Shown piece after piece: positions 1 to 64,000 of a DNA stretch of 64,000 nt. Every line of letters begins with the position of its first letter. Within the stretch, counting starts at the first letter, position 1. The notes beneath the pieces are model-generated. The model searched no databases and was not told the origin of the DNA. It saw only the letters and a program-made list of their open reading frames with translations. The translations under genes were made by a program, and so were the position numbers. This DNA is from Anaerolineae bacterium (GTDB lineage Bacteria; Chloroflexota; Anaerolineae; SpSt-600): assembly GCA_042408195.1 (NCBI GenBank), contig JBHOQL010000045.1, positions 282 through 64,281 of the forward strand, given 5' to 3'.

Positions 1-810
1 GAGTTCTTCAACCCAGCTGGTAGCGTAAAAGATCGCATCGCTGCATCCATGATAGAGGACGCCGAAGCCCGCGGCCTCATTAGACCAGGCGATACCATTG
101 TAGAGCCCACCAGTGGGAACACTGGGATAGGTTTAGCGATGGTGGCTGCGGCTAAAGGCTACAAACTCATCCTAACCATGCCCGAGAACATGACAGAAGA
201 GAGGAAAGCCCTTCTGCGTCTATTCGGTGCCGAACTCATCCTCACCCCAGCATCCGAGGGCATGGTCGGGGCAGTCCGGAAAGCAGAAGAGCTGGCCCGG
301 CTCCACGGCTACTTCATGCCTCAGCAATTTACCAACCCCGCTAATCCTGAGATCCACCGCCGTACCACTGCTGTGGAAATCCTGGAAGACACGGATGGGA
401 AACTGGATGCCTTCGTGGCTGGAGTAGGGACAGGAGGCACCATCACTGGAGTGGGCGAAGTCCTCAAAGAAAAAATTCCCGAGGTTCGCATCGTAGCCGT
501 GGAGCCGGCTCGCTCCCCTGTCCTTTCGGGCGGAAGTCCAGGACCTCACGGAATCCCGGGCATCGGTGCCGGCTTTGTCCCCGACGTCTTGAACCGCGAA
601 ATCATTGATGAAATCATAACGGTCACGGATGAAGATGCCCAGGAAACAATGTTGAAATTAGCCCAGGAAGAGGGGATATTGGCTGGAATATCCTCTGGCG
701 CCGCCATGTGGGCAGCTCTCCGGGTAGCCGAACGCCTTGGCCCTGGCAAGAGGGTTGTAGTAATGCTGCCCGATACTGGTGAGCGCTATTTGAGCTTCTT
801 AAGACTATAG
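1..810 (+). CDS. cysK: Cysteine synthase / O-acetylserine sulfhydrylase (PLP-dependent); 5' end lies outside the window
   Basis: Frame 1 is open from nt 1 ([22 protein letters not shown]...). It has the SVKDR PLP-lysine motif and the [10 protein letters not shown] and [10 protein letters not shown] loops typical of CysK/CysM. Stop at 808-810. Confidence 0.9.
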
Positions 811-984
811 AGGTGGACCTTGGCAAAGAGTTATAAAGGCGTGAAAAATTGTACATTTGCCCTGGCCTTGGCGATTTTGATCCTAAACTCCCTGTTCGGT
901 GCAAATTGCGGTCTATCGGAAAGGATAGAGATACCCCCCTTCATCCCCGAGTCTCTGACGATGAAGAAGTAGTCTCAATAACTA

Positions 985-2067
985 ATGGTCGCGTGGTCGT
1001 TTCCTTACCAAAAGATCCGCGACTTGGGGCTACGGCAAGGCCTGTGGTTTGCCCCCTTCCTGGTTGATAAGAAAGCGGCCTTATTAAAGCAGCATCCCGA
1101 CTGGTTCGTAAAAGATAAAAATGGCTCGCTGTACATCTACAGACAAGACCCCGGTGCCCCGGAAAGGTATGTCTTAGATGGTTCTCATCCAGAAGTGCAG
1201 GCATGGTTGGAAAGTCTCTTCAGAACCGCGGTTCATGATTGGGGATACGAATACTTGAAACTGGATTTCTTGCATGCGGGTGCAGTGGAAGGCAAAAGAC
1301 ATAACCCTACCATGACTTCCTTGGAAGCTTTGCGCCAGTGCTTGCTGGCAATTAGGAGAGGAGCAGGCGACAAGGCCTATATCCAGCAGGCTATAGGCCC
1401 ATGGTTGGCACCGGTGGGGATACTCAATGAGAGCCGCCTGGGCATGGATACCGAGTTTCGCCTGACCGCCGATCTGACCACCGCAGATATACCATGGCTC
1501 AATTGGCAATACGCCACCTGGTACATCCGGAACAACATAGCCGGTTACTTTGCCATGGGCAATCTATTCAACGTGCAGTCGGGTGAAGGGTTCAGGTTCG
1601 GTCCCTGGTCCTATCAAGAAGCGAAAACCCTTATCGCTACCTACGCGCTGAATGGCAACTTATGGCTCGCAGGAGATTTGACCTCCTTGTCTCTCGAAGA
1701 GATAAGTCTGCTTAATAACCAAGCCATCATTGCTTTGAGTAACTCCGGCTTGGGAGCCAAACCTGTAGATCTTTTTGAGAGGCCAGACTTTCTGGCTTCC
1801 TCGGGCGGTATTAATGTATTTGGAGATAGCCAGCGTTTAACCTATGGCGCTTTGCCTAATATTTGGTATGTGTCAGGCAAAGATATACGATTGATTGGCG
1901 TATTCAATTGGAGCAACCGCAAATTCGCAGTGATTTTGCCTTTGGCCAAGATTGGCCTGGATTCAAACGAAAAGTACTCCTTTTTGATGTCTGGACCGGC
2001 CAAAAAGTGGGAGAATATCGAGGAAGCATTACTCTGGTCATTGACGGTCACGCCCACAAGCTATTGA
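985..2067 (+). pseudogene. GH36 (Thermotoga GalA-type) alpha-galactosidase, C-terminal about two thirds only; likely a 5'-truncated remnant
   Basis: GLWFAPFLV...HPDWFVKDKNG...YEYLKLDFLHAGAV...SRLGMDTEF matches the GalA-type barrel from the GIWxAPF strand onward, including both catalytic Asp motifs (KxD and RxGxD). The N-terminal beta-sandwich and the DDGW strand are absent. A GLGDFDPKLP-like fragment sits upstream in a different frame (about 870-900), and there is a stop two codons before the ATG. Confidence 0.5.
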
Positions 2068-2359
2068 AAATAGATTGATTGAAAGGCAGAGCGGGTGAAG
2101 GTCAAACCCTGGGCTATCGCAGAAGACTGCCAGAAACGATTCTTCCACTGTAGCTCAAACGAACTTTGCCTGCACTGAAGCAGCAAGATATCATCCGAGT
2201 TGTAATCTTCCTTCCCACAATGCCTATTCCACCGCCTTCTCAGAGGACGGCCTTTAAACCTAAAGGCCCTATAGCCGGAAGTGGAACGCCGCTCCAAACC
2301 CGAGGGCGACAGACAAAGCGCCCACCGCTTCTCCCTCCGACCACTCGGAAAAGCTATCC

Positions 2360-2388
2360 TTTTCAATCCTACCCTTTTGTGGTATCAT
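2360..2388 (+). promoter_or_regulatory. Putative sigma-70 promoter (TTTTCA-17-TATCAT with upstream TG) for the thioesterase/DUF2207 operon
   Basis: ttttca at 2360-2365, 17-nt spacer ending in tgg, tatcat at 2383-2388. It lies 28 nt upstream of the ATG at 2416. Confidence 0.35.
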
Positions 2389-2415
2389 GGAGAAAAATTA
2401 AACGGAGGTAAAGGC

Positions 2416-2817
2416 ATGGATTTTGCCCTTTCGCCAGGCCTCAAAGCTGAAGTCCGGCGCAAAGTGACCCCCGAAATCACAGCACGCCACCTGGGAAGCG
2501 GCAACGTGGAAGTCCTGGCTACCCCAGCTATGATTGCCCTGATGGAGCAAGCAGCCGTTCAGGCGGTTGACCCCCTTCTACCTCCCGGTCTGAGGACTGT
2601 AGGAGTGGCAGTGGATGTCAAACACATAGCCCCGACACCAGTGGATATGGAAGTCCGGGCTACAGCTGAACTTCTGGAAATAGACGGCCGCAAACTGCTC
2701 TTCAAGGTTGAGGCCTACGATGAAAAGGAAAAAGTGGGCGAGGGTTTCCACCGCAGAGTTATAATTGACTTGGAGCAGTTTGCTGCCAGAATCTCAAGCA
2801 AAGGAGGAAATCAGTGA
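2416..2817 (+). CDS. Hotdog-fold thioesterase, FlK-like family
   Basis: The ATG at 2416 is preceded by GGAGG (2404-2408). VLATPAMIALMEQAAV...TVGVAVDVKHIAPTP...AELLEIDGRKLLFKVEAYDEKEKVGEGFHRRVII matches the FlK/thioesterase-superfamily pattern. The 45 codons upstream in the ORF track are low-complexity and lack an RBS. Confidence 0.7.
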   Translation: MDFALSPGLKAEVRRKVTPEITARHLGSGNVEVLATPAMIALMEQAAVQAVDPLLPPGLRTVGVAVDVKHIAPTPVDMEVRATAELLEIDGRKLLFKVEAYDEKEKVGEGFHRRVIIDLEQFAARISSKGGNQ

Positions 2818-4643
2818 AAAGATTGGCCCTGCTCGTTTTACTTTCCACTCTCCTTTTCCTCCTCCCCTCCCATTCTTTCGCCCAGAGCAGATCGCTCTTC
2901 TGGGAGCGCTTAGACGTTACCATAACGGTGATGCCCAACTCTGATATAAGGGTAGAAGAGGTATGGGAGGTAGTGTTTCAGGGAGGACCTTTCCGCTACG
3001 GTTACCGTGCCGTACCCATGAACAGGCTCACAGCCATAACCGATGTGGAGGTAGAAGGGGAAGGCCGGCTATACAACCTCTCCGATTCCGAGCAACCCTT
3101 CACGTTCAAAACCTTCAAAGAAGAGGATGAATTCATAATCAAGTGGTTCTTCCCACCGGTTTCCGACCGAAAAGCCTCTTTCCGGCTTTCTTACACGGTG
3201 AAAGGAGCCCTTCGCTTCTACAAAGGTGGGGACCAAATATGGTGGGTGGCTATTTTCCCCGATAGGGATTACCCTGTCCTCAATTCTACTGTAACCGTTT
3301 ACCTGCCCGAAGGAGCTAAAGCGGAAAAGGTGGCCTCTTATGGTCCCCCCACTGTCTGGGAAATATCTCCCGATGGCCAAGCTGTGACTTTCAGAACGCG
3401 GGAGGAAATAGGGCCTTATGAAAGCTTGGAAGTGCGGGTCCAGTTCCCCCATGGCATCGTGGCGGGAAGCCCCGCCCCATGGCAAAGGATTGAGGATGCG
3501 CGTCCCCTCTTGAATTTAGGCCTTGGGGCGCTGGGACTCTTCCTGGCCGTGGCTGGAGTCGCCGGAGTAATAGCTCTTTGGTATCTCAAGGGCCGGGATG
3601 TCCCAGTGCCAGAATTTGCTTCCTACTTGCCTGAGCCTCCTTCCGACCTGCCACCAGGCGTCGCAGGAACTTTGCTGGATGAGCAAGCCGACCTTCAGGA
3701 CATAATAGCCACGCTCGTGGACTTGGCCCGCAGGGGAGCCATTGAAATTGTGGAAAAGAGGGGCCCCTTCGGTAGCAGAAATATTAGCTTCAGGTTGATA
3801 GATTCAAGCTTGGCCGTCCACCCCTTTGAGACCAAACTCCTTTCAGCCATATTCGGGCGCGAGCACACCACTCGGAACCTCTCAGAGTTGAAAAATCGCT
3901 TTTACGCCCACATACCCGATATCCAAGAAGCTCTCTACAAGGAGGCCGTTAAGCGAGGGCTCTTCCCAGCCAACCCCCAGAGGGTAAGGACAAAGTACGG
4001 TTATTTGGGCTTAACCATCATCATCATGGCGGGCATCCTGTGGGTCTTGGCCCATTTCACCTTCAGCGTCATCGCCGAGTTCGGAGCCAGCGTCTGCCCA
4101 TCCCTTGGCCTTGCGGTCACGGGCCTCGCCTTTATGGTAGCAAGCAGGTATATGCCCCGAAAAACCCCTCAGGGTTCCGAGGAGGCAGCCCGCTGGAGGG
4201 CCTTCAAGCGCTACCTCCAGAACATTGAAAAATATGCAAAGCTGGAAGAGGCAAAAGAAATCTTTGAACGTTACCTCCCCTATGCCATCGCTTTCGGCTT
4301 GGAACGAAGTTGGGTTTCCAAGTTTGCCCAGGTTGATACTCCCGCTCCTCCCTGGTACATCCCGGATTACAGTTACCCAACGAGGCCTGTGGGAGGTGGG
4401 AGGGTTGGTAGGGCTGCCCCCATTCCCACACCTGAAGGTTTGGGACTCCCTTCCCTGGAATCGGCTTCCGAAAGTATATTCTCTTCCCTCAACAGCATTT
4501 CGGATGGCCTTCTTTCCACCCTTGAAGCTGCTGCCTCTACTTTCACCAGTACTCCTTCTCCGAAAGGGGGCGGAGGCAGGGGATGGAGTGGAGGCGGCAG
4601 AATCGGTGGGGGCGGAGGCGGTGGAAGGGGTGGATTCGGATAA
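2814..4643 (+). CDS. DUF2207-type membrane protein (signal peptide, extracytoplasmic domain, TM segments, Gly-rich tail)
   Basis: GTG start overlaps the upstream stop (GTGA). N-terminal signal MKRLALLVLLSTLLFLLPSHSFA, then LFWERLDVTITV..., central hydrophobic helices, and a C-terminal GGGGRGWSGGGRIGGGGGGGRGGFG tail. Confidence 0.75.
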   Translation: MKRLALLVLLSTLLFLLPSHSFAQSRSLFWERLDVTITVMPNSDIRVEEVWEVVFQGGPFRYGYRAVPMNRLTAITDVEVEGEGRLYNLSDSEQPFTFKTFKEEDEFIIKWFFPPVSDRKASFRLSYTVKGALRFYKGGDQIWWVAIFPDRDYPVLNSTVTVYLPEGAKAEKVASYGPPTVWEISPDGQAVTFRTREEIGPYESLEVRVQFPHGIVAGSPAPWQRIEDARPLLNLGLGALGLFLAVAGVAGVIALWYLKGRDVPVPEFASYLPEPPSDLPPGVAGTLLDEQADLQDIIATLVDLARRGAIEIVEKRGPFGSRNISFRLIDSSLAVHPFETKLLSAIFGREHTTRNLSELKNRFYAHIPDIQEALYKEAVKRGLFPANPQRVRTKYGYLGLTIIIMAGILWVLAHFTFSVIAEFGASVCPSLGLAVTGLAFMVASRYMPRKTPQGSEEAARWRAFKRYLQNIEKYAKLEEAKEIFERYLPYAIAFGLERSWVSKFAQVDTPAPPWYIPDYSYPTRPVGGGRVGRAAPIPTPEGLGLPSLESASESIFSSLNSISDGLLSTLEAAASTFTSTPSPKGGGGRGWSGGGRIGGGGGGGRGGFG

Positions 4644-4656
4644 TTGAGGAGGAACC

Positions 4657-5196
4657 ATGGTCGGAGCAGGCAAACTCATCGGTGCTATCCTTATTGCAGT
4701 AGGCCTTGTTGTGGCTCTGCTGGCAGGTGTCTACCTCTTTGCGGGCTACGCTGAAGGAAGGATTTCTCTCCCCGCTGTTGTTCTGGGCCTTTCATTAGCG
4801 ATCATTGCCGTAACCATGCCCGCCGCTGGGGTTGGGATTTACCTTTTGGCGAAAGGACGCAGCGAAGAAGCCCAGTTTGCCCAGGTGGAGAAGGAGCGGA
4901 AAATCCTGAATATGGTGCTCGCCCAGGGTAAAGTCCGCTTTGCCGAAATAGCCCTGGAGCTAAACGTCCCCAGGGACCAGGTAGAAGACCTGGTCCGCTC
5001 GCTGGTGGGGAAAAACCTCTTCAGTGGCGCTATCAACTGGCAGGATGGAATCCTCTATTCAAAGGAACTCGCTCAGTTCAACATCGACCGGAAATGCCCC
5101 AACTGCGGTGGGCAGTTGGAGATAGCGGGCAAAGGCGTGATAAAGTGCCCATGGTGCGGCTCCGAAGTGTTCATCCACCGGGACTTTACAGCCTGA
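4657..5196 (+). CDS. Membrane-anchored protein with a winged-helix-like middle region and a C-terminal zinc ribbon
   Basis: Two N-terminal hydrophobic helices, and CPNCGG...CPWCGS (CxxC-x16-CxxC) at the C terminus. AGGAGG RBS 5-6 nt upstream. It starts 14 nt after the DUF2207 gene. Confidence 0.6.
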   Translation: MVGAGKLIGAILIAVGLVVALLAGVYLFAGYAEGRISLPAVVLGLSLAIIAVTMPAAGVGIYLLAKGRSEEAQFAQVEKERKILNMVLAQGKVRFAEIALELNVPRDQVEDLVRSLVGKNLFSGAINWQDGILYSKELAQFNIDRKCPNCGGQLEIAGKGVIKCPWCGSEVFIHRDFTA

Positions 5197-5253
5197 TAGC
5201 GCTAGGCCTTGCCTCAGACTTTCACCTTGGCCTCACTGGGAAGAGGAGGCAAT

Positions 5254-5475
5254 GTGCATACTTTTATTGGCGAAGTGGTGGAGATATTTGAGGAGGGAGA
5301 GGAACGCAAAGCCCGGGTAAAAGTGGGTGGAGCTTTCATCAAAGCCAGCATTGAGCTATTGACCGAAGTGAAAGTGGGCGATAAAATAATCCTCTGCGCT
5401 GGGGTCGCCCTGGGGAAACTAGCTGAGGAGGAAGAGGATGTGCTTAGGAGTACCGGGCAAGGTCATAAGCATTGA
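5254..5475 (+). CDS. HypC/HupF-like OB-fold protein lacking the N-terminal Cys
   Basis: GTG at 5254 lies 4 nt after GAGGAGG (5243-5249). GEVVEIFEEGEERKARVKVGGAFIKASIELLTEVKVGDKIILCAGVALGKL parallels the HypC layout, but the N terminus is MHTF instead of MCxG. Its 3' end overlaps hypC by 38 nt. Confidence 0.5.
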   Translation: MHTFIGEVVEIFEEGEERKARVKVGGAFIKASIELLTEVKVGDKIILCAGVALGKLAEEEEDVLRSTGQGHKH

Positions 5476-5680
5476 AGAGAACCCGCTAGGCATAACTATG
5501 GGTAAGGTAAGCTTTGGAGGGATAGTAAAGGATGTTTGCCTTGCCTACATTCCCGACGTTAAAGTGGGGGATTACGTTATAGTCCATGTGGGCTTTGCCA
5601 TAAGCAAGATCGATGAAGAGCAAGCGCACTCCATTTTTGAGTTTCTGCAGCAGATAGCGGAGTTGGAAAGCGAAGCATGA
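5438..5680 (+). CDS. hypC: [NiFe]-hydrogenase maturation chaperone HypC
   Basis: [13 protein letters not shown]...[21 protein letters not shown] is the canonical HypC signature, with Cys2. Confidence 0.9.
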
Positions 5681-6765
5681 AGTTCATAGATGAATACCGC
5701 AGGGAAGAGGACGCCCGCAAACTAGTCAATGCTATCCACCGCCTTGTAACGAGGCCGTGGGTTATCATGGAGGTCTGTGGCGGCCAAACCCACACTATCC
5801 TGAAGTCCGGAATAGACCGCCTCCTCCCTCCTGAAGTTACGGTGGTGCACGGGCCAGGATGCCCGGTATGCGTGACCCCCCTCGAGCTTATAGACAAAGC
5901 CATTGCCCTCGCCAGCACACCCGGCGTGATTTTCACCTCCTTCGGGGATATGTTAAGGGTTCCGGGGAGCAATGGAGACCTTCTCAGCGCCAAAGCGCAA
6001 GGGGGCGATGTCCGGATGGTCTATTCTCCCCTTGATGCCTTGCGCCTGGCTCAGAAAAACCCCGATAGGGAAGTTGTGTTCTTCGCCGTGGGCTTCGAGA
6101 CCACTGCCCCCGCCAATGCCATGGCTGTTTGGCAGGCCAAGCAGATGGGGTTAAAGAACTTTTCCATCCTCTGTGCCCAGGTCAGGGTTCCCCCTGCCCT
6201 TGAACTAATCCTGAACGACCCCGATAACATGGTGCAGGGTTTCCTGGCAGCTGGCCACGTCTGCACAGTTATGGGCTACTGGGAATACGAGCCCATAGCC
6301 GAAAGATATAGGGTCCCCATCGTCGTCACTGGCTTTGAACCTCTGGACCTCCTCCAAGGAATTTACATGGTCCTGAAGGCCCTGGAGGAGGGGAGGTGGG
6401 GGGTAGAGAACCAGTACGTCCGCTCGGTGCGGAGGGAAGGCAACGTCCAAGCTCAGAAACTGATGAACGAAGTCTTCAAGATATGCGACCGCCAATGGCG
6501 GGGGATCGGAATTGTGCGAGGTGGAGGCCTCTGCCTGCGGCCCGAGTATTCCGAGTTTGATGCTGAAAGGCGCTTTGGCCTGCAGGACATGATTGTTTCC
6601 GAATCGGCCGTGTGCATAGCTGGTGAGATACTGCAGGGTAAAAAGAAACCCCCCGATTGCCCCTCTTTCGGAGGGGATTGCACTCCTGAGCATCCCTTGG
6701 GCGCACCAATGGTTTCTTCGGAGGGTGCCTGCGCGGCTTACTACCAGTACGGGAGGGGGAAGTGA
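5677..6765 (+). CDS. hypD: [NiFe]-hydrogenase maturation protein HypD
   Basis: [16 protein letters not shown]...[11 protein letters not shown]...[10 protein letters not shown]...FETT, with C-terminal Cys motifs. ATGA overlap with hypC. Confidence 0.95.
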
Positions 6766-7802
6766 GCTTCCAATGCCCGATCCCTATATCCGAATATCCG
6801 ACCATACTCTTAGCCCACGGGGGCGGAGGAAAACTCACCCAGATGCTTATAGAGCGGGTTTTCCTTCCAGCTTTCGCCAACTCCGCCCTGGAAGTCCTCC
6901 ACGATGGAGCCATCCTGGAAATAGGAGAGGCACGCCTCGCTTTTACCACCGACTCCTTTGTGGTCAGCCCTATTTTCTTCCCCGGTGGGGACATAGGCTG
7001 CCTGGCTGTCTATGGAACTGTAAATGACCTGGCCATGTGCGGGGCTAAGCCGCTGGCCCTTTCGGCCGGATTTATCTTAGAAGAAGGCTTCCCCATGGCC
7101 GACCTCTGCCGGGTTGTGGAATCTATGAGAGAAGCAGCCGCCAGGGTTGGTGTCCCCATTGTCACGGGCGATACTAAGGTGGTGGACAGGGGCAAGGGCG
7201 ATGGGATTTTCATAAACACCACAGGCATAGGCCTCATCCCACCTGGAATTCACATTTCGCCTAAAAGGGCGAGACCAGGAGACCTGGTCCTCGTGAACGG
7301 GGCCATAGCTGTGCACGGAATCGCTATTATGTCCGTAAGGGAAGGGCTTGAATTTGAAACCACCCTCACCAGCGATACAGCTCCCTTGCACGACCTCGTC
7401 GCCAGGATACTAGAGGTGGGAGGGGACAAAGTCCACGTCCTCAGGGACCCGACGAGAGGAGGGGTGGCCAGCGCCCTCAACGAAATCGCAGCCAGAGCTA
7501 GGGTAGGGATCGTCCTGGACGAGGCCTCTATTCCCATATGGGAGGAAGTAAAAGGGGCCTGCGAAATCCTGGGGCTCGACCCCCTGTACGTGGCTAATGA
7601 GGGCAAGTGCATAGCCATTGTGGCCCGAGATAAGGCAGAAGAAGTGCTGGAAGTCATGCGAGCCCACCCTCAGGGGAAAGAATCAGCTATAATTGGCGAA
7701 GTAGTAGAAGAGCACCCTGGGCAAGTAGTCTTGCGGAGCAAAATCGGTGGGATGAGGGTGGTGGATATGCTCAGTGGGGAGCAGTTGCCTCGCATATGCT
7801 AA
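6762..7802 (+). CDS. hypE: [NiFe]-hydrogenase maturation protein HypE (carbamoyl dehydratase)
   Basis: PurM-like fold ([36 protein letters not shown]) and the diagnostic C-terminal PRIC. GTGA overlap with hypD. Confidence 0.95.
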
Positions 7803-7813
7803 GGAGGTGAACA

Positions 7814-8608
7814 ATGCCTGCGGTGGATATTTCCGAACATGTATGTATACATTACGAAGAGGTAAATCCTTCGGGTTCCCCTCCCGTTCTCTTGTTGCAC
7901 GGCCTTGGCTCCGCCGGTGCCGACTGGGCTTTTCAGTTTGAGGCCTTATCCGGGGCCGGTTTCCGTATCCTTGCCCCGGACTTAAGGGGCTTCGGCCGCT
8001 CCAGTGCTCCGCCGAAGGTCACAGTAAAAGCCATGGCCGATGACATGGCCCTTTTCCTGAAAAAGCTCAACGCTTACCCCGCCCACGTGGTTGGTATATC
8101 CATGGGCGGAACGGTGGCTTTGCAGCTCGCTCTGGACCATCCGGAACTGGTCCGCAAGCTGGCCCTGGTCAACACCTTTGCTAAGCTGAAGTTCACGAGC
8201 CTGCGGGAAATCCTATACCTCCTCACCAGAGTGGTCCTGGCTTTCCTCCTGGGGCCTGAGAAACAAGCAGATATGGTAGCCTGGCGAGTCTTCCCTCGCC
8301 CGGAGCAGGAAAACCTCCGCAACAATCTGAAGCAGCGCATCCTACACACAAACCCCTGCTCCTACCGTTCGGCCCTTCAATCCCTTCAGAAGTTTGATGT
8401 TTCCCACCGGCTCAAGGAGTTGAAGGTGCCCGTTCTGGTAGTTACCGGAGCCGAGGATACGACTGTTCCCCCAAAGGTTCAAGAGGAGATGGCCCGGGCC
8501 ATTCCTGGCGCAAAGCATGTTGTTGTGGAGGGAAGCGGACACGGCGTCATAGCCGATAATCCCGAAACCTTCAACAGAATCCTGCTGGAATTCTTGACCG
8601 GAGCCTGA
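7814..8608 (+). CDS. Alpha/beta-fold hydrolase
   Basis: HGLGS oxyanion motif, GISMGG nucleophile elbow, C-terminal GHGV. Confidence 0.85.
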   Translation: MPAVDISEHVCIHYEEVNPSGSPPVLLLHGLGSAGADWAFQFEALSGAGFRILAPDLRGFGRSSAPPKVTVKAMADDMALFLKKLNAYPAHVVGISMGGTVALQLALDHPELVRKLALVNTFAKLKFTSLREILYLLTRVVLAFLLGPEKQADMVAWRVFPRPEQENLRNNLKQRILHTNPCSYRSALQSLQKFDVSHRLKELKVPVLVVTGAEDTTVPPKVQEEMARAIPGAKHVVVEGSGHGVIADNPETFNRILLEFLTGA

Positions 8609-8611
8609 GGT

Positions 8612-9310
8612 ATGGTGGAAATTGAAGGCCTGGTGAAATCTTTCGGCCGCAGGGAAGTCTTGAGGGGGATCGATCTTAAAGTTGACAGAGGGGATTTCGC
8701 AATCATCATGGGACCCAACGGGACCGGAAAGACCACCCTCCTCCGTCTAATAGCCACGGTCATAAAGCCAGATAGAGGACGGATAAAGGTCTGCGGTTTT
8801 CCCCTCCCGGAGAAAGCGCCTGAAGCCCGCAGTAAGATAGGATTTTTGACCCACAGCCCTTTCTTATACGATGAACTCACGGCCAGGGAAAACCTCCTCT
8901 TCCATGCCAGCCTTTTCTCAGTGCGAGAGCCAGAGAGGCGCGTTGCGGAACTCCTTGAACTGGTGGGCCTTGAGGGGAGAGCCGATGAGAGGGTGCGGAC
9001 CTTTTCCCGGGGCATGCTTCAGAGACTTGCCATTGCCCGTGCCCTCCTCCACGACCCCCCTCTTCTGCTTTTAGATGAGCCCTTTACCGGCCTGGACCAG
9101 AGGGCTGCAGAAGTGCTCCTGGACCTGCTCAAGTATTTTCCTCAGGAAGGACGAGCAGTAATAATGACCACCCATCAGGCAGATGAAGCCCTTACCTTGG
9201 CTAACAGAATCCTCGTGCTGCACAAGGGAAAGTTTGTGGCTGAATTTACAGGTAAAGAGCTAAAGCCTGAAATTTTCCGTAAACAGTATTCGGAGTTGAT
9301 ATCCCGATAA
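8612..9310 (+). CDS. ABC transporter ATP-binding protein (CcmA-like) with no adjacent permease
   Basis: Walker A GPNGTGKTT, signature FSRGMLQR, Walker B LLLLDEP. It is followed directly by a terminator hairpin. Confidence 0.85.
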   Translation: MVEIEGLVKSFGRREVLRGIDLKVDRGDFAIIMGPNGTGKTTLLRLIATVIKPDRGRIKVCGFPLPEKAPEARSKIGFLTHSPFLYDELTARENLLFHASLFSVREPERRVAELLELVGLEGRADERVRTFSRGMLQRLAIARALLHDPPLLLLDEPFTGLDQRAAEVLLDLLKYFPQEGRAVIMTTHQADEALTLANRILVLHKGKFVAEFTGKELKPEIFRKQYSELISR

Positions 9311-9316
9311 CGAAAA

Positions 9317-9339
9317 AGGGCGGGCTCAATGCCCGCCCT
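9317..9339. terminator. Hairpin between convergent genes (ABC ATPase / aor)
   Basis: agggcgggc-tcaat-gcccgccct is a 9-bp GC-rich stem, preceded by AAAAA on the + strand. It lies between two convergent stops. Confidence 0.6.
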
Positions 9340-9361
9340 GGTGTTCCCCCTTAGCGCCTAG

Positions 9362-11107
9362 TTAGAAGGCATAAACCTTGTCCAGCTCTTCATCCGGTAC
9401 ATCCCAGACCACATTGTGAGGCGGAAGCGGTTCATACTTCATGAATTCAGGCAAGCGGTCATGGGCCTTGGTGAACCCAGCAGCCTCGTTGAAGAGCCTC
9501 TCCTTCTTCAGGATTTCAAGCCCGTAGTTGGTTACATCTTCGGCCGTCCAGTTGGTACCGAGGACGCCGTTGCACTCCTCAATAAGGCCCTCAAAGCCGC
9601 TGGGGATGTCCAGAATTGCGAAAGCAATGAAGAGGCAGTGGCCGGTGGAGTCAATGAAAGCGGTGGTAGCCTGGAAGTTGCGGGAGAGCTCCGCCTTCCG
9701 GACATCGCGGGGGTCAACCTTGCCACCGACTCCGAGGACTTCCGGAGCTATGGTGTATCCGGAGGTGTGGTCGGCGCCCATGGTGGAGGTGGCGTAAGTG
9801 ACACCAATGCCCTTTACAGCTCGAGGCTCATAAGCAGGCATGTTCTGACCCTTCACGCCAGGGATACGGTGCCAACCGAAGGCCATGCCAGTAAAAGCAG
9901 CGCCGTTGCCGATGATGCGGCCCAGAGGAGTGCCCTTGCGCACTTCCTCATCCAACAGGCGGATGGCTCCCTTCCAGTCACCAAAGGGCAGCAGCCCGGC
10001 GTCCATGGCCACCGCTATCGTGCCACCAGTTTCAATGGTGTCAAGGCCAAGGTCGTTGCAGAGCCAAGTCAGTTTGCCGATGGCATCTAGATTGTCAATC
10101 CCACAGTTGGCTCCCAGGGCCCAGGTGGTCTCGTATTCAATGCAGGAGACGATTTCCTTGCCCTGTTCATCGTAATAAGTGTTGGAGCACTGGATCACAC
10201 AGCCGGGGTGGCAGGCGTGGTTGTAAAGCTCCTTGCCCAGGCGTTTCTTGTTGTTCTCAAAGATTGCCTCACCGGAGGTAGCAGCTGCGCCCTCAAAGCG
10301 ACCCTCGCGGAAGTTGCGGGTGGGATAGGCACCGGCTTCATTTATGATGTTAACCAGGACGGCGGTGCCGTAGGTGTTGAGAGAACCCTTGGGCTTGGTG
10401 ATATCATGGGTGCGAAGAGCCTCCAGGAGCTTCTTCCGGCCCTGCTCAAATAGATCGGGATTAGCAATCTCTACGCCTGGAGCTCCCTCATCGTCCACGA
10501 TGATGAACTTCACGCCTTTGGAGCCGATGACGGCGCCAGCACCACCACGGCCGGCATAGCGGCTTGGCCTCCCTTCAATGTCGTTGAAGCAAACACCGGC
10601 CATGGCCATCCTCATCTCTCCGGCCACCCCTATGCTCATTACCCCGATCTTGCGGCCGAAACGCTCAAAGATTTTGGGGTAGACCTCGTAGAGGCTCTTG
10701 CCTACATACTCATCGGCCGGCTCAAACCTGACGCCGTCCTTAGAAATGTGGATGAGCCAGAATTTGCCAGGCTCCTTGGGGTAGCCCTCAATGATTACGC
10801 CTCTTATGCCCAAGCGAGCAAGACGCTGAGGCCACTCAGAGCCCGCATTGGTTTCCTTTATAGTACCGGTAAGGGGGGATTTTGTTCCAACGGAAACCCT
10901 ACCGCTTGTGGGGGCATTAGTTCCAGTGACAATACCAGGAGCCAGGACTACTTTGTTATTGGGGCCAAGAGGATGGCAAGTAGGGTCAACTTCATCGCAG
11001 ATTATTGCCGAAGTCAGGGCTCGTCCCGCCAGGTACTTGTACTTCTCGGGAAGGTCCTCAAACCTGGCGGTGAGGTCTGTCATGTTTATCCTGAGCAGCT
11101 TCGCCAT
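9362..11107 (-). CDS. aor: Aldehyde:ferredoxin oxidoreductase (tungstopterin AOR family)
   Basis: MAKLLRINMTDLTARFEDLP... has the AOR N-terminal domain and aligns to the family along its length. AGGAGG lies 7 nt upstream of the ATG at 11107. The 11 extra codons in the ORF track lack an RBS. Confidence 0.9.
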   Translation of the reverse strand: MAKLLRINMTDLTARFEDLPEKYKYLAGRALTSAIICDEVDPTCHPLGPNNKVVLAPGIVTGTNAPTSGRVSVGTKSPLTGTIKETNAGSEWPQRLARLGIRGVIIEGYPKEPGKFWLIHISKDGVRFEPADEYVGKSLYEVYPKIFERFGRKIGVMSIGVAGEMRMAMAGVCFNDIEGRPSRYAGRGGAGAVIGSKGVKFIIVDDEGAPGVEIANPDLFEQGRKKLLEALRTHDITKPKGSLNTYGTAVLVNIINEAGAYPTRNFREGRFEGAAATSGEAIFENNKKRLGKELYNHACHPGCVIQCSNTYYDEQGKEIVSCIEYETTWALGANCGIDNLDAIGKLTWLCNDLGLDTIETGGTIAVAMDAGLLPFGDWKGAIRLLDEEVRKGTPLGRIIGNGAAFTGMAFGWHRIPGVKGQNMPAYEPRAVKGIGVTYATSTMGADHTSGYTIAPEVLGVGGKVDPRDVRKAELSRNFQATTAFIDSTGHCLFIAFAILDIPSGFEGLIEECNGVLGTNWTAEDVTNYGLEILKKERLFNEAAGFTKAHDRLPEFMKYEPLPPHNVVWDVPDEELDKVYAF

Positions 11108-11144
11108 CTCTTTAACCTCCTTTGGTTTGGGGAACACCAATTAA

Positions 11145-11173
11145 AATTATAAACTAAAAGGCACAAGAAGGCA
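11145..11173 (-). promoter_or_regulatory. Putative sigma-70 promoter for aor (TTGCCT-17-TATAAT)
   Basis: On the minus strand, ttgcct (11168-11173), a 17-nt spacer, then tataat (11145-11150). It lies about 38 nt upstream of the aor ATG. Confidence 0.4.
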
Positions 11174-11491
11174 AATGGAAAGCGCTCGCTGCCGGGAGAG
11201 CGCTACCATGCATAGGACAGCAGTGAAGGGCGGTACTTCCCTCCTGCAAAAAATGCGGGAAAAGCTCAGTAAGCTGAGAGGGAGAAAGATGAAGCAGACA
11301 ACCCCCTTTCCACGGAACCCACCGCAAACGCAGAGCCCAAAGCGACCCTCAAGTCTCTGCGCCCAACAGATTAGCGCGACATCCAGATGGAGCTTTACTG
11401 GCTTAGTCCTTGCACATGGAATCTGGTTTTGCAGGAATGGAGCAAAAGCATTATCATTATGAGCAAAATACCGAAGCTAGGAGGAGATGAA

Positions 11492-12013
11492 ATGGATTTT
11501 TGGGAAGTGATCGAAAAAAGACACAGCGTGAGGGATTTCCTTCCCGACGATGTTCCCGAGGAAGATGTGAGAAAGATCCTCCATGCCGCCATAAGGGCCC
11601 CTTCGGCAGGGAACAGGCAGCCCTGGCATTTCTACGTGGTCAGAGACCAGCAAGTTAAAAGGGGGCTCGCCCGGGCAGCTCTGAACCAAGAATTCGTAGC
11701 GAAGGCCCCTTTGGTAATTGTCGTTTGCGCTGACCCTGGAAGATCGGCAGCGAGGTACGGAAACCGGGGGGCGGAACTATACTGCCTCCAGGATACGGCC
11801 GCAGCCACCGAACACATCCTCTTGGCTGCTACGGCCCTTGGCTACGGGAGCTGTTGGGTCGGAGCTTTCAATGAAATGGAAGCGGCCGCAGTCCTCAAAC
11901 TACCCCCCCACCTCCGCCCAGTGGCAATAATACCCATAGGGAAACCAGGTAAGGAATCGTTCGCCCGTACCCCGAGGCGCCCCATCGAAGAAGTATGCAC
12001 CTTTATCCCGTAA
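11492..12013 (+). CDS. Nitroreductase-family FMN oxidoreductase
   Basis: MDFWEVIEKRHSVRDF...APSAGNRQPWHFYVV. GGAGGAG RBS upstream of the ATG at 11492. Confidence 0.85.
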   Translation: MDFWEVIEKRHSVRDFLPDDVPEEDVRKILHAAIRAPSAGNRQPWHFYVVRDQQVKRGLARAALNQEFVAKAPLVIVVCADPGRSAARYGNRGAELYCLQDTAAATEHILLAATALGYGSCWVGAFNEMEAAAVLKLPPHLRPVAIIPIGKPGKESFARTPRRPIEEVCTFIP

Positions 12014-12027
12014 CCCTTAAGGCCCCA

Positions 12028-12056
12028 TTGCTCTCCCTTTCGGCTTGTGATATAAT
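12028..12056 (+). promoter_or_regulatory. Sigma-70 promoter with extended -10 (TTGCTC-17-TGaTATAAT)
   Basis: ttgctc 12028-12033, tg at 12048-12049, tataat 12051-12056. It lies 21 nt upstream of the TTG start at 12078, which has an AGGAGGG RBS. Confidence 0.5.
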
Positions 12057-12077
12057 CCCCTCCCAAGGAGGGAAGAC

Positions 12078-13088
12078 TTGAGAGTCCTCCCGGTGGGAAA
12101 ACTGGATCCAGAACTTTTCCGTTACCTCCTGACTAAATATACCGCTCTGGACGAAAGGGTTGTGGTAGGAGCTCGTTTCGGGGAAGATGCTGCGGTCATT
12201 GATATGGGCGACCGCTACCTCGTAGTGAAAAGTGACCCTATAACCTTCGCCACCGATCTAATAGGCTGGTATGCGGTTAACGTAAACGCCAACGATGTGG
12301 CCTCAATGGGGGCAAGGCCAAGGTGGATGCTCTGCACTTTCCTCCTCCCCGAAGGGAAAACTACCCCGGACCTGGCCGAAACCCTCTTCGCCCAAACTGC
12401 TCAAGCTGCTCAAAGCCTTGGCATCGTTGTAATCGGTGGCCACACTGAAGTCACTTACGGCCTCGATAGGCCAATAGTGGTGGGACATATGCTGGGAGAG
12501 GTGAGCAAAGAAAAGCTCGTGACCTCTTCCGGAGCCCGTCCTGGAGATGATATTGTCCTGGTTAAAGGCATACCCATTGAGGGAACCTCAATCATTGCCA
12601 GGGAAAAGGGTCAGGAACTCCTTGCACGGGGCTACGATGAAGCTTTCATTGAAAGAGCAAAAACTTACCTTTTTGACCCGGGGATAAGCGTTGTGGAGGC
12701 TGCCCTCCTTGCAGTGGAGACTGTTCCAGTCCACTCCATGCACGATCCCACTGAGGGGGGGATAGCGATGGGAATCTACGAACTGGCCGAGGCCTCAGAA
12801 GTGGGCTTTATTGTAAATGAGGAGGCCATTGAAGTCTTACCCGAGGGGCAAATCCTCTGCCGAGAGTTCGGCCTTGACCCCATGGGGACAATTGCTTCCG
12901 GAGCTTTGATTATTACCCTTGCCCCCGAGCACACCTCAGCCCTCATGGAAGCATTTCACAAGCGGGGCATAAAGAGCAGCATTATAGGCCGGATCCTGTC
13001 TCCTGAAGAGGGAAGGTGGATCCAGAGAGGAGATGAGATCAGGCCTCTGGTCCCCTTCCCCCAGGACGAAATAACTAAGATTTTCTGA
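12078..13088 (+). CDS. AIR-synthase-related (PurM superfamily; HypE/ThiL-like) protein
   Basis: FGEDAAVIDMGDRYLVVKSDPITF...NVNANDVASMGARP...VIGGHTE are the ATP-binding motifs of the PurM/HypE/ThiL/SelD fold. It has no C-terminal PRIC, so it is not a second HypE. Confidence 0.8.
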   Translation: MRVLPVGKLDPELFRYLLTKYTALDERVVVGARFGEDAAVIDMGDRYLVVKSDPITFATDLIGWYAVNVNANDVASMGARPRWMLCTFLLPEGKTTPDLAETLFAQTAQAAQSLGIVVIGGHTEVTYGLDRPIVVGHMLGEVSKEKLVTSSGARPGDDIVLVKGIPIEGTSIIAREKGQELLARGYDEAFIERAKTYLFDPGISVVEAALLAVETVPVHSMHDPTEGGIAMGIYELAEASEVGFIVNEEAIEVLPEGQILCREFGLDPMGTIASGALIITLAPEHTSALMEAFHKRGIKSSIIGRILSPEEGRWIQRGDEIRPLVPFPQDEITKIF

Positions 13089-13101
13089 AAGGGGAAGAAA
13101 A

Positions 13102-13950
13102 ATGCACCGCGAGGAGCCAGTTGTCTATAAATACCTTAGGGCCAAGAAAAAGTTTCCTAACATCTGGTGTGCAGGGTGCGGTATAGGAATAGTAATGGGG
13201 GCCCTTGTCAGAGCCATTGACCGGATAGGCCTTTCCAAAGATGAGGTAGCGGTGATTTCGGGTATAGGGTGCTCAGGGAGAATGACAGTCTACCTTGATT
13301 TCAACACCCTTCACACCACTCACGGAAGAGCGCTGACCTTCGCCACTGGTCTCAAACTTGCCCGACCCGATCTCAAGGTAATTGTGGTTATGGGCGATGG
13401 CGACGCCCTGGCCATAGGAGGAAACCACTTCATTCACAGTTGCCGCCGCAATATCGATCTCACAGCCATTATCATTAACAATAGCGTTTATGGTATGACA
13501 GGAGGTCAGGTCGGGCCCACTACCCCGCTGGGGGCGCTTTCCGCCACCACTCCCTATGGCAACCTGGAGCAACCCTTCAACATCCCCGAGCTCTCCATCG
13601 CTGCTGGAGCGAGCTTCGTGGCCAGGAGCACCGTTTACCACGCCGTTGAGCTGAGCCGCTTCATTGAGAAAGCCATCCTTAAAAAAGGCTTCGCAGTTGT
13701 GGAGGCCGTAAGTTATTGCCACACCCATTTCGGTCGGATGAACAATTTCCGCACCCCGGTGGAAATGATGCGCCTCCTCAAGGACATCGCTATACCCCTG
13801 AGCGAATATGAAAAACTCCCCCCGGAGCAGAGGCAGGGCAAAATAAGCAGGGGCATTTTCCTGGACAAGGAGGCACCCGAGTTCGTGGAAGAATATGAAA
13901 AGCTCATTGCCACTTTCGTGGCTTCAGGAGGGGACAATGGAACGCTTTGA
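13102..13950 (+). CDS. korB: 2-oxoacid:ferredoxin oxidoreductase beta subunit (TPP-binding, KorB-like)
   Basis: WCAGCGIGIV...GIGCSGR...VVMGDGDALAIGGNHFIH...INNSVYGMTGGQ. Confidence 0.9.
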   Translation: MHREEPVVYKYLRAKKKFPNIWCAGCGIGIVMGALVRAIDRIGLSKDEVAVISGIGCSGRMTVYLDFNTLHTTHGRALTFATGLKLARPDLKVIVVMGDGDALAIGGNHFIHSCRRNIDLTAIIINNSVYGMTGGQVGPTTPLGALSATTPYGNLEQPFNIPELSIAAGASFVARSTVYHAVELSRFIEKAILKKGFAVVEAVSYCHTHFGRMNNFRTPVEMMRLLKDIAIPLSEYEKLPPEQRQGKISRGIFLDKEAPEFVEEYEKLIATFVASGGDNGTL

Positions 13951-14497
13951 AATAAAGCTCGCTGGTGAAGGAGGCCAGGGGCTGGTCCTGGCGGGCATAA
14001 TCCTGGCTGAAGCCGCCGTAAGGGACAATAAAAACGTGGCTCAGACCCAATCCTATGGCCCAGAGGCCAGGGGAGGGGCTTCTTCATCGGAAGTGGTGAT
14101 TTCTGATGGAGAAATCGATTACCCCAAAGTAATCCAGGCCGATGTCCTTCTGGCCATGAGCCAAGAAGCTTGCGATAAGTTCTACTGCGAAGTCAAGAGG
14201 AATGGGCTCTTCATCGTTGATTCGGTGAACGTCCACAGAATCCCAACGGCAGAAGCTATACAGGTTCCCATTACAGCCCTGGCTGAAGAGGTTACAGGGA
14301 AAAGGGTAACGGCCAGCATTTTGGCATTGGGGATAATAGTTGGCCTTACCGGAGTGGTTTCCGAGGAAGCCATAAAAGGAGCGGTCATGGCACGGGTGCC
14401 AAAAGGCACAGAAGAGGTCAACCTTAAAGCCTTGGAGGCAGGAATAGCTAAGGGCAAGGAGCTAGCCTCTGCCAGAAAAAAAGGACGTGAGCACTGA
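13937..14497 (+). CDS. korC: 2-oxoacid:ferredoxin oxidoreductase gamma subunit (KorC-like)
   Basis: MERFEIKLAGEGGQGLVLAGIILAEAA...SYGPEARGG. The ATG at 13937 overlaps the korB end by 14 nt. Confidence 0.85.
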   Translation: MERFEIKLAGEGGQGLVLAGIILAEAAVRDNKNVAQTQSYGPEARGGASSSEVVISDGEIDYPKVIQADVLLAMSQEACDKFYCEVKRNGLFIVDSVNVHRIPTAEAIQVPITALAEEVTGKRVTASILALGIIVGLTGVVSEEAIKGAVMARVPKGTEEVNLKALEAGIAKGKELASARKKGREH

Positions 14498-15914
14498 TAA
14501 ACTCCTAAAGCAGATAATAGCCTTCATAAAGGAAAAGCACCCCGACGCCTACCTAGTCGGAGGATGCGTAAGGGACCGTCTTATGGGCAGAGAATGCAAA
14601 GATTTTGACTTTGTAGTAGCCCATGATGCCATTCCTCTGGGCCGGGAACTGGCTGAACGCTTCCGGGGTGGATTTGTGCTACTGGATGAGCAGAGGGACT
14701 TCTCCCGGGTAGTCTTCAAGGATTTCTACGTGGACCTGGCCCGTATCGTGGGCAAGGACATATTGGAAGACCTCAGCCACAGGGATTTCACCATTAACGC
14801 CATGGCAGTGCTCCTGGACGATTGGGATAAGGACCCTATGCCGATCCTTGATCCCTTCGGAGGAAAGAGGGACTTGAAAGCGCGGACCATTCGGCGCCTT
14901 TCGCCTCTGTCCTTTCCGGAGGACCCGTGCCGCATTCTAAGAGCGGTCCGCCTTGCAGCCCAGCTTCGCTTTGAAATAGACCCACAGACGCTAAAGGAAA
15001 TGGCCGAATACGCCTCGCTCTTATTTATGGTTTCGCGAGAGCGGCTCCGGGACGAATTTGCCCTCATCTTGGCCGAAAGGGATTCTTCCCGTTATGTAAA
15101 ACTCTTGGATGAACTGGGAATCCTCAAAGAACTAATTCCTGAACTGGAACGCCTCAGAGGCCTCCACCAAAGCTACCCCCACCACCTGGATGGCCTAAAC
15201 CATACGTTGGAAACCCTCTCCTGGCTGGAGTGGCTCCTTGATGACCAAATTCTCTCGGCTCGCTTTGGAGGAATAAAAGAGTCTATCCTCAGGCACCTTA
15301 AGCGCCACGTTGCCGCCAACAGGCACGCCTTGATAGTTCTTAAGATTGCCACCCTACTGCACGACCTTGGTAAACCCGATACCTTGACCGTTGATGATAA
15401 GGGCACGCACTTTTACGGACACGAGAAGGAGGGAGCCACTATAGCGACCAGCGTAATGAAGAGACTACGTTTTTCATCAAGAGAGATTGAGGGAGTTTAC
15501 ACCATCGTCCTTAACCACATGCGACCTGCCCTTTTGGCTCAGGAAGGGGTGCTCTCCAGGAGAGCGATCCACCGCTTTTGGCGCGATACAGGAGATTGGG
15601 GGGTGGAGACTTGCCTCCTCTCCCTTGCCGACCACCTGGCCACCTGGATGGAAGATTTAATCCCGGAGCGATGGGAAAGCCGGGTAAAGGTGGCGAAAGA
15701 ACTGCTTACAGCCTATTTCAACCATCGGGAGGAGTTCCTGCCCAAGCCTCTGGTGCGGGGAGATGAGATAATAGAGGCTCTCGGTCTTAAACCCGGACCT
15801 ACTGTGGGCACACTTCTCCGGTTAGTGCAAGAAGCTCAAGTGGAAGGGGAAGTCAAAACCAAGGAGGAAGCCATTGAACTGGCCAGAAGGGCGCTGGACT
15901 CCGGGGAGGTTTAG
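14487..15914 (+). CDS. cca: CCA-adding enzyme / class II tRNA nucleotidyltransferase with HD domain
   Basis: YLVGGCVRDRLMG...DFDF head domain, RDFTINA, and HD motif LLHDLGKP...GHEKEG. GTG start overlaps korC by 11 nt. Confidence 0.85.
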   Translation: MSTDKLLKQIIAFIKEKHPDAYLVGGCVRDRLMGRECKDFDFVVAHDAIPLGRELAERFRGGFVLLDEQRDFSRVVFKDFYVDLARIVGKDILEDLSHRDFTINAMAVLLDDWDKDPMPILDPFGGKRDLKARTIRRLSPLSFPEDPCRILRAVRLAAQLRFEIDPQTLKEMAEYASLLFMVSRERLRDEFALILAERDSSRYVKLLDELGILKELIPELERLRGLHQSYPHHLDGLNHTLETLSWLEWLLDDQILSARFGGIKESILRHLKRHVAANRHALIVLKIATLLHDLGKPDTLTVDDKGTHFYGHEKEGATIATSVMKRLRFSSREIEGVYTIVLNHMRPALLAQEGVLSRRAIHRFWRDTGDWGVETCLLSLADHLATWMEDLIPERWESRVKVAKELLTAYFNHREEFLPKPLVRGDEIIEALGLKPGPTVGTLLRLVQEAQVEGEVKTKEEAIELARRALDSGEV

Positions 15915-15916
15915 CT

Positions 15917-16447
15917 TTGGGAGCTGTTGTCTTTGACCTGGAAACCATGCGTTCCCTGCAGGAGGTGGGTGGAAGACATAACCTTCACCGCCTTGGCCTT
16001 TCAGTGGCTGTTACTTACAACGAGGATGAAAGCCTTTTTCGTTTCTATACAGAGGAAAACGTGGCCGAGCTGGTGGAGGAACTGAAGCGGGGCAACCCAG
16101 TGGTAGGGTTTAACGTCTACCGGTTTGATTATCCCGTCCTTCAGGCGTATACTTCGTTCCCCTTGGAGAGCCTTCCCACTCTGGATATCCTTGAAGAGAT
16201 TTACAAGAAGGCTGGATTTAAAGTTAGCCTTGACCATCTGGCCTGGGCTAACCTTGGTGTCACCAAAATGGGCGATGGAATGCTGGCCATTCGCCTCTGG
16301 CGCCAGGGGCGAATTGAAGAACTCTGGGAGTACTGCCGTAGGGATGTGGAAATAACCTGGCATCTTTACAACTTTGGCCGACGCAACAAGTACATCCTCT
16401 GTTTTGACCGGAAGTGGCGCGAAGTCAAGATCCCAGTTAACTGGTAA
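15917..16447 (+). CDS. DEDD-type 3'-5' exonuclease-like (RNase H-fold, PolB-exo/YprB-like) protein
   Basis: FDLET (ExoI), GFNVYRFDYPVL (ExoII), YCRRDVE (ExoIII). TTG start 2 nt after the cca stop. Confidence 0.65.
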   Translation: MGAVVFDLETMRSLQEVGGRHNLHRLGLSVAVTYNEDESLFRFYTEENVAELVEELKRGNPVVGFNVYRFDYPVLQAYTSFPLESLPTLDILEEIYKKAGFKVSLDHLAWANLGVTKMGDGMLAIRLWRQGRIEELWEYCRRDVEITWHLYNFGRRNKYILCFDRKWREVKIPVNW

Positions 16448-16777
16448 GGGAGCGGTCCGCACGATGAACAAATACAGGGGTTCATCCTCAGCATCCATCA
16501 AAAGGGGTCAAAGTCTTCAGAAACTCTATTCTACTTGCCTCTACAAACCGGGAGTGAGCCGCAGGGGTGGACAACTTGCCTCCGGTTTGATTTTCTGGAC
16601 AAACACCACCTGCGCTTTTCGAGAAAGGGCTTCGTCCCCCCAGTTCCCGGCTCTGTCCACCACCGTAGGTCTTGAAGCTGCCTCAGCTTGCTTTCCGAAA
16701 TTCTACATCCCAAAACTATCGGCAGGTAAACCCTGTGTATGCTCCATCTACCCGGTTACAAGCGAGGAGAGAGAGGA

Positions 16778-17347
16778 ATGAGGAAAGGTGCCCGCATCAA
16801 GCTAAGCAAGTTCATGAGCTACATACTACGCCATCATCCTGAAAGAGTGGGACTAACTCTGGACGAGGAGGGTTTTGTTTCTGTGGATGAGTTAGCGAAA
16901 GCCATCGCTTCAACTCCCGGATGGGGATGGGTTGAAAGGCACCATCTGATGCAAGTGGTCACGGGTGACCCCAAAGGGCGCTTCCAAGTGGTGGGTGATA
17001 AAATAAGGGCAGCATATGGCCACAGCGTTGAATTATCCATCAAGTACAAACCTATTAAACCCCCTGAAATCCTTTACCACGGCACAGCCCGGCGAGCGAT
17101 TCCCGCTATAAAAAGGGAAGGCCTTAAGCCTCAGAAACGGCGCTACGTCCACCTTTCGGCTGACGAAGATATGGCTTTCGAGGTGGGCAGACGGCATGAT
17201 GAAAATCCAGTGTTGCTGAAGATAAAAGCCAGGGAGGCTTACAGAGCTGGAATTTTCTTTACCAAAGCTGCCCCTAATGTTTTCCTTTCCGACCCCATAC
17301 CTCCGGAGTTCATAATTTTCCCTGAGGGAGAGGAAGATGAAGAATAG
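16778..17347 (+). CDS. kptA: RNA 2'-phosphotransferase, Tpt1/KptA family
   Basis: LSKFMSYILRHHPERVGLTLDEEGFVSVDEL...HGT...RRYVHLS. ATG at 16778 after GAGAGAGG. Confidence 0.85.
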   Translation: MRKGARIKLSKFMSYILRHHPERVGLTLDEEGFVSVDELAKAIASTPGWGWVERHHLMQVVTGDPKGRFQVVGDKIRAAYGHSVELSIKYKPIKPPEILYHGTARRAIPAIKREGLKPQKRRYVHLSADEDMAFEVGRRHDENPVLLKIKAREAYRAGIFFTKAAPNVFLSDPIPPEFIIFPEGEEDEE

Positions 17348-17903
17348 ACGCATCCTCCTACACATTTGCTGTGCACCCTGTAGTACCTACACGATCGCCC
17401 GGCTCCGGGAACTGGGGTTTGAGGTAACAGGCTTTTGGTATAACCCCAATATCCACCCTTATACTGAGCACCAGCTTCGTTTGGAAAGCTTGAGGAATTA
17501 TGCTTCAGCCATTGGCCTTGCCCTGGTGGAAGAGCCTGGCTACGAATTGGTCCACTTCCTGCGAACAGTGTGTGGAAAAGAGCGGTTTCGGGAAAGGTGC
17601 AAGCTGTGCTATGAAATGAGGCTTCTGCGCACGGCCGTAAGGGCCAGGGAAAGGGGGTTTGACCTTTTCACCACTACCCTTCTCATCAGCCCCTACCAGG
17701 ACCAGGAGTCTTTAAGGGAAATAGGTGAGAAGGTAGGAAGAGAAATGGGCGTTGAATTTTACTTTGAGAACTTCCGCCGCGGTTGGGCCGAAAGGGGGAA
17801 GCTCGCTAGAGAATATAATCTCTACCGTCAGCAGTATTGCGGTTGCATTTACAGCGAGTGGGAAAGGTACGATAAGAAGGGCTCTGAAGAGTTCTGGGGG
17901 TGA
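17337..17903 (+). CDS. queH: Epoxyqueuosine reductase QueH (DUF208)
   Basis: LLHICCAPCSTY...WYNPNIHP...CKLCYEMRL...YRQQYCGC. Overlaps the kptA stop. Confidence 0.85.
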   Translation: MKNRRILLHICCAPCSTYTIARLRELGFEVTGFWYNPNIHPYTEHQLRLESLRNYASAIGLALVEEPGYELVHFLRTVCGKERFRERCKLCYEMRLLRTAVRARERGFDLFTTTLLISPYQDQESLREIGEKVGREMGVEFYFENFRRGWAERGKLAREYNLYRQQYCGCIYSEWERYDKKGSEEFWG

Positions 17904-17919
17904 AACGGAAGGAGCCATC

Positions 17920-18306
17920 ATGCTCGCCAGACTCAAGGCTCGTGCCCATGATCTGGAAAAAGAAGCCTACGCTCTTTATATCGCCATGCGGGACCCGCGA
18001 GTTCCTTGGTATGCTAAGGCCTTTTTGGCACTGGTGATAGCGCACACTTTCAGCCCCATAGACCTGTTCCCCGACTTCATCCCCGTCCTTGGCTACCTTG
18101 ATGATTTGGTAATAACACCGCTGGGCATCGCCATTGCCCTTAAGGTGATTCCACATCAAGTGATGGCCGAGGCCCGGCAGCAGTCCGAAGAGCTATTGCA
18201 GCAGGGGAAACCAGTTACCCGGGCCGGGGCGATCTTGGTCATAGCCTTCTGGGCGATCATCATAATCGCAATCGCATGGTCCATTCTGCGAGCTGCAGTG
18301 GATTAG
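17920..18306 (+). CDS. DUF1232 (YkvA-like) membrane protein
   Basis: PWYAKAFLALVIAHTFSPIDLFPDFIPVLGYLDDLVITPLG. ATG at 17920 after GGAGCC. The upstream part of the 184-aa ORF overlaps queH. Confidence 0.75.
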   Translation: MLARLKARAHDLEKEAYALYIAMRDPRVPWYAKAFLALVIAHTFSPIDLFPDFIPVLGYLDDLVITPLGIAIALKVIPHQVMAEARQQSEELLQQGKPVTRAGAILVIAFWAIIIIAIAWSILRAAVD

Positions 18307-19893
18307 GTGTTCTTCCATCGGGAAGAATGGTACAGAGGCTCCCATAAGGAAGCGATGCACAGGATTCCTGTCCTGGCGGTACTGTTTTTCTCCTCTACAG
18401 CTTTCTACCTCGGGGTGGCCTTTCTCCTGAGGGAACCAGGTTACATGGATGCCTGCTATTACTTTTCAGTGGCTGAGAGCATTGCCAGGGGCAAAGGCCT
18501 GATAGAACCTTTCCTTTGGAATTATCTGGATTCTCCGGGTTCCATCCCCCGTCCTGCTTTCACCTACTGGATGCCTCTCCCTTCGCTTCTGGCCTGGCCT
18601 TTCCTGATCTTTCCAGGGGCAAGTTACCTTACGGTTAGGTTGCCCTTCATCATCCTAGCCTCTTTTCTCCCGTTGCTCAGCTACAGGATAGCGGAAATCT
18701 TGCAAGAAAGGGCTTCAGAGAAGGTGGAAGCAATCCCCACCCTGGCTGCCATTCTCACCATTTTCTCTGGCTTTTACGTGGTTTACTGGCCCACCACTGA
18801 TAGCTTTGCCCCCTTCGCCCTGGCGGGAGGGCTCTGCCTTTTCCTCTGTGGGAACCTTATGAAAGACGGCTCCCATCTTCAAGCTTTCCTCACAGGGGTG
18901 ACGGCCGGCCTTGCCCACCTGGCCCGCGCCGACGGCTTCCTGCTGCTCTTACCTCTCGCCCTGCTCCTGCCCCGGCCAGAAAAGCGTAAGCTCGTTTTCC
19001 TCTCCGTTGCTGCTTATTCCTTTGTGATGGCTCCCTGGTTCATCCGTAATGCTTTTGTTCTCGGCTTTCCTCTGCCCGCCTGGGGCGCTAAAACCGCTTT
19101 CCTAACCAATTATGACGATCTCTTCTCTTATGATAAGGAAATTTCTCTGCGGAGCTACTTGGCCTGGGGGGCAAAGGCCATTATCGTTTCAAAGTTAAGG
19201 GCCGGATTGCTCAACTTTCAGACTGTACTGGCAGTCTTCCTCATGATCTTTCTGGCTGTTCCCTTTGCCTTCGGGCTCAAGAAGCTCTACCAACTTGCTT
19301 TCCTCAGACCCTTTCTCCTCTATGCCGTCATCCTTCTGCTGGTAATGACCCTTGTTTTCACTTATCCTGGCCCAAGAGGGAGCCTATTCCATTCCGGAGG
19401 CGCTCTTCTACCATTTACCATGGCGATATCAGCTGTCGGGATTAAAGCCATAAGTCGGACTTGGGCAGAGAAGCGGGGTCTTGATCCAGAAGTCCTCTGG
19501 CGGTTGAATTTTGCAGCAGCCCTTTTCCTTGCCTTCCTTGTCACCTCTTTCGCCCTTTTCCGAGCGGTGGAGCCTGGACGATGGAACCTGCGGGGAGAAG
19601 TCTACCGCAGCGCAGGAGCTTGGCTGGAGAAAAATGCACCTCCGGAAACCATTACGATGGTGGGCGATCCACCATGTTTCTACTACTATACCGCGCGCTC
19701 TTCCATCGTAATACCAAACGGAGATGAGGGGACAGTCCTTAAAGTAGCCAGGCGGTACGGTGCCTCTTTCCTCCTCCTGGAGCCCGATCATCCCCGCCCA
19801 CTGTCCACCCTCTACCTCAACCCCCATTCCCACCCGAGCTTCAGACCCGTGGCCACCTTCGAAAAGGCCATCCTGTTCCGGATTGAGCCATGA
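18307..19893 (+). CDS. Polytopic GT-C-type (ArnT/PMT-like) glycosyltransferase-like membrane protein
   Basis: It has about 10 or more hydrophobic helices, an early loop with YMDACYYFSVAES, and a soluble C-terminal domain. The start is uncertain (GTG 18307 or ATG 18355). Confidence 0.55.
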   Translation: MFFHREEWYRGSHKEAMHRIPVLAVLFFSSTAFYLGVAFLLREPGYMDACYYFSVAESIARGKGLIEPFLWNYLDSPGSIPRPAFTYWMPLPSLLAWPFLIFPGASYLTVRLPFIILASFLPLLSYRIAEILQERASEKVEAIPTLAAILTIFSGFYVVYWPTTDSFAPFALAGGLCLFLCGNLMKDGSHLQAFLTGVTAGLAHLARADGFLLLLPLALLLPRPEKRKLVFLSVAAYSFVMAPWFIRNAFVLGFPLPAWGAKTAFLTNYDDLFSYDKEISLRSYLAWGAKAIIVSKLRAGLLNFQTVLAVFLMIFLAVPFAFGLKKLYQLAFLRPFLLYAVILLLVMTLVFTYPGPRGSLFHSGGALLPFTMAISAVGIKAISRTWAEKRGLDPEVLWRLNFAAALFLAFLVTSFALFRAVEPGRWNLRGEVYRSAGAWLEKNAPPETITMVGDPPCFYYYTARSSIVIPNGDEGTVLKVARRYGASFLLLEPDHPRPLSTLYLNPHSHPSFRPVATFEKAILFRIEP

Positions 19894-21209
19894 GAGCCAA
19901 GCTTTTCCCCAGAATCCTGTTCGTTCTGCTCTTTTCCTTCCTGCTGGCCCTGGGCTATCGGGAGCAGGCCTTCGTTTCACTGGTCTCCTTCCAGGGAGAC
20001 ATAGCCCGTTCTCTGGAGGCTTTGGAGAGAGCGCGGGAACTCAACCCTTCAAACCCTTTTCCCCTTATACTGGAGGGGGAAAAGTACCTTCACTTGGGCC
20101 TCTACGATTACGCCTACAAGACCTTCTCCCTTGCTATAGAGATGGGCGGTGGGGTAAGGGCCATCGTTGGGCTCGGCGACGTTCTCTTCGCCCAAGGCAG
20201 GACAGAGGAAGCATTGGAACAGTGGCGCAAGGCCCTGCGGCTCAGCCCGCGCGATCCAACTTTGCACCGCAGGATAGGAAAAGCTCTCCTGAAATTGGGA
20301 GAGCTCAAAGAAGCCGCCTATCACTTGGAACGAGCCGACGACCCCTGTCTTCTGGCCCTGACCATCGCGCCCTTCGAGCCGCTTAGGGCTATTTCTCTCG
20401 CGCAGAACTGCCCTGAAATTCGGGGTTTAAGTACCGTTCTCTCTTACCCTGACAAGTTCCTCCTACTCAAAAAGCTGGGGGGATTTTATATCGCTCTGGG
20501 AGAATATGGAGCGGCGAAGGTCGTACTGGAAAAAGCCCTTGAGCTCTACCCGGAAACGGCGGAAGTTTGGGCCTTGCTGGGCCATGCCCTTTCTCGCCTT
20601 GGGCAGGATCCCACCCAAGCTTTTGCTAAGAGCCTGAAATTGGATTATGCTTTCCCAATGGGGCATTATCTCCTGGGATTGCACCTTCTATCTCAGGGTA
20701 AACTGGAAGAAGCCAAACGCAGGCTTCTTTACGCTCTATCCCTTGAACCTTCGAACCCCTACTTCCATACTGCGCTGGCCGAGATAGAAATCCGGAGAGG
20801 AAACTACAAGGAAGCGGAGAACAGGCTCAAACGAGCGGTTGAACTGGCTCCTGAGGAACTCAGTTTCCGCCTTTCCCTGGCTGAACTTCAAATTGCCACC
20901 CTAATGAGAGCTGACGATGAAGCTATGGAAAACGTCCGGAAAGTCCTGGAATTTTACCCCGATGAACCTATGGGATGGGAACTTGCGGGAATCGCCTACT
21001 ACTATGCTGGTCAGATAGCCCTGGCCGAATCTTGCCTCAAAAAGGTGCTGGAGCTTTCCCCGGATTCCCTTCGGGCCCTCTATTACCTTGGGCTTGTCTA
21101 CTCCTTAAAGGGGGAAAAGGAGAAAGCACGGCAAACCTTCAGGCAGATCCAGGAAATAGCACCTTCGAGCATTTGGGCCCAGAGGGCTTACTGGGCCGAA
21201 AGGAGGTAA
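19890..21209 (+). CDS. TPR-repeat protein with N-terminal membrane anchor
   Basis: Repeated A..Y/A...L..P 34-residue units (ALELYPETAEVWALLGHAL, ALSLEPSNPYFHTALAEI, etc.). ATGA overlap with the upstream gene. Confidence 0.8.
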   Translation: MRAKLFPRILFVLLFSFLLALGYREQAFVSLVSFQGDIARSLEALERARELNPSNPFPLILEGEKYLHLGLYDYAYKTFSLAIEMGGGVRAIVGLGDVLFAQGRTEEALEQWRKALRLSPRDPTLHRRIGKALLKLGELKEAAYHLERADDPCLLALTIAPFEPLRAISLAQNCPEIRGLSTVLSYPDKFLLLKKLGGFYIALGEYGAAKVVLEKALELYPETAEVWALLGHALSRLGQDPTQAFAKSLKLDYAFPMGHYLLGLHLLSQGKLEEAKRRLLYALSLEPSNPYFHTALAEIEIRRGNYKEAENRLKRAVELAPEELSFRLSLAELQIATLMRADDEAMENVRKVLEFYPDEPMGWELAGIAYYYAGQIALAESCLKKVLELSPDSLRALYYLGLVYSLKGEKEKARQTFRQIQEIAPSSIWAQRAYWAERR

Positions 21210-21304
21210 TACTGGCGTCTCCTCTTTTGTCTTCAGGGGCTTGATTTGCCTTACCATATTCTTTGTGGTAAAAAGCAAAAAATTTGAATTGACAGGAGAA
21301 GAAA

Positions 21305-22843
21305 ATGAAGAAAATTTGGATTTTATCCACCGTTTTAGTTACAATAGCTGCGGCCTGTGCTCTAGTAGCAACTCCCACCCCCTCGGCTTTAACCCCAGCA
21401 CCCATCAAAGTGCTCAGAGTAGCCATTTTGGATGACATTGTCAATCTGGAGCCAGGCTTCCTTGTTTCGCGCTGGGATGACATGGTGATGAAAGCTATTT
21501 ACAGTAACCTTTTCGTCTTCAAACCAGGAACTTTTGAAATCATCCCAGACGCAGTTGAATCCTACGAAGTCTCTGAGGAAGGTTTAGAGATTACGTTCAA
21601 ACTCAAAGAAGGAATTAGATGGCATCGCGGATACGGTGAGCTCACAACAGAGGATGTTAAGTATACCTACGAATTGATCGCAAATCCTGATAGTGGTTCG
21701 CCGTATCAAGGGGACTGGGCAGCTTTGGACCGCGTAGAGATCATAGACAAATACAGGGGGAAGATCATCCTTAAGGAGCCTTTTGCCCCTCTGTGGAACA
21801 CGACTTTACCTGCTACCAGCGGTATGATTATGTGCAAGAGGGCCCGAGAGGAGATGGGCGATAAGCATGTTACCAACCCAGTTGGTTCAGGGCCCTATGA
21901 ACTTGTCGAATGGATCCCCAAGCAACGAATTGTCCTTCGTCGTTTTAAGGAGTATTACGGTGAACCGCCTTACTATGACGAGATTCACCTCTTTCCCTTA
22001 GAAGATGAGACAGCAGCTGAAGTAGCCCTTGAGGCAGGAGAGATTGACTGGACTATTATCTCCATACCAGCGATGGAACGCTTTGAGAAGGACAAACGCT
22101 TTGAAGTAGGAAAGGCCACCAGTTTGGGATATACTTGGATCGGCATGAATGTAGAGAATCCTAAACTTAAGGATATACGTGTGCGAAAAGCCATCCGCTC
22201 AGCCATTGATGTGGATTCTATTATCAAAGCTGTGTACTTCGGCAGGGTGGAAAGAGCTAAGGGATTAATTGCCCCAACTCTTATTGGGCACTGGTCTGAG
22301 GCCCCTATGAGAACCAGAGATATAGAAGAGGCGAAGCGTTACCTTAAAGAAGCCGGAGTTGAGACCCTTAGCCTATCTTTGGCTATAGAGAGCACCACTG
22401 AGATGCGCGCCATTGCTGAAATTGTGCAAGCAAATTTGAAAGAGGTGGGCATTAAAGTAGAAATCAACGCCATGGATTCCGCCACTTTCTGGGAGATAGG
22501 GTTTGGTGAGAAGGGTAAAGAAGTAGAGCTCTTCATTAGCGCCTACTCTATGGAGCCAGACCCCAGCTGGGCTACCATGTGGTTCACCTGTGATCAGGTC
22601 GGCCAATGGAACTGGCACCGTTGGTGCAATCCCCGTTTTGATGAGCTCCACTTACAGGCGCTCCGCACTCTTAACCCGGAAGAGCGAGCTAAATTGTACA
22701 TTGAGATGCAAAGGTTAATGGATGAAGACGCTATAGCCGTTTGGATCACTCACGGCTTGGTGCCTTACGCTTATATCAAAGGACTTCATCCTGCCCTCAC
22801 ACCACACGGCTATGCCCTTTTTGCCAAATTCACTGGACCATAA
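21305..22843 (+). CDS. ABC transporter substrate-binding protein, family 5 (peptide/nickel, DppA/OppA-like), lipoprotein-like signal
   Basis: Signal MKKIWILSTVLVTIAAAC; family-5 motifs LFVFKPGTFEIIPDAVESYEVSEEGLEITFKLKEGIRWH and VTNPVGSGPYELVEW. Confidence 0.9.
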   Translation: MKKIWILSTVLVTIAAACALVATPTPSALTPAPIKVLRVAILDDIVNLEPGFLVSRWDDMVMKAIYSNLFVFKPGTFEIIPDAVESYEVSEEGLEITFKLKEGIRWHRGYGELTTEDVKYTYELIANPDSGSPYQGDWAALDRVEIIDKYRGKIILKEPFAPLWNTTLPATSGMIMCKRAREEMGDKHVTNPVGSGPYELVEWIPKQRIVLRRFKEYYGEPPYYDEIHLFPLEDETAAEVALEAGEIDWTIISIPAMERFEKDKRFEVGKATSLGYTWIGMNVENPKLKDIRVRKAIRSAIDVDSIIKAVYFGRVERAKGLIAPTLIGHWSEAPMRTRDIEEAKRYLKEAGVETLSLSLAIESTTEMRAIAEIVQANLKEVGIKVEINAMDSATFWEIGFGEKGKEVELFISAYSMEPDPSWATMWFTCDQVGQWNWHRWCNPRFDELHLQALRTLNPEERAKLYIEMQRLMDEDAIAVWITHGLVPYAYIKGLHPALTPHGYALFAKFTGP

Positions 22844-22852
22844 GCTCTTACC

Positions 22853-24874
22853 GTGACTCTTTCCCGGTCTTGGGCAGTAGAGGAGATAGTGCGTTTTCGT
22901 TGCCCTGCAGAAGTGAGATGGGCACCGAATGGTTCTTGTATTGCCTACGTTTTAAGAGGTCAAGGGAGAGAAGAACTGTGCTTAGTGAATCTTTCAGGTG
23001 AGAGGAAATGCTTGCCACCCCTCCCTTCTTCCCCGGCGGCTGTGATGTGGGGCGGTGTAGAACCTTCTTATGTTTGGCATCCAAAGGATAATGCTCTGCT
23101 CCGCGTCTCAGAAGGCTTTTGGATATACGATCTCCGAACTGGTCAACAGGAAAAACTGTTCTCTATTGAGGAACCAGTATCACACCCTTCATGGGCACCT
23201 GATGGCCAACGGTTTGCCTTTCGTCTGGGAGACCGGGTGGGTTTATATGATCTGAGGACTTCTTCAACTGTTTCCTTCCCGTTACCTGGTCTGGTTTATA
23301 AATTTGCACCCCATCTGAAATGGTCGCCTGACGGAAGTCTCATAGCCGTGGCTTTCCGGCGTCATAGTGCCGATGGTAAACCAGTCAAACGAGGGCTGGA
23401 TATAGCAGTAATTTCATTAGAAGGCAAGGTGGTCTGGGCTACGGATACTGCTGGTACAGTAGCCAACCCTCAGTGGGTAAATAGTGAGCAATTGCTTTTT
23501 ACACGCTACAATGACACCCGTACGGTAGCCGAATACGTGTTGGTCCACATACCCACAAAAGCTGAGAGGGTTTTGTTAGTCGAAGAGGAACCCAGAGGTT
23601 TGCTCCCAGATTTTGTGGAGGGGTTAGGTTCCCGGGGACCTTTTCTCTCTCCCAAACGGGATGAAGCTATACTTATCTGCTCCACAGGGGGATGGCCCCA
23701 CCTCCACTTACTTGATTTGGAAAAAGGCCTCCTTAGGCAAATTACCTATGGGGAAAACGAAGACTTTAATCCAACCTGGTCTCCCGACGGGAAATACATT
23801 GCCTATCTCTCCAATAGAGGCCCTTCCTTAGCCAGTCTTGGGGTGTGGGTGCTAAACAGAGAAAGCGGTGAATCGAGGCCGGTATTTTCCCTTCCCGGTG
23901 CTAAGGGTGAATTGAGCTGGTCACCTCAAAAGCCCAATAGGGGTAGAAACCTCCCCGCCCTCACCTTATTACACGCCGGGCCAGGCGAGCCGCCTGGCTT
24001 GTGGATAGTTGGGTTGGATGGCAAGAGTGCCACCCGGCTGGTCTCGAGTGAAGGGATGTGGGGTCATGATTTACCACCCAAGGAAGTGTGGATTGCGGCT
24101 ACTGATGGGTATCGGACGCCGGGGATTCTCTACACCCGGCCCGATTTAAAAAAGAGGCCTGGAATCATCTGGTTACACGGTGGACCATATATGCAATATT
24201 ACTTGGGTTGGCCCATTGATTATGGTTATTGCATGTACTACGCCTTTCATCAGTTCCTCGTCCAAAAGGGATATTCTGTCCTTTACTTAAATTACCGGGG
24301 CAGCACTGGCTATGGAGTCGAGCACGAACAGGGTAACTACCTCGGGATTGGTATGGCTGAACTCGCTGATATTGCTGGAGCTGCCCGTTTTCTTTCGTCT
24401 TTACCTCAGGTAGAAGGTCAACCCCTCTGTATCGCGGGAACTTCATACGGGGGATTTTTAGCTCTCAGCGCCTTGACCCGGCTTCGGGGTCTATTTCGTC
24501 TGGGGGTGGTTATAGCGGGGCTGGGAGATCTGGCAAGCTCTCTGGATACCTCCGGCCCTGATTTTTGGGATGACTCCACCTACTTCCGCTGGCGAATGGG
24601 CTGGTCTGCGGAGCAAAATCCTCAGGCATGGCGAGGGGCAAATGTCCTTGTAGATTTAGAAAGCTTAGAAGCACCAGTGGTGATCTTCCATGGCTTGGAA
24701 GATCAAGCCGTGCCAGTTGAAGAAGCTTATAAAGTGGAAAGGCTCTGTCGGGAGTTAGGTAAAAAATGTTTCACCCACTATTATCCCGGAGAAGACCATA
24801 TCTTTTCTTCGGAAAAGACGTGGCGCGATGTGTTCACACATATTCTTAAATATCTGGAAGAATTCGTAGGGTAG
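22853..24874 (+). CDS. S9-family serine peptidase (prolyl oligopeptidase / acylaminoacyl-peptidase type) with a TolB-like beta-propeller
   Basis: Repeated W(A/S)P(D/N)G blades. The C-terminal hydrolase domain has GTSYGGFLAL (GxSxGG), then FHGLEDQAVP and GEDHIF (Asp/His). Confidence 0.85.
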   Translation: MTLSRSWAVEEIVRFRCPAEVRWAPNGSCIAYVLRGQGREELCLVNLSGERKCLPPLPSSPAAVMWGGVEPSYVWHPKDNALLRVSEGFWIYDLRTGQQEKLFSIEEPVSHPSWAPDGQRFAFRLGDRVGLYDLRTSSTVSFPLPGLVYKFAPHLKWSPDGSLIAVAFRRHSADGKPVKRGLDIAVISLEGKVVWATDTAGTVANPQWVNSEQLLFTRYNDTRTVAEYVLVHIPTKAERVLLVEEEPRGLLPDFVEGLGSRGPFLSPKRDEAILICSTGGWPHLHLLDLEKGLLRQITYGENEDFNPTWSPDGKYIAYLSNRGPSLASLGVWVLNRESGESRPVFSLPGAKGELSWSPQKPNRGRNLPALTLLHAGPGEPPGLWIVGLDGKSATRLVSSEGMWGHDLPPKEVWIAATDGYRTPGILYTRPDLKKRPGIIWLHGGPYMQYYLGWPIDYGYCMYYAFHQFLVQKGYSVLYLNYRGSTGYGVEHEQGNYLGIGMAELADIAGAARFLSSLPQVEGQPLCIAGTSYGGFLALSALTRLRGLFRLGVVIAGLGDLASSLDTSGPDFWDDSTYFRWRMGWSAEQNPQAWRGANVLVDLESLEAPVVIFHGLEDQAVPVEEAYKVERLCRELGKKCFTHYYPGEDHIFSSEKTWRDVFTHILKYLEEFVG

Positions 24875-24877
24875 CCT

Positions 24878-25828
24878 ATGATTCGTTATTTGCTCAAACG
24901 GACGGCTATGACCGGGGGAGTGGTCCTTTTGGTAACCCTGCTGGTGGCCCTAATGCCTCACCTTGTGCCTGGTGATCCTGCAAGGGTAATACTGGGCCCA
25001 AAAGCCACAGAGAGACAAGTCGCCATGGTGCGCCGGGTTATGGGTCTGGATGATCCAGTACCAATAAGAGTGGGCAAGTTCATGTGGAACGCCTTGCGAG
25101 GAGATTTAGGGACTGATTTTTGGACCCAGCGCCCTGTAAGAGATATGATTGGCGATGCTTTGCCTCACACTGTTATTTTGGCCGTAGCTGCTTTAAGCTT
25201 CGCTGCCTTTCTGGGCATCCCTTTGGGGGTTTATTCAGCTACTCGCCCTAACACTTTGGTTGACCGGCTCATCAGTGTGGTTTCCATTTCTCTGGTTACC
25301 ATCCCTTCTTACGTGGCTGGTCTACTCCTTTTGTTGCTCTTTGGTGTTCAGCTCCGCCTGCTGCCAACGATGGGGGCTGGGGATTTGTCCAACCCATGGG
25401 ATTACTTAAAACACCTAATACTGCCGGCGACCGCTTTGGGTATCTCTTGGATCGGCTATCTGGCTCGCTTGGTGCGAACCAGTCTCCTGGAAGTCCTGAA
25501 CACTGATTATATACGCACTGCCCGAGCTTTTGGCCTGCCAGAGTGGCTGATAAGTTTTAAATACGCCCTAAAGAACGCTCTGATCCCGACCGTAGCCACC
25601 CTTGGGGTGAGCTTGGGAAGCCTTATGGGAGGGGCAGTATTTGAGGAGATCATCTTTTCTCGTCCCGGGATGGGCATGCTCATTTACACCGGGATTATGA
25701 CCCGAAATTATCCTGTGGTACAGGGGGGAGTACTTGTGGTAGCTCTCCTTTTCGTGGCTGTCAACCTTCTGGCAGATATATCGTATAATTATCTGGACCC
25801 ACGGATTCGCAAGGAGGGCCTTCAGTGA
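24878..25828 (+). CDS. ABC transporter permease (DppB/OppB-like)
   Basis: N-terminal MIRYLLKRT, and the EAA-type loop DYIRTARAFGLPEW. Confidence 0.9.
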   Translation: MIRYLLKRTAMTGGVVLLVTLLVALMPHLVPGDPARVILGPKATERQVAMVRRVMGLDDPVPIRVGKFMWNALRGDLGTDFWTQRPVRDMIGDALPHTVILAVAALSFAAFLGIPLGVYSATRPNTLVDRLISVVSISLVTIPSYVAGLLLLLLFGVQLRLLPTMGAGDLSNPWDYLKHLILPATALGISWIGYLARLVRTSLLEVLNTDYIRTARAFGLPEWLISFKYALKNALIPTVATLGVSLGSLMGGAVFEEIIFSRPGMGMLIYTGIMTRNYPVVQGGVLVVALLFVAVNLLADISYNYLDPRIRKEGLQ

Positions 25829-26688
25829 GGGCTTGGGAAGGCGTGGTAAGCCTGGTTTGGGAGATAGCCAAAAGGCCAGGAGGATCATTTGGTTTAGTTG
25901 TTATAACAACTATGGTGGTTGCTGCCATAGTTGCTCCACTTATTGCCCCCTTTAGCCCAGCCGATCAAGACATGGACAGCCTTTTACAACCCCCGTCTAG
26001 GGAACACCCCTTAGGGACAGATCACCTGGGTCGCGACCTCTTTTCTCGTCTGATTTTTGGTTCGCGCATTGCCTTAGCTACAGCGCTTCCTGCGGTCTTG
26101 CTTAGTGCTTTTATGGGCCTTGCTCTGGGGCTCATTGCGGGCTTCTTCGGCGGTGTGGTGGATGGGATAATTGTCACCTTCCTGGATGCAGTTATGTCCT
26201 TCCCTAGTGTTATCCTCGCCCTGGCGCTTATGGCTTTGCTTGGCCCCTCACTTCTGAACCTCGTATTGGTAATAGCTATTACCTGGATGCCTTTCTACGC
26301 TCGCTTAGCTAGAGCGGAAATTTTATCGGCCAAGCAGAATGAATATGTGGAAGCAGAAATTGCGATAGGAGCCAGCACTTTTCGGATTATCGTCAGGCAT
26401 ATTTTGCCCAATATCATTTCACCCATTGTGGTTGCTATGGCTATGGACCTGCCAGTAGTTATTACCACTGAAGCAGGCTTCTCCTTCCTCGGCCTTGGCG
26501 TTAGGCCTCCGCAGCCTTCTTGGGGGGTCATTTTAAGCGACGGATTTGATTATATCCGTTACAGTCCTTGGCCTATTCTGTTCGCATCCTTGACTCTAAT
26601 AGTGGTGACTCTGGGTTTCACTCGGTTTGGTGAGGCTCTCAGAGACGTGATGGACCCCCGTTTTCGAGGACTGGAGGCACCGCGATGA
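25825..26688 (+). CDS. ABC transporter permease (DppC/OppC-like)
   Basis: HPLGTDHLGRDLFSRLIFGSR, EYVEAEIAIGAS. GTGA overlap with the upstream permease. Confidence 0.9.
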   Translation: MRAWEGVVSLVWEIAKRPGGSFGLVVITTMVVAAIVAPLIAPFSPADQDMDSLLQPPSREHPLGTDHLGRDLFSRLIFGSRIALATALPAVLLSAFMGLALGLIAGFFGGVVDGIIVTFLDAVMSFPSVILALALMALLGPSLLNLVLVIAITWMPFYARLARAEILSAKQNEYVEAEIAIGASTFRIIVRHILPNIISPIVVAMAMDLPVVITTEAGFSFLGLGVRPPQPSWGVILSDGFDYIRYSPWPILFASLTLIVVTLGFTRFGEALRDVMDPRFRGLEAPR

Positions 26689-28724
26689 CTACTCTTTTAG
26701 AAGTTAAAGGATTAGAAGTGCATTATTTCACTCCCAAGGTGGTCCTCCCTGCCCTGCGGGATGTTTCCTTCCGATTGGGCGAAGGCGAAGTGCTGGGCAT
26801 TGTGGGGGAATCAGGATGCGGAAAATCCACCACTGCTTTAGCTATTATGGGCTTACTGCCACCAAATGGGCGGATCTTGGGAGGCCAAATTCGGTTCAAA
26901 GGGCAGGATTTGATCTGTATGGAACCAGATAAATTGCGCCGTTTGCGTGGTGCTGAGATAGCTATGATTTTTCAGGATCCGATGTCCAGCCTGAACCCGG
27001 TGCTAACTATAGAGACTCAAATGTTAGATATACTGAGAGCCCATCCGGAAAAATGGACTGGAGAGAATCCTCAGGAGATAGTGGTGAATATGCTGCGGAG
27101 AGTCGGTATCCCAGACCCGGAGGCGCGCCTTAAGCTCTATCCTTTCCAGTTCTCCGGAGGTATGCGCCAGCGGATTATGATCGCCATGGCGCTGATGCTT
27201 CGCCCAGCTTTGCTCATAGCCGATGAGCCCACTTCATCCTTGGATGTAACGTTAGAAGCCCAGATACTTGATCTGATCCAAGAACTTAGGCAGGAATTCC
27301 AAACCAGTATCCTGTTCATTTCCCACGACCTGGGGGTCATCGCACAAGTGTGCGACCGGGTAGCCGTCATGTATGCGGGGACTATAGTGGAGGAGGGGGA
27401 TGTATTCTCCATTTTTGATGCTCCGTTTCATCCTTACACGCAGGCTCTCCTTGCTTCTCATCCAGCGCGACATCGGCGGGGAGAAAGGCTTGCCACTATA
27501 CCCGGCAGAGTACCAAATCTCGCCGCCTTGCCTCCAGGCTGTAAATTTGCCGAACGTTGTTCGTATGTAAAGCCTATTTGCCAACAACAGGAGCCGCGAT
27601 GCATTGAGGTGGATGGAAGAGTTGTGCGTTGTCACCAGTTGGACTTCACGCGCAAAATCGGGACCTCAAAATCTTTTCTTGACTCCAAGCCTGAAAGTTT
27701 ATCAAAAGGGGAAAATCTTCGCCGAGCTAACATTCCCCAGAGCGCAGAATGGGTGCTGGAGATAAAGGATTTATGCACTTATTTTCGCGCATCGGGAGGA
27801 CTTCTCAGCCAATTCCTCCAGCGCAAGCCTAAAGAGGTCCGCGCTGTAGATGGGGTGTCGTTACGCATTGCCCGGGGCGAGATCTTCGGATTAGTTGGCG
27901 AATCCGGCTCTGGAAAAACCACCCTGGGAAAAACTATATTGCGATTGTTATCCCCAACTGCGGGTCAGGTGTGGTTTGAGCAGCGTGATATCACCCGATT
28001 AGGGGCAAAGGAACTACGCCCACTCCGGAGGCGCATGCAGATAATCTTCCAGGACCCTATCTCCAGCCTCAGTCCCCGGTTAAGGATTTCAGAGCTTTTG
28101 ATCGAGCCATTTATAGTTCATGGCTTGCCAGTAGATCCTGAAAGCACAATATCAAAATTGCTGGAAATGGTCGGGCTTACAAATGAGCTCGCGACAAAAT
28201 ACCCCTATCAGCTTTCCGGAGGACAGGCAAGGAGAGTGGGTATTGCCAGGGCGCTGGCCCTTGAGCCTGTTTTCCTGGTCGCTGATGAACCTACATCAGG
28301 ACTGGATGTCTCAGTAGCAGCCGGTATTCTTAACCTAATTAAAGACCTGCGTGATGAATTCGGGCTTACCTGCTTAATCATTACTCACAACCTCAACATA
28401 GTAGGCTTTCTATGCGACCGGGTAGGGGTGATGTATTTAGGAAAATTGGTGGAAATGGGGCCAACGGAGCGCATTCTTGAAGCACCACTCCACCCCTACA
28501 CTGTAGCTCTGCTTTCAGCAGTAGCAGAGCCCGATCCCAGGTGCAGAAAAAGAAGGGAAGAACGTTTTCATATAAGGGGCGAAATCCCCAGTCCGTTGAA
28601 CCCACCCTCAGGGTGCCGTTTTCACCCGCGGTGCCCATTAGCCATGAATATATGCTCAAACGAAGAACCTGCGTTCCGCGAAGTAGAGCCTGGTCACTGG
28701 GTAGCTTGTTCCCGCCTAAAGTGA
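26685..28724 (+). CDS. Fused tandem ABC ATPase (DppD-like plus DppF-like domains in one polypeptide)
   Basis: Two complete sets of motifs: GESGCGKST/FSGGMRQR/LLIADEPTSSLD, then GESGSGKTT/LSGGQARR/FLVADEPTSGLD. Each half is followed by the oligopeptide-type C-terminal Cys-containing extension. Confidence 0.9.
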   Translation: MTTLLEVKGLEVHYFTPKVVLPALRDVSFRLGEGEVLGIVGESGCGKSTTALAIMGLLPPNGRILGGQIRFKGQDLICMEPDKLRRLRGAEIAMIFQDPMSSLNPVLTIETQMLDILRAHPEKWTGENPQEIVVNMLRRVGIPDPEARLKLYPFQFSGGMRQRIMIAMALMLRPALLIADEPTSSLDVTLEAQILDLIQELRQEFQTSILFISHDLGVIAQVCDRVAVMYAGTIVEEGDVFSIFDAPFHPYTQALLASHPARHRRGERLATIPGRVPNLAALPPGCKFAERCSYVKPICQQQEPRCIEVDGRVVRCHQLDFTRKIGTSKSFLDSKPESLSKGENLRRANIPQSAEWVLEIKDLCTYFRASGGLLSQFLQRKPKEVRAVDGVSLRIARGEIFGLVGESGSGKTTLGKTILRLLSPTAGQVWFEQRDITRLGAKELRPLRRRMQIIFQDPISSLSPRLRISELLIEPFIVHGLPVDPESTISKLLEMVGLTNELATKYPYQLSGGQARRVGIARALALEPVFLVADEPTSGLDVSVAAGILNLIKDLRDEFGLTCLIITHNLNIVGFLCDRVGVMYLGKLVEMGPTERILEAPLHPYTVALLSAVAEPDPRCRKRREERFHIRGEIPSPLNPPSGCRFHPRCPLAMNICSNEEPAFREVEPGHWVACSRLK

Positions 28725-28762
28725 ACCCATAACATCGGGATTTTAAAGAGGAGGTTAAAATA

Positions 28763-30166
28763 ATGCTGCGCTTAAGGGTATTAGGCGAGGAAGGGGTAAA
28801 ACGTGTGCACGAAGCAACCCTGCGCCTCCTTTCTGATGTGGGAGTTGTATTGACTCACCCATATGCAAGAGGGCTGCTGTTAGATCATGGAGCTCATACT
28901 TCAGGGGATCGTGTACTTATTCCAGCCGACTTGGTGGAAAGTTGTTTGACTAGATGTCCACGCAAGGTTAAAATACAGGGCCGCGACCCGCAGAAGGCTA
29001 TAGAATTAGGGGATGGCTCCTGGCATGCCCACAACGTTGGAGGAGTACCCAATATCTCCGATGGGGAAGCACGACGCCAGGCCAAGCGTAAAGATGTGGC
29101 TGAAGCAGCTCGCTTGCTGGATGCTTTGCCCAATGTTTCCAGCGTGACCCCTCTTTTCACTCCTCACGACGTCCCTGGAGTTTCAATGGCGTTGTGGATG
29201 TATTACGACACAGTAACCAACACCACCAAGCCAATTCATGGCCCTGGAGTGCAAACGGCCAGTGAAGTTCGCGCTCTGGTGGAAATGGCTCGCATTGCTT
29301 GTCCAGACGGAACTTTAACAGTCGGGGTATCCCCTCTTAGCCCCCTTTCTTTTCCAGATGACGTGGTAGAGGCTATAATTGAAGCGGCTCATTTGGATAT
29401 ACCATTGGGCCCGCTTCCTTGCCCGATTATGGGGGCCACTGCTCCCATGTCAATAGCGGGGGCACTGGTGCAACAGAACGCTGAAGTGTTAGCATCTATT
29501 GTCTTGGCGCAGCTGGTGCGTCCAGGTCTGCCGATAATCTATACCGGGCGGCTCAGTGTAATGAACCCGCGTACAGGCCTTTCCGTATGGGGAAATCCAG
29601 AGATCGGGTTAATCTCAGCTGCCACTGTGGAGATTGGCCATCACTATGGGCTTCCGGTTAACGTCTATGGGTTATGCACCAATGCTCATACCCCTGATAT
29701 ACAAAGTGGTTATGAGCGGGCCCTCAACGTCCTTGTCCCAATATTAGCTGGAGCAGATGAAATCTCTGGGGTTGGTGAGTTGGAGGGTGGAATAACAAGT
29801 TCCCTGGTCCAGATAATCATAGACGATGAGATTTTATCCAGCATTAAGCGAATCCGGCGAGGGTTTGAAGTAAACGAGGAGACTCTGGCAGTGGATGTTA
29901 TAGCCCGGGTAATGACTGGCTCTAGGAATTTCCTGGCAGAGATGCACACTGTCAAATACCTGCGACAGGGGGAAGTGTGGCTTCCACGCTTAGCTGTGCG
30001 AGAGAGTTGGCACGAATGGGAAAAAACAGGCCAGCGAGGAATTGTGGAAAGAGCTAAGGAAAAGGTAGCGGAGTTACTTGCTCGCCATGAGGTTCCCCCA
30101 TTAGATGAGAAACAGGATGCTGCAATGAAAGAAGTAATCAAAGCGATGGAGCAAAAACAAGTTTAA
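28763..30166 (+). CDS. MttB-superfamily (trimethylamine methyltransferase-like) methyltransferase, non-pyrrolysine type
   Basis: MLRLRVLGEEGVKRVHEATLRLLSDVGV and length (467 aa) match the MttB family. The frame is uninterrupted, with no in-frame TAG. GAGGAGG RBS. Confidence 0.85.
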   Translation: MLRLRVLGEEGVKRVHEATLRLLSDVGVVLTHPYARGLLLDHGAHTSGDRVLIPADLVESCLTRCPRKVKIQGRDPQKAIELGDGSWHAHNVGGVPNISDGEARRQAKRKDVAEAARLLDALPNVSSVTPLFTPHDVPGVSMALWMYYDTVTNTTKPIHGPGVQTASEVRALVEMARIACPDGTLTVGVSPLSPLSFPDDVVEAIIEAAHLDIPLGPLPCPIMGATAPMSIAGALVQQNAEVLASIVLAQLVRPGLPIIYTGRLSVMNPRTGLSVWGNPEIGLISAATVEIGHHYGLPVNVYGLCTNAHTPDIQSGYERALNVLVPILAGADEISGVGELEGGITSSLVQIIIDDEILSSIKRIRRGFEVNEETLAVDVIARVMTGSRNFLAEMHTVKYLRQGEVWLPRLAVRESWHEWEKTGQRGIVERAKEKVAELLARHEVPPLDEKQDAAMKEVIKAMEQKQV

Positions 30167-30175
30167 GGAGGTGAA

Positions 30176-31621
30176 ATGAGCATCACTGTGGTGGGACTTG
30201 GGCCGGGTGATCCCAACCTCATCACGAGGGAAGTTTGGGAAATCTTGCAGAATGCCAAAGAGGTTTACCTGCGCACCGTAAAACATCCCACTGTAGCTTT
30301 TCTCCCCAAAGATCTTACGGTCCGTTCCTTTGACCATTTTTACGAGGAAAAAGAGACCTTTGACGAGGTCTACAGAGCTATAGCCGAAGAGGTTGTCAAA
30401 CTCGGGGCAAGGCCAGAAGGAGTGATTTACGCTGTGCCCGGACATCCCTTAGTAGGAGAAACCACTACCCGGCTTATCCTGGAAATAGCTTCTGAGAGGG
30501 GCGTGGAAGTTACGATCAAGGACGGTGTAAGCTTTCTGGATTCCCTTTTCAGCCTCCTAAGGCTTGACCCCCTCGAGGGATTGCAAGTAGTGGATGCATC
30601 AGAGCTCGCCTCCCACCACTATCCCAAGCTTGACCCCGACCGGCCCGCTGTGGTGGGCCAGCTCTACGACCGTTTCCTGGCTTCTCAGATTAAAGCTGCC
30701 CTGCTAGATGTATACCCCGAAGAGCATCCTGTCACTCTTGTCAGGGGGGCAGGCACTCCGACCCCAGTGATCCGCACTTTCCCTCTGCATGAACTCGACC
30801 GCCAGGAGGAAATTGATCACCTTACATCTCTTTTCATCCCACCCCTCCCCGAGGAAAGCTCTTTCATCTCCCTCCAAGAGATCGTGGCTCACCTTCGCTC
30901 TCCAGAGGGGTGTCCGTGGGATCGCCAACAGACCCACAAGAGCATACGGCCTTTCCTCCTCGAGGAAACCTATGAGGTTTTAGAGGCGCTGGATGAGGAA
31001 AATCCTGCTAAACTCCGGGATGAACTCGGGGACTTGCTGCTTCAGATCCTACTTCACGCCCAAATCGCTCTTGAAGAAGGAGAATTTCGCCCCACAGAAA
31101 TCATCGTTAACCTCATCCGCAAGCTTAAGCGGCGCCACCCTCATGTCTTCGGCGAGGTTAAAGTGAAGGATGCTGAAGAAGTGGTGCATAGATGGGAGAA
31201 GATAAAGCGGGAGGAAAGAGGAGAAGAGCTTATCTCTCTGCTCGATGGGGTCCCCAGAGCCCTCTGCGCTCTGGCTCAGGCCCAAGCTTACCAGCGGAAG
31301 GCTGCTGAGGTAGGCTTTGATTGGGAAAGTGCAGATGGGGTTTGGCAAAAGCTAGAGGAAGAACTGGCCGAACTCAAGGCTGCTCGCTCTCCGGAGGAAG
31401 TAGAGAAAGAAATCGGGGATGTCCTTTTCACCGTGGTGAGCCTTGCCCGCTGGTTCAAAGTTGACGCCGAAAGTGCCCTGCGCATGGCCAATGCCCGCTT
31501 CGCCTCCCGTTTCAGATACATTGAAACGGAGGCCATAAAAAGGGGCGGAAAGCTTGAGGAGCTTGACCTGAAAGAGATGGACGCCCTTTGGGAGGAAGCC
31601 AAAAACCTTGAGGAGGAATGA
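30176..31621 (+). CDS. mazG: YabN-type fusion: tetrapyrrole-methylase-like N-domain plus MazG nucleoside-triphosphate pyrophosphohydrolase
   Basis: ITVVGLGPGDPNLIT (TP-methylase fold), then two MazG repeats (ETYEVLEALDE...ELGDLLLQI and KLEEELAEL...EIGDVLFTVV). Confidence 0.85.
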   Translation: MSITVVGLGPGDPNLITREVWEILQNAKEVYLRTVKHPTVAFLPKDLTVRSFDHFYEEKETFDEVYRAIAEEVVKLGARPEGVIYAVPGHPLVGETTTRLILEIASERGVEVTIKDGVSFLDSLFSLLRLDPLEGLQVVDASELASHHYPKLDPDRPAVVGQLYDRFLASQIKAALLDVYPEEHPVTLVRGAGTPTPVIRTFPLHELDRQEEIDHLTSLFIPPLPEESSFISLQEIVAHLRSPEGCPWDRQQTHKSIRPFLLEETYEVLEALDEENPAKLRDELGDLLLQILLHAQIALEEGEFRPTEIIVNLIRKLKRRHPHVFGEVKVKDAEEVVHRWEKIKREERGEELISLLDGVPRALCALAQAQAYQRKAAEVGFDWESADGVWQKLEEELAELKAARSPEEVEKEIGDVLFTVVSLARWFKVDAESALRMANARFASRFRYIETEAIKRGGKLEELDLKEMDALWEEAKNLEEE

Positions 31622-32265
31622 CTATGGAGGCTCTGCTGGAAGAAATGATCGAAGCTCTCTACAATGGCGAGATTGACAGGGTAGCCGAACTAACCCGCAA
31701 AGCCCTGGATAAGGGCATTCCACCCGAGGAAATCCTCAACAAGGGCCTTATTGCCGGAATGGAGAAAGTGGGCAAAGATTTCCGCGATGGTATACTATTT
31801 GTGCCGGAAGTGCTGGTGGCAGCTTACGCCATGAAGACAGGGATGGAAATCCTACGGCCTCTTTTGGCAGAAACAGGGGTTTCGAGCCTAGGCACTTTCG
31901 TCATTGGCACCGTTAAGGGCGACCTCCACGATATCGGCAAGAACATGGTGGCCATGATGCTGGAAGGGGCAGGGTTCAGGGTAGTGGACCTCGGAGTTGA
32001 TACCCCACCGGAAAAGTTCGTGGAGGCCGTGAAAGAGTACAAACCCCAGATCGTGGGGATGTCTGCCCTCCTGACTACCACTATGGTAGAAATGAAGAGG
32101 GTAATAGAGGCCCTGAAGGAAGCCGGTCTGCGGGACAGAGTCAAAGTTATGGTTGGAGGCGCTCCAGTAACTCAGGAATACGCCGATGAGATCGGAGCCG
32201 ACGGCTACGCCCCGAATGCTTCTTTGGCCGTTGAAAAGGCAAAAGTTTTACTGGGGGTAAGCTGA
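31618..32265 (+). CDS. Cobalamin-binding corrinoid protein (MtbC/MttC/MtgC-like)
   Basis: B12-binding-2 helical cap, then a Rossmann domain with GDLHDIGKNMV (DxHxxG) and MSALLTTT. ATGA overlap with the mazG stop. Confidence 0.85.
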   Translation: MTMEALLEEMIEALYNGEIDRVAELTRKALDKGIPPEEILNKGLIAGMEKVGKDFRDGILFVPEVLVAAYAMKTGMEILRPLLAETGVSSLGTFVIGTVKGDLHDIGKNMVAMMLEGAGFRVVDLGVDTPPEKFVEAVKEYKPQIVGMSALLTTTMVEMKRVIEALKEAGLRDRVKVMVGGAPVTQEYADEIGADGYAPNASLAVEKAKVLLGVS

Positions 32266-32267
32266 CC

Positions 32268-33140
32268 ATGGAAACGAAGCTCATGGGTATCGCTAAATCC
32301 GTCATCATATCCCCTGAACGTCCCGTAGTCCTCATTGGAGAGAGGATCAATCCCACTGGGAAGAAACGGTTGACCGCTGCCTTGAAAGCCGGTGATATGG
32401 GCATCGTGCAGCAAGAGGCCATTGCACAGGTAAGAGCCGGAGCTGATGTGCTAGACGTAAACGTGGGAGCAGCTGGGGTTGATGAAGTTCAGCTGCTCCC
32501 CCAGGCCCTCAGAGCAGTCTTGGAAGTGGTGGATGTACCCCTTTGTATAGATTCTTCCAACCCTCGCGCTCTCAGTTCTGCTCTGGAAACGCTGCGGAAG
32601 ATCGCGCCGGAGGCCAGGCCTATCCTCAATTCGGTGAACGGAGAGGAGCGCTCCCTTAACCGGGTTTTGCCCCTCGTTAAGGATTACGGTACGGCCGTTA
32701 TCGCCCTGGCCATGGATGAGAAGGGAATACCTTCAACCCCGGAAGAGCGGCTTGCAGTGCTTGAAAGAATTTTTGAAAGGGCCCACGGCATGGGAATACC
32801 AACGGAGGACATCATCGCTGACCCCCTAGCTTTGACCGTGAGCTCCGACAGCAAAGCCGCCCTGGTGGCTTTTCAAACAATAAAACTTGTTAGGGAAAGG
32901 CTCGGATGCAACATAACCATCGGGGCCAGCAACGTCTCCTTCGATCTGCCTGAGCGAGAGGTAATCAATGGAGCCTTTTTGGCCATAGCCATCGCTCTTG
33001 GAGTTAACTGCCCCATTGTGGATGTGGCCAAGGCTCGCCCCATTGTTCTGGCGACGGATCTCCTCCTCGGGCGCGACCCCTTTGCTATGCGTTACATAAA
33101 AGCCTACCGGGAGCGCGCCTCCGGAAGTACTAAGCCCTGA
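32268..33140 (+). CDS. Pterin-binding methyltransferase (methyl-corrinoid:tetrahydrofolate methyltransferase, MtgA/MtrH/AcsE-like)
   Basis: IGERINPTGKKRL...LDVNVG...CIDSSNP...NSVNGE...IGASNVSF is the TIM-barrel pterin-binding (DHPS-like) pattern. Confidence 0.8.
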   Translation: METKLMGIAKSVIISPERPVVLIGERINPTGKKRLTAALKAGDMGIVQQEAIAQVRAGADVLDVNVGAAGVDEVQLLPQALRAVLEVVDVPLCIDSSNPRALSSALETLRKIAPEARPILNSVNGEERSLNRVLPLVKDYGTAVIALAMDEKGIPSTPEERLAVLERIFERAHGMGIPTEDIIADPLALTVSSDSKAALVAFQTIKLVRERLGCNITIGASNVSFDLPEREVINGAFLAIAIALGVNCPIVDVAKARPIVLATDLLLGRDPFAMRYIKAYRERASGSTKP

Positions 33141-33199
33141 GCTTTTGCGTCTTATGGGTTTTTGGGCTAAAATCCCTCAAAACCCGGAAGGTGGCAACC

Positions 33200-33649
33200 A
33201 TGAAGATAGCAGTTATAGACGGACTTGGAGGAGGAATCGGGGCTGAAGTAGTGGCCCGACTGAGGCAGGAACTGCCCCTTGAGGTGGAGATAATCGCCTT
33301 GGGCACCAACGCCATCGCCACCGACAAGATGATGAAGGCCAAAGCCAACCGAGGAGCCACGGGGGAAAACGCTATACGCATATCGATCCGGGAAGCCGAT
33401 TTCATAATAGCCCCGCTGAGCATCCTCATCCCTCATTCCCTTATGGGGGAAGTGACTCCAGGAATAGCGGAGGCTGTGGCTTTGGCTCCAGGCCATAAAC
33501 TGATCCTACCCATAGTTCAGCCGGGCCTTGAGATCCTCGGCCTTGAATGGAGGCCTTTATCCAAGCAGATCGGCGAGGCCGTGCAGATCATAAAGCGCAA
33601 AGCGGGACTCCTGCCCGAAGAGAGTAAGGAAATCGTAAGGGAATCGTAA
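33200..33649 (+). CDS. DUF3842-like small protein
   Basis: MKIAVIDGLGGGIGAEVVARLRQ... has a Rossmann-like N terminus. GGAAGG RBS upstream of the ATG at 33200. Confidence 0.55.
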   Translation: MKIAVIDGLGGGIGAEVVARLRQELPLEVEIIALGTNAIATDKMMKAKANRGATGENAIRISIREADFIIAPLSILIPHSLMGEVTPGIAEAVALAPGHKLILPIVQPGLEILGLEWRPLSKQIGEAVQIIKRKAGLLPEESKEIVRES

Positions 33650-33739
33650 GGATTGCGTAAAGCAAAAGGCTGCCTCTTTTTCTTAAAATAAAAGCGGGGT
33701 GTAGGGGGCAAGGCCAGCAACCCGGATTCTCCTCCTTAG

Positions 33740-33780
33740 CACGAAGTCGGGGGCAAAAGCGCCCCCGACTTCGTGTTTTA
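33740..33780. terminator. Hairpin terminator between convergent operons
   Basis: cacgaagtcggggg-caaaagcg-cccccgacttcgtg is a 14-bp stem, followed by TTTTA on the + strand. On the minus strand it lies 9 nt after the aminotransferase stop. Confidence 0.6.
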
Positions 33781-33788
33781 CGGCCCTC

Positions 33789-34937
33789 TCAATCTCCCTC
33801 AAGCCCCACCAATGACTGCCCAGGCTCCACCATAATACCATTGCTGCGGAGGAATTCCTCAACAGCAAGGAGGAATTCTTTTATGAAGGGTTTGGTGGAG
33901 GCTTTGCCCATGTGCCCTACTCGGAAGATCTTGCCTTCAAAAGGCCCGAGCCCACCAGCAATCAGGATGCCATGTTCTTTAGCCAGATAGTCTATCAATT
34001 TCTTGACGGGAAGCTCTTTCCGCATTTTGACAGCAGTAGCTACGGGTGAGGCTATGGGCTCTTCCACCAGCATTTCAAAGCCGATGGCTTTAAGCCCTTC
34101 CCTTATAGCCTTGGCCGCTTTCTTGTAACGCTCAAAGTGGGCCTCAAGGCCCTCAATCTTTAGAATGCGTTTCAGGCTTTCTCTAAGGGCTACGATGTTG
34201 TTGGTGGGGAGGGTTGTCGGATAGGGATGCCACTCGGCCCAATCCCTGGCATATTTCCTCCAGGTCTTGAGGCTCAGATACCAGCCGTGGCGGCTCTCGT
34301 TGTTATCCACGTACTCCCAGGCTTTCGGACTCACGGAGATGAAGGCTATTCCGGGAGGACACTCCAAGCATTTGTTGGCCACGGTTACGCACAGATCTAT
34401 CCCCCACTCATCCACAGGTAAAGGCACTCCGCCCAGAGAAGAGATGGCATCTACTATCAGGAGCAACCCTTTCTCCCTGGTGACATCCGCTAGCTCCTTG
34501 AGGGGGTTCATAACGGTGGTAGAGGTTTCGTGGTGAACTACAGCCACCCCCTTGACCTCTGGATGCTCTTGCAAGATGCGCCTCAGTTCTTCGGGGTCAA
34601 GGGGTCGGCCCCAATCAGCTTTGAATTCAATAACTTCGAGGCCCCAGGATCTGGCTATTTCAGCCATCCTCCCACCGAAAAAGCCATTTACGCCCACTAC
34701 TACCGCATCGCCTTGGGAGAAAGCGCTCCCAAAAGCCATGTCAATGGCACCGGATCCCGCTGCGGGGATTATAAAAAGGTCGTTTTTGGTCTGAAACAGT
34801 TCCTTGAGGAGGTTAAGGGTTTCGGTGTAAATTTCCATCCATTCAGGGCCATAGTGCCTCGGGGTAGGCTTGGCTAAGGCTAAGAGGATTTCTTCCTCTA
34901 CTTCACAGGGACCAGGGATGTAAAGCTTGTAGCGCAT
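33789..34937 (-). CDS. Class V aminotransferase (serine-pyruvate / alanine-glyoxylate type)
   Basis: YIPGPCEV..., VVHHETSTT, DAISSLGG, and the PLP-Lys region VTVANKCLECPPG. Confidence 0.85.
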   Translation of the reverse strand: MRYKLYIPGPCEVEEEILLALAKPTPRHYGPEWMEIYTETLNLLKELFQTKNDLFIIPAAGSGAIDMAFGSAFSQGDAVVVGVNGFFGGRMAEIARSWGLEVIEFKADWGRPLDPEELRRILQEHPEVKGVAVVHHETSTTVMNPLKELADVTREKGLLLIVDAISSLGGVPLPVDEWGIDLCVTVANKCLECPPGIAFISVSPKAWEYVDNNESRHGWYLSLKTWRKYARDWAEWHPYPTTLPTNNIVALRESLKRILKIEGLEAHFERYKKAAKAIREGLKAIGFEMLVEEPIASPVATAVKMRKELPVKKLIDYLAKEHGILIAGGLGPFEGKIFRVGHMGKASTKPFIKEFLLAVEEFLRSNGIMVEPGQSLVGLEGD

Positions 34938-34949
34938 GTTTCCCTCCTT

Positions 34950-35855
34950 TTACAAAGGTGTAGCAAGTTTCTCCAGCGTTTCCCTGAAATCCACCCACCT
35001 TATGCGGGACAGGCCAAGCTTGCGGCGCAAGTGCTCGGGCTCCATCCCGGCTTTAAAATCCTTGAGAGCCCTCGTCCACCGCAGCATCTCAAAGGTAACG
35101 CTGCGGTTGAGACCCGCTGCCTGAGCCAGCTCGTGCAGGACATACTCAAGGTTCCGGCCTGTACACTCAAAGAGCCTTTCCCTGGGTCCGTATTGCTCAA
35201 GGTAGGCTTTGAGGATGGGGACAATCTCGGGAGGAAGGGCTAACCTGCGTTCCTTATACTGCAGCTTAGGATTGCTGTAGCGGATAAGAACCGCAGGATT
35301 TACAGGATCGGATAAGTCAAAGTCAACCGGGCGCAGGCTCAGGCACTCACTTTTTTTGATCCCGGTGCTGAGAAGCAAGAGGAAGAGGAGAAAAGGCCTG
35401 TAATCGGGGTCGGGGCCGGCAGCCAGACGGTTGGCTGCCTCAAGCAGGGCAGTAATTTCCTCATCCGTCAGAAACTCTGGAAGGGGTGGCTTAGCTGGCC
35501 GGTGAGGGATAGGAGCAGCCGGGTCCTCGGGAATTGCCCCGATCCTCCGCAGCCATCGGAAGAAAACCTTCAGGGTCGTGAGACGCCTGGCGTAGGATTT
35601 GGGGCTGCAGGGAACTCCTCGCTTGTAGAGCAGGTAATCTAAGAAGCCTTTAAGTTCTAAGACCCCTATGGTCCCTATAGGCCTGTCCTTACCCAGGTAA
35701 CGGCTCAGTAAGCTTAAATCCCAAAGGAAAGACTTCCTGGTGTTTAGAGTGAAACCCTCCCTTTCCATGTAGCCTTTGAAGGCCTCAATGGCTTCGGCAA
35801 GGGGGGTGCGGGTCGTCAGCTTAGCTTCTTCCAATAAAGGAAGCTGCTTAGCCAT
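34950..35855 (-). CDS. Tyrosine-recombinase (XerC/D, phage-integrase) fold protein with a degenerate active site
   Basis: SAM-like N-domain (AIEAFKGYMEREGFTLNTRKSFLWDLSLLSRYL) and a catalytic-domain scaffold, but STGIKKSE (Arg to Lys), FEMLRWT (first His to Glu) and LGLSRIRWVDFRETL (no Tyr). It overlaps the PBP1A 3' end by 40 nt. Confidence 0.7.
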   Translation of the reverse strand: MAKQLPLLEEAKLTTRTPLAEAIEAFKGYMEREGFTLNTRKSFLWDLSLLSRYLGKDRPIGTIGVLELKGFLDYLLYKRGVPCSPKSYARRLTTLKVFFRWLRRIGAIPEDPAAPIPHRPAKPPLPEFLTDEEITALLEAANRLAAGPDPDYRPFLLFLLLLSTGIKKSECLSLRPVDFDLSDPVNPAVLIRYSNPKLQYKERRLALPPEIVPILKAYLEQYGPRERLFECTGRNLEYVLHELAQAAGLNRSVTFEMLRWTRALKDFKAGMEPEHLRRKLGLSRIRWVDFRETLEKLATPL

Positions 35856-38800
35856 ACTTCTTCAGGCCTTTTCACCCAGACCTCGGAAGGCAGGGCTGCT
35901 TTTTTCTCTTTCTTCTCCTTCTTCTCGTGTACCACATTTATGCGGATTTGCTTGCTCTGGGTTGAATTACCAGCGGAGTCGTAAGCTATGACGTGAATCA
36001 CGTGGGTTTCAGTGTAACCAACCGTATCGGAAATTATGGTCATGCCGTTGGAGAAAACGAGTTTGTAGGTTTCGCCCTCCACAAAACTCTGAGCTATCGC
36101 CATCTCCTGCCAAGTTACAGTTCCATCGGGATTGGTGACTGGAACGAGGGCTGTTATAACCGCCCCGGGGACGGGGATCGTATCGGACATCCTGATAGTC
36201 CATTTAAAGCTGTAGGGTGGGACGGAGCTCTCCCCAATTTTGTTGTTGTCCAGGTAAAATTCAACCTTGTCCATAGAGATATTATCGGTGGCGTAGGCCT
36301 GAATGTTCACCCACTCATCCTGCTCCATTACGTAAACATCCCCGTCGTCGGGATGGATCAGCTCCACTTTTGGTGGAGTGTTGTCCACTGTGACCTGGAT
36401 TATGGAGCGCTTGATGGTTTGGTCGTGATCCACCACTGTGAGCTGGAGGGTATAGAGACCCTCAAGACCCACCGTATCCCAGTACTCCAGCACCCCATTG
36501 TCTACTTGATGGTAATGATCGCTTCCGATCTGATTCCAGGCCGATGGATTGAGGCCCTTGCCAACCTCCAAACGGTAGAGCATGAAATTAGGTGAGCGGG
36601 CGTTGCCCACTATTGGCACTATTCCACGGACATAAGAGTAGGGAGGCGGGCTAATGATAGCTACATCTCCTCCCTGGAGGATGGGACCGTAAGAATCATC
36701 GTAAACGGTTGGTGGCTGAGGTATTCCAGCCATTCTAACCCAGTCGGCCGCTTCGGGCGGGTAAATTTCATAGACCCTTTCCTCCACCAATTCTGGAGGA
36801 GTGTAGATAGTAGCCAGTTTGCCGTTAGCTTTATTTATGAGGAAAACTTGGTGGACGTTACAGTAAGTTGTGGGTTCGGTCCCCTTAATGAAGATTTCTT
36901 TCACCCTGTGAGGGCAGTAAGGGTTGGGGAGAAGGCCGGAAATCGCACACACTTCCATTTCTATGATGTCTGGAGGGCGCCTGAAGTCCTTCTCTATCGG
37001 TTCAGGGCTTATGAGGCGTTCCACGAGGCCCTCGTTGTAAGCCCTTTCCATGATATTGTGCCATATGGGGGCAGCTCCCCGGGCTCCCGGGATGCGCTCC
37101 ATAGGCTCGTTGTTGGTGTTCCCGACCCACACTCCAACGCATATCTGCGGGGTGTAGCCTATTATCCACGCATCCCGCCAATCGTCTGTGGTCCCAGTCT
37201 TTACCGCAGCCGGACGCGAAATCTGCAGCGGGTTGTTGACGCCGAAGGCAGCGATACGGGCTTTATTGTCGGAAAGGATGTGGGTGATGAGGTAGGCCAA
37301 CTGAGGGCTGAGGATCTGACGCGATTCCGGTGCCTTGAATTCTTTCAGAATCCGACCATTCTTATCCTCAACTCGTAGTATTGCCACTGGCTGGAGCTCC
37401 CGGTAGCCAGGCAATCGCTTTTCGGGCGGGACGGGCTCCCCCATCATGGTGCCACCGTTGGCGAAGACGGAATAAGCGAAAACCATGTCCAGTAGGCTCA
37501 CTTCACCACCACCAAGGGTAAGGGAAAGGCCGTAATGGTCAGCATTGAGGGTAGTTATGCCCATGCGATGGGCCACATTAATAACGTTTTTCACCCCGAC
37601 TTTGCTGAGAGTCCACACCGCTGGGAGATTGTAGGATCTGGCGAGAGCGTTGCGGAGGCTCTGAGGACCATGGTATTTGCGGTCGTAATTGGCTGGGCAG
37701 TAAGGAGGGTTGGGGGGATCAGGGAAGCACATAGGGACATCCAAAAGCATTGTAGCTGGGGTGAAACCTTGAGCGAGAGCTGTGACGTAAGTGAAGGGTT
37801 TGAAAGCGGAGCCAGGCTGCCGAGGGGAGATGGCCATGTTCACTTCGCCGTCTATTTCCTCGTTCCAATAATCAATGCTCCCCACCATGGCCAGGATTTC
37901 GCCGGTGCGGTTGCGCATTATCACCACGGCTGCGTTAGATGGTTTCTTTTCTATTTTTGGATCGCTGCGGAGGGCTTCAATGTGCTTGCGCGCCTCTTCT
38001 TCGGCGAGCCTCTGGAAATCGAGGTCTAAGGTTGTGTATACTTTCAACCCTCCCTTGTAGACCAGGTCCGGCCCGAATTCTTCTTCCAAAAGTTTGCGAA
38101 CGTAGAGGACAAAATGCGGGGCAGTTATGCCGGTCTTTTCTCGTAGCGGCCTCACTTTGATAGGGGTATAGTATTTGGCCTCTATAGCTTGTTCCGGGGT
38201 TATGTATCCCTGGCGGACCATTGCGTCCAGAACCAGGTGTTGACGCTTGCGGGCTTCTTCAGGGTTATCGATGGGGTTCTGAGCTGGGAACTGGGGAATG
38301 GCCGCCAACATCGCGCATTCAGCCAGGTTCAGCTCCCATACATGTTTGCCGAAGTAAACTTGAGCGGCAGCCTCGACTCCGTAAGCCAGGTTGCCGTAGT
38401 AGATGGTGTTTAGGTACCACTCTAATATCTGGTCTTTGGGATAACGACGGGAAATTTCCAGAGCTAGTATGGCTTCTTTTATTTTGCGGGCGATGGTCTT
38501 CTTGTACCGCTCTTCGGGAGGAATAACGGTGTTTTTCACCAGTTGCATTGTGATAGTGCTGGCTCCTTGGATAGGGTAACCTCTCAGGTTGTACCAAATG
38601 GCTCTGGCGAGCCCCTCAAAATCTATGCCAGGGTTCTTGTAGAAATTTTTGTCCTCAATGGCAATCGTGGCCTGGCGGAGATAGATTGGTATCTTCTCCA
38701 AGGGGACCCAGGTCCGGTAGCCAGCGAAGGGGTTTGCGATCTCGTAGAGGAGGTGCTTTCCGGTGCGATCGTAAATCTTTGCGCTTTCAAAGCTGCCGGT

Positions 38801-39019
38801 GGCGATGTATTCTACTGCTTTTGGGTCTGGAAGAGAGCCGGCGTAGTAAGCGTAGATGGCTGCAGCTCCTCCCATGAAAGCGAGGGAGAAAGTCAGAGTT
38901 GCGGCTAAGGCTAACAGTAATAGCCCACTGATTACCCTGAAGGCTGGGGACCCTGCACCGTTGTTCCTCTGACGGCGGGTGCGCCTGCGCATTATTATGT
39001 AAAGGGCATGGTTTCCCAT
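35816..39019 (-). CDS. Class A penicillin-binding protein (PBP1A: glycosyltransferase plus transpeptidase) with a long Ig-like C-terminal extension
   Basis: GT51 motifs (AIEDKNFY, GASTITMQLVKN, RKIKEA), transpeptidase SAFKP, a possible SxN at about SDN, and KTGTT. The C-terminal approx. 300 aa have Ig-like repeats and a KKEKKEKK tail. Confidence 0.9.
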   Translation of the reverse strand: MGNHALYIIMRRRTRRQRNNGAGSPAFRVISGLLLLALAATLTFSLAFMGGAAAIYAYYAGSLPDPKAVEYIATGSFESAKIYDRTGKHLLYEIANPFAGYRTWVPLEKIPIYLRQATIAIEDKNFYKNPGIDFEGLARAIWYNLRGYPIQGASTITMQLVKNTVIPPEERYKKTIARKIKEAILALEISRRYPKDQILEWYLNTIYYGNLAYGVEAAAQVYFGKHVWELNLAECAMLAAIPQFPAQNPIDNPEEARKRQHLVLDAMVRQGYITPEQAIEAKYYTPIKVRPLREKTGITAPHFVLYVRKLLEEEFGPDLVYKGGLKVYTTLDLDFQRLAEEEARKHIEALRSDPKIEKKPSNAAVVIMRNRTGEILAMVGSIDYWNEEIDGEVNMAISPRQPGSAFKPFTYVTALAQGFTPATMLLDVPMCFPDPPNPPYCPANYDRKYHGPQSLRNALARSYNLPAVWTLSKVGVKNVINVAHRMGITTLNADHYGLSLTLGGGEVSLLDMVFAYSVFANGGTMMGEPVPPEKRLPGYRELQPVAILRVEDKNGRILKEFKAPESRQILSPQLAYLITHILSDNKARIAAFGVNNPLQISRPAAVKTGTTDDWRDAWIIGYTPQICVGVWVGNTNNEPMERIPGARGAAPIWHNIMERAYNEGLVERLISPEPIEKDFRRPPDIIEMEVCAISGLLPNPYCPHRVKEIFIKGTEPTTYCNVHQVFLINKANGKLATIYTPPELVEERVYEIYPPEAADWVRMAGIPQPPTVYDDSYGPILQGGDVAIISPPPYSYVRGIVPIVGNARSPNFMLYRLEVGKGLNPSAWNQIGSDHYHQVDNGVLEYWDTVGLEGLYTLQLTVVDHDQTIKRSIIQVTVDNTPPKVELIHPDDGDVYVMEQDEWVNIQAYATDNISMDKVEFYLDNNKIGESSVPPYSFKWTIRMSDTIPVPGAVITALVPVTNPDGTVTWQEMAIAQSFVEGETYKLVFSNGMTIISDTVGYTETHVIHVIAYDSAGNSTQSKQIRINVVHEKKEKKEKKAALPSEVWVKRPEEVWLSSFLYWKKLS

Positions 39020-39094
39020 TCCTCCCTCCTGAACTTGCCGGTTAAATTATAAAGCTTTAAAGGGAATTTTGCCAAAATCCTCTGTTGGTTCGAC

Positions 39095-39127
39095 AAAATA
39101 AAAAACCCCGGGATTTTGACCCGGGGC
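39095..39127 (-). terminator. Rho-independent terminator of the tRNA/rnpB operon
   Basis: The minus strand reads ccccgggtcaaaatcccgggg, then TTTTTTATTTT. It lies 10 nt after the initiator tRNA. Confidence 0.75.
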
Positions 39128-39137
39128 TTGACCTCGA

Positions 39138-39209
39138 TAGCGGGGGCAGGATTTGAACCTGCGACCTCCGGGTTATGAGCCCGGTGAGCTACCGCTGCTC
39201 CACCCCGCG
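39138..39209 (-). tRNA. Initiator tRNA-Met (CAU)
   Basis: The minus strand reads cgcggggtggagcagcggtagctcaccgggctCATaacccggaggtcgcaggttcaaatcctgcccccgcta. It has three G:C pairs closing the anticodon stem and a 1:72 mismatch (C-U). No CCA is encoded. Confidence 0.9.
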
Positions 39210-39215
39210 TTCGGA

Positions 39216-39301
39216 TGCCGAGGGCGGGATTTGAACCCGCACGGGGAAGAACCCCACTGCGTCCTGAGCGCAGTGCGTCTGCCAGGTTCCGCCACCTCGG
39301 C
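39216..39301 (-). tRNA. tRNA-Leu (CAG), long variable arm
   Basis: gccgagg...ctgcg-ctCAGga-cgcag, variable arm tggggttcttccccgt, T arm gcgggttcaaatcccgc, acceptor cctcggc plus A. No CCA is encoded. Confidence 0.9.
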
Positions 39302-39714
<413 letters not shown>

Positions 39715-39716
39715 GG

Positions 39717-39801
39717 TGCAGGAGGGGGGACTCGAACCCCCACGCCCCTTACGGGGCACGGGTCCTCAGCCCGTCGCGTATGCCAGTTCCGCCACTCCTG
39801 C
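39717..39801 (-). tRNA. tRNA-Leu (GAG), long variable arm
   Basis: gcaggag...acggg-ctGAGga-cccgt, variable arm gccccgtaaggggcgt, T arm gggggttcgagtccccc, acceptor ctcctgc plus A. No CCA is encoded. Confidence 0.9.
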
Positions 39802-39805
39802 ACAA

Positions 39806-39878
39806 TGGGCCGTGAGGGAGTCGAACCCTCAGCTCCTGGCTTAAAAGGCCAGTACTCTACCTGTTGAGTTAACGGCCC
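39806..39878 (-). tRNA. tRNA-Lys (UUU)
   Basis: gggccgttaactcaacaggtagagtactggc-ctTTTaa-gccaggagctgagggttcgactccctcacggccca. No CCA is encoded. Confidence 0.9.
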
Positions 39879-39894
39879 TCCACTTTTTAAAGAG

Positions 39895-39968
39895 CGTCCC
39901 CGGCGGGATTCGAACCCACGACCTCTGACTCCGCAGGCCAGCGCTCTATCCTACTGAGCTACGGGGAC
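39895..39968 (-). tRNA. tRNA-Arg (GCG)
   Basis: gtccccgtagctcagtaggatagagcgctggc-ctGCGga-gtcagaggtcgtgggttcgaatcccgccggggacg. No CCA is encoded. Confidence 0.85.
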
Positions 39969-39989
39969 TTCGGCCCAAAACCTATATAT

Positions 39990-40018
39990 AAAATAGCACA
40001 AGTTCCCCTTCTTGTCAA
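39990..40018 (-). promoter_or_regulatory. Sigma-70 promoter of the tRNA/rnpB operon (TTGACA-17-TATTTT)
   Basis: On the minus strand, ttgaca (40013-40018), a 17-nt spacer, then tatttt (39990-39995). It lies about 22 nt upstream of tRNA-Arg. Confidence 0.6.
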
Positions 40019-40119
40019 CCCTACTGCCTGAGGCCAGGGCTTTCAACGATGTTGTTACTCTACTGCAGAAAAGCAGTGTTCGGCTCTGAACAACCTCCTT
40101 AAAATGGGCCAATCCCGCA

Positions 40120-40842
40120 TCAGGCGGAGAGCATTTTAAAGAATTCGGCAGCGTTCCGAACAGCAAAGCCAAAGGCATCGTTGTTGAAGTAAACGTAGAG
40201 GTCAAGGCCTTCCCTGAGGAAATTCTTCGCCAGTTGAGCCCAGTAGTTCAGTTCTTCCGGCCCATAAAGCCCGCCGTAAACAACGCCACTCCCGTGCATC
40301 CTTATGTAGACAAAGGAGGCCGTGACTTTGACGGGGCAAAGGAACCCGGGAAGGCTTATGAGGCAGAGAGCCACCCCTTTCTTTTCCAGCAGGCTGTATA
40401 CCCTGGGGTTGAACCAGCTTTCGTTTCGGAATTCAAAGGTGTAGGCTAGATCGCCAGGCAGAAGCTCGAGGAAAGCTTCAAGCCTCCCTACATTGCACGA
40501 CCAGTCCGGAGGTAGCTGGAATAGGATGGGACCAAGCTTCGGCCCCAGAAGCTTAGCCCTTTCAATGAAGAGTTCCACAGGCTTGTAATCCACCTTCAGC
40601 TTTTTGACATGGGTGATGAAGCGGCTGGCTTTTACACTGAAGAGAAAGTCCGGGGGAGTAATCTGACTCCACTTCCTGAAGGTTTCTTCGCTCGGCAGGC
40701 GGTAGAAGCTGTTGTTGACTTCAACCGTGTGGAAGTGGGAAGAGTAGAATTTCAACCATTCCCTCGTGGAAAGCCCCAGAGGGTAGAACACTCCCTTCCA
40801 GTGAGGGTAAATCCAGCCGGAAGTCCCAACCCAGAAGGCCAT
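40120..40842 (-). CDS. DUF72 (YecE-like) protein
   Basis: VGTSGWIYPHWKGVFYP...YSSHFHTVEVNNSFYRLP...QLPP is the canonical DUF72 signature. Confidence 0.85.
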   Translation of the reverse strand: MAFWVGTSGWIYPHWKGVFYPLGLSTREWLKFYSSHFHTVEVNNSFYRLPSEETFRKWSQITPPDFLFSVKASRFITHVKKLKVDYKPVELFIERAKLLGPKLGPILFQLPPDWSCNVGRLEAFLELLPGDLAYTFEFRNESWFNPRVYSLLEKKGVALCLISLPGFLCPVKVTASFVYIRMHGSGVVYGGLYGPEELNYWAQLAKNFLREGLDLYVYFNNDAFGFAVRNAAEFFKMLSA

Positions 40843-40860
40843 TTGGTCTCCCCAAAGGCT

Positions 40861-41841
40861 TCATTCCATTGAAGAGGTCAGGGCCGTGATCAGGAGTTCA
40901 AGGGATACGGGCCCTTCAGCTCTGCCGGTCTTGAGAGCTACATCCACTTCCAGAAGCCTCTCATAGGCTCTCTTCAGGTATTCCACCGAGAAGTTCCCGC
41001 ACTGGCGTATGGCTTTGTCCACTACGAAGGGCAAGACCCTGAGCCTGAGGGCGATCTCTCGGGAGGAGTATCCTCTGGCCATGAGGAGCTTGACCATGAG
41101 AAGGAGCCGGAGGTGTTTGCCAAGCATCCCGATTATGCCCACCATTGGTTCGCCCTGGTCCAGAAGAGAGCGCAGCACTTCCAGCGCCGCCCCTGCATCC
41201 TTCCTGCCCAGTGCATCAGTGAGGGAGAAAATGCTTGCTTCTCGCGCATAGGGAACCACAGCCTTCACATCTTCCGGAACGATAGGACGAGCTCTGTCTA
41301 CATAAATGGCCAGCTTATCCAGTTCCGTGTCCAGAATTCGCAAGTCTTCCCCCACGAAGAAGGCCAGCTCTTCGGCCGCCTCAGGGGTTATTTCCACCCC
41401 CTTTTCCCTGGCTCTGTCCCTGAGCCACTGCTTAAGCTTCTCACCCCTTATCCTCTCAAAATTGAGGAGCTTGGCTCTGCCGCTCTTTTCCAGTTCGCTC
41501 AGCAATGGATAGAGGGGGTGTTCCTCACCTACAGTCTTTTCTTCCTCCAGGACAAGGATGGTGGTAGGGGGAAGGCGAGGGAGAAATTCCCTGAGAAAAT
41601 GGACCAGTTCCTGATTCCCTCTCTCCACTCTGCTCAACAGGCCCCTCACCAGTACCATCCTCGTAGGGAGCATAAAAGGCAAAGCGTAACACGCCTCTTT
41701 CAGCTCCTCGGGCTTAACTTTCTTCCCCTCCAGCTGGGTGAAGTTCATATCCGAGAGAGGTGGTGAACCAAGGCGCTCCCTCAGCTTTTTTACGGCCTGG
41801 CTCCTGAGGAATTCCTCTTCCCCGTGGATTACGTAGAGCAT
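40861..41841 (-). CDS. holA: DNA polymerase III delta subunit
   Basis: LYVIHGEEEFLRSQAVKKL... The length and C-terminal helical domain are typical of HolA. Confidence 0.8.
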   Translation of the reverse strand: MLYVIHGEEEFLRSQAVKKLRERLGSPPLSDMNFTQLEGKKVKPEELKEACYALPFMLPTRMVLVRGLLSRVERGNQELVHFLREFLPRLPPTTILVLEEEKTVGEEHPLYPLLSELEKSGRAKLLNFERIRGEKLKQWLRDRAREKGVEITPEAAEELAFFVGEDLRILDTELDKLAIYVDRARPIVPEDVKAVVPYAREASIFSLTDALGRKDAGAALEVLRSLLDQGEPMVGIIGMLGKHLRLLLMVKLLMARGYSSREIALRLRVLPFVVDKAIRQCGNFSVEYLKRAYERLLEVDVALKTGRAEGPVSLELLITALTSSME

Positions 41842-42326
41842 ATTTCTACTTTGTGGATCCTCACCGCCCCGCGGTCAAACCGCTTTATCTCTTTTATAGA
41901 AATATCGGTCATATCCGGGGAAGTAGTAATGTAGCGCTGGACCATTAACCCTAAGGGTTGAGCCAGGAGCAAAGCCAGAGTGGCCAGGGTTATAGCTTCC
42001 GGGAGGCGGGTCCAGCGCCGGCGGGGCTTGCCTACAAGAGCCAGGAAAGCTGAAAGTCCCGCCAGAACCCCAGCAGTAGCTAGGTTTGTCCCGCACTGGG
42101 GGTGGAGAGCCAACTCTGTCTCCCCCCTTTGCAAGCGAACTAAGGCTTCGCTTACGGCTGCAGCCAGCGCCTCGGTATCCACATTGCCGTAGATATAGAA
42201 GCCCGAATCGGTGCTTCTGCCCAATATCCGAAGGTTAGGATAGCGCCAACTAAGGATGTGGATGGTGGCGTGTTCCAAGGCGTGTATTTGACGGATCTTC
42301 TGCAAGAATTTCAAAATTCTCTCCAT
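41829..42326 (-). CDS. Small uncharacterised protein with HxxEH and HPxCGTN motifs and hydrophobic segments
   Basis: IHALEHATIHIL, LHPQCGTNLATAGVLAGLSAFLAL. Overlaps the holA start by 13 nt. Confidence 0.55.
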   Translation of the reverse strand: MERILKFLQKIRQIHALEHATIHILSWRYPNLRILGRSTDSGFYIYGNVDTEALAAAVSEALVRLQRGETELALHPQCGTNLATAGVLAGLSAFLALVGKPRRRWTRLPEAITLATLALLLAQPLGLMVQRYITTSPDMTDISIKEIKRFDRGAVRIHKVEICST

Positions 42327-42330
42327 CTTA

Positions 42331-43557
42331 TTACCTCGGCAAAAGGGTGTAAACCAAGAAAGCTATTACCACAATCAGAGCTGTGGAGGGCAAAAGAAGG
42401 CGGTAGATGGGCCCCCACTTTGCCTGGAAGTAATCCCTGGTGAGGACCAGGCAGATATGGAAAGGCGAAAGGAGGACACCAATGAAACAGGCTCCGAAGG
42501 CGAAAGCCACCGTGTTCAGGTGAGGGGTGCTCCCCATCAGGATGGGGCTCAGGAGCGGAAAGGTTAGGCCAATTGCGGCTCCCGTCACTCCGGTAAGGAT
42601 TCCTGCACTCATGGGGACAAGGAAGGCCATAAGGAAGGGAGGACAGTGAAGGGCCAGAAGAGCCCTGTAGACGGCAGGGGCTGCCCCTGAGATTTCCACC
42701 ATCCTCTTGAACCCCATAATGCCCATGATCAGGAGGATGTTCCGGAGCGAAAACCCTCCCCTAAGTGCTTTCTTCATCCTTTCTAACCCAGGCCTATGCA
42801 CTATTGCGATGGAGATTATCGTCATAACGAGTAAGAGGGGGAGGTTTATCCCCAGCCCAGCCGTTCCAGCTATCACCAAGGCTACAGGCCAGATAGCGAT
42901 ACCCAGATCTCTCCAGGCTCTCCTTCTCTCTTCAATCGAATTGTCCGGAACGAGCTGGCGGGGCAAACGTCTGACCAAAACTATGCCTCCAGCCAGCATG
43001 GCCCCTAAAGTGAAGGGGGACTGAATTAAGAGGAGGGTTCTTATCGGAACACCCGTTATTGACGAGGCGATCAAAAGCGCGGGGAAGAGGGGAACTATGT
43101 ATTCCCACAGGTGGCGGAACCAGTAATTGAAAAAGGCTTTATCTTCATTACTCAGAGGCAGATCCTTTGTCGCTGCCGCCACCATGGGCGCCGAAAGGAG
43201 AGCCCCGCCGGGCATTGGCAAAAGGCCAAGGATGGCTGGAGGTATCGGAATGCTCAGCCGGCGGTCAGGCAAGAGGACGCCCAAAGATCTCACGAGCTTG
43301 TCTAGGCTGCCCACCTCCCGCAGAAGTTCCACCATCGTGGTGATGAGGAGGACAGCCGCCAGGAGCTCCAGGGTGCTACGGGAGGTTATCTCTTCGATGA
43401 AGGCGCCACTCCATTCCGGGAAAGGCCTGCTGGAAAGGAATCCCATGGCCACGGCCCCGGAAAATATCACGAGACCCACATCCACCTGACGGAAGAGGAA
43501 GAAGAGCATCGCAGCTAAGATAAGCAGAAGTCTGGCTATAAGGACTGTGTCGCTCAC
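42331..43557 (-). CDS. Polytopic membrane protein, DUF401/ion-transporter-superfamily-like
   Basis: It has about 10-12 hydrophobic helices with an internal repeat-like organisation. Overlaps the surE stop (4 nt). Confidence 0.6.
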   Translation of the reverse strand: MSDTVLIARLLLILAAMLFFLFRQVDVGLVIFSGAVAMGFLSSRPFPEWSGAFIEEITSRSTLELLAAVLLITTMVELLREVGSLDKLVRSLGVLLPDRRLSIPIPPAILGLLPMPGGALLSAPMVAAATKDLPLSNEDKAFFNYWFRHLWEYIVPLFPALLIASSITGVPIRTLLLIQSPFTLGAMLAGGIVLVRRLPRQLVPDNSIEERRRAWRDLGIAIWPVALVIAGTAGLGINLPLLLVMTIISIAIVHRPGLERMKKALRGGFSLRNILLIMGIMGFKRMVEISGAAPAVYRALLALHCPPFLMAFLVPMSAGILTGVTGAAIGLTFPLLSPILMGSTPHLNTVAFAFGACFIGVLLSPFHICLVLTRDYFQAKWGPIYRLLLPSTALIVVIAFLVYTLLPR

Positions 43558-44372
43558 TTTGCCTCCTGAATTCTGATCATTATGTTCTGGAGTTCCTGAA
43601 GGGAAATCCTGGAAGTGAGATCAAGACTCAGAGGCGTTACAGAAACAACTTTATCCACGGCTACAGCGTAGATATCCGAATCGGGCTCGAGGGTTTCAGG
43701 GTCAAAGCGGGCTTCGTAATCCATGCGGGCTTTGTCTTCGAGGAAACGGCGCGGACGAGGTTTCGGATAATGGTAACGTTGGCGGGAGAGCCTGGTAACC
43801 CTCCAAGGGGTTTCAGGGGTTGCTTCCCAGGGTATATCCACCTTGAGGATGTCAACATCGTGAAAGCGGGGCATCCTGAGCATCAGGCTGACAAAGAGCC
43901 GGGTGAAGTGCATCGCTGCGGTAAAGTCGACCTTAGGGCAAAGGCTTATGTGGAACTCTTTCGGCACCTCCAAGGAAACTGCTAAAGCCTTTATTCCAAG
44001 GTCAGCTGCCTCCAGCGCAGCCCCCACCGTTCCTGAAAGGGTTATGACTGTTCCTAGGTTTTCCCCGTAATTTATCCCAGCCACCACAAGGTCCGGGAGG
44101 CGAGGACAGATTTCAAGGGCTCCGTGGAGGACAGCCTGCGCCGGTGAGCCGTAAAGGTAGAAAGCCGGGATGGATTGCCCCCTCACCTCTATATCTTCCC
44201 GATAAAGGGAGCCATCGTGCTGGGGCAAGAGGGATCGCCCCATCCCAGTCTGCTGTTCCTTAGGAGCAACGATCACGAGTTCTCCAAAGTCCAAGAGAGC
44301 TTCGGCTGCAGCCTTAAGGCCAGGGGAACTGAAACCGTCGTCGTTGGTGAGCAGAAGCAGCGGCTTCCTCAC
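43554..44372 (-). CDS. surE: 5'/3'-nucleotidase SurE
   Basis: LLLTNDDGFSSPGLKAAAEAL...GINYGENLG...SGTVGAA. GTGA overlap with pfpI. Confidence 0.9.
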   Translation of the reverse strand: MRKPLLLLTNDDGFSSPGLKAAAEALLDFGELVIVAPKEQQTGMGRSLLPQHDGSLYREDIEVRGQSIPAFYLYGSPAQAVLHGALEICPRLPDLVVAGINYGENLGTVITLSGTVGAALEAADLGIKALAVSLEVPKEFHISLCPKVDFTAAMHFTRLFVSLMLRMPRFHDVDILKVDIPWEATPETPWRVTRLSRQRYHYPKPRPRRFLEDKARMDYEARFDPETLEPDSDIYAVAVDKVVSVTPLSLDLTSRISLQELQNIMIRIQEAK

Positions 44373-44893
44373 TTCTCGCTCAGAGCCTGCACGATTTCCC
44401 GACAGAAGGCCGGTAGATCCGCCGGCATTCTGGATGTGATAAGGTTGCCATCTCTGACCACCTCTCTATCCACGTAATTGGCGCCGGCGTTTATCACGTC
44501 ATCCTTTATGGCGAAGAAACAGGTGGCTGTGCGCCCCTTTAGTATTCCGGCCGAGATAAGGACCCACGGGCCGTGGCAGATAGAGGCTACAACTTTGCCT
44601 TTCTCAAAGGCTTCCCGCACGAACCTGAGGACGGATTCGTAGCGGCGCATCCTGTCGGGAGCGTAACCGCCGGGGACAATCACGGCATCAAAATCATCGG
44701 CACGGACTTGATCTGCCGAGAGATCTACCTGGACAGGAAGACCATGCTTTCCGGTGTACTGGCTAGCGGAGCCCGTACCGACCACCTTGACCTCGGCTCC
44801 CTCCTCCTTCATCCGGAGAAGGGGATACCAAAGTTCCAGGTCCTCGTAGATATCTTCAGCAAGGATAGCTATGCGCTTTCCCTGAAGTTTCAT
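44369..44893 (-). CDS. pfpI: DJ-1/PfpI-family protein (type 1 glutamine amidotransferase-like)
   Basis: KRIAILAEDIYEDLELWYP...DAVIVPGG...ASICHGPWVLISAG. Confidence 0.9.
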   Translation of the reverse strand: MKLQGKRIAILAEDIYEDLELWYPLLRMKEEGAEVKVVGTGSASQYTGKHGLPVQVDLSADQVRADDFDAVIVPGGYAPDRMRRYESVLRFVREAFEKGKVVASICHGPWVLISAGILKGRTATCFFAIKDDVINAGANYVDREVVRDGNLITSRMPADLPAFCREIVQALSEK

Positions 44894-44943
44894 TTCTTTA
44901 CCTCCCAGTCAGGCTGAGACAGCTTAGAAGGCTTATCTCTCAT

Positions 44944-45783
44944 TTAGAACTCTAAAGATTTTACCACATAACGGCCGTTTTCCTCAAAAATCCGCCCCGC
45001 TGGGAAAAAGGGGTCGTGTTCGAAGAAGAGGATGGCTTTTTCTTCTACGGCCCACTGTTGTATCTTGCGCCTCGTCTCTATGGTTTCCAGAGGTTCTACG
45101 TCAAAGGCTGGGATCCAGGCCAGCCTTTCCATGTTTATCGCCCAAGGAGCCAAGTCGCCCAAGAAGATGGCCTTTTCCCCTTGGCTCTCAATCAAAACGC
45201 TCTGGTGAGCCCGAGTGTGGCCCCTGGTCACTATGCAGCGGACTTCTGAGGTAACTCTAGTATCGCCGTAGAGGAGGCGAACTTTCCCCCGCTCCCAGAG
45301 GGGGATGAAGTTGTGGGCTAGGTAAGTGGCTCGGGTACGCTCGTTGGGGAAGGCTGCGTCAGCCCACTCAAGCCTCTGGATCCAATATTCAGCCCTGGGG
45401 AAAGTGGGGATTATTTCCCCCTCAATGGCCAAAGTGTTTCCTCCGCAATGGTCCGAGTGGAGGTGGGTGTTTATCACGATGTCAATGTCTTCCGGGGAGA
45501 AGCCAAGCTTTGCTAAGCTATTCAAGAGCCTCTTTTCTTCGTGGAGGCCAAAGATATCCCTCTCTTTCGGATTGAGTTTATCGCCCATGCCGGTATCCAC
45601 CAGTATCCGCTTGCCTTCGGAAATGATGAGGAGGCAGTTCAGGTTCATAGGGACCCGGTTAAGTTCATCGGGGGCTATGATTTTCTCCCAGAGGACTTTA
45701 GGGACAAGCCCGAACACTGCTCCCCCGTCCATGCGAAATGTGCCGTCGCTCACGATATAGACTTCAACATTGCCTATGCGCAT
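44944..45783 (-). CDS. MBL-fold metallo-hydrolase
   Basis: VINTHLHSDHCGGN (HxHxDH) plus downstream His/Asp ligands. Confidence 0.85.
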   Translation of the reverse strand: MRIGNVEVYIVSDGTFRMDGGAVFGLVPKVLWEKIIAPDELNRVPMNLNCLLIISEGKRILVDTGMGDKLNPKERDIFGLHEEKRLLNSLAKLGFSPEDIDIVINTHLHSDHCGGNTLAIEGEIIPTFPRAEYWIQRLEWADAAFPNERTRATYLAHNFIPLWERGKVRLLYGDTRVTSEVRCIVTRGHTRAHQSVLIESQGEKAIFLGDLAPWAINMERLAWIPAFDVEPLETIETRRKIQQWAVEEKAILFFEHDPFFPAGRIFEENGRYVVKSLEF

Positions 45784-46709
45784 GGGCTTCTCTCCTTGGC
45801 ACTTTCTTCAACGAGCTTGAGGAGATTTTCCCAGGCTTCATCCACGTTGCGCTGTATCGCTTCAATTTGCTCTTCCGTTAGGTGGCGGAAGCGTCCCTGA
45901 AGCTTGAGGTATTCGCTTACCGGGACGAATTTTTCGGGCCATACGGTTATGCGCCATTTCTTTCCGTGTTCCACTTCCAGAAGGGGGAAGACTTTGCTCT
46001 GAACAGCAAGACGGGCGAGCTTTATGGAGTCCTTTGATTCCGCTCGCCATCCAGGAGGACAAGGAGCGAGGACGTGGATGAACCTGGTGCCTTTTATTTC
46101 TTTAGCCTTCCGGAACTTCATTTCTAAGTCATCGGGGTAGCCAACGGTGGCGGTGGCAATGTAGGGTATGAGATGGGCAGCCATTATGGATACTATGTCC
46201 TTCTTGGGCTCTTCTTTGGGCCTATCGGCTGGGGTAGTGGTGGTCCAGGCCAGCCAGGGAGTGGCCGAGGAGCGCTGGATTCCGGTGTTCATGTAAGCTT
46301 CGTTATCGTAGCAGACATAGATGAAGTTTTCGTTGCGCTCAGCGGCACCGGAAAGAGCCTGAAGGCCGATGTCGAAGGTGCCGCCATCGCCAGCCCAGGC
46401 CATGACGGTCACATCTTTTTTACCCAGCACCTTGAGGGCCGCGGCAACCCCCGAAGAGAGGGAGGCCGCGGTCTCAAAGGCGGTGTGGTAAAGGGGAACA
46501 TCCAGGGACGAGTAGGGGAATGGCCCGGCTATTATGGACCAGCAGCAAGCTGGGATGACCACTATGGTGTTTTTGCCCAAAGCTTTCAGGGCTAGGCGCA
46601 TAGCTAAGGCCGCACCGCACCCAGGACACGCCACATGCCCAGGCTTGAGGAGTTCTTCTTCAGGCAATCTGTAATTTGGTTCTAACCTCGGACGAGGGTA
46701 GGTTTCCAT
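45774..46709 (-). CDS. porB: Pyruvate/2-oxoacid:ferredoxin oxidoreductase beta subunit (TPP-binding)
   Basis: GHVACPGCGAALAMRL...GDGGTFDIGLQALSGAAERNENFIYVCYDNEAYMNTGIQ. Confidence 0.9.
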   Translation of the reverse strand: METYPRPRLEPNYRLPEEELLKPGHVACPGCGAALAMRLALKALGKNTIVVIPACCWSIIAGPFPYSSLDVPLYHTAFETAASLSSGVAAALKVLGKKDVTVMAWAGDGGTFDIGLQALSGAAERNENFIYVCYDNEAYMNTGIQRSSATPWLAWTTTTPADRPKEEPKKDIVSIMAAHLIPYIATATVGYPDDLEMKFRKAKEIKGTRFIHVLAPCPPGWRAESKDSIKLARLAVQSKVFPLLEVEHGKKWRITVWPEKFVPVSEYLKLQGRFRHLTEEQIEAIQRNVDEAWENLLKLVEESAKERSPCA

Positions 46710-46723
46710 AGCTTTCCTCCTGT

Positions 46724-47878
46724 TTATCTCTTCAGGTCAAACCATATCGTATCCTCTTCTGGGCGATCGTGGGAAAGGGTATAGCGGAGTATACCGTCTA
46801 CAGTAGCTGGGGTTATATCCCTGCCACCGAGGCCGGCTATGAAAGAGAACAGAACCGGCCGGTGAGATCCACCGTAAAGGGCGGACTTTATCTCTTGGGC
46901 GAAGATTCCCCCGTGCCCAAAAGAAATGTTGCGGTCGATCACGGCCACTTTCCCCGCTTCGTTGAGGGCTTTGCGGATATCTTCAGCTGGGAAAGGTCGG
47001 AAGAGCCGCACTTTGAGGAGGCTTATTTTGTAACCTTTGGCTCTCCACTCATCGATCACATCCCGGGCCGTGCTGGTTACAGTGCCGGATGTTACCAAGA
47101 CCACCTCGGCCTCATCCTGAGGATATTTTTCCACCAGACCATAGGAGCGGCCGAAAAGCTCACCGTATTCCCTGTCGGCCTCTCTGGCAACTTCAATTGC
47201 TTCCTGGTGGGCCTGCTGGATCTTGTAGCGGAGCTCGGTCCAGTCGCTCGGGTAAACGAGGGCTCCAAAGGCTCTGGGATCGTCCACGTCAAGCTTATAC
47301 TGAGGCTGGTAAGGAGGCAGGTATTCATCCACCATTTCCTGGGGGGGAATGTCCACGATTTCCGAGGTGTGGGAGAGCAGGAAGGCATCAAGCACAACCA
47401 TAGCTGGGAGGGAGACTTTTTCGGCTACCTTGTAGGCCTGGATTACGGTGTCCAGAATTTCCTGGTTGTTTTCAACGTAGAATTGCATCCAGCCTGTATC
47501 CCTCTGGGAAAGGGTATCGTTCTGCTCGGTCCATATGTTCCAGCCGGGGGCGATAGCTCTGTTAACAGCCGCCAAGACGATTGGAAGGCGAGCCCCCGCT
47601 GCCCAGTGGATGATTTCATGCATTAGCAGAAGACCTTGGCCTGAAGTGGCGGTGAAGGCCCTTGCCCCCGTAGCTGATGCCCCCACACACGCCGCTAAGG
47701 CCGAGTGTTCCGATTCCACCTTTATGAACTCTGCGTTAAGCTCACCACTGGCACAGAAATCGGCTAAGTACTCAATGATGGGAGTCTGAGGAGTTATAGG
47801 GTAAGCAGCTATAACTTGAACCCTTGCCAGCTTAGCGCCATAAGCTACAGCCTTGTTGCCTGTAATCACTTTCTTCAT
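46724..47878 (-). CDS. porA: Pyruvate/2-oxoacid:ferredoxin oxidoreductase alpha subunit
   Basis: MKKVITGNKAVAYGAKLARVQVIAAYPITPQT...SEHSA. The ATG at 47878 is preceded by GAGGAGGA. The 20 upstream codons of the ORF track overlap the preceding gene. Confidence 0.9.
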   Translation of the reverse strand: MKKVITGNKAVAYGAKLARVQVIAAYPITPQTPIIEYLADFCASGELNAEFIKVESEHSALAACVGASATGARAFTATSGQGLLLMHEIIHWAAGARLPIVLAAVNRAIAPGWNIWTEQNDTLSQRDTGWMQFYVENNQEILDTVIQAYKVAEKVSLPAMVVLDAFLLSHTSEIVDIPPQEMVDEYLPPYQPQYKLDVDDPRAFGALVYPSDWTELRYKIQQAHQEAIEVAREADREYGELFGRSYGLVEKYPQDEAEVVLVTSGTVTSTARDVIDEWRAKGYKISLLKVRLFRPFPAEDIRKALNEAGKVAVIDRNISFGHGGIFAQEIKSALYGGSHRPVLFSFIAGLGGRDITPATVDGILRYTLSHDRPEEDTIWFDLKR

Positions 47879-47888
47879 GCTTTCCTCC

Positions 47889-49646
47889 TCACTGCTCTGA
47901 CCCTTTGTAGAAGAACTCTTCTTTGAGGGATAGGGCATCGCGGGGGCACTCGCTTACACACACTCCGCAGCCCTTGCAGTAATCGTAATCTATCTCGTAA
48001 CCGAAGGCCTCGTTTCTGCGACTTATGGCCCGGTCAGGGCAAAATATGAGGCAGTTATCGCACATAACACAGGTCCCGCACACAAAACACCTTCTGGCTT
48101 CTTTTATTGCCTCTTCCACGGTCAGGCTCAGATTCACCTCTTCAAAGGAAGAACGCCTCCTTTCAATGGGAATTTGCTTCGGGGGCAAAGGCTCTTCCCA
48201 TCGGTAATAGGCCAGGTTGAGGTCCTCAAAGCGCACTATGGTTTCGGAGATGGGCCTGACCACAGCATAGACGTTCCTCTCCAGCGGCGGGAAACCATTA
48301 AGAGTTTCTCCCCTTAGGAACCGATCTATAGCCAGGGCTGCCCTCTTACCCGAGCCTATAGCATGGGTTACCGTGCCAAACCCCGTGGCGATGTCACCGC
48401 CTGCGAAGATGCGAGAAGCGGCCAGGGTGGAAAGATCGGCTTTGATCCGACCCCTTTCCACCCTCAGTTCCTCAATGCCATCCAAGAAGGTCAGATCAGC
48501 CTCCTGGCCCACGGCTGGGATTACGTAATCCACCTCAACGGTGTATTCGGAACCGGGTATAGGGACCGGACGGGGTCTCCCAGATGCATCTGGTTCTTCA
48601 AGGCGCATCCTGATTAAGCGCATTCCTGTAACTCTGCCGTTAGTGGCTATTACTTCCACCGGAGCCGTGAGGAATTCAATACGGATCCCCTCTTCTTCTG
48701 TCTCTTCTATTTCGGCAGGGATAGCGGGCATCTCGTCTCTGGTCCGGCGATAGTATATGGTCACATCGGCTCCGAGGCGTAAGGCGGAACGAGCTGCATC
48801 CATGGCAGAGTTACCTCCACCGATGACCGCTACCTTTTTCCCAAACAGGTCCTTCAGAGCTCCGGGACCTTCCAGGTTCAGGGTCTTGAGGAACTCCAGA
48901 GCCGGGATAACCCCCTCAGCCCGCTCGCCGGGAATCTCCAGAGGACGGTTCTTGGAAAATCCAACCGCCAGGAAAACGGCAGCGTAATCCCTCAGGTCTC
49001 CCCACAAGAGGTTTCCACCCAGTTTCATACCAGTGCGTATTTCCACCCCCAAGGCCTCGATGAGGGCTATTTCCCGCATGAGCACATCCTTGGGAAGGCG
49101 GTAGTCAGGTATGCCGTAGCGCATGAGGCCGCCAGGTTCCGGCAGAGCTTCAAACACAGTGACTCTGTATCCTTTGCGGGCCAAGTGGTAGGCACAGGAT
49201 AACCCCGCCGGCCCCGAACCTATTACAGCCACCTTTGGACCCTCAGGCTTTGCAAAGGGTCGAGGGAACTTCTCTTCCGCTTCCACCACATCTGCCACGA
49301 ACCTCTCGAGGCGGTGGATGGAAAGAGCTCCTCCATAATGGCGGCGATTGCATTCCCCTTCGCAAGGGTGGGGACAAACCCGACCAGTGACGGCCGGGAA
49401 GGGATTTTCAAAGCGGATTACCTCCCAGGCTTCACGGAACCGGCCTTGGGATATGAGGCCCAGATAGACGGGGATGTCTTCCCCGGATGGGCAGTTGAAA
49501 GCGCAGGGTGCCCTCTTGTCTTCGTAGACGGGCCTGAGGTAGCGCCAGCCACCCGTCTTATTGTAAAGAGTGTCAGCCATAGAAACAGGGAGTGGTGGGA
49601 CTTCCTCAACACTTCGGAAAGTTACGACCTTCGTTTTCCCTGCCAT
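47889..49646 (-). CDS. Fusion protein: PorD-type delta subunit (N-terminal TGxWR motif plus C-terminal 2x[4Fe-4S]) with an embedded GltD/NfnB/SudA-like NAD(P)H:FAD oxidoreductase module
   Basis: NKTGGWRYLRPVY (PorD N terminus); CAFNCPSGEDIP...CPHPCEGECNR (GltD-type Fe-S); VAVIGSGPAGLSCAYHLARKG and VAVIGGGNSAMDAAR (two dinucleotide folds); C-terminal CFVCGTCVMCDNCLIFCPD...CKGCGVCVSECP. It sits in the porD slot between porG and porA. Confidence 0.8.
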   Translation of the reverse strand: MAGKTKVVTFRSVEEVPPLPVSMADTLYNKTGGWRYLRPVYEDKRAPCAFNCPSGEDIPVYLGLISQGRFREAWEVIRFENPFPAVTGRVCPHPCEGECNRRHYGGALSIHRLERFVADVVEAEEKFPRPFAKPEGPKVAVIGSGPAGLSCAYHLARKGYRVTVFEALPEPGGLMRYGIPDYRLPKDVLMREIALIEALGVEIRTGMKLGGNLLWGDLRDYAAVFLAVGFSKNRPLEIPGERAEGVIPALEFLKTLNLEGPGALKDLFGKKVAVIGGGNSAMDAARSALRLGADVTIYYRRTRDEMPAIPAEIEETEEEGIRIEFLTAPVEVIATNGRVTGMRLIRMRLEEPDASGRPRPVPIPGSEYTVEVDYVIPAVGQEADLTFLDGIEELRVERGRIKADLSTLAASRIFAGGDIATGFGTVTHAIGSGKRAALAIDRFLRGETLNGFPPLERNVYAVVRPISETIVRFEDLNLAYYRWEEPLPPKQIPIERRRSSFEEVNLSLTVEEAIKEARRCFVCGTCVMCDNCLIFCPDRAISRRNEAFGYEIDYDYCKGCGVCVSECPRDALSLKEEFFYKGSEQ

Positions 49647-49655
49647 TGGATCCTC

Positions 49656-50207
49656 CTAAAAGAGCACTTTCTCAAAAGCCTCTCGGGCTGCTGCAACATT
49701 TTCCTCGGGCTTGAAAGGCACCACTTCTCTTATGGCTCGAGCTAAAGAATCAAGGCCAACAATCCCTGTGATCCTGGAAAAGGCTCCGAGAATGGCGGTG
49801 TTGACAATAGGAGCGGTAGATGTGCCCAATTGATGGGCCACGGCTATGGAACTGGCATCTACAGTAGCTATTTTATAGCGGGGTATGGAGGGCTGAAAAA
49901 GAGAAGGGGGGTGAGGTGAATTTATCAACACCCACCCCCCTTCCTTGAGGCCCTCGGTAACATTTACAGCCTCTATGAGGGTAGGGTCAAGCACTATAAT
50001 GTGATCTGGGTGGTAGATTGAATAGCGAGCTCGGATAGGCTTTTCCGAAATCCTCGCAAAGGCCATAACGGGAGCTCCCCTCCGCTCCACCCCGAAAAGG
50101 GGGAAGGACTGGACAAACTTGCCTTCCAAAAAAGCGGCGGTAACCAGGACCTCAGAAGCAACCACCGCACCCTGCCCTCCACGCCCGTGGATGCGGATTT
50201 CAATCAT
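49656..50207 (-). CDS. porG: Pyruvate/2-oxoacid:ferredoxin oxidoreductase gamma subunit
   Basis: MIEIRIHGRGGQGAVVASEVL...FGVERRGAPV. ATG at 50207 after GGGAGGAAAC. Confidence 0.9.
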   Translation of the reverse strand: MIEIRIHGRGGQGAVVASEVLVTAAFLEGKFVQSFPLFGVERRGAPVMAFARISEKPIRARYSIYHPDHIIVLDPTLIEAVNVTEGLKEGGWVLINSPHPPSLFQPSIPRYKIATVDASSIAVAHQLGTSTAPIVNTAILGAFSRITGIVGLDSLARAIREVVPFKPEENVAAAREAFEKVLF

Positions 50208-50254
50208 CTCGTTTCCTCCCAAATTTGATTGAAGAACTCCTTTAGCGAGGCTTA

Positions 50255-50283
50255 ATTATACCCCCAGGTTTTATAGAGGTCAA
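50255..50283 (-). promoter_or_regulatory. Sigma-70 promoter of the por operon (TTGACC-17-TATAAT)
   Basis: On the minus strand, ttgacc (50278-50283), a 17-nt spacer, then tataat (50255-50260). It lies 48 nt upstream of the porG ATG. Confidence 0.6.
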
Positions 50284-50463
50284 GGCATTCCCTTACTTGA
50301 CTTTACCTCTATCTCAGAGGGCATACAGCAGTTGGAACAAAGGGAAGAGCAATCTTGGTAATGCCCCGAAGGGCTTAAGTCATCGCTGACCTCCTGCGAT
50401 GAGATCGGGGACTTTAAATCGATCTGTTTGTCCAGCCGCTCCAAGGGGTGTCAAGAGAAAAAA

Positions 50464-50493
50464 TTTGAAATCAAGGGAGGGGATGGTATATAA
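50464..50493 (+). promoter_or_regulatory. Sigma-70 promoter (TTGAAA-18-TATAAT) for the HEAT-repeat gene
   Basis: ttgaaa 50464-50469, tataat 50488-50493. It lies 22 nt upstream of the ATG at 50515, which has a GGAGGGAAGGAG RBS. Confidence 0.55.
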
Positions 50494-50514
50494 TTAATTT
50501 CGGAGGGAAGGAGC

Positions 50515-51432
50515 ATGTCGGAGATAGAGGTAATCTTAAGGAAGTTGGCGGAAGATCCGAAGCCTTGGCGGTCACGCTATCTGGCGGGGCTGGCTGGATT
50601 AAGCCGTAGAGAGGCCCAGAGTTTCCAAGAGATTTGGCGAACCCTTTCGGTTGAGAACCGGAAGAAGATTATAAGCGCTTTGGTGGAAGTAAGCGAGAGA
50701 GATAGCAGCCTTGATTTTTCTTATCTTTTCCGCCTTTGCTTGGAAGATGATGATGAGGAAGTCCGCCTTCAGGCTTTGGAAGGACTGTGGGAAGACGAAG
50801 ACCCAGCCCTCGTCGTCCTGCTGGTTAAGCTTTTGAGGAAAGACCCCTCTTTCAGAGTTAGAGCAGCTGCCGCCTCCTCCCTTGGGCGCTTTTTGCTCTA
50901 TGCCGGCACCAGCAAACTGGACGATTACTATGCTAGTCTGGTCTATTCAGCTTTGATGGAAGCAGCCAGGGAGGAAAACCTGGAGGTTAAGAGAAGGGCT
51001 ATAGAGGCGCTCTCCTATTCTGCCTTGGACGATGAAAACGTCCTTAAGCTTATTGAGGAAGCTTATCACCACCCCAGTGATAAGATGAAAGCCAGTGCCC
51101 TCTTTGCCATGGGGAAGAACGCCAACCCCAGATGGCGGTCCATTGTCCTAAAGGAATTGCACAACCCCAGGCCTGAAATCCGCTATGAAGCGGCAAGGGC
51201 CTGCGGGGAGATGGGTTTGAAAGAGGCTGTGGAAAGCCTTGCCTCTCTTGTAAAGGACAAGGATCACGAAGTAAGAGAAGCCGCTATATGGGCTCTTGGA
51301 AACATAGGGGGAAACGAAGCCCGTAGAATTCTCTTGCACTTCCTCAGAGAAGGAGACGATTCAATAAAAGAAGCTTTGGAAGAGGCCCTTAGGGAAGCGA
51401 GTTTCTCCTCTGAGCCCCTTAATCCCCTTTAG
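50515..51432 (+). CDS. HEAT-repeat (PBS-lyase-type) protein
   Basis: Repeated D..VR..A...LG units ([48 protein letters not shown]). Confidence 0.8.
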
Positions 51433-52472
51433 AGCAGGAAATCCTTGAGCTTACGACTGCGGAGGGGATGACGCAGCTTACGGAGAGCTTTTGCTTCTAT
51501 CTGGCGTGCCCTTTCTCTTGTCACCCCAAGCTTCTGCCCAATCTCTTCTAAAGTTTTAGGCCTTCCATCCCTAAGGCCGAAGCGTTCTTCCAGAACCTCT
51601 CGCTCTTTATCGCTCAAGGTTTCCAGGACTTTCCGAATTTCTTCCCTCAGGATTTCTCTGAAGGTTTCATCAGTGGGTGCAGGAGCAGAGGTGTCCTCAA
51701 TGAAATCCCCAAGGAAAGTATCCTCATCAGCACCTATTGGGGTTTCAAGGGATACGGGTTCCTGAGCAGCCAACACTATACTTCGGACTTTAGCGACAGC
51801 CTTTTGGAGCTTCCTCTGAAGATGCCAAGGGATAGGCTTACCTTGCTCCGTAGCTTCTTTGATAGCCTGGACGTCCTCCTGGGACAAGAGCCCCATTTCC
51901 AGGGCCATTTCCTCCGCTGTCGGTTCTCTGCCGAGCTTCTGGGTCAGAATTCTGTGGGCATTGAGCTGGCGCTGGATGTTCTCCATCATGTGGAGAGGGA
52001 TACGGATTGTGCGGGACTGATCGGCTATTGCCCTGGTGATGGCCTGTCTTATCCACCAAGTAGCATAAGTGCTGAAACGGAAACCTCTGCGAGGGTCAAA
52101 CTTCTCGGCGGCCTTAAGCAAGCCCAGGTTCCCCTCCTGAATAAGGTCCAGCAGGGATAGGCCACGGCCAAAGTAATGTTTAGCAATGCTCACCACGAGG
52201 CGCAGGTTGCCTTGCACCAAGCGGCGCTTGGCCATTTCACCAGCTCTGACCTGGGCTTCCAGTTTCGCCTTCTCCAAAGGGGAAAGGTCACCTTTCTTGA
52301 GACGCTGTTCGGCCATTCTGCCCTTTTGGATAAGGTTCCCCAGTTCCTTCTCTTCCTCCGGGGTAAGCAAAGGGATCTTGCTGATTTCCCTGAGGTAAAT
52401 CTGAACCGCGCTATCCCCCAGGTCGAGCTCTTCGTTATTGAGTTCTTCCAGTTCTGGAAATTCCTCAAGCAT
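51429..52472 (-). CDS. rpoD: Primary-type RNA polymerase sigma-70 factor
   Basis: Region 2 ([13 protein letters not shown]...[34 protein letters not shown]), region 3, and region 4 ([28 protein letters not shown]). Confidence 0.9.
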
Positions 52473-54340
52473 TAAACCCCCCGCTTCCGGTAAGAATAGC
52501 GGGACATGGCACGGTGGAGAGATGCCAGCTCCTCTGCATGGGCTTTGATTAAACCGCGATAATAGTTCAAACTTTCCTCATCCCCCTGTTCTCGTGCTTC
52601 TTCTTGGAGGAACTTAAGTTCCTGAAGGTAATAGCGGATGCTTTGCTCCCGCATGCGCAGGGCGCAGTAGAGGATTTCATCCTCCGCCTTTTCCAATGGG
52701 GTCTGAGGCGCGCTTCCGGCTTTTTCCAGAATGGCAAAAGCTCGCTCCTTCAGTATGGGGTCTAGGCTTTCGAGGAAATCCTCAAGCCTTCCCCCATCTT
52801 TATCCAAAGCCGCTTTCCAGAGGCTGAAGAGAATCCGGGTCTCGGACTCGGAGAAATCGGCCTCGCTGAGGGGATATAATCCCATCGCAGTCATTTTCTT
52901 ATCCAGAAAGCTCAGCAGCTCTGGGTTTTCCATAAATCTGGCCAAGGCGTACTCCTCAAGACCAAGAGCTGTCTTGGGAACCTGCCTTTGAGCCTGCACC
53001 TGAATTCTACTCCTCACTACAGACCCAAGTTCCCTGCGGATAACCCCCTCATCAATCTTTATAATCCTAGCCAAGCGATAAATGTAATGCTCTCTCTCTA
53101 CTTCGTCTTTTATGGCCCTCAAGATAGGGACGATGGTCCGGACAGCCTCGGCTTTGCCTTTGGGAGAAGAAAGGTCAAACTTCCGGGAAAGGAGTTGAAT
53201 GAAAAATTCCGCTACGGGTGTAGCCTTTTCCAAGACTTCTTGCCACTCCTTGGGTGATTCCCGGATTAGATCATCGGGGTCCCGGCCGGGTGGTAGGCTG
53301 AGGATGAAGATCTCAGCGTTGAGGCGCTCTTCAAACCGGATAAAGCCTCTCGGGTCAAAGGCCGGTTGAGTTTCTTTGTCCAGAACTTCCTCAGCCATCT
53401 GAAGGGCCCTTATTGTCGCCTCACTTCCGGCAATGTCGGGGTCAAGGGCGAAGGCGAAACGCCTGGTGTAACGGGAAAGAAGCCTGAGCTGGGCTTCGGT
53501 TATGGAAGTACCCATGGAGGCTACCACATTCCTATAGCCTCTTTGATGAGCCTGAATTACGTCAAAGTACCCTTCCACTATAATAGCCATATCCTGTTCT
53601 TTTATGGCCTCTTTGGCTATGTCCAGTCCGAAGAGGATCCGGCTCTTATCAAAGATCGGGGTTGCGGGAGAGTTTATATATTTCGGAACCCCTTCGGGGT
53701 CAAGGGTCCTACCCCCGAAGCCAGCAATTCTTCCCGCCTCATCCCTTATCGGAATCATAAGACGATCCCGAAAGCGATCGTAAAAGCTTCCGTCTTCTCG
53801 CTTTACGATGAGGCCAGCTTCGTAGATGATTTCCCGTTTATATCCGAGGTTCACCATAAACTCTTCCAACCCATGCCATTCCGCAGGGGCGTAGCCAAGC
53901 TTGAAGACTTTGATCGCTTCTTCGCTTACGCCTCTTTTCTCCAGATATTCCCTCGCTTTAAACCCCCTTTCCGGGTGGAAAAGGACGCGGTGGTAGTAAT
54001 CGGCGGCAACAGAATTCACCTCGCGCAGAAGTCTTTCCCTTTCCATTTCTTTCGGGGGTCTTTCCTCCAGCCGGACCCCAACCTTCTCGGCCAAGAGCTT
54101 GAGGGCTTCCCTAAAGTCCAGTCCCTCTCGCTTCATTACAAAAGAGAAAACATCTCCACCTGTGTTACACCCGAAGCAATGCCATGTCTGGGTGTGGGGG
54201 AAGACGTAAAAAGAGGGCGTTTTTTCGGAATGGAAAGGGCAAAGGGCTTTGTAGTTACGCCCCGCTTTCTTGAGAGGGACGTATTGCCCTATAACCTCAA
54301 CTATATCAGCCCTGGCTTTGACTTCATCAATTGCACCCAT
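52472..54340 (-). CDS. dnaG: DNA primase
   Basis: Zinc ribbon [15 protein letters not shown]...WHCFGC, a TOPRIM domain (IVEGYFDV...), and a C-terminal helical domain. TAATG overlap with rpoD. Confidence 0.9.
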
Positions 54341-54519
54341 TTTCCTATTTCCCTACGCAGGCTAATTTTAAAGCAAGGGTAAGGGAATGTCAAAAGCCTT
54401 TGAGGTTGCCTGTGGAAGAGGTCAGCCTGTCCGCCGAGCGGTCTCAACCTTTTCTTTTAGGACTACTTCTATTATAATTCGGAAAAAGCCAAAGCGTGCA
54501 AACACCGAGAGGGGGAACC

Positions 54520-55518
54520 ATGTCGGCGAAGTGTACGAGAAGGGATTTCCTCAAGTATATAGCAGGCTGGACCGCTGCCCTCTTGCTCGAGGGATGTATC
54601 GGCAAAGCCACGCCTTTTACTCCCGTTCTGCCCCCCACTCTTACCCCAACCTCGACTCCAACAGCTACTTTTACCCCGAGACCTACACCTACCTACACTC
54701 CTATAACCGCCGTTCAGAGAGGAGATGTTGCCATTGCCCGAGGAAAGGACTGGGAAGCCATTACCCGCGCAGCAATAGAAGCTATCGGTGGAATGAAAGC
54801 CTTCGTTCGGCCCGGATCTACCGTCATGATAAAGCCCAACATATGCACTGCGGGACGCCCTCCCGAATACGCCGCTACTTCCCACCCAGCAGTCGTGGCC
54901 ACAGTCGCCAGAATGTGTTGGGAAGCCGGAGCCAGTAAAGTAATGGTCTTTGACCTGCCTTTCTCCGGGACTCAGGAAGCTGCCTACAGGGATAGCGGCA
55001 TAGCTGATGCCGTAAAAGGGCTGGACGTGGAATTGCTCTTTGCCTCCCCAAGACATTACGAGAAGGTGCCAATTCCTAATGGCAGGGATTTAAAAGAATG
55101 GATCTTCCTTCGCCAGGCGCTGGACGTCGACGTCTTCATTAACATCCCCATCGCCAAGCATCACGGAACGGCAGGCCTCACACTGGGGATGAAGAACATT
55201 ATGGGGGTTATCCAGGATCGCCCCCTTATCCACTGGAACCTTCACCAGCGTATCGCCGACCTGAACACTGTGGTGCGCTCTCATCTTGTGGTCATAGACG
55301 CCACCCGCATTCTAATTGCCCACGGTCCTCAGGGTGGGAACCTTAACGATGTCCGCATAACGGATACAGTGATTGCCTCCCATGATATCGTGGCAGCCGA
55401 TGCTTTGGCCGCCACCCTCTTCGGGAAGAATTGGCGAGATATAGGTTATATAAGGCTCGGGGCTGAAATGGGCTTAGGCCTTCCAGAAGGCCGCCCCGTG
55501 GTGGAGGTCTTACTCTGA
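54520..55518 (+). CDS. DUF362-domain protein with Tat signal, lipobox-like Cys and Thr/Pro-rich linker
   Basis: MSAKCTRRDFLKYIAGWTAALLLEGC (twin-arginine motif), then TPFTPVLPPTLTPTSTPTATFTPRPTPTYTP, then a DUF362-like core (VMIKPNIC...INIPIAKHH...VIDATRIL). Confidence 0.75.
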   Translation: MSAKCTRRDFLKYIAGWTAALLLEGCIGKATPFTPVLPPTLTPTSTPTATFTPRPTPTYTPITAVQRGDVAIARGKDWEAITRAAIEAIGGMKAFVRPGSTVMIKPNICTAGRPPEYAATSHPAVVATVARMCWEAGASKVMVFDLPFSGTQEAAYRDSGIADAVKGLDVELLFASPRHYEKVPIPNGRDLKEWIFLRQALDVDVFINIPIAKHHGTAGLTLGMKNIMGVIQDRPLIHWNLHQRIADLNTVVRSHLVVIDATRILIAHGPQGGNLNDVRITDTVIASHDIVAADALAATLFGKNWRDIGYIRLGAEMGLGLPEGRPVVEVLL

Positions 55519-57038
55519 TGCACTGGAGAAGGCTTCGCATTGTTTCCCAGGCCCTATTCTTTGCCCTTTTCCTAGCCCTGGGGGTAAAAGTTTCCCAAAG
55601 TTTCACAGGAACACCCTGGAACCTGTTTGCTCGCTTTGACCCACTGGCAGCTCTTCTGGTCTTCCTGGGGATTAAAAGTTTACCATTTAACCTTTTCTGG
55701 GGCGCCCTTCTAATTCTAATGCTGACCCTCCTGCTGGGCAGAGTTTTCTGCGGCTGGATATGCCCTCTTGGCTCCTTCCTTGAGTGGACCTCCAAACCAA
55801 TCCCCAGAGGGCGTAGAAAAGCAAGCTATTACCTCTTCCACGCGAGTTTCTTTCTCCTTTCCGTCACGCTCCTACTGGCTGTCGTGGGTAATCTCTGGCC
55901 CTCTTTCCTCGACCCCATCACCATTGCTCAGAGAGTTCTCATTACATTCGGACACCCCGCTGCTGGCCTGATCCTTAGCACTGTGGGGAATGTCCTTTAC
56001 TTTTTTGGTCCGCTCCGTGAATTTGTTGACCTCACTGATAAACTGTGGCGATGGATTGGTCTCCTCCCTTATGGTGAACTACGCCTCTACCGCTTTTCCC
56101 TGATCTTCCTTGGTTTCCTCTTAATCCTAACCCTCCTGAACCGATTGGCACCCCGTTTCTGGTGTCGAGCTTTGTGTCCTCTTGGGTATCTCCTGACCCT
56201 GGCAGGGCGTCTTTCGCCTCTGACGGTGAAAGTCAACGATGAAACTTGCAGCCAGTGTGGACTCTGTGCCGAGCTTTGCCCTATTCTCCCAGCTTGGGCC
56301 GAAAGGGTTGATAGTAGAGCTGATTGCTGGCGCTGCGCTGAATGCATCGCCTCATGCCCCCAAGGAGCTATTTCCTTTGCCTGGTCATGGCCTTATCTCC
56401 AGCCCCAAACCTTCAATCCATCCAAACGCACTTTCCTCTTGGGTATGCTGGGAGCAACGGCAACACTTATCCTTACCCGCACCGATGCCTTTGCTCGTCG
56501 CAGTTCCCAAGCCTTGATCAGGCCTCCGGGGGCAAGGGTCAGGCTTTCCATTACGGGCCTTGATGAGACCGAATTCTTAAGCCGTTGCATCCGCTGCGGC
56601 CTTTGCTGGAAGGTTTGCCCCACTAACGGACTGCAGCCCGTCGGGCTGGAAGCGGGTTTCGAAGGCTTCTGGACTCCTATATTGATTCCCAGGATGGGCT
56701 ACTGCGATTACGGGTGCACTGCGTGTGGGGAAATATGTCCAACAGGGGCTATTGAAAGGCTGAGCCTTGAGGAAAAAAGGAAAAGGCAAATAGGTATTGC
56801 TTACATAGACCAGAAACGCTGCATTCCCTACAGCCTGCATCGCCTTTGCACCGTGTGCGAAGAAATGTGCCCCGTTCCGGACAAAGCCATAATCCTGGAG
56901 GAACGGTTAATAGAAGGCGCCGCTTTGCTTTTCCCCAAGGTTGTCCCGGAAAGGTGCATAGGATGTGGGATATGCGAAAACAAATGTCCTGTCCCTGGCG
57001 AGGCAGCTATAAAAGTTTATACCCCATTCAAGGTTTAG
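55518..57038 (+). CDS. Membrane polyferredoxin (NapH/MauN/NosR-like N-terminal TM domain plus multiple 4Fe-4S motifs)
   Basis: CGWICPLG and WCRALCPLG in TM regions. CxxCxxCxxxCP motifs: CSQCGLCAELCP, CWRCAECIASCP, CIRCGLCWKVCP, CTACGEICP, CTVCEEMCP, CIGCGICENKCP. TGATG overlap with the DUF362 gene. Confidence 0.8.
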   Translation: MHWRRLRIVSQALFFALFLALGVKVSQSFTGTPWNLFARFDPLAALLVFLGIKSLPFNLFWGALLILMLTLLLGRVFCGWICPLGSFLEWTSKPIPRGRRKASYYLFHASFFLLSVTLLLAVVGNLWPSFLDPITIAQRVLITFGHPAAGLILSTVGNVLYFFGPLREFVDLTDKLWRWIGLLPYGELRLYRFSLIFLGFLLILTLLNRLAPRFWCRALCPLGYLLTLAGRLSPLTVKVNDETCSQCGLCAELCPILPAWAERVDSRADCWRCAECIASCPQGAISFAWSWPYLQPQTFNPSKRTFLLGMLGATATLILTRTDAFARRSSQALIRPPGARVRLSITGLDETEFLSRCIRCGLCWKVCPTNGLQPVGLEAGFEGFWTPILIPRMGYCDYGCTACGEICPTGAIERLSLEEKRKRQIGIAYIDQKRCIPYSLHRLCTVCEEMCPVPDKAIILEERLIEGAALLFPKVVPERCIGCGICENKCPVPGEAAIKVYTPFKV

Positions 57039-57048
57039 GAGGAAAATA

Positions 57049-58311
57049 TTGAAAGCCAAAAGCATCGCACGCCTTATTCTGCTCATCACTGGCTGCATAT
57101 TTAGCTTGCTCTTCGCTTGGCTCGCCTCCCGCCCGATGCCCCCCTCTCCTGGAGAACCTCCTCCTCCACTTGCCATGCCCTCTGATAACTCTCAAACCCT
57201 TCGGGTAATGGTTGTCCTCATAGAAGGCGCTGATAGGGAATTGGCCCGTATGGCCAAACTTGACGAACTACTCTCCCCCATCCTTGTGACCCAACTTGAA
57301 GGCCCTGACGATTTAGCTTTAGCAATTGACTCATTTGCCAAGGGGATTTCCCCAGATAAACTCGCGGCACTTTCCGCTGGAGAAGAGGAAACGGAACCTT
57401 TCTGGCGGGTGGTAATGCGACGTGGGCTCAAAACTGCGGTCCTATTCTGGCCCGAAATCTACCCCGATTCTCCCCATAGGGCCGATTACACAATAGCCCC
57501 AATTTCTTGCTATGGCCAAGCCTACCCTCACACTATCACTTTCACTGAGGTCATATCCCCTTGGACCGACCTGACCCTCTCGTTCAGCCCGCCCCTCGAG
57601 GGTTCCTTAAAAATAGAGGCGCCCGAAGGCGGAACCATTGCTTCCCTCCGCATTCTGGCCTTAGACACCATCGATGATGGCAAAGTCAACTACGATGCGG
57701 TAAACCTGCAGAGGGACGACGAAACTCTGCGCTCTGGAAGATGGCTCCCCTTGGAAATTGACCCTCATCTCCATTCAGGGGCTTTTTTCAAGCTTATGGG
57801 GATAAATCCTGAACGCAAGACAGCCCTTTTGTACCATACTCCCCTTTGCTATGCCTACGCCCTTCCCTCTTCCCTGACCCGGGAATTGAACGAGAAGTTC
57901 AGCTTCCCCCCGCCCCTTCCCGATGCCCAAAGTCTGGCCCGGGGGTGGCTGACGGCAGAAGATGCGATTTTTTTCTTAGAGCGAAGGACTGAATGGGCTT
58001 CTGAAGCCATAGCGATCGCATGGAACAAATACAAACCCGACCTCCTTATCGCCCACCTTGACTTGCTGAGCAACGTCAAAACTCTCCCCGACGCTGGGGC
58101 GGATTTCTCTACTCAGGCCAGCTATTTAATAGCCAGGAACCTGAAAAGGTTGGCCGAAGGATTAGGGGAACGGGAACTTTTGGTGATCTTGTCCCCAGGA
58201 CCTGGGGGTTTTCTGGGAATTTATGGGAGGGATGGGGGGAAGATTGAAAGCCCTTCATCCATTAGCGTCGAAGATGTAGCTTCTGTAATCTTATCCCTAC
58301 TCTTACCGTAA
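57049..58311 (+). CDS. Membrane-anchored AlkP-superfamily-like (COG3379-type) protein with an apparently degenerate catalytic N-terminal region
   Basis: N-terminal anchor ARLILLITGCIFSLLFAWLA. VMVVLIEGADRE sits where LGLDGA is expected. EPFWRVVMRRGLKTAVLFWPEIYP and later G.W/LY..P blocks resemble the family. TTG start after AGGAGGA. The family assignment is from memory only. Confidence 0.4.
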   Translation: MKAKSIARLILLITGCIFSLLFAWLASRPMPPSPGEPPPPLAMPSDNSQTLRVMVVLIEGADRELARMAKLDELLSPILVTQLEGPDDLALAIDSFAKGISPDKLAALSAGEEETEPFWRVVMRRGLKTAVLFWPEIYPDSPHRADYTIAPISCYGQAYPHTITFTEVISPWTDLTLSFSPPLEGSLKIEAPEGGTIASLRILALDTIDDGKVNYDAVNLQRDDETLRSGRWLPLEIDPHLHSGAFFKLMGINPERKTALLYHTPLCYAYALPSSLTRELNEKFSFPPPLPDAQSLARGWLTAEDAIFFLERRTEWASEAIAIAWNKYKPDLLIAHLDLLSNVKTLPDAGADFSTQASYLIARNLKRLAEGLGERELLVILSPGPGGFLGIYGRDGGKIESPSSISVEDVASVILSLLLP

Positions 58312-58407
58312 TCCTTTCTGGACGGTGCCTTCTAGTGGAGTACACAAAGCTCTCACTTTCTACCGAGGAAGTTGAGAAAACCCATCGGTAACTTACCGGT
58401 CATCTTT

Positions 58408-58433
58408 GAAGCAGCTTTGAGAGCTGCTTTTTG
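58408..58433 (+). terminator. Rho-independent terminator-like hairpin upstream of folC
   Basis: aagcagct-ttgag-agctgctt followed by TTT (a T5 run counting the stem). It overlaps the ORF-track start (58431) of folC, which argues for a later start. Confidence 0.5.
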
Positions 58434-58490
58434 CCTGCCACCCCCAAAAGGGATAAAATTAAGCAAACTTTCTCTGAGTGGAGAGAAACC

Positions 58491-59840
58491 TTGCCTTTAT
58501 CTTATAAAGAGGCGTTGGAGTTTATCTACTCGTTTACCGATTACGAAAAGCTGAGGGGCTACCGCTACTCTCCTGAGGAGTTCAATCTGGCCAGGATGGA
58601 AAACCTCCTGGGGCTTATTGGGAACCCGCACATCTCCTTTCGCTCCCTCCACGTGGCCGGAACCAAAGGAAAGGGCTCCACATGCGCTATGTTGGAATCA
58701 GTGTTAAGAGCCCATGGTTACAGAACAGGCCTTTACACTTCACCCCACCTTCACACCTTCCGAGAGCGAATCCGTATCGCTGGAGAGATGGTGAGCGAGG
58801 AAGATGTAACCTCAGGGATTGAAGAACTGCGCCCTTACATCGAGAAAATCCCCGGTATTACAACTTTTGAAGTTATGACAGCTTTAGCCTTCTTCCTCTT
58901 TGCCCGCAAAGGGGTGGAAGTAGCGGTAGTAGAAGTTGGGCTTGGAGGACGGCTTGATGCCACCAATGTAGTTATCCCTCTGGTTTCGGTTATAACTTCC
59001 ATAAGCTTTGACCACATGCAAATCTTAGGCAATACTTTGGCTTCCATCGCTTGTGAGAAAGCCGGCATAATCAAAGAAAAAGTTCCTATAGTCAGCGCTC
59101 CTCAGGAACGGGAAGCCCTTGAGGTCATAGAAGAGACGGCCCGGCTGAAAGGCTCCCCGCTGGTCCTGGTAGGCAGGGATTGGACTTGGGAAGAGATCAT
59201 AGAGACCTCAGAAGACCAGAGTTTCATTGCAAAAAGGTTGAATCCTCCTGGTTTCTCCGTTAAGGTCCGTTTGCCCCTTTTAGGAGTCCATCAGCCTGTT
59301 AACGCTACGGTTGCAATCGCTGCTCTTGAAGAAGCCCGAGTTCGTGGGCTTTTGGTTTCCGATGAAGCCATAAGGGAAGGCCTTGAAAAAGTAGAGTGGC
59401 CTGGACGGCTGGAAATCCTTCAGCATTCTCCATTACTTGTAGTGGATGGTGCCCACAACGTGGATTCTGCCCGACGTCTTGCCCAATCCTTGCGAAAGCT
59501 CTTCTCTTGGGACCGATTCATTCTCATATTCGGCGCTTCAGCCGATAAAGATATCCCGGGAATGTTGAAGGAACTCCTGCCCTTAGCTGATGAAGTGATT
59601 TTCACCCGCGCCCGCAATCCAAGAGCTGCCTCTCCTGATGAAATGCTAAAGGAAGCGGAAGCTCTGGGGTTCAAAGGCAAAGTCGTGGAGCCCGCTGTAA
59701 AGGCCATAGAGGTAGCCCTCGAAGAAGCCAAAGCAAGAGATTTGGTGTGCGTGACTGGCTCTTTGTTCCTGGTGGCAAATGCGAGAGAGGCTTGGGCTCT
59801 TTTATCGGGTAAACCTTTGCCTCCGGTAGACCCTATATAG
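58491..59840 (+). CDS. folC: Folylpolyglutamate synthase / dihydrofolate synthase
   Basis: SYKEALEFIYSF... N terminus, HVAGTKGKGST P-loop, Mur-ligase middle and C domains. The TTG at 58491 has GGAGAG 5 nt upstream. The alternative start, TTG 58431, lies inside the hairpin. Confidence 0.8.
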   Translation: MPLSYKEALEFIYSFTDYEKLRGYRYSPEEFNLARMENLLGLIGNPHISFRSLHVAGTKGKGSTCAMLESVLRAHGYRTGLYTSPHLHTFRERIRIAGEMVSEEDVTSGIEELRPYIEKIPGITTFEVMTALAFFLFARKGVEVAVVEVGLGGRLDATNVVIPLVSVITSISFDHMQILGNTLASIACEKAGIIKEKVPIVSAPQEREALEVIEETARLKGSPLVLVGRDWTWEEIIETSEDQSFIAKRLNPPGFSVKVRLPLLGVHQPVNATVAIAALEEARVRGLLVSDEAIREGLEKVEWPGRLEILQHSPLLVVDGAHNVDSARRLAQSLRKLFSWDRFILIFGASADKDIPGMLKELLPLADEVIFTRARNPRAASPDEMLKEAEALGFKGKVVEPAVKAIEVALEEAKARDLVCVTGSLFLVANAREAWALLSGKPLPPVDPI

Positions 59841-59850
59841 GGAGAGGGAC

Positions 59851-61047
59851 TTGAAGCTGACGGATGAAGAAAAGGCAATGCTTTCGGGAGAAAGGGGACC
59901 AGCCCTGCGCCGTGCCATGGAGATAATCTTTGCTCTGGGCAACATTTACGGAGCCAGGGAAACGGTCTCCATAAAAAGTGCACAGATTTCCGGAGTAAGC
60001 TACAAAAACCTCGGTGAAGCAGGCCTTGATTTCCTCAAACAATGGGCTTCAGAAGGAGCAAAGGTCCAAGTCCCCTCTATGATGAACCCCGCAGGAATAG
60101 ACCTCAACCGCTGGAAGGAAATGGGCATACCTCAGGAGTTCGCACGCAAGCAGCTGGAGGTAGTGGAGACCTTGATCTCAATGGGAGTAGACCCCACTCT
60201 GACCTGCACACCCTACTTGGGCAAGTACCGCCCCGACTTCGGGGACCATCTGGCTTGGTCCGAATCTTCGGCGGTTGTCTTTGCCAATTCAGTAATAGGA
60301 GCGAGGACTAATCGGGAGGGCGGGCCTTCGGCACTGGCCGCCGCTGTCGCTGGACGCACTGCTCACTATGGCTTTCACACTAACTACGGCCGCAGACCTG
60401 CTTGCCTTGTAGAAGTCTACTGTTCCCTCAAAACCGAAGCCGACTTCGGAGCACTCGGTTATCTGATAGGGAAAAAACTCGGCCACAAAACTCCTTACAT
60501 CCGTTTCCATGGCGAATTTCTCCTCAGCGAATTGTTTCTGAAAGCAATGGGTGCCGCTATGGCTGCCTCGGGTTCCATATCCTTATTCCACATAGAAGGC
60601 ACAACCCCAGAGGCTGAAAACTTTTCTCCCGAAGAACTTAGAGAGCCCCCGATAGAAATCACATCTCTTGACGAAGCTTATCGAGCTTTGAGCGCTCCTC
60701 TTGATGAGGTGGACCTTGTCTGGATAGGTTGTCCTCATGCCTCTCAGGAAGAGTTAGAACTCATCGCCTCAATAGTGAAAGGCCGCAGGCTTTCCAAAAG
60801 GCTCTGGGTAACGTCCAGCAGGGAAGTTATCGGCAGAGCAAAAGAGGCCGTGGAATCGATAGAAGAAGCCGGTGGGCTCGTCCTGGCCGATGCTTGCCTA
60901 GTCGTGGCACCGGTGGAAGCCCTATCTGTGAAAAGAGTGGCCACTAATTCGGCCAAGGCAGCTTTTTATTTGCCCTCGTGGGCTAAAGTTCAAGTAGTCT
61001 TTGCTCCCATTGAGGATTGCATTATACGTTACGGAGGTTTGCAATGA
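59851..61047 (+). CDS. Aconitase X catalytic (large) subunit, DUF521 family
   Basis: MKLTDEEKAMLSGERGPALRRAMEIIFALGNIYGA..., with conserved Cys positions (TCTPY, GCPHAS, ADAC). 398 aa matches the separate large-subunit type. Confidence 0.75.
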   Translation: MKLTDEEKAMLSGERGPALRRAMEIIFALGNIYGARETVSIKSAQISGVSYKNLGEAGLDFLKQWASEGAKVQVPSMMNPAGIDLNRWKEMGIPQEFARKQLEVVETLISMGVDPTLTCTPYLGKYRPDFGDHLAWSESSAVVFANSVIGARTNREGGPSALAAAVAGRTAHYGFHTNYGRRPACLVEVYCSLKTEADFGALGYLIGKKLGHKTPYIRFHGEFLLSELFLKAMGAAMAASGSISLFHIEGTTPEAENFSPEELREPPIEITSLDEAYRALSAPLDEVDLVWIGCPHASQEELELIASIVKGRRLSKRLWVTSSREVIGRAKEAVESIEEAGGLVLADACLVVAPVEALSVKRVATNSAKAAFYLPSWAKVQVVFAPIEDCIIRYGGLQ

Positions 61048-61643
61048 AGAATTTATTAAAGCTTGCAATTTATGGGATAGATTATGTTTTGCGAAAAGCC
61101 TACGGAATTAAACCTTTTGTCGAAGACCCCGATTGCATTCTGAGACTTTCTTTCTGGAGAGCCTCTAAAGCAATAAAAATCACAGAAAACCTGGAGATCA
61201 AGAAGGGAGAACTTGTAGGTGAACTGCATCTGTGGAATGAGCATATACCGACTATTCCCCCTGAAGGTCCTGATTTGAAATGGGGTTATGAAGCAGCAAA
61301 GAAGTTGCATTATTCTCTCGGACTTTTAGCTCAGGCCATTGAGGATGGCTTGCCTCTGACCAATGAAGTTAGGATTCTCGGGGGCGAGATAACTTTACCG
61401 AAGGATAAAGCGCGGCAGATTGAAATGATCTTCGAACATTTGGGGCTTATACTTAACTCGGAAAAGCCTTCAGGGGCATGGAAACGCTTTGTCCACTTCT
61501 GGCAGAACCTCTACTCCATGGCCCTAATCTGGGCCTACAACCCGGTGAGCCTTCGGAGGAAAAGCCTGTTGAAGATGCACCGCTACCGTGTATGGATGAG
61601 TAAAGAAGAGCTCCTCCGAAGGTATGGGAAAAAAGAAGTTTGA
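61044..61643 (+). CDS. Uncharacterised protein (possibly YkoP-like), translationally coupled to the AcnX large subunit
   Basis: ATGA overlap at 61044-61047. It has no DUF126-like motifs. Local GC is lower (24 of 60 nt in the line starting at 61081). Confidence 0.5.
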   Translation: MKNLLKLAIYGIDYVLRKAYGIKPFVEDPDCILRLSFWRASKAIKITENLEIKKGELVGELHLWNEHIPTIPPEGPDLKWGYEAAKKLHYSLGLLAQAIEDGLPLTNEVRILGGEITLPKDKARQIEMIFEHLGLILNSEKPSGAWKRFVHFWQNLYSMALIWAYNPVSLRRKSLLKMHRYRVWMSKEELLRRYGKKEV

Positions 61644-61762
61644 CGGCGCTTTCATACCAAGGTACAATTTTTATTGAAAAGGTTTCCCCGATAGAGCCGG
61701 GACCAGTTTATGAAACAACTCTCGGTTTTTCACCGGTCGTTGCAGGCTAAAAGGCTGAAGTT

Positions 61763-63298
61763 ATGAGAGTGGTTCGGGGAAGCGGTGGAGCCGGTGTATT
61801 AAAAATCAGAACCTCGGAGAGCTTACCTCGGTCCGAACCTCCTTTGGCCTACCAGGCAGTGCGGGGGGGATTGTTGGTAGCCCTCAGTTCCTACTGGACT
61901 CTGGGTTTTGGTTTTGTCGTCAACATTATCCTCACCCGTCTCCTCTCGCCAGAGGCCTTTGGGGCTTTTGCCCTGGCGATGTTCTTTGCCCAACTCCTCC
62001 GACTGCAGACCAAACTGGGCTTAAATTATGCCTTCGGTCAGCACAAAAAGACGGACGGCGAATCGCTGGGAACCTATGCAGCGCTGGACGCGGCGGCGGC
62101 CCTCTGTGGCCTCCTGCTGATGGGGTTGGCGGCTCCCATTCTGCGCCTTCTGGGATACGACCGGCAGATTGTTCTGGCCGCGCTGGTTCTGGCCCTGGCG
62201 GCCTGTGCGGAGGGCGTCGCCAGCATCGCCGGGACGCTCCTGGAAAAAGGGCTCCATTTCGGGACCATCAGCCTTTATCAATTCATCACTTTCCCCCTCT
62301 CGTATATCCCTGCCCTCTGGCTGGCGACCCACGGCGGTGGGGTCTGGAGCCTGGTCTCGCAGACGACCACCTACAGTTTCCTCTGGCTGGGTCTGTGGTG
62401 GGTCCTTCGGCGCCGGGAGCCTCAATTGTGGAAAGAGCCCTGGCGATTCCGTCCCGACCTGGCCCGCCACTTCCTGCGGTTTGGAGCAACCACTGGTCTG
62501 TGGCTGATGGCCGGGATGCTCTTTTCCCAACTGGATAATTTCTTCATCGGCACCTTCGCCGGAGTGACGGCCCTGGGCTACTACGATCGGGCCTACCGGA
62601 TGGCCCAGTGGCCGGGGCTTCTTTTCAACGCGGTGCTCCTGCACCCGGCCTTCTACACCTACGCGCGCCTCCAGGACGACCGGCCCCGGCTGGAAAAGAC
62701 GGCTATGATGCTGACGTGGGCCATCGGGATGGTGGCAGTCCCGCTGGCGATTGCGGTCTTCATCACCGCGCCCGAGATCATCGTCCTGCTCTACGGGGAG
62801 CGGTGGCTCCCCAGCGCGCTCTTCCTGCAGATTCTCATCACCTTCTTCGTGGTCCGGCCCCATCTGGAGAACGCCGGGGTGTTACTGAACGCAATGGGCA
62901 AGCCCGGGCGTGCAGCGACACTGCTCTGGGCTCAGGTGGGGGTCCTGGGCCTGGCTGGCCTCCCACTGACCCTGCGCTGGGGCGCGCTGGGGACCTGCGC
63001 AGCGGTGGGGCTGGCACTGCTGGTGGGCATTGGTTTGGCCTACCGGTATGCTCGCCAGGAATTATCGGTGAATCCAGCCTCGGGCCTGGTGGTGCCGCTG
63101 CTGGCTGGAGGTGTGACTCTGCTGGGATATGCCCTGGCCTTGCGGTTCCTACCGCTGGAGAACCTGGGGCTGCTTCTGCGGCTCTTGGTCAAGGGGGCTT
63201 GCGCCGTCCTGGTTTTCTACGCTCTGGCTTTTGCCTTATGGCCTAAAGAGACAAGGGAGCGGGTAAAATACATATGGAGATTGGTGCGGGAGAAATAG
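61763..63298 (+). CDS. MOP/Wzx-type polysaccharide flippase-like membrane protein
   Basis: It has about 12-14 hydrophobic helices, and the length is typical of polysaccharide biosynthesis flippases. The region is visibly GC-rich, with long shadow ORFs in other frames. Confidence 0.7.
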   Translation: MRVVRGSGGAGVLKIRTSESLPRSEPPLAYQAVRGGLLVALSSYWTLGFGFVVNIILTRLLSPEAFGAFALAMFFAQLLRLQTKLGLNYAFGQHKKTDGESLGTYAALDAAAALCGLLLMGLAAPILRLLGYDRQIVLAALVLALAACAEGVASIAGTLLEKGLHFGTISLYQFITFPLSYIPALWLATHGGGVWSLVSQTTTYSFLWLGLWWVLRRREPQLWKEPWRFRPDLARHFLRFGATTGLWLMAGMLFSQLDNFFIGTFAGVTALGYYDRAYRMAQWPGLLFNAVLLHPAFYTYARLQDDRPRLEKTAMMLTWAIGMVAVPLAIAVFITAPEIIVLLYGERWLPSALFLQILITFFVVRPHLENAGVLLNAMGKPGRAATLLWAQVGVLGLAGLPLTLRWGALGTCAAVGLALLVGIGLAYRYARQELSVNPASGLVVPLLAGGVTLLGYALALRFLPLENLGLLLRLLVKGACAVLVFYALAFALWPKETRERVKYIWRLVREK

Positions 63299-63390
63299 GC
63301 TGTGGAGAGAAAAATCAATCTGCGCAGACGCATCGGTTCCGCAATTCTTGACGGGCTTTCATATTTACCTTATTTAAAGGCAAAGGGTTA

Positions 63391-64000
63391 TTGGCCCTCT
63401 GGACCGTCCAATGGCTGGGACGCGAAGGGCCACTCACTATGAGATTGCCCAATGGGAGCCGGGTATGGATTGGCAACGATCAGGCAGGTCATGCGCTTTT
63501 ACCTTACTGTATTGGCAAGTATGAGCATGAGTTTACACGATTATTTTTGCGCTTCCTTCGTCAACTGGGCCCTGGAGACTGTGTTGCGGATCTGGGAGCC
63601 AATGTTGGTTATTATGCTGTGATGGCGGCATGGCAACTGCGCCATTTTGAAGGAAGCCTGGTTTTCGCTTTTGAGCCGAATCCGCATGCTTTTTCTTATG
63701 CAGAGTAACAGAAGCCTGAATTGTCTGAATAATTCAACTACAGTTCAACAAGCGGTAGGAAATCGGAGTGGGCAGATGGCGTTATACATAAACCCTCACG
63801 GCATCACTTTCGGTTCCCTGCAGCCATATCTTTCTCACCTTGTTGAACGATGCGAAGTGCGGGTAACAACCCTGGATGAATTTCTTTCCCAGTACCGGGT
63901 GATCAGATTCAAACTGATAAAGATGGACATTGAAGGTGCAGAGTTACTTGCTCTTCAGGGAGCGCAAGAGACATTGAAGAAGAAGTTTAGGCCCGTTATT
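63391..64000 (+). pseudogene. FkbM-family SAM methyltransferase interrupted by a +1 frameshift near 63690-63705; 3' end lies outside the window
   Basis: Frame 1 reads ...DLGANVGYYAVMAA...AFEPNPHAFSYAE-stop (63708). Frame 2 continues LQSNRSLNCLNNSTTVQQAVGNRSGQMALYI...VTTLDEFL...IKMDIEGAELLALQGA. Together these make one canonical FkbM protein. A T5 run at 63690-63694 is the likely indel site. Confidence 0.7.

Follow-up and report, generated by a model that had tools for sequence, protein, structure and literature searches.

An Anaerolineae operon that joins a peptide-type ABC importer and an S9 peptidase to a non-pyrrolysine MttB homologue: a possible catabolic route for peptide-borne or otherwise amide-linked methylammonium compounds

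The window analysed here, a stretch of 64,000 nucleotides from an uncultured Anaerolineae (Chloroflexota) lineage, contains an operon of ten co-directional genes on the + strand, spanning positions 21305-33649. The original prediction had claimed eleven genes for this region; ten open reading frames are present, and its own list had ten items. The domain assignments that it proposed were confirmed for all operon genes using Pfam and NCBIfam profiles. The features are the following:

21305-22843, + strand: family-5 (DppA-like) binding lipoprotein, 512 aa; SBP_bac_5
22853-24874, + strand: cytoplasmic S9 serine peptidase with beta-propeller, 673 aa; Peptidase_S9, PD40, DPPIV_N
24878-25828, + strand: DppB/OppB-type permease, 316 aa; BPD_transp_1, BPD_transp_1_N
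25825-26688, + strand: DppC/OppC-type permease, 287 aa; BPD_transp_1, OppC_N
26685-28724, + strand: fused DppD-DppF ATPase, 679 aa; two ABC_tran, two oligo_HPY
28763-30166, + strand: non-pyrrolysine MttB homologue of the MttB* clade (methyltransferase I), 467 aa; MTTB
30176-31621, + strand: YabN (TP_methylase + MazG), 481 aa; NF052436
31618-32265, + strand: corrinoid protein, methyl carrier, 215 aa; B12-binding, B12-binding_2, TIGR02370
32268-33140, + strand: pterin-binding methyl-corrinoid:tetrahydrofolate methyltransferase (methyltransferase II), 290 aa; Pterin_bind, PRK07535
33191 (ATG at 33200)-33649, + strand: DUF3842 protein, last gene, 152/149 aa; DUF3842
33738-33781, + strand: intrinsic-terminator hairpin and U run, 17 pairs, 6-nt loop

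Neighbouring genes lie between -4 and 59 nt apart, three pairs overlapping by 4 nt; the DppC/OppC-type permease gene overlaps each of its neighbours by 4 nt, and the S9 gene is found between the binding-protein gene and the permease genes. The strong hairpin expected at the operon end is indeed present: the segment 33738-33777, followed by UUUU, has a folding energy of -35.6 kcal/mol (z = -7.8), and none of 200 shuffled sequences folds as well. Folding of the 38-nt spacer between the transporter and the methyltransferase genes (28724/28763) revealed no significant structure (z = -1.07), and no terminator separates the two groups. The whole operon is kept in the relatives L001, L002 and L089, whose MttB proteins are 81-84% identical, with DUF3842 replaced in L002.

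The binding protein matches SBP_bac_5 with 271 bits and its best solved relative is E. coli DppA (157 bits); its N-terminus, MKKIWILSTVLVTIAAAC, is lipobox-like. The importer has the same kinds of component as E. coli DppABCDF: the binding protein is of family 5, the two permeases are of Opp/Dpp type, and oligo_HPY forms the C-terminal domain of the ATPases; differently from that system, a single chain holds both ATPases and a peptidase gene lies between the binding protein and the permeases. In the alignment with DppA, Arg355 is not conserved, and the Asp408 column is occupied by another acidic residue, Glu, which gives no hint of a dedicated cage for a quaternary amine. Solved relatives include nickel, haem, agropinic acid and agrocinopine proteins in addition to peptide proteins; family-5 binding proteins also take non-peptide ligands, and thus a peptide as cargo is not proven.

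The S9 protein has an intact catalytic triad, formed by Ser531, carried on the motif GTSYGG, Asp617 and His649; the Ser, Asp and His residues are kept in 35-36 of 36 homologues. No signal peptide was found in the window protein, nor among the N-termini of the homologues inspected. An AlphaFold model (pLDDT 87.9) establishes the predicted fold, which is nearest to bacterial DPP-IV and prolyl tripeptidyl peptidase (TM 0.73-0.81), while acylaminoacyl peptidases are more distant (TM 0.60-0.64). The subfamily is rare: among 5.8 billion proteins, about ten clusters are found at 54% identity or more, after which identity drops to 29% or less. In all four window-type homologues (54-80% identity) whose genomic context was read (L018, L092, L093 and L094), the gene directly following encodes an MttB* protein, with 65-71% identity.

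The MttB homologue matches MTTB with 293 bits and TIGR02369 with 378 bits, under the family cut-off of 525. Its structure model (pLDDT 91) establishes the predicted TIM-barrel fold, with TM 0.90 to 7xcl (MttB), to 2qne (MtgB) and to 9yce. The best match in both sequence and profile is the pyrrolysine-containing MttB of the Methanosarcina barkeri MttB/MttC system (210 bits to 7xcl); however, the viewpoint that the window enzyme lacks pyrrolysine was correct, since the open reading frame has no internal stop and the residue opposite the M. barkeri MttB pyrrolysine is Cys305, at a position which is mostly Ser in the clade. Identity is about 32% to Pyl-MttB and about 29% to MtgB of Desulfitobacterium hafniense; the protein belongs to a monophyletic clade, named MttB*, with internal identity of at least 46%. 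The columns corresponding to MtgB Y97, R312, H348 and F356 are occupied by G, N, S and G in the window protein, and across all the 77 clade members they hold, in this order, G, N or D, S, and G; Gly is also found in Pyl MttB at the Y97 and F356 columns. All four MtgB residues that bind glycine betaine (PMC13080624) are replaced, and the enzyme falls outside the glycine-betaine clade.

In the characterised non-Pyl members, R312 (MtgB numbering) is reported to be conserved in all cases and to bind the acidic group of the substrate (PMC13080624), and the substrates are all acidic quaternary amines (PMC13080624; PMC12155760). The loss of this Arg, replaced by Asn or Asp in the clade, speaks against MttB* using a free amino-acid betaine and weakens the order in which release would precede demethylation of a free betaine. 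The phylogenetic exclusion from known clades is based on MtgB, Pyl-MttB and the published statement on R312.

The corrinoid protein scores above the TIGR02370 cut-off (231.5 vs 215.3) and carries the motif DLHDIG at residue 102; the pterin methyltransferase scores above the cut-off of PRK07535 (275.9 vs 259). The module has the three-part layout of the MtgB/MtgC/MtgA system of D. hafniense, in which methyltransferase I is accompanied by a corrinoid protein with the DxHxxG motif and by a methyltransferase II that binds pterin. However, the window methyltransferase II is of the AcsE/MeTr-like PRK07535 type, with just 22.7 bits to the MtgA model, and the operon contains an S9 peptidase and an ABC importer of the peptide type but no betaine-type carrier gene. 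Differently from Pyl MttB/MttC, the methyl acceptor is that of a folate route, not coenzyme M. The systems of Eubacterium limosum, MtpB/MtcB/MtyB with MtqC/MtqA and MthB/MthC/MthA with MthK, are likewise non-Pyl and move the methyl group to a corrinoid protein and then to THF (PMC12155760); their enzymes act on free acidic quaternary amines and reportedly keep R312 (PMC13080624), whereas the window clade has Asn or Asp, and MtpB/MtcB/MtyB/MthB are set apart from MttB* by these published descriptions. A further difference is that MttB* loci have peptidases or amidases as accessory enzymes, together with a transporter of the peptide type.

The original prediction noted that no RamA activase is encoded in the operon. 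This absence extends to the whole window, both in a tblastn search with an Anaerolineae RamA query and in Pfam scans of the four ORFs of 585-622 aa, the size range expected for RamA; however, RamA does belong to the equivalent clusters of Anaerolineae relatives, and thus the reductive activase is probably encoded elsewhere in the genome.

Conservation was surveyed in 80 species-representative Chloroflexota loci, whose MttB* proteins are 51-72% identical. S9 was found in 35 of them, SBP_bac_5 in 34, an OppB-type permease in 32 and the corrinoid protein in 17, and 25 loci have additional MttB paralogues; the corrinoid protein, the pterin methyltransferase, RamA and the paralogues co-cluster with MttB*, together with peptide ABC importers and amide hydrolases. 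In the 32 full-flank loci, defined by at least 5 kb on both sides of MttB*, S9 or a family-5 binding protein is present within 10 kb in 26, both in 15 and neither in 6. S9 lies directly upstream of MttB* (400 nt or less) in 25/62 informative loci; the gene directly downstream codes for an M20D aminoacylase in 17/66, a family-5 binding protein in 15/66 and a C45 hydrolase in 5/66. In 31 of 56 loci the gene immediately beside MttB* codes for an amide hydrolase. Within the M20 family, the neighbour falls into the M20D N-acyl-amino-acid amidohydrolase subfamily, with ILL2, YxeP and N-acyl-glutamine aminoacylase as relatives; Amidohydrolase_3, creatininase and DUF2817 genes are also found in the clusters, and in L006 an M14 peptidase takes the place of S9. 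Lone MttB* genes occur beside FolC or ABC-2 genes in L005, L031 and L037. The linkage of S9, family-5 importer and MttB is thus conserved across many Chloroflexota species, as expected from the original prediction, and persists while gene order and orientation vary; it is also reciprocal, given that 4/4 window-type S9 homologues with readable context adjoin MttB*. Opp systems and peptidases abound in Anaerolineae, which ferment peptides, so that some co-localisation with MttB* is to be expected.

The S9 and M20 pair of enzyme families degrades N-acetylated peptides. Anaerolineae relatives with an S9 propeller peptidase and an M20 aminoacylase flanking MttB* recall this route, formed by acylaminoacyl-peptidase (S9C, APEH) and aminoacylase-1 (M20). 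Unlike that pairing, the window has no M20 gene, its S9 model is closer to DPP-IV and prolyl tripeptidyl peptidases than to APEH, and the classical route includes no methyltransferase.

On the reading that the operon serves a single pathway for breaking down a methylammonium compound carried on a peptide or bound through some other amide link, which has about an even chance of being right, it would work as follows. The DppA-like lipoprotein and the Dpp-type ABC importer would take up a short peptide or peptide-like molecule, which the cytoplasmic, propeller-gated S9 peptidase would cleave, in relatives often with the participation of an M20D aminoacylase or a C45 hydrolase; the MttB*-clade enzyme would take a methyl group off a nitrogen that is presumably quaternary and load it onto the Co(I) corrinoid protein, and the pterin-binding methyltransferase would hand it on to tetrahydrofolate. 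We infer both this direction of methyl flow and the identity of the imported molecule with the methyl donor; MttB* may act before or after hydrolysis, and an N-alpha-trimethyl N-terminus or an N-epsilon-trimethyl-lysine would be the simplest candidates for the methylated residue. Since the linkage of peptidase, importer and MttB* recurs across many related species, the donor is probably peptide-borne; gene neighbourhood gives strong support to the original idea, in which a peptide donor would be released by S9 and then demethylated. One known system offers a precedent for an accessory enzyme that is encoded in the cluster and acts before the methyltransferase: the MthK kinase turns a precursor into the true MthB substrate (PMC12155760). 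If true, a peptide-borne donor would be a substrate class not yet described for the MttB superfamily.

The cargo could also be a small amide- or ester-linked quaternary-amine conjugate rather than a peptide, such as a betainyl- or carnitinyl-amino acid, a trimethyl-lysine carrying an acyl group or a compound resembling opines, from which S9, M20D and C45 enzymes would free the amine for MttB*. The range of ligands of the solved binding-protein relatives, the M20D subfamily of the neighbouring aminoacylase and the Amidohydrolase_3, creatininase and DUF2817 genes of the clusters fit such a cargo; however, the binding protein of the window most closely resembles true dipeptide binders such as DppA, the S9 model is nearest to exopeptidases, and a freed betaine would bear a carboxylate, for which MttB* lacks the binding Arg, making this explanation rather unlikely. 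Somewhat more doubtful is that MttB* demethylates a free small methylamine entering by another uptake route, with importer and peptidases being ordinary amino-acid nutrition genes that, in peptide-fermenting Anaerolineae, share location or regulation with C1/folate metabolism. Such genomes carry many Opp systems, MttB* has neither peptidase nor transporter neighbour in L005, L031, L037 and L041, and L091 has the S9 and M20 pair without any MttB, all in favour of mere co-location; against it, same-strand adjacency of S9 and MttB* is kept over 51-72% MttB identity despite cluster rearrangement, the rare S9 subfamily was found only beside MttB* in the four contexts read, and the window S9 is embedded in a transporter operon that runs without terminator into mttB.

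A synthetic direction, from methyl-THF through the corrinoid protein to an imported peptide or amine, or an MttB* that is no methyl-amine methyltransferase at all, seems very improbable. Pterin methyltransferases and corrinoid proteins can in principle work in reverse, as shown for the shared MtgC/MtgD module (PMC12478193), and the MttB* substrate pocket is unlike that of all characterised members; nevertheless, catabolism is the direction suggested by hydrolases and an importer that depends on a binding protein, the six members of the superfamily that have been characterised all move methyl groups from amines to Co(I) (PMC12155760), and the clusters of relatives include RamA activases, as those of catabolic systems do.

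Two further genes had been listed among the operon members, YabN and DUF3842, but both are lineage-specific passengers, present in 0/80 of the Chloroflexota MttB* loci. DUF3842 (164 bits), apart from the window, occurs solely in the nearest relatives, L001 and L089, and is not a conserved partner. YabN (NF052436, 593 bits vs a cut-off of 525) is most likely a housekeeping passenger gene, and its homologues at 63% and 57% identity occur in unrelated contexts.

The genes between 21305 and 33649 form a compact series of ten ORFs on the + strand, spaced by gaps of -4 to 59 nt and with 4-nt overlaps in three gene pairs; the original prediction had counted eleven genes, its own list also comprising ten items. 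Pfam and NCBIfam searches bore out all the domains that it had assigned.

Genes of the operon, all on the + strand
21305-22843, +, family-5 binding lipoprotein (SBP_bac_5 match; lipobox-like N-terminus MKKIWILSTVLVTIAAAC)
22853-24874, +, S9 peptidase (Peptidase_S9 and PD40 propeller repeats)
between 24874 and 28763, +, two permeases of the Opp/Dpp type
between 24874 and 28763, +, ATPase, a single 679-aa chain with two ABC_tran and two oligo_HPY domains
28763-30166, +, MttB homologue (MTTB, 293 bits)
30176-31621, +, YabN (NF052436, 592.8 bits against a cut-off of 525; TP_methylase and MazG domains)
31618-32265, +, corrinoid protein (B12-binding; TIGR02370 above cut-off; DLHDIG at residue 102)
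32268-33140, +, pterin-binding methyltransferase (PRK07535 above cut-off)
up to 33649, +, DUF3842 protein (DUF3842 profile match)

The importer has the composition of the Dpp/Opp (PepT) family, with a family-5 binding protein, two OppB/C-type permeases and oligo_HPY ATPases. In the binding protein R355 of DppA is not conserved, and the column of DppA D408 holds Glu in the window and Asn in one related locus (L020); in most of the binding proteins linked to the clusters the Asp is shifted. A corrinoid protein with the DxHxxG motif and a second methyltransferase are encoded near the MttB homologue, as expected for members of the MttB superfamily. No terminator is found at 28724/28763, where the 38-nt spacer preceding mttB does not fold significantly (z = -1.07); the strong hairpin reported after the DUF3842 gene is present, with 17 pairs and a U run (-35.6 kcal/mol, z = -7.8). 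The operon is a single transcription-unit-like block, containing a complete set of methyltransferase I, corrinoid protein and methyltransferase II, and its compactness, with one each of MttB, corrinoid protein, pterin methyltransferase, S9 peptidase and importer, makes it a practical set for reconstitution. A consensus scan for promoters and terminators yielded about as many matches as expected from shuffled sequence, and Rfam revealed no riboswitch, such as the cobalamin one, its only matches in the window being five tRNA genes outside the operon, clustered at 39138-39968 on the - strand. The lack of a RamA-type activase, noticed at first for the operon, extends to the whole 64-kb window, in which tblastn with the RamA of a related locus (L065) as query found no homologue; M20, C45, GntR and further MttB copies were likewise not found in the window.

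The MttB homologue matches PF06253 over its full length (293 bits, residues 4-461 of 467), and its AlphaFold model (pLDDT 91) is equally close by Foldseek to MttB (7xcl) and MtgB (2qne), with a TM score of 0.90 to both. As originally described, the ORF is not interrupted by an in-frame TAG; Cys305 stands where M. barkeri MttB has pyrrolysine, and the score against TIGR02369, the equivalog of the pyrrolysine enzymes, is 378, below the cut-off of 525. The protein is predicted to transfer a methyl group from a methylated amine to a Co(I)-corrinoid. A pattern scan with one genome per species yielded 287 confirmed relatives, the best 80 of which were surveyed; these are all from Chloroflexota, mostly Anaerolineae, with MttB identities of 51-72%. 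In a neighbour-joining tree whose references were MtgB and Pyl-MttB, both reconstructed from printed alignments, 77 of these 80 form a monophyletic group, the star clade, to which the window's protein belongs. Internal identity is at least 46%, against only about 29-32% to MtgB and Pyl-MttB.

The MttB superfamily counts six characterised members, and the five non-pyrrolysine ones use free acidic quaternary amines (PMC12155760, PMC13080624). In MtgB glycine betaine is bound by Y97, R312, H348 and F356, and R312 is conserved in all the characterised non-pyrrolysine members, whose substrates are acidic quaternary amines (PMC13080624; substrates also in PMC12155760). The window has G/N/S/G in these four columns, and the star clade is nearly uniform: G in 77 of 77 for Y97, N in 70 and D in 7 for R312, S in 77 of 77 for H348 and G in 77 of 77 for F356, the pyrrolysine column being occupied by Ser (64), Cys (9), Ala (3) and Thr (1). 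Pocket residues and identities thus indicate that the star clade is neither MtgB nor Pyl-MttB. Judged from the alignment, it lacks the Arg hallmark of the acidic-quaternary-amine enzymes, MtgB being the sole member directly aligned and the conservation of R312 in MtpB, MtcB, MtyB and MthB being taken from the literature (PMC13080624). By these residues it is a large and coherent clade with a different predicted pocket, and its members come from at least 77 species representatives of Chloroflexota. Three further conserved groups of MttB paralogues, with 18, 9 and 8 members, occur beside it; their residues in the Y97/R312/H348/F356/Pyl columns are S/H/S/L/A, G/S/L/S/A and V/A/P/S/S, with Arg in none. 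Up to five MttB-family genes can share a cluster with one corrinoid protein (L053, L055, L084, L050 and other Anaerolineae loci). In one Anaerolineae chromosome (L005:8607-11398, CP070818) the end of a gene for a FolC-like Mur ligase overlaps with a star-clade mttB, which has no transporter, peptidase or corrinoid protein nearby.

The peptidase is a member of family S9, as indicated by PF00326 (109 bits), the PD40 repeats and a GTSYGG motif; its triad, Ser531, Asp617 and His649, is invariant in the alignments and is kept in 35-36 of the 36 S9 neighbours of star-clade MttB. No signal peptide is present in the window's protein or in the other N-termini inspected. The enzyme is therefore predicted to be cytoplasmic and, by its conserved triad, catalytically intact. 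Its model (pLDDT 87.9) comprises a propeller and a hydrolase domain; the closest folds are exopeptidases, namely bacterial DPP-IV and prolyl tripeptidyl peptidases (TM 0.73-0.81), with lower similarity to acylaminoacyl peptidases such as P. horikoshii AAP (about 0.60-0.64), and the sequence matches include acyl-peptide hydrolases at about 60-70 bits. Among 5.8 billion proteins only about ten clusters share at least 54% identity with it, after which identity drops abruptly to 29% or less. In four contexts outside the window's lineage (L018, L092, L093 and L094) an S9 of this type is directly followed by a star-clade MttB 65-71% identical to the window's, which points to a rare S9 subfamily seen only beside star-clade MttB. 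The subfamily has a private insertion in the propeller, rich in acidic residues, L-x-E-E/Q-E-P-x-G-(4)-DFVEGLG (residues about 240-262 of the window's S9), that is missing from all the other aligned S9 homologues. DPP-IV carries a Glu-Glu motif as N-terminal anchor, and by analogy the insertion is a possible anchor for an N-terminal cation.

The linkage between S9 peptidase, family-5 binding protein and MttB was surveyed in the neighbourhoods of the 80 relatives. Close relatives, with MttB 81-84% identical, carry the whole operon, and this has little independent weight. In tblastn searches with the window's proteins, giving raw counts over related species of one phylum and thus not independent events, S9-like genes were found in 35 of the 80 loci, family-5 binding proteins in 34, OppB-type permeases in 32, extra MttB paralogues in 25, corrinoid proteins in 17 and pterin methyltransferases in 4. 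The linkage is kept: where at least 5 kb is available on both sides, 26 of 32 loci have S9 or the binding protein and 15 have both, and S9 ends at most 400 nt upstream of star-clade mttB in 25 of the 62 loci with enough upstream sequence.

Clustering of all the ORFs, followed by scanning of representatives, revealed further neighbours. An M20D aminoacylase (TIGR01891, 355 bits) is found in 28 loci, usually immediately 3' of star-clade mttB; 11 loci have a C45/AAT Ntn-hydrolase. An amide hydrolase gene is the immediate neighbour of mttB in 31 of 56 loci. Other neighbours are Amidohydrolase_3, creatininase-family and DUF2817 proteins, an amino-acid permease and aminotransferases, as well as a GntR/FCD regulator (8 loci), a Met_synt_B12-like protein (4 loci) and RamA (5 related Anaerolineae clusters). 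A large cluster typically has, as in L053 and L055, the order GntR, corrinoid protein, MttB paralogue(s), S9, star-clade MttB, M20D, MttB paralogue, binding protein, two permeases, two ATPases, pterin methyltransferase and RamA. Order and orientation vary: the transporter genes lie on either side of mttB or diverge from it, and S9 can precede mttB or follow the ATPases; in one locus (L006) an M14 carboxypeptidase takes the upstream place. The pairing of S9 with star-clade MttB, together with its peptide-ABC and amide-hydrolase neighbours, shows deep and two-way conservation. An S9/M20 pair also exists alone, as in an Anaerolineae genome where the two peptidase genes lie side by side with no MttB nearby (L091:10286-13494). 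A search of the full-text literature, of incomplete coverage and thus leaving absence unproven, returned no prior report of a linkage among MttB, peptidase and peptide transporter.

A new class of substrate is predicted from the reciprocal association of the clade with peptidases, aminoacylases and peptide importers, namely methylammonium groups that are peptide-borne or amide-linked. A general model in which the operon is one route for a compound of this kind has, in our judgement, about an even chance of being correct. The importer, through its binding protein, would take up a short peptide or another amide-linked molecule bearing a methylammonium group, probably quaternary; S9, with the M20D or C45 enzymes in relatives, and star-clade MttB would act on one and the same molecule, and the methyl group would pass via the corrinoid protein to tetrahydrofolate. 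S9 and M20 aminoacylase enzymes also occur together in the APEH/ACY1 route, which acts on N-blocked peptides, and this parallel fits the blocked N-terminus invoked in the original prediction. The missing Arg argues that a free amino-acid betaine is not bound here as in the characterised enzymes; hydrolysis may come only after the enzyme has acted on the peptide-bound group, or the substrate may be bound differently. A precedent for a cluster-encoded pre-processing enzyme is the MthK kinase, which makes phosphocholine for MthB (PMC12155760).

Different readings of the same cluster have also to be weighed. The substrate could be a non-peptide amide or ester conjugate, which we consider unlikely. 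It is rather improbable that, as a more specific form of the general model, star-clade MttB and its co-clustered paralogues directly demethylate peptides trimethylated at the N-terminus or at a lysine side chain; the small Gly/Ser/Gly in place of Tyr/His/Phe of MtgB, with the loss of the carboxylate-binding Arg, would give room for a peptide chain, peptidase-resistant necromass peptides would be unblocked with their methyl groups going to tetrahydrofolate, and the S9, M20D and C45 enzymes would complete hydrolysis afterwards. Equally improbable is that genes for peptide nutrition are merely co-located with an unrelated methylamine demethylase, against which stand the immediate adjacency, the exclusive S9 subfamily and the embedding of S9 in the transporter operon. 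A reaction in the reverse direction, or of another type, is very improbable.

Like the known corrinoid-dependent systems of the MttB superfamily, the route for a peptide-borne or amide-linked compound would feed tetrahydrofolate; it differs from them in its MttB, of an uncharacterised clade whose predicted substrate pocket is unlike theirs, in an obligate-looking partnership with peptidases or aminoacylases, and in a peptide-type ABC importer, no betaine- or choline-type carrier gene being found in the window's operon. If true, Anaerolineae, an abundant yet poorly understood group in digesters, sediments and wetlands, would gain a niche in harvesting methyl groups from methylated protein residues, and necromass would feed C1/folate metabolism by a new route. 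N-alpha-methylation is described as lacking a known eraser, and the route may answer the question of whether N-terminal methylation has a demethylating enzyme (PMC10293735); should the direct demethylation of peptides hold, these would be corrinoid-dependent peptide demethylases and the first known eraser of this modification.

The remaining two genes have a different distribution. YabN is encoded between mttB and the corrinoid-protein gene in a translationally coupled arrangement (9-nt gap upstream, 4-nt overlap downstream), but its place in the operon is confined to the lineage of the window; relatives at 63% and 57% identity adjoin ribosomal-protein genes or unrelated genes. Neither YabN nor DUF3842 was detected in any of the 80 loci, and other genes take the place of DUF3842 in a close relative (L002). 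A role of YabN as methyl-transfer partner, for instance as a SAM-dependent substitute for RamA, was rejected, given its absence from the related loci and the unrelated contexts of its relatives. Judged by their distribution, both are passengers, yabN being a putative housekeeping gene.

The same ten genes and the same flanks are found in an Anaerolineae MAG (L089, GCA_033580795.1), with a TPR gene upstream and an aminotransferase, an integrase-like gene and a PBP downstream. The closest named homologues of YabN are from Anaerolineae and Chloroflexi; these relatives and the synteny with L089 rule out a Firmicute host with an acquired Chloroflexota cluster, as YabN and DUF3842 had suggested. Flanking genes for aldehyde:ferredoxin oxidoreductase, 2-oxoacid:ferredoxin oxidoreductases and HypD/HypE point to an anaerobic host. 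Upstream of the operon, a 528-aa ORF with no Pfam match (18307-19893), in a stretch with GC skew of -0.12 and a strongly negative AT skew (-0.214), overlaps the start of the gene for the 439-aa TPR protein (19890-21209); the synteny extends to L002 for both and to L089 for the TPR gene. Past the convergent aminotransferase gene, about 1.3 kb beyond the end of the operon, lies a 301-aa tyrosine-recombinase-like gene (34950-35855, - strand) with a weak Phage_integrase match; since its position is kept in L001, another close relative, and in L089, it is more likely of the XerC/D type than a mobile-element marker. A 4.9-kb contig binned as 'Candidatus Bathyarchaeia archaeon' (L004, JAWCBU010000099.1, GCA_038863295.1) carries permease, fused ATPase, MttB and YabN in an order matching the Anaerolineae lineage, and is probably mis-binned.
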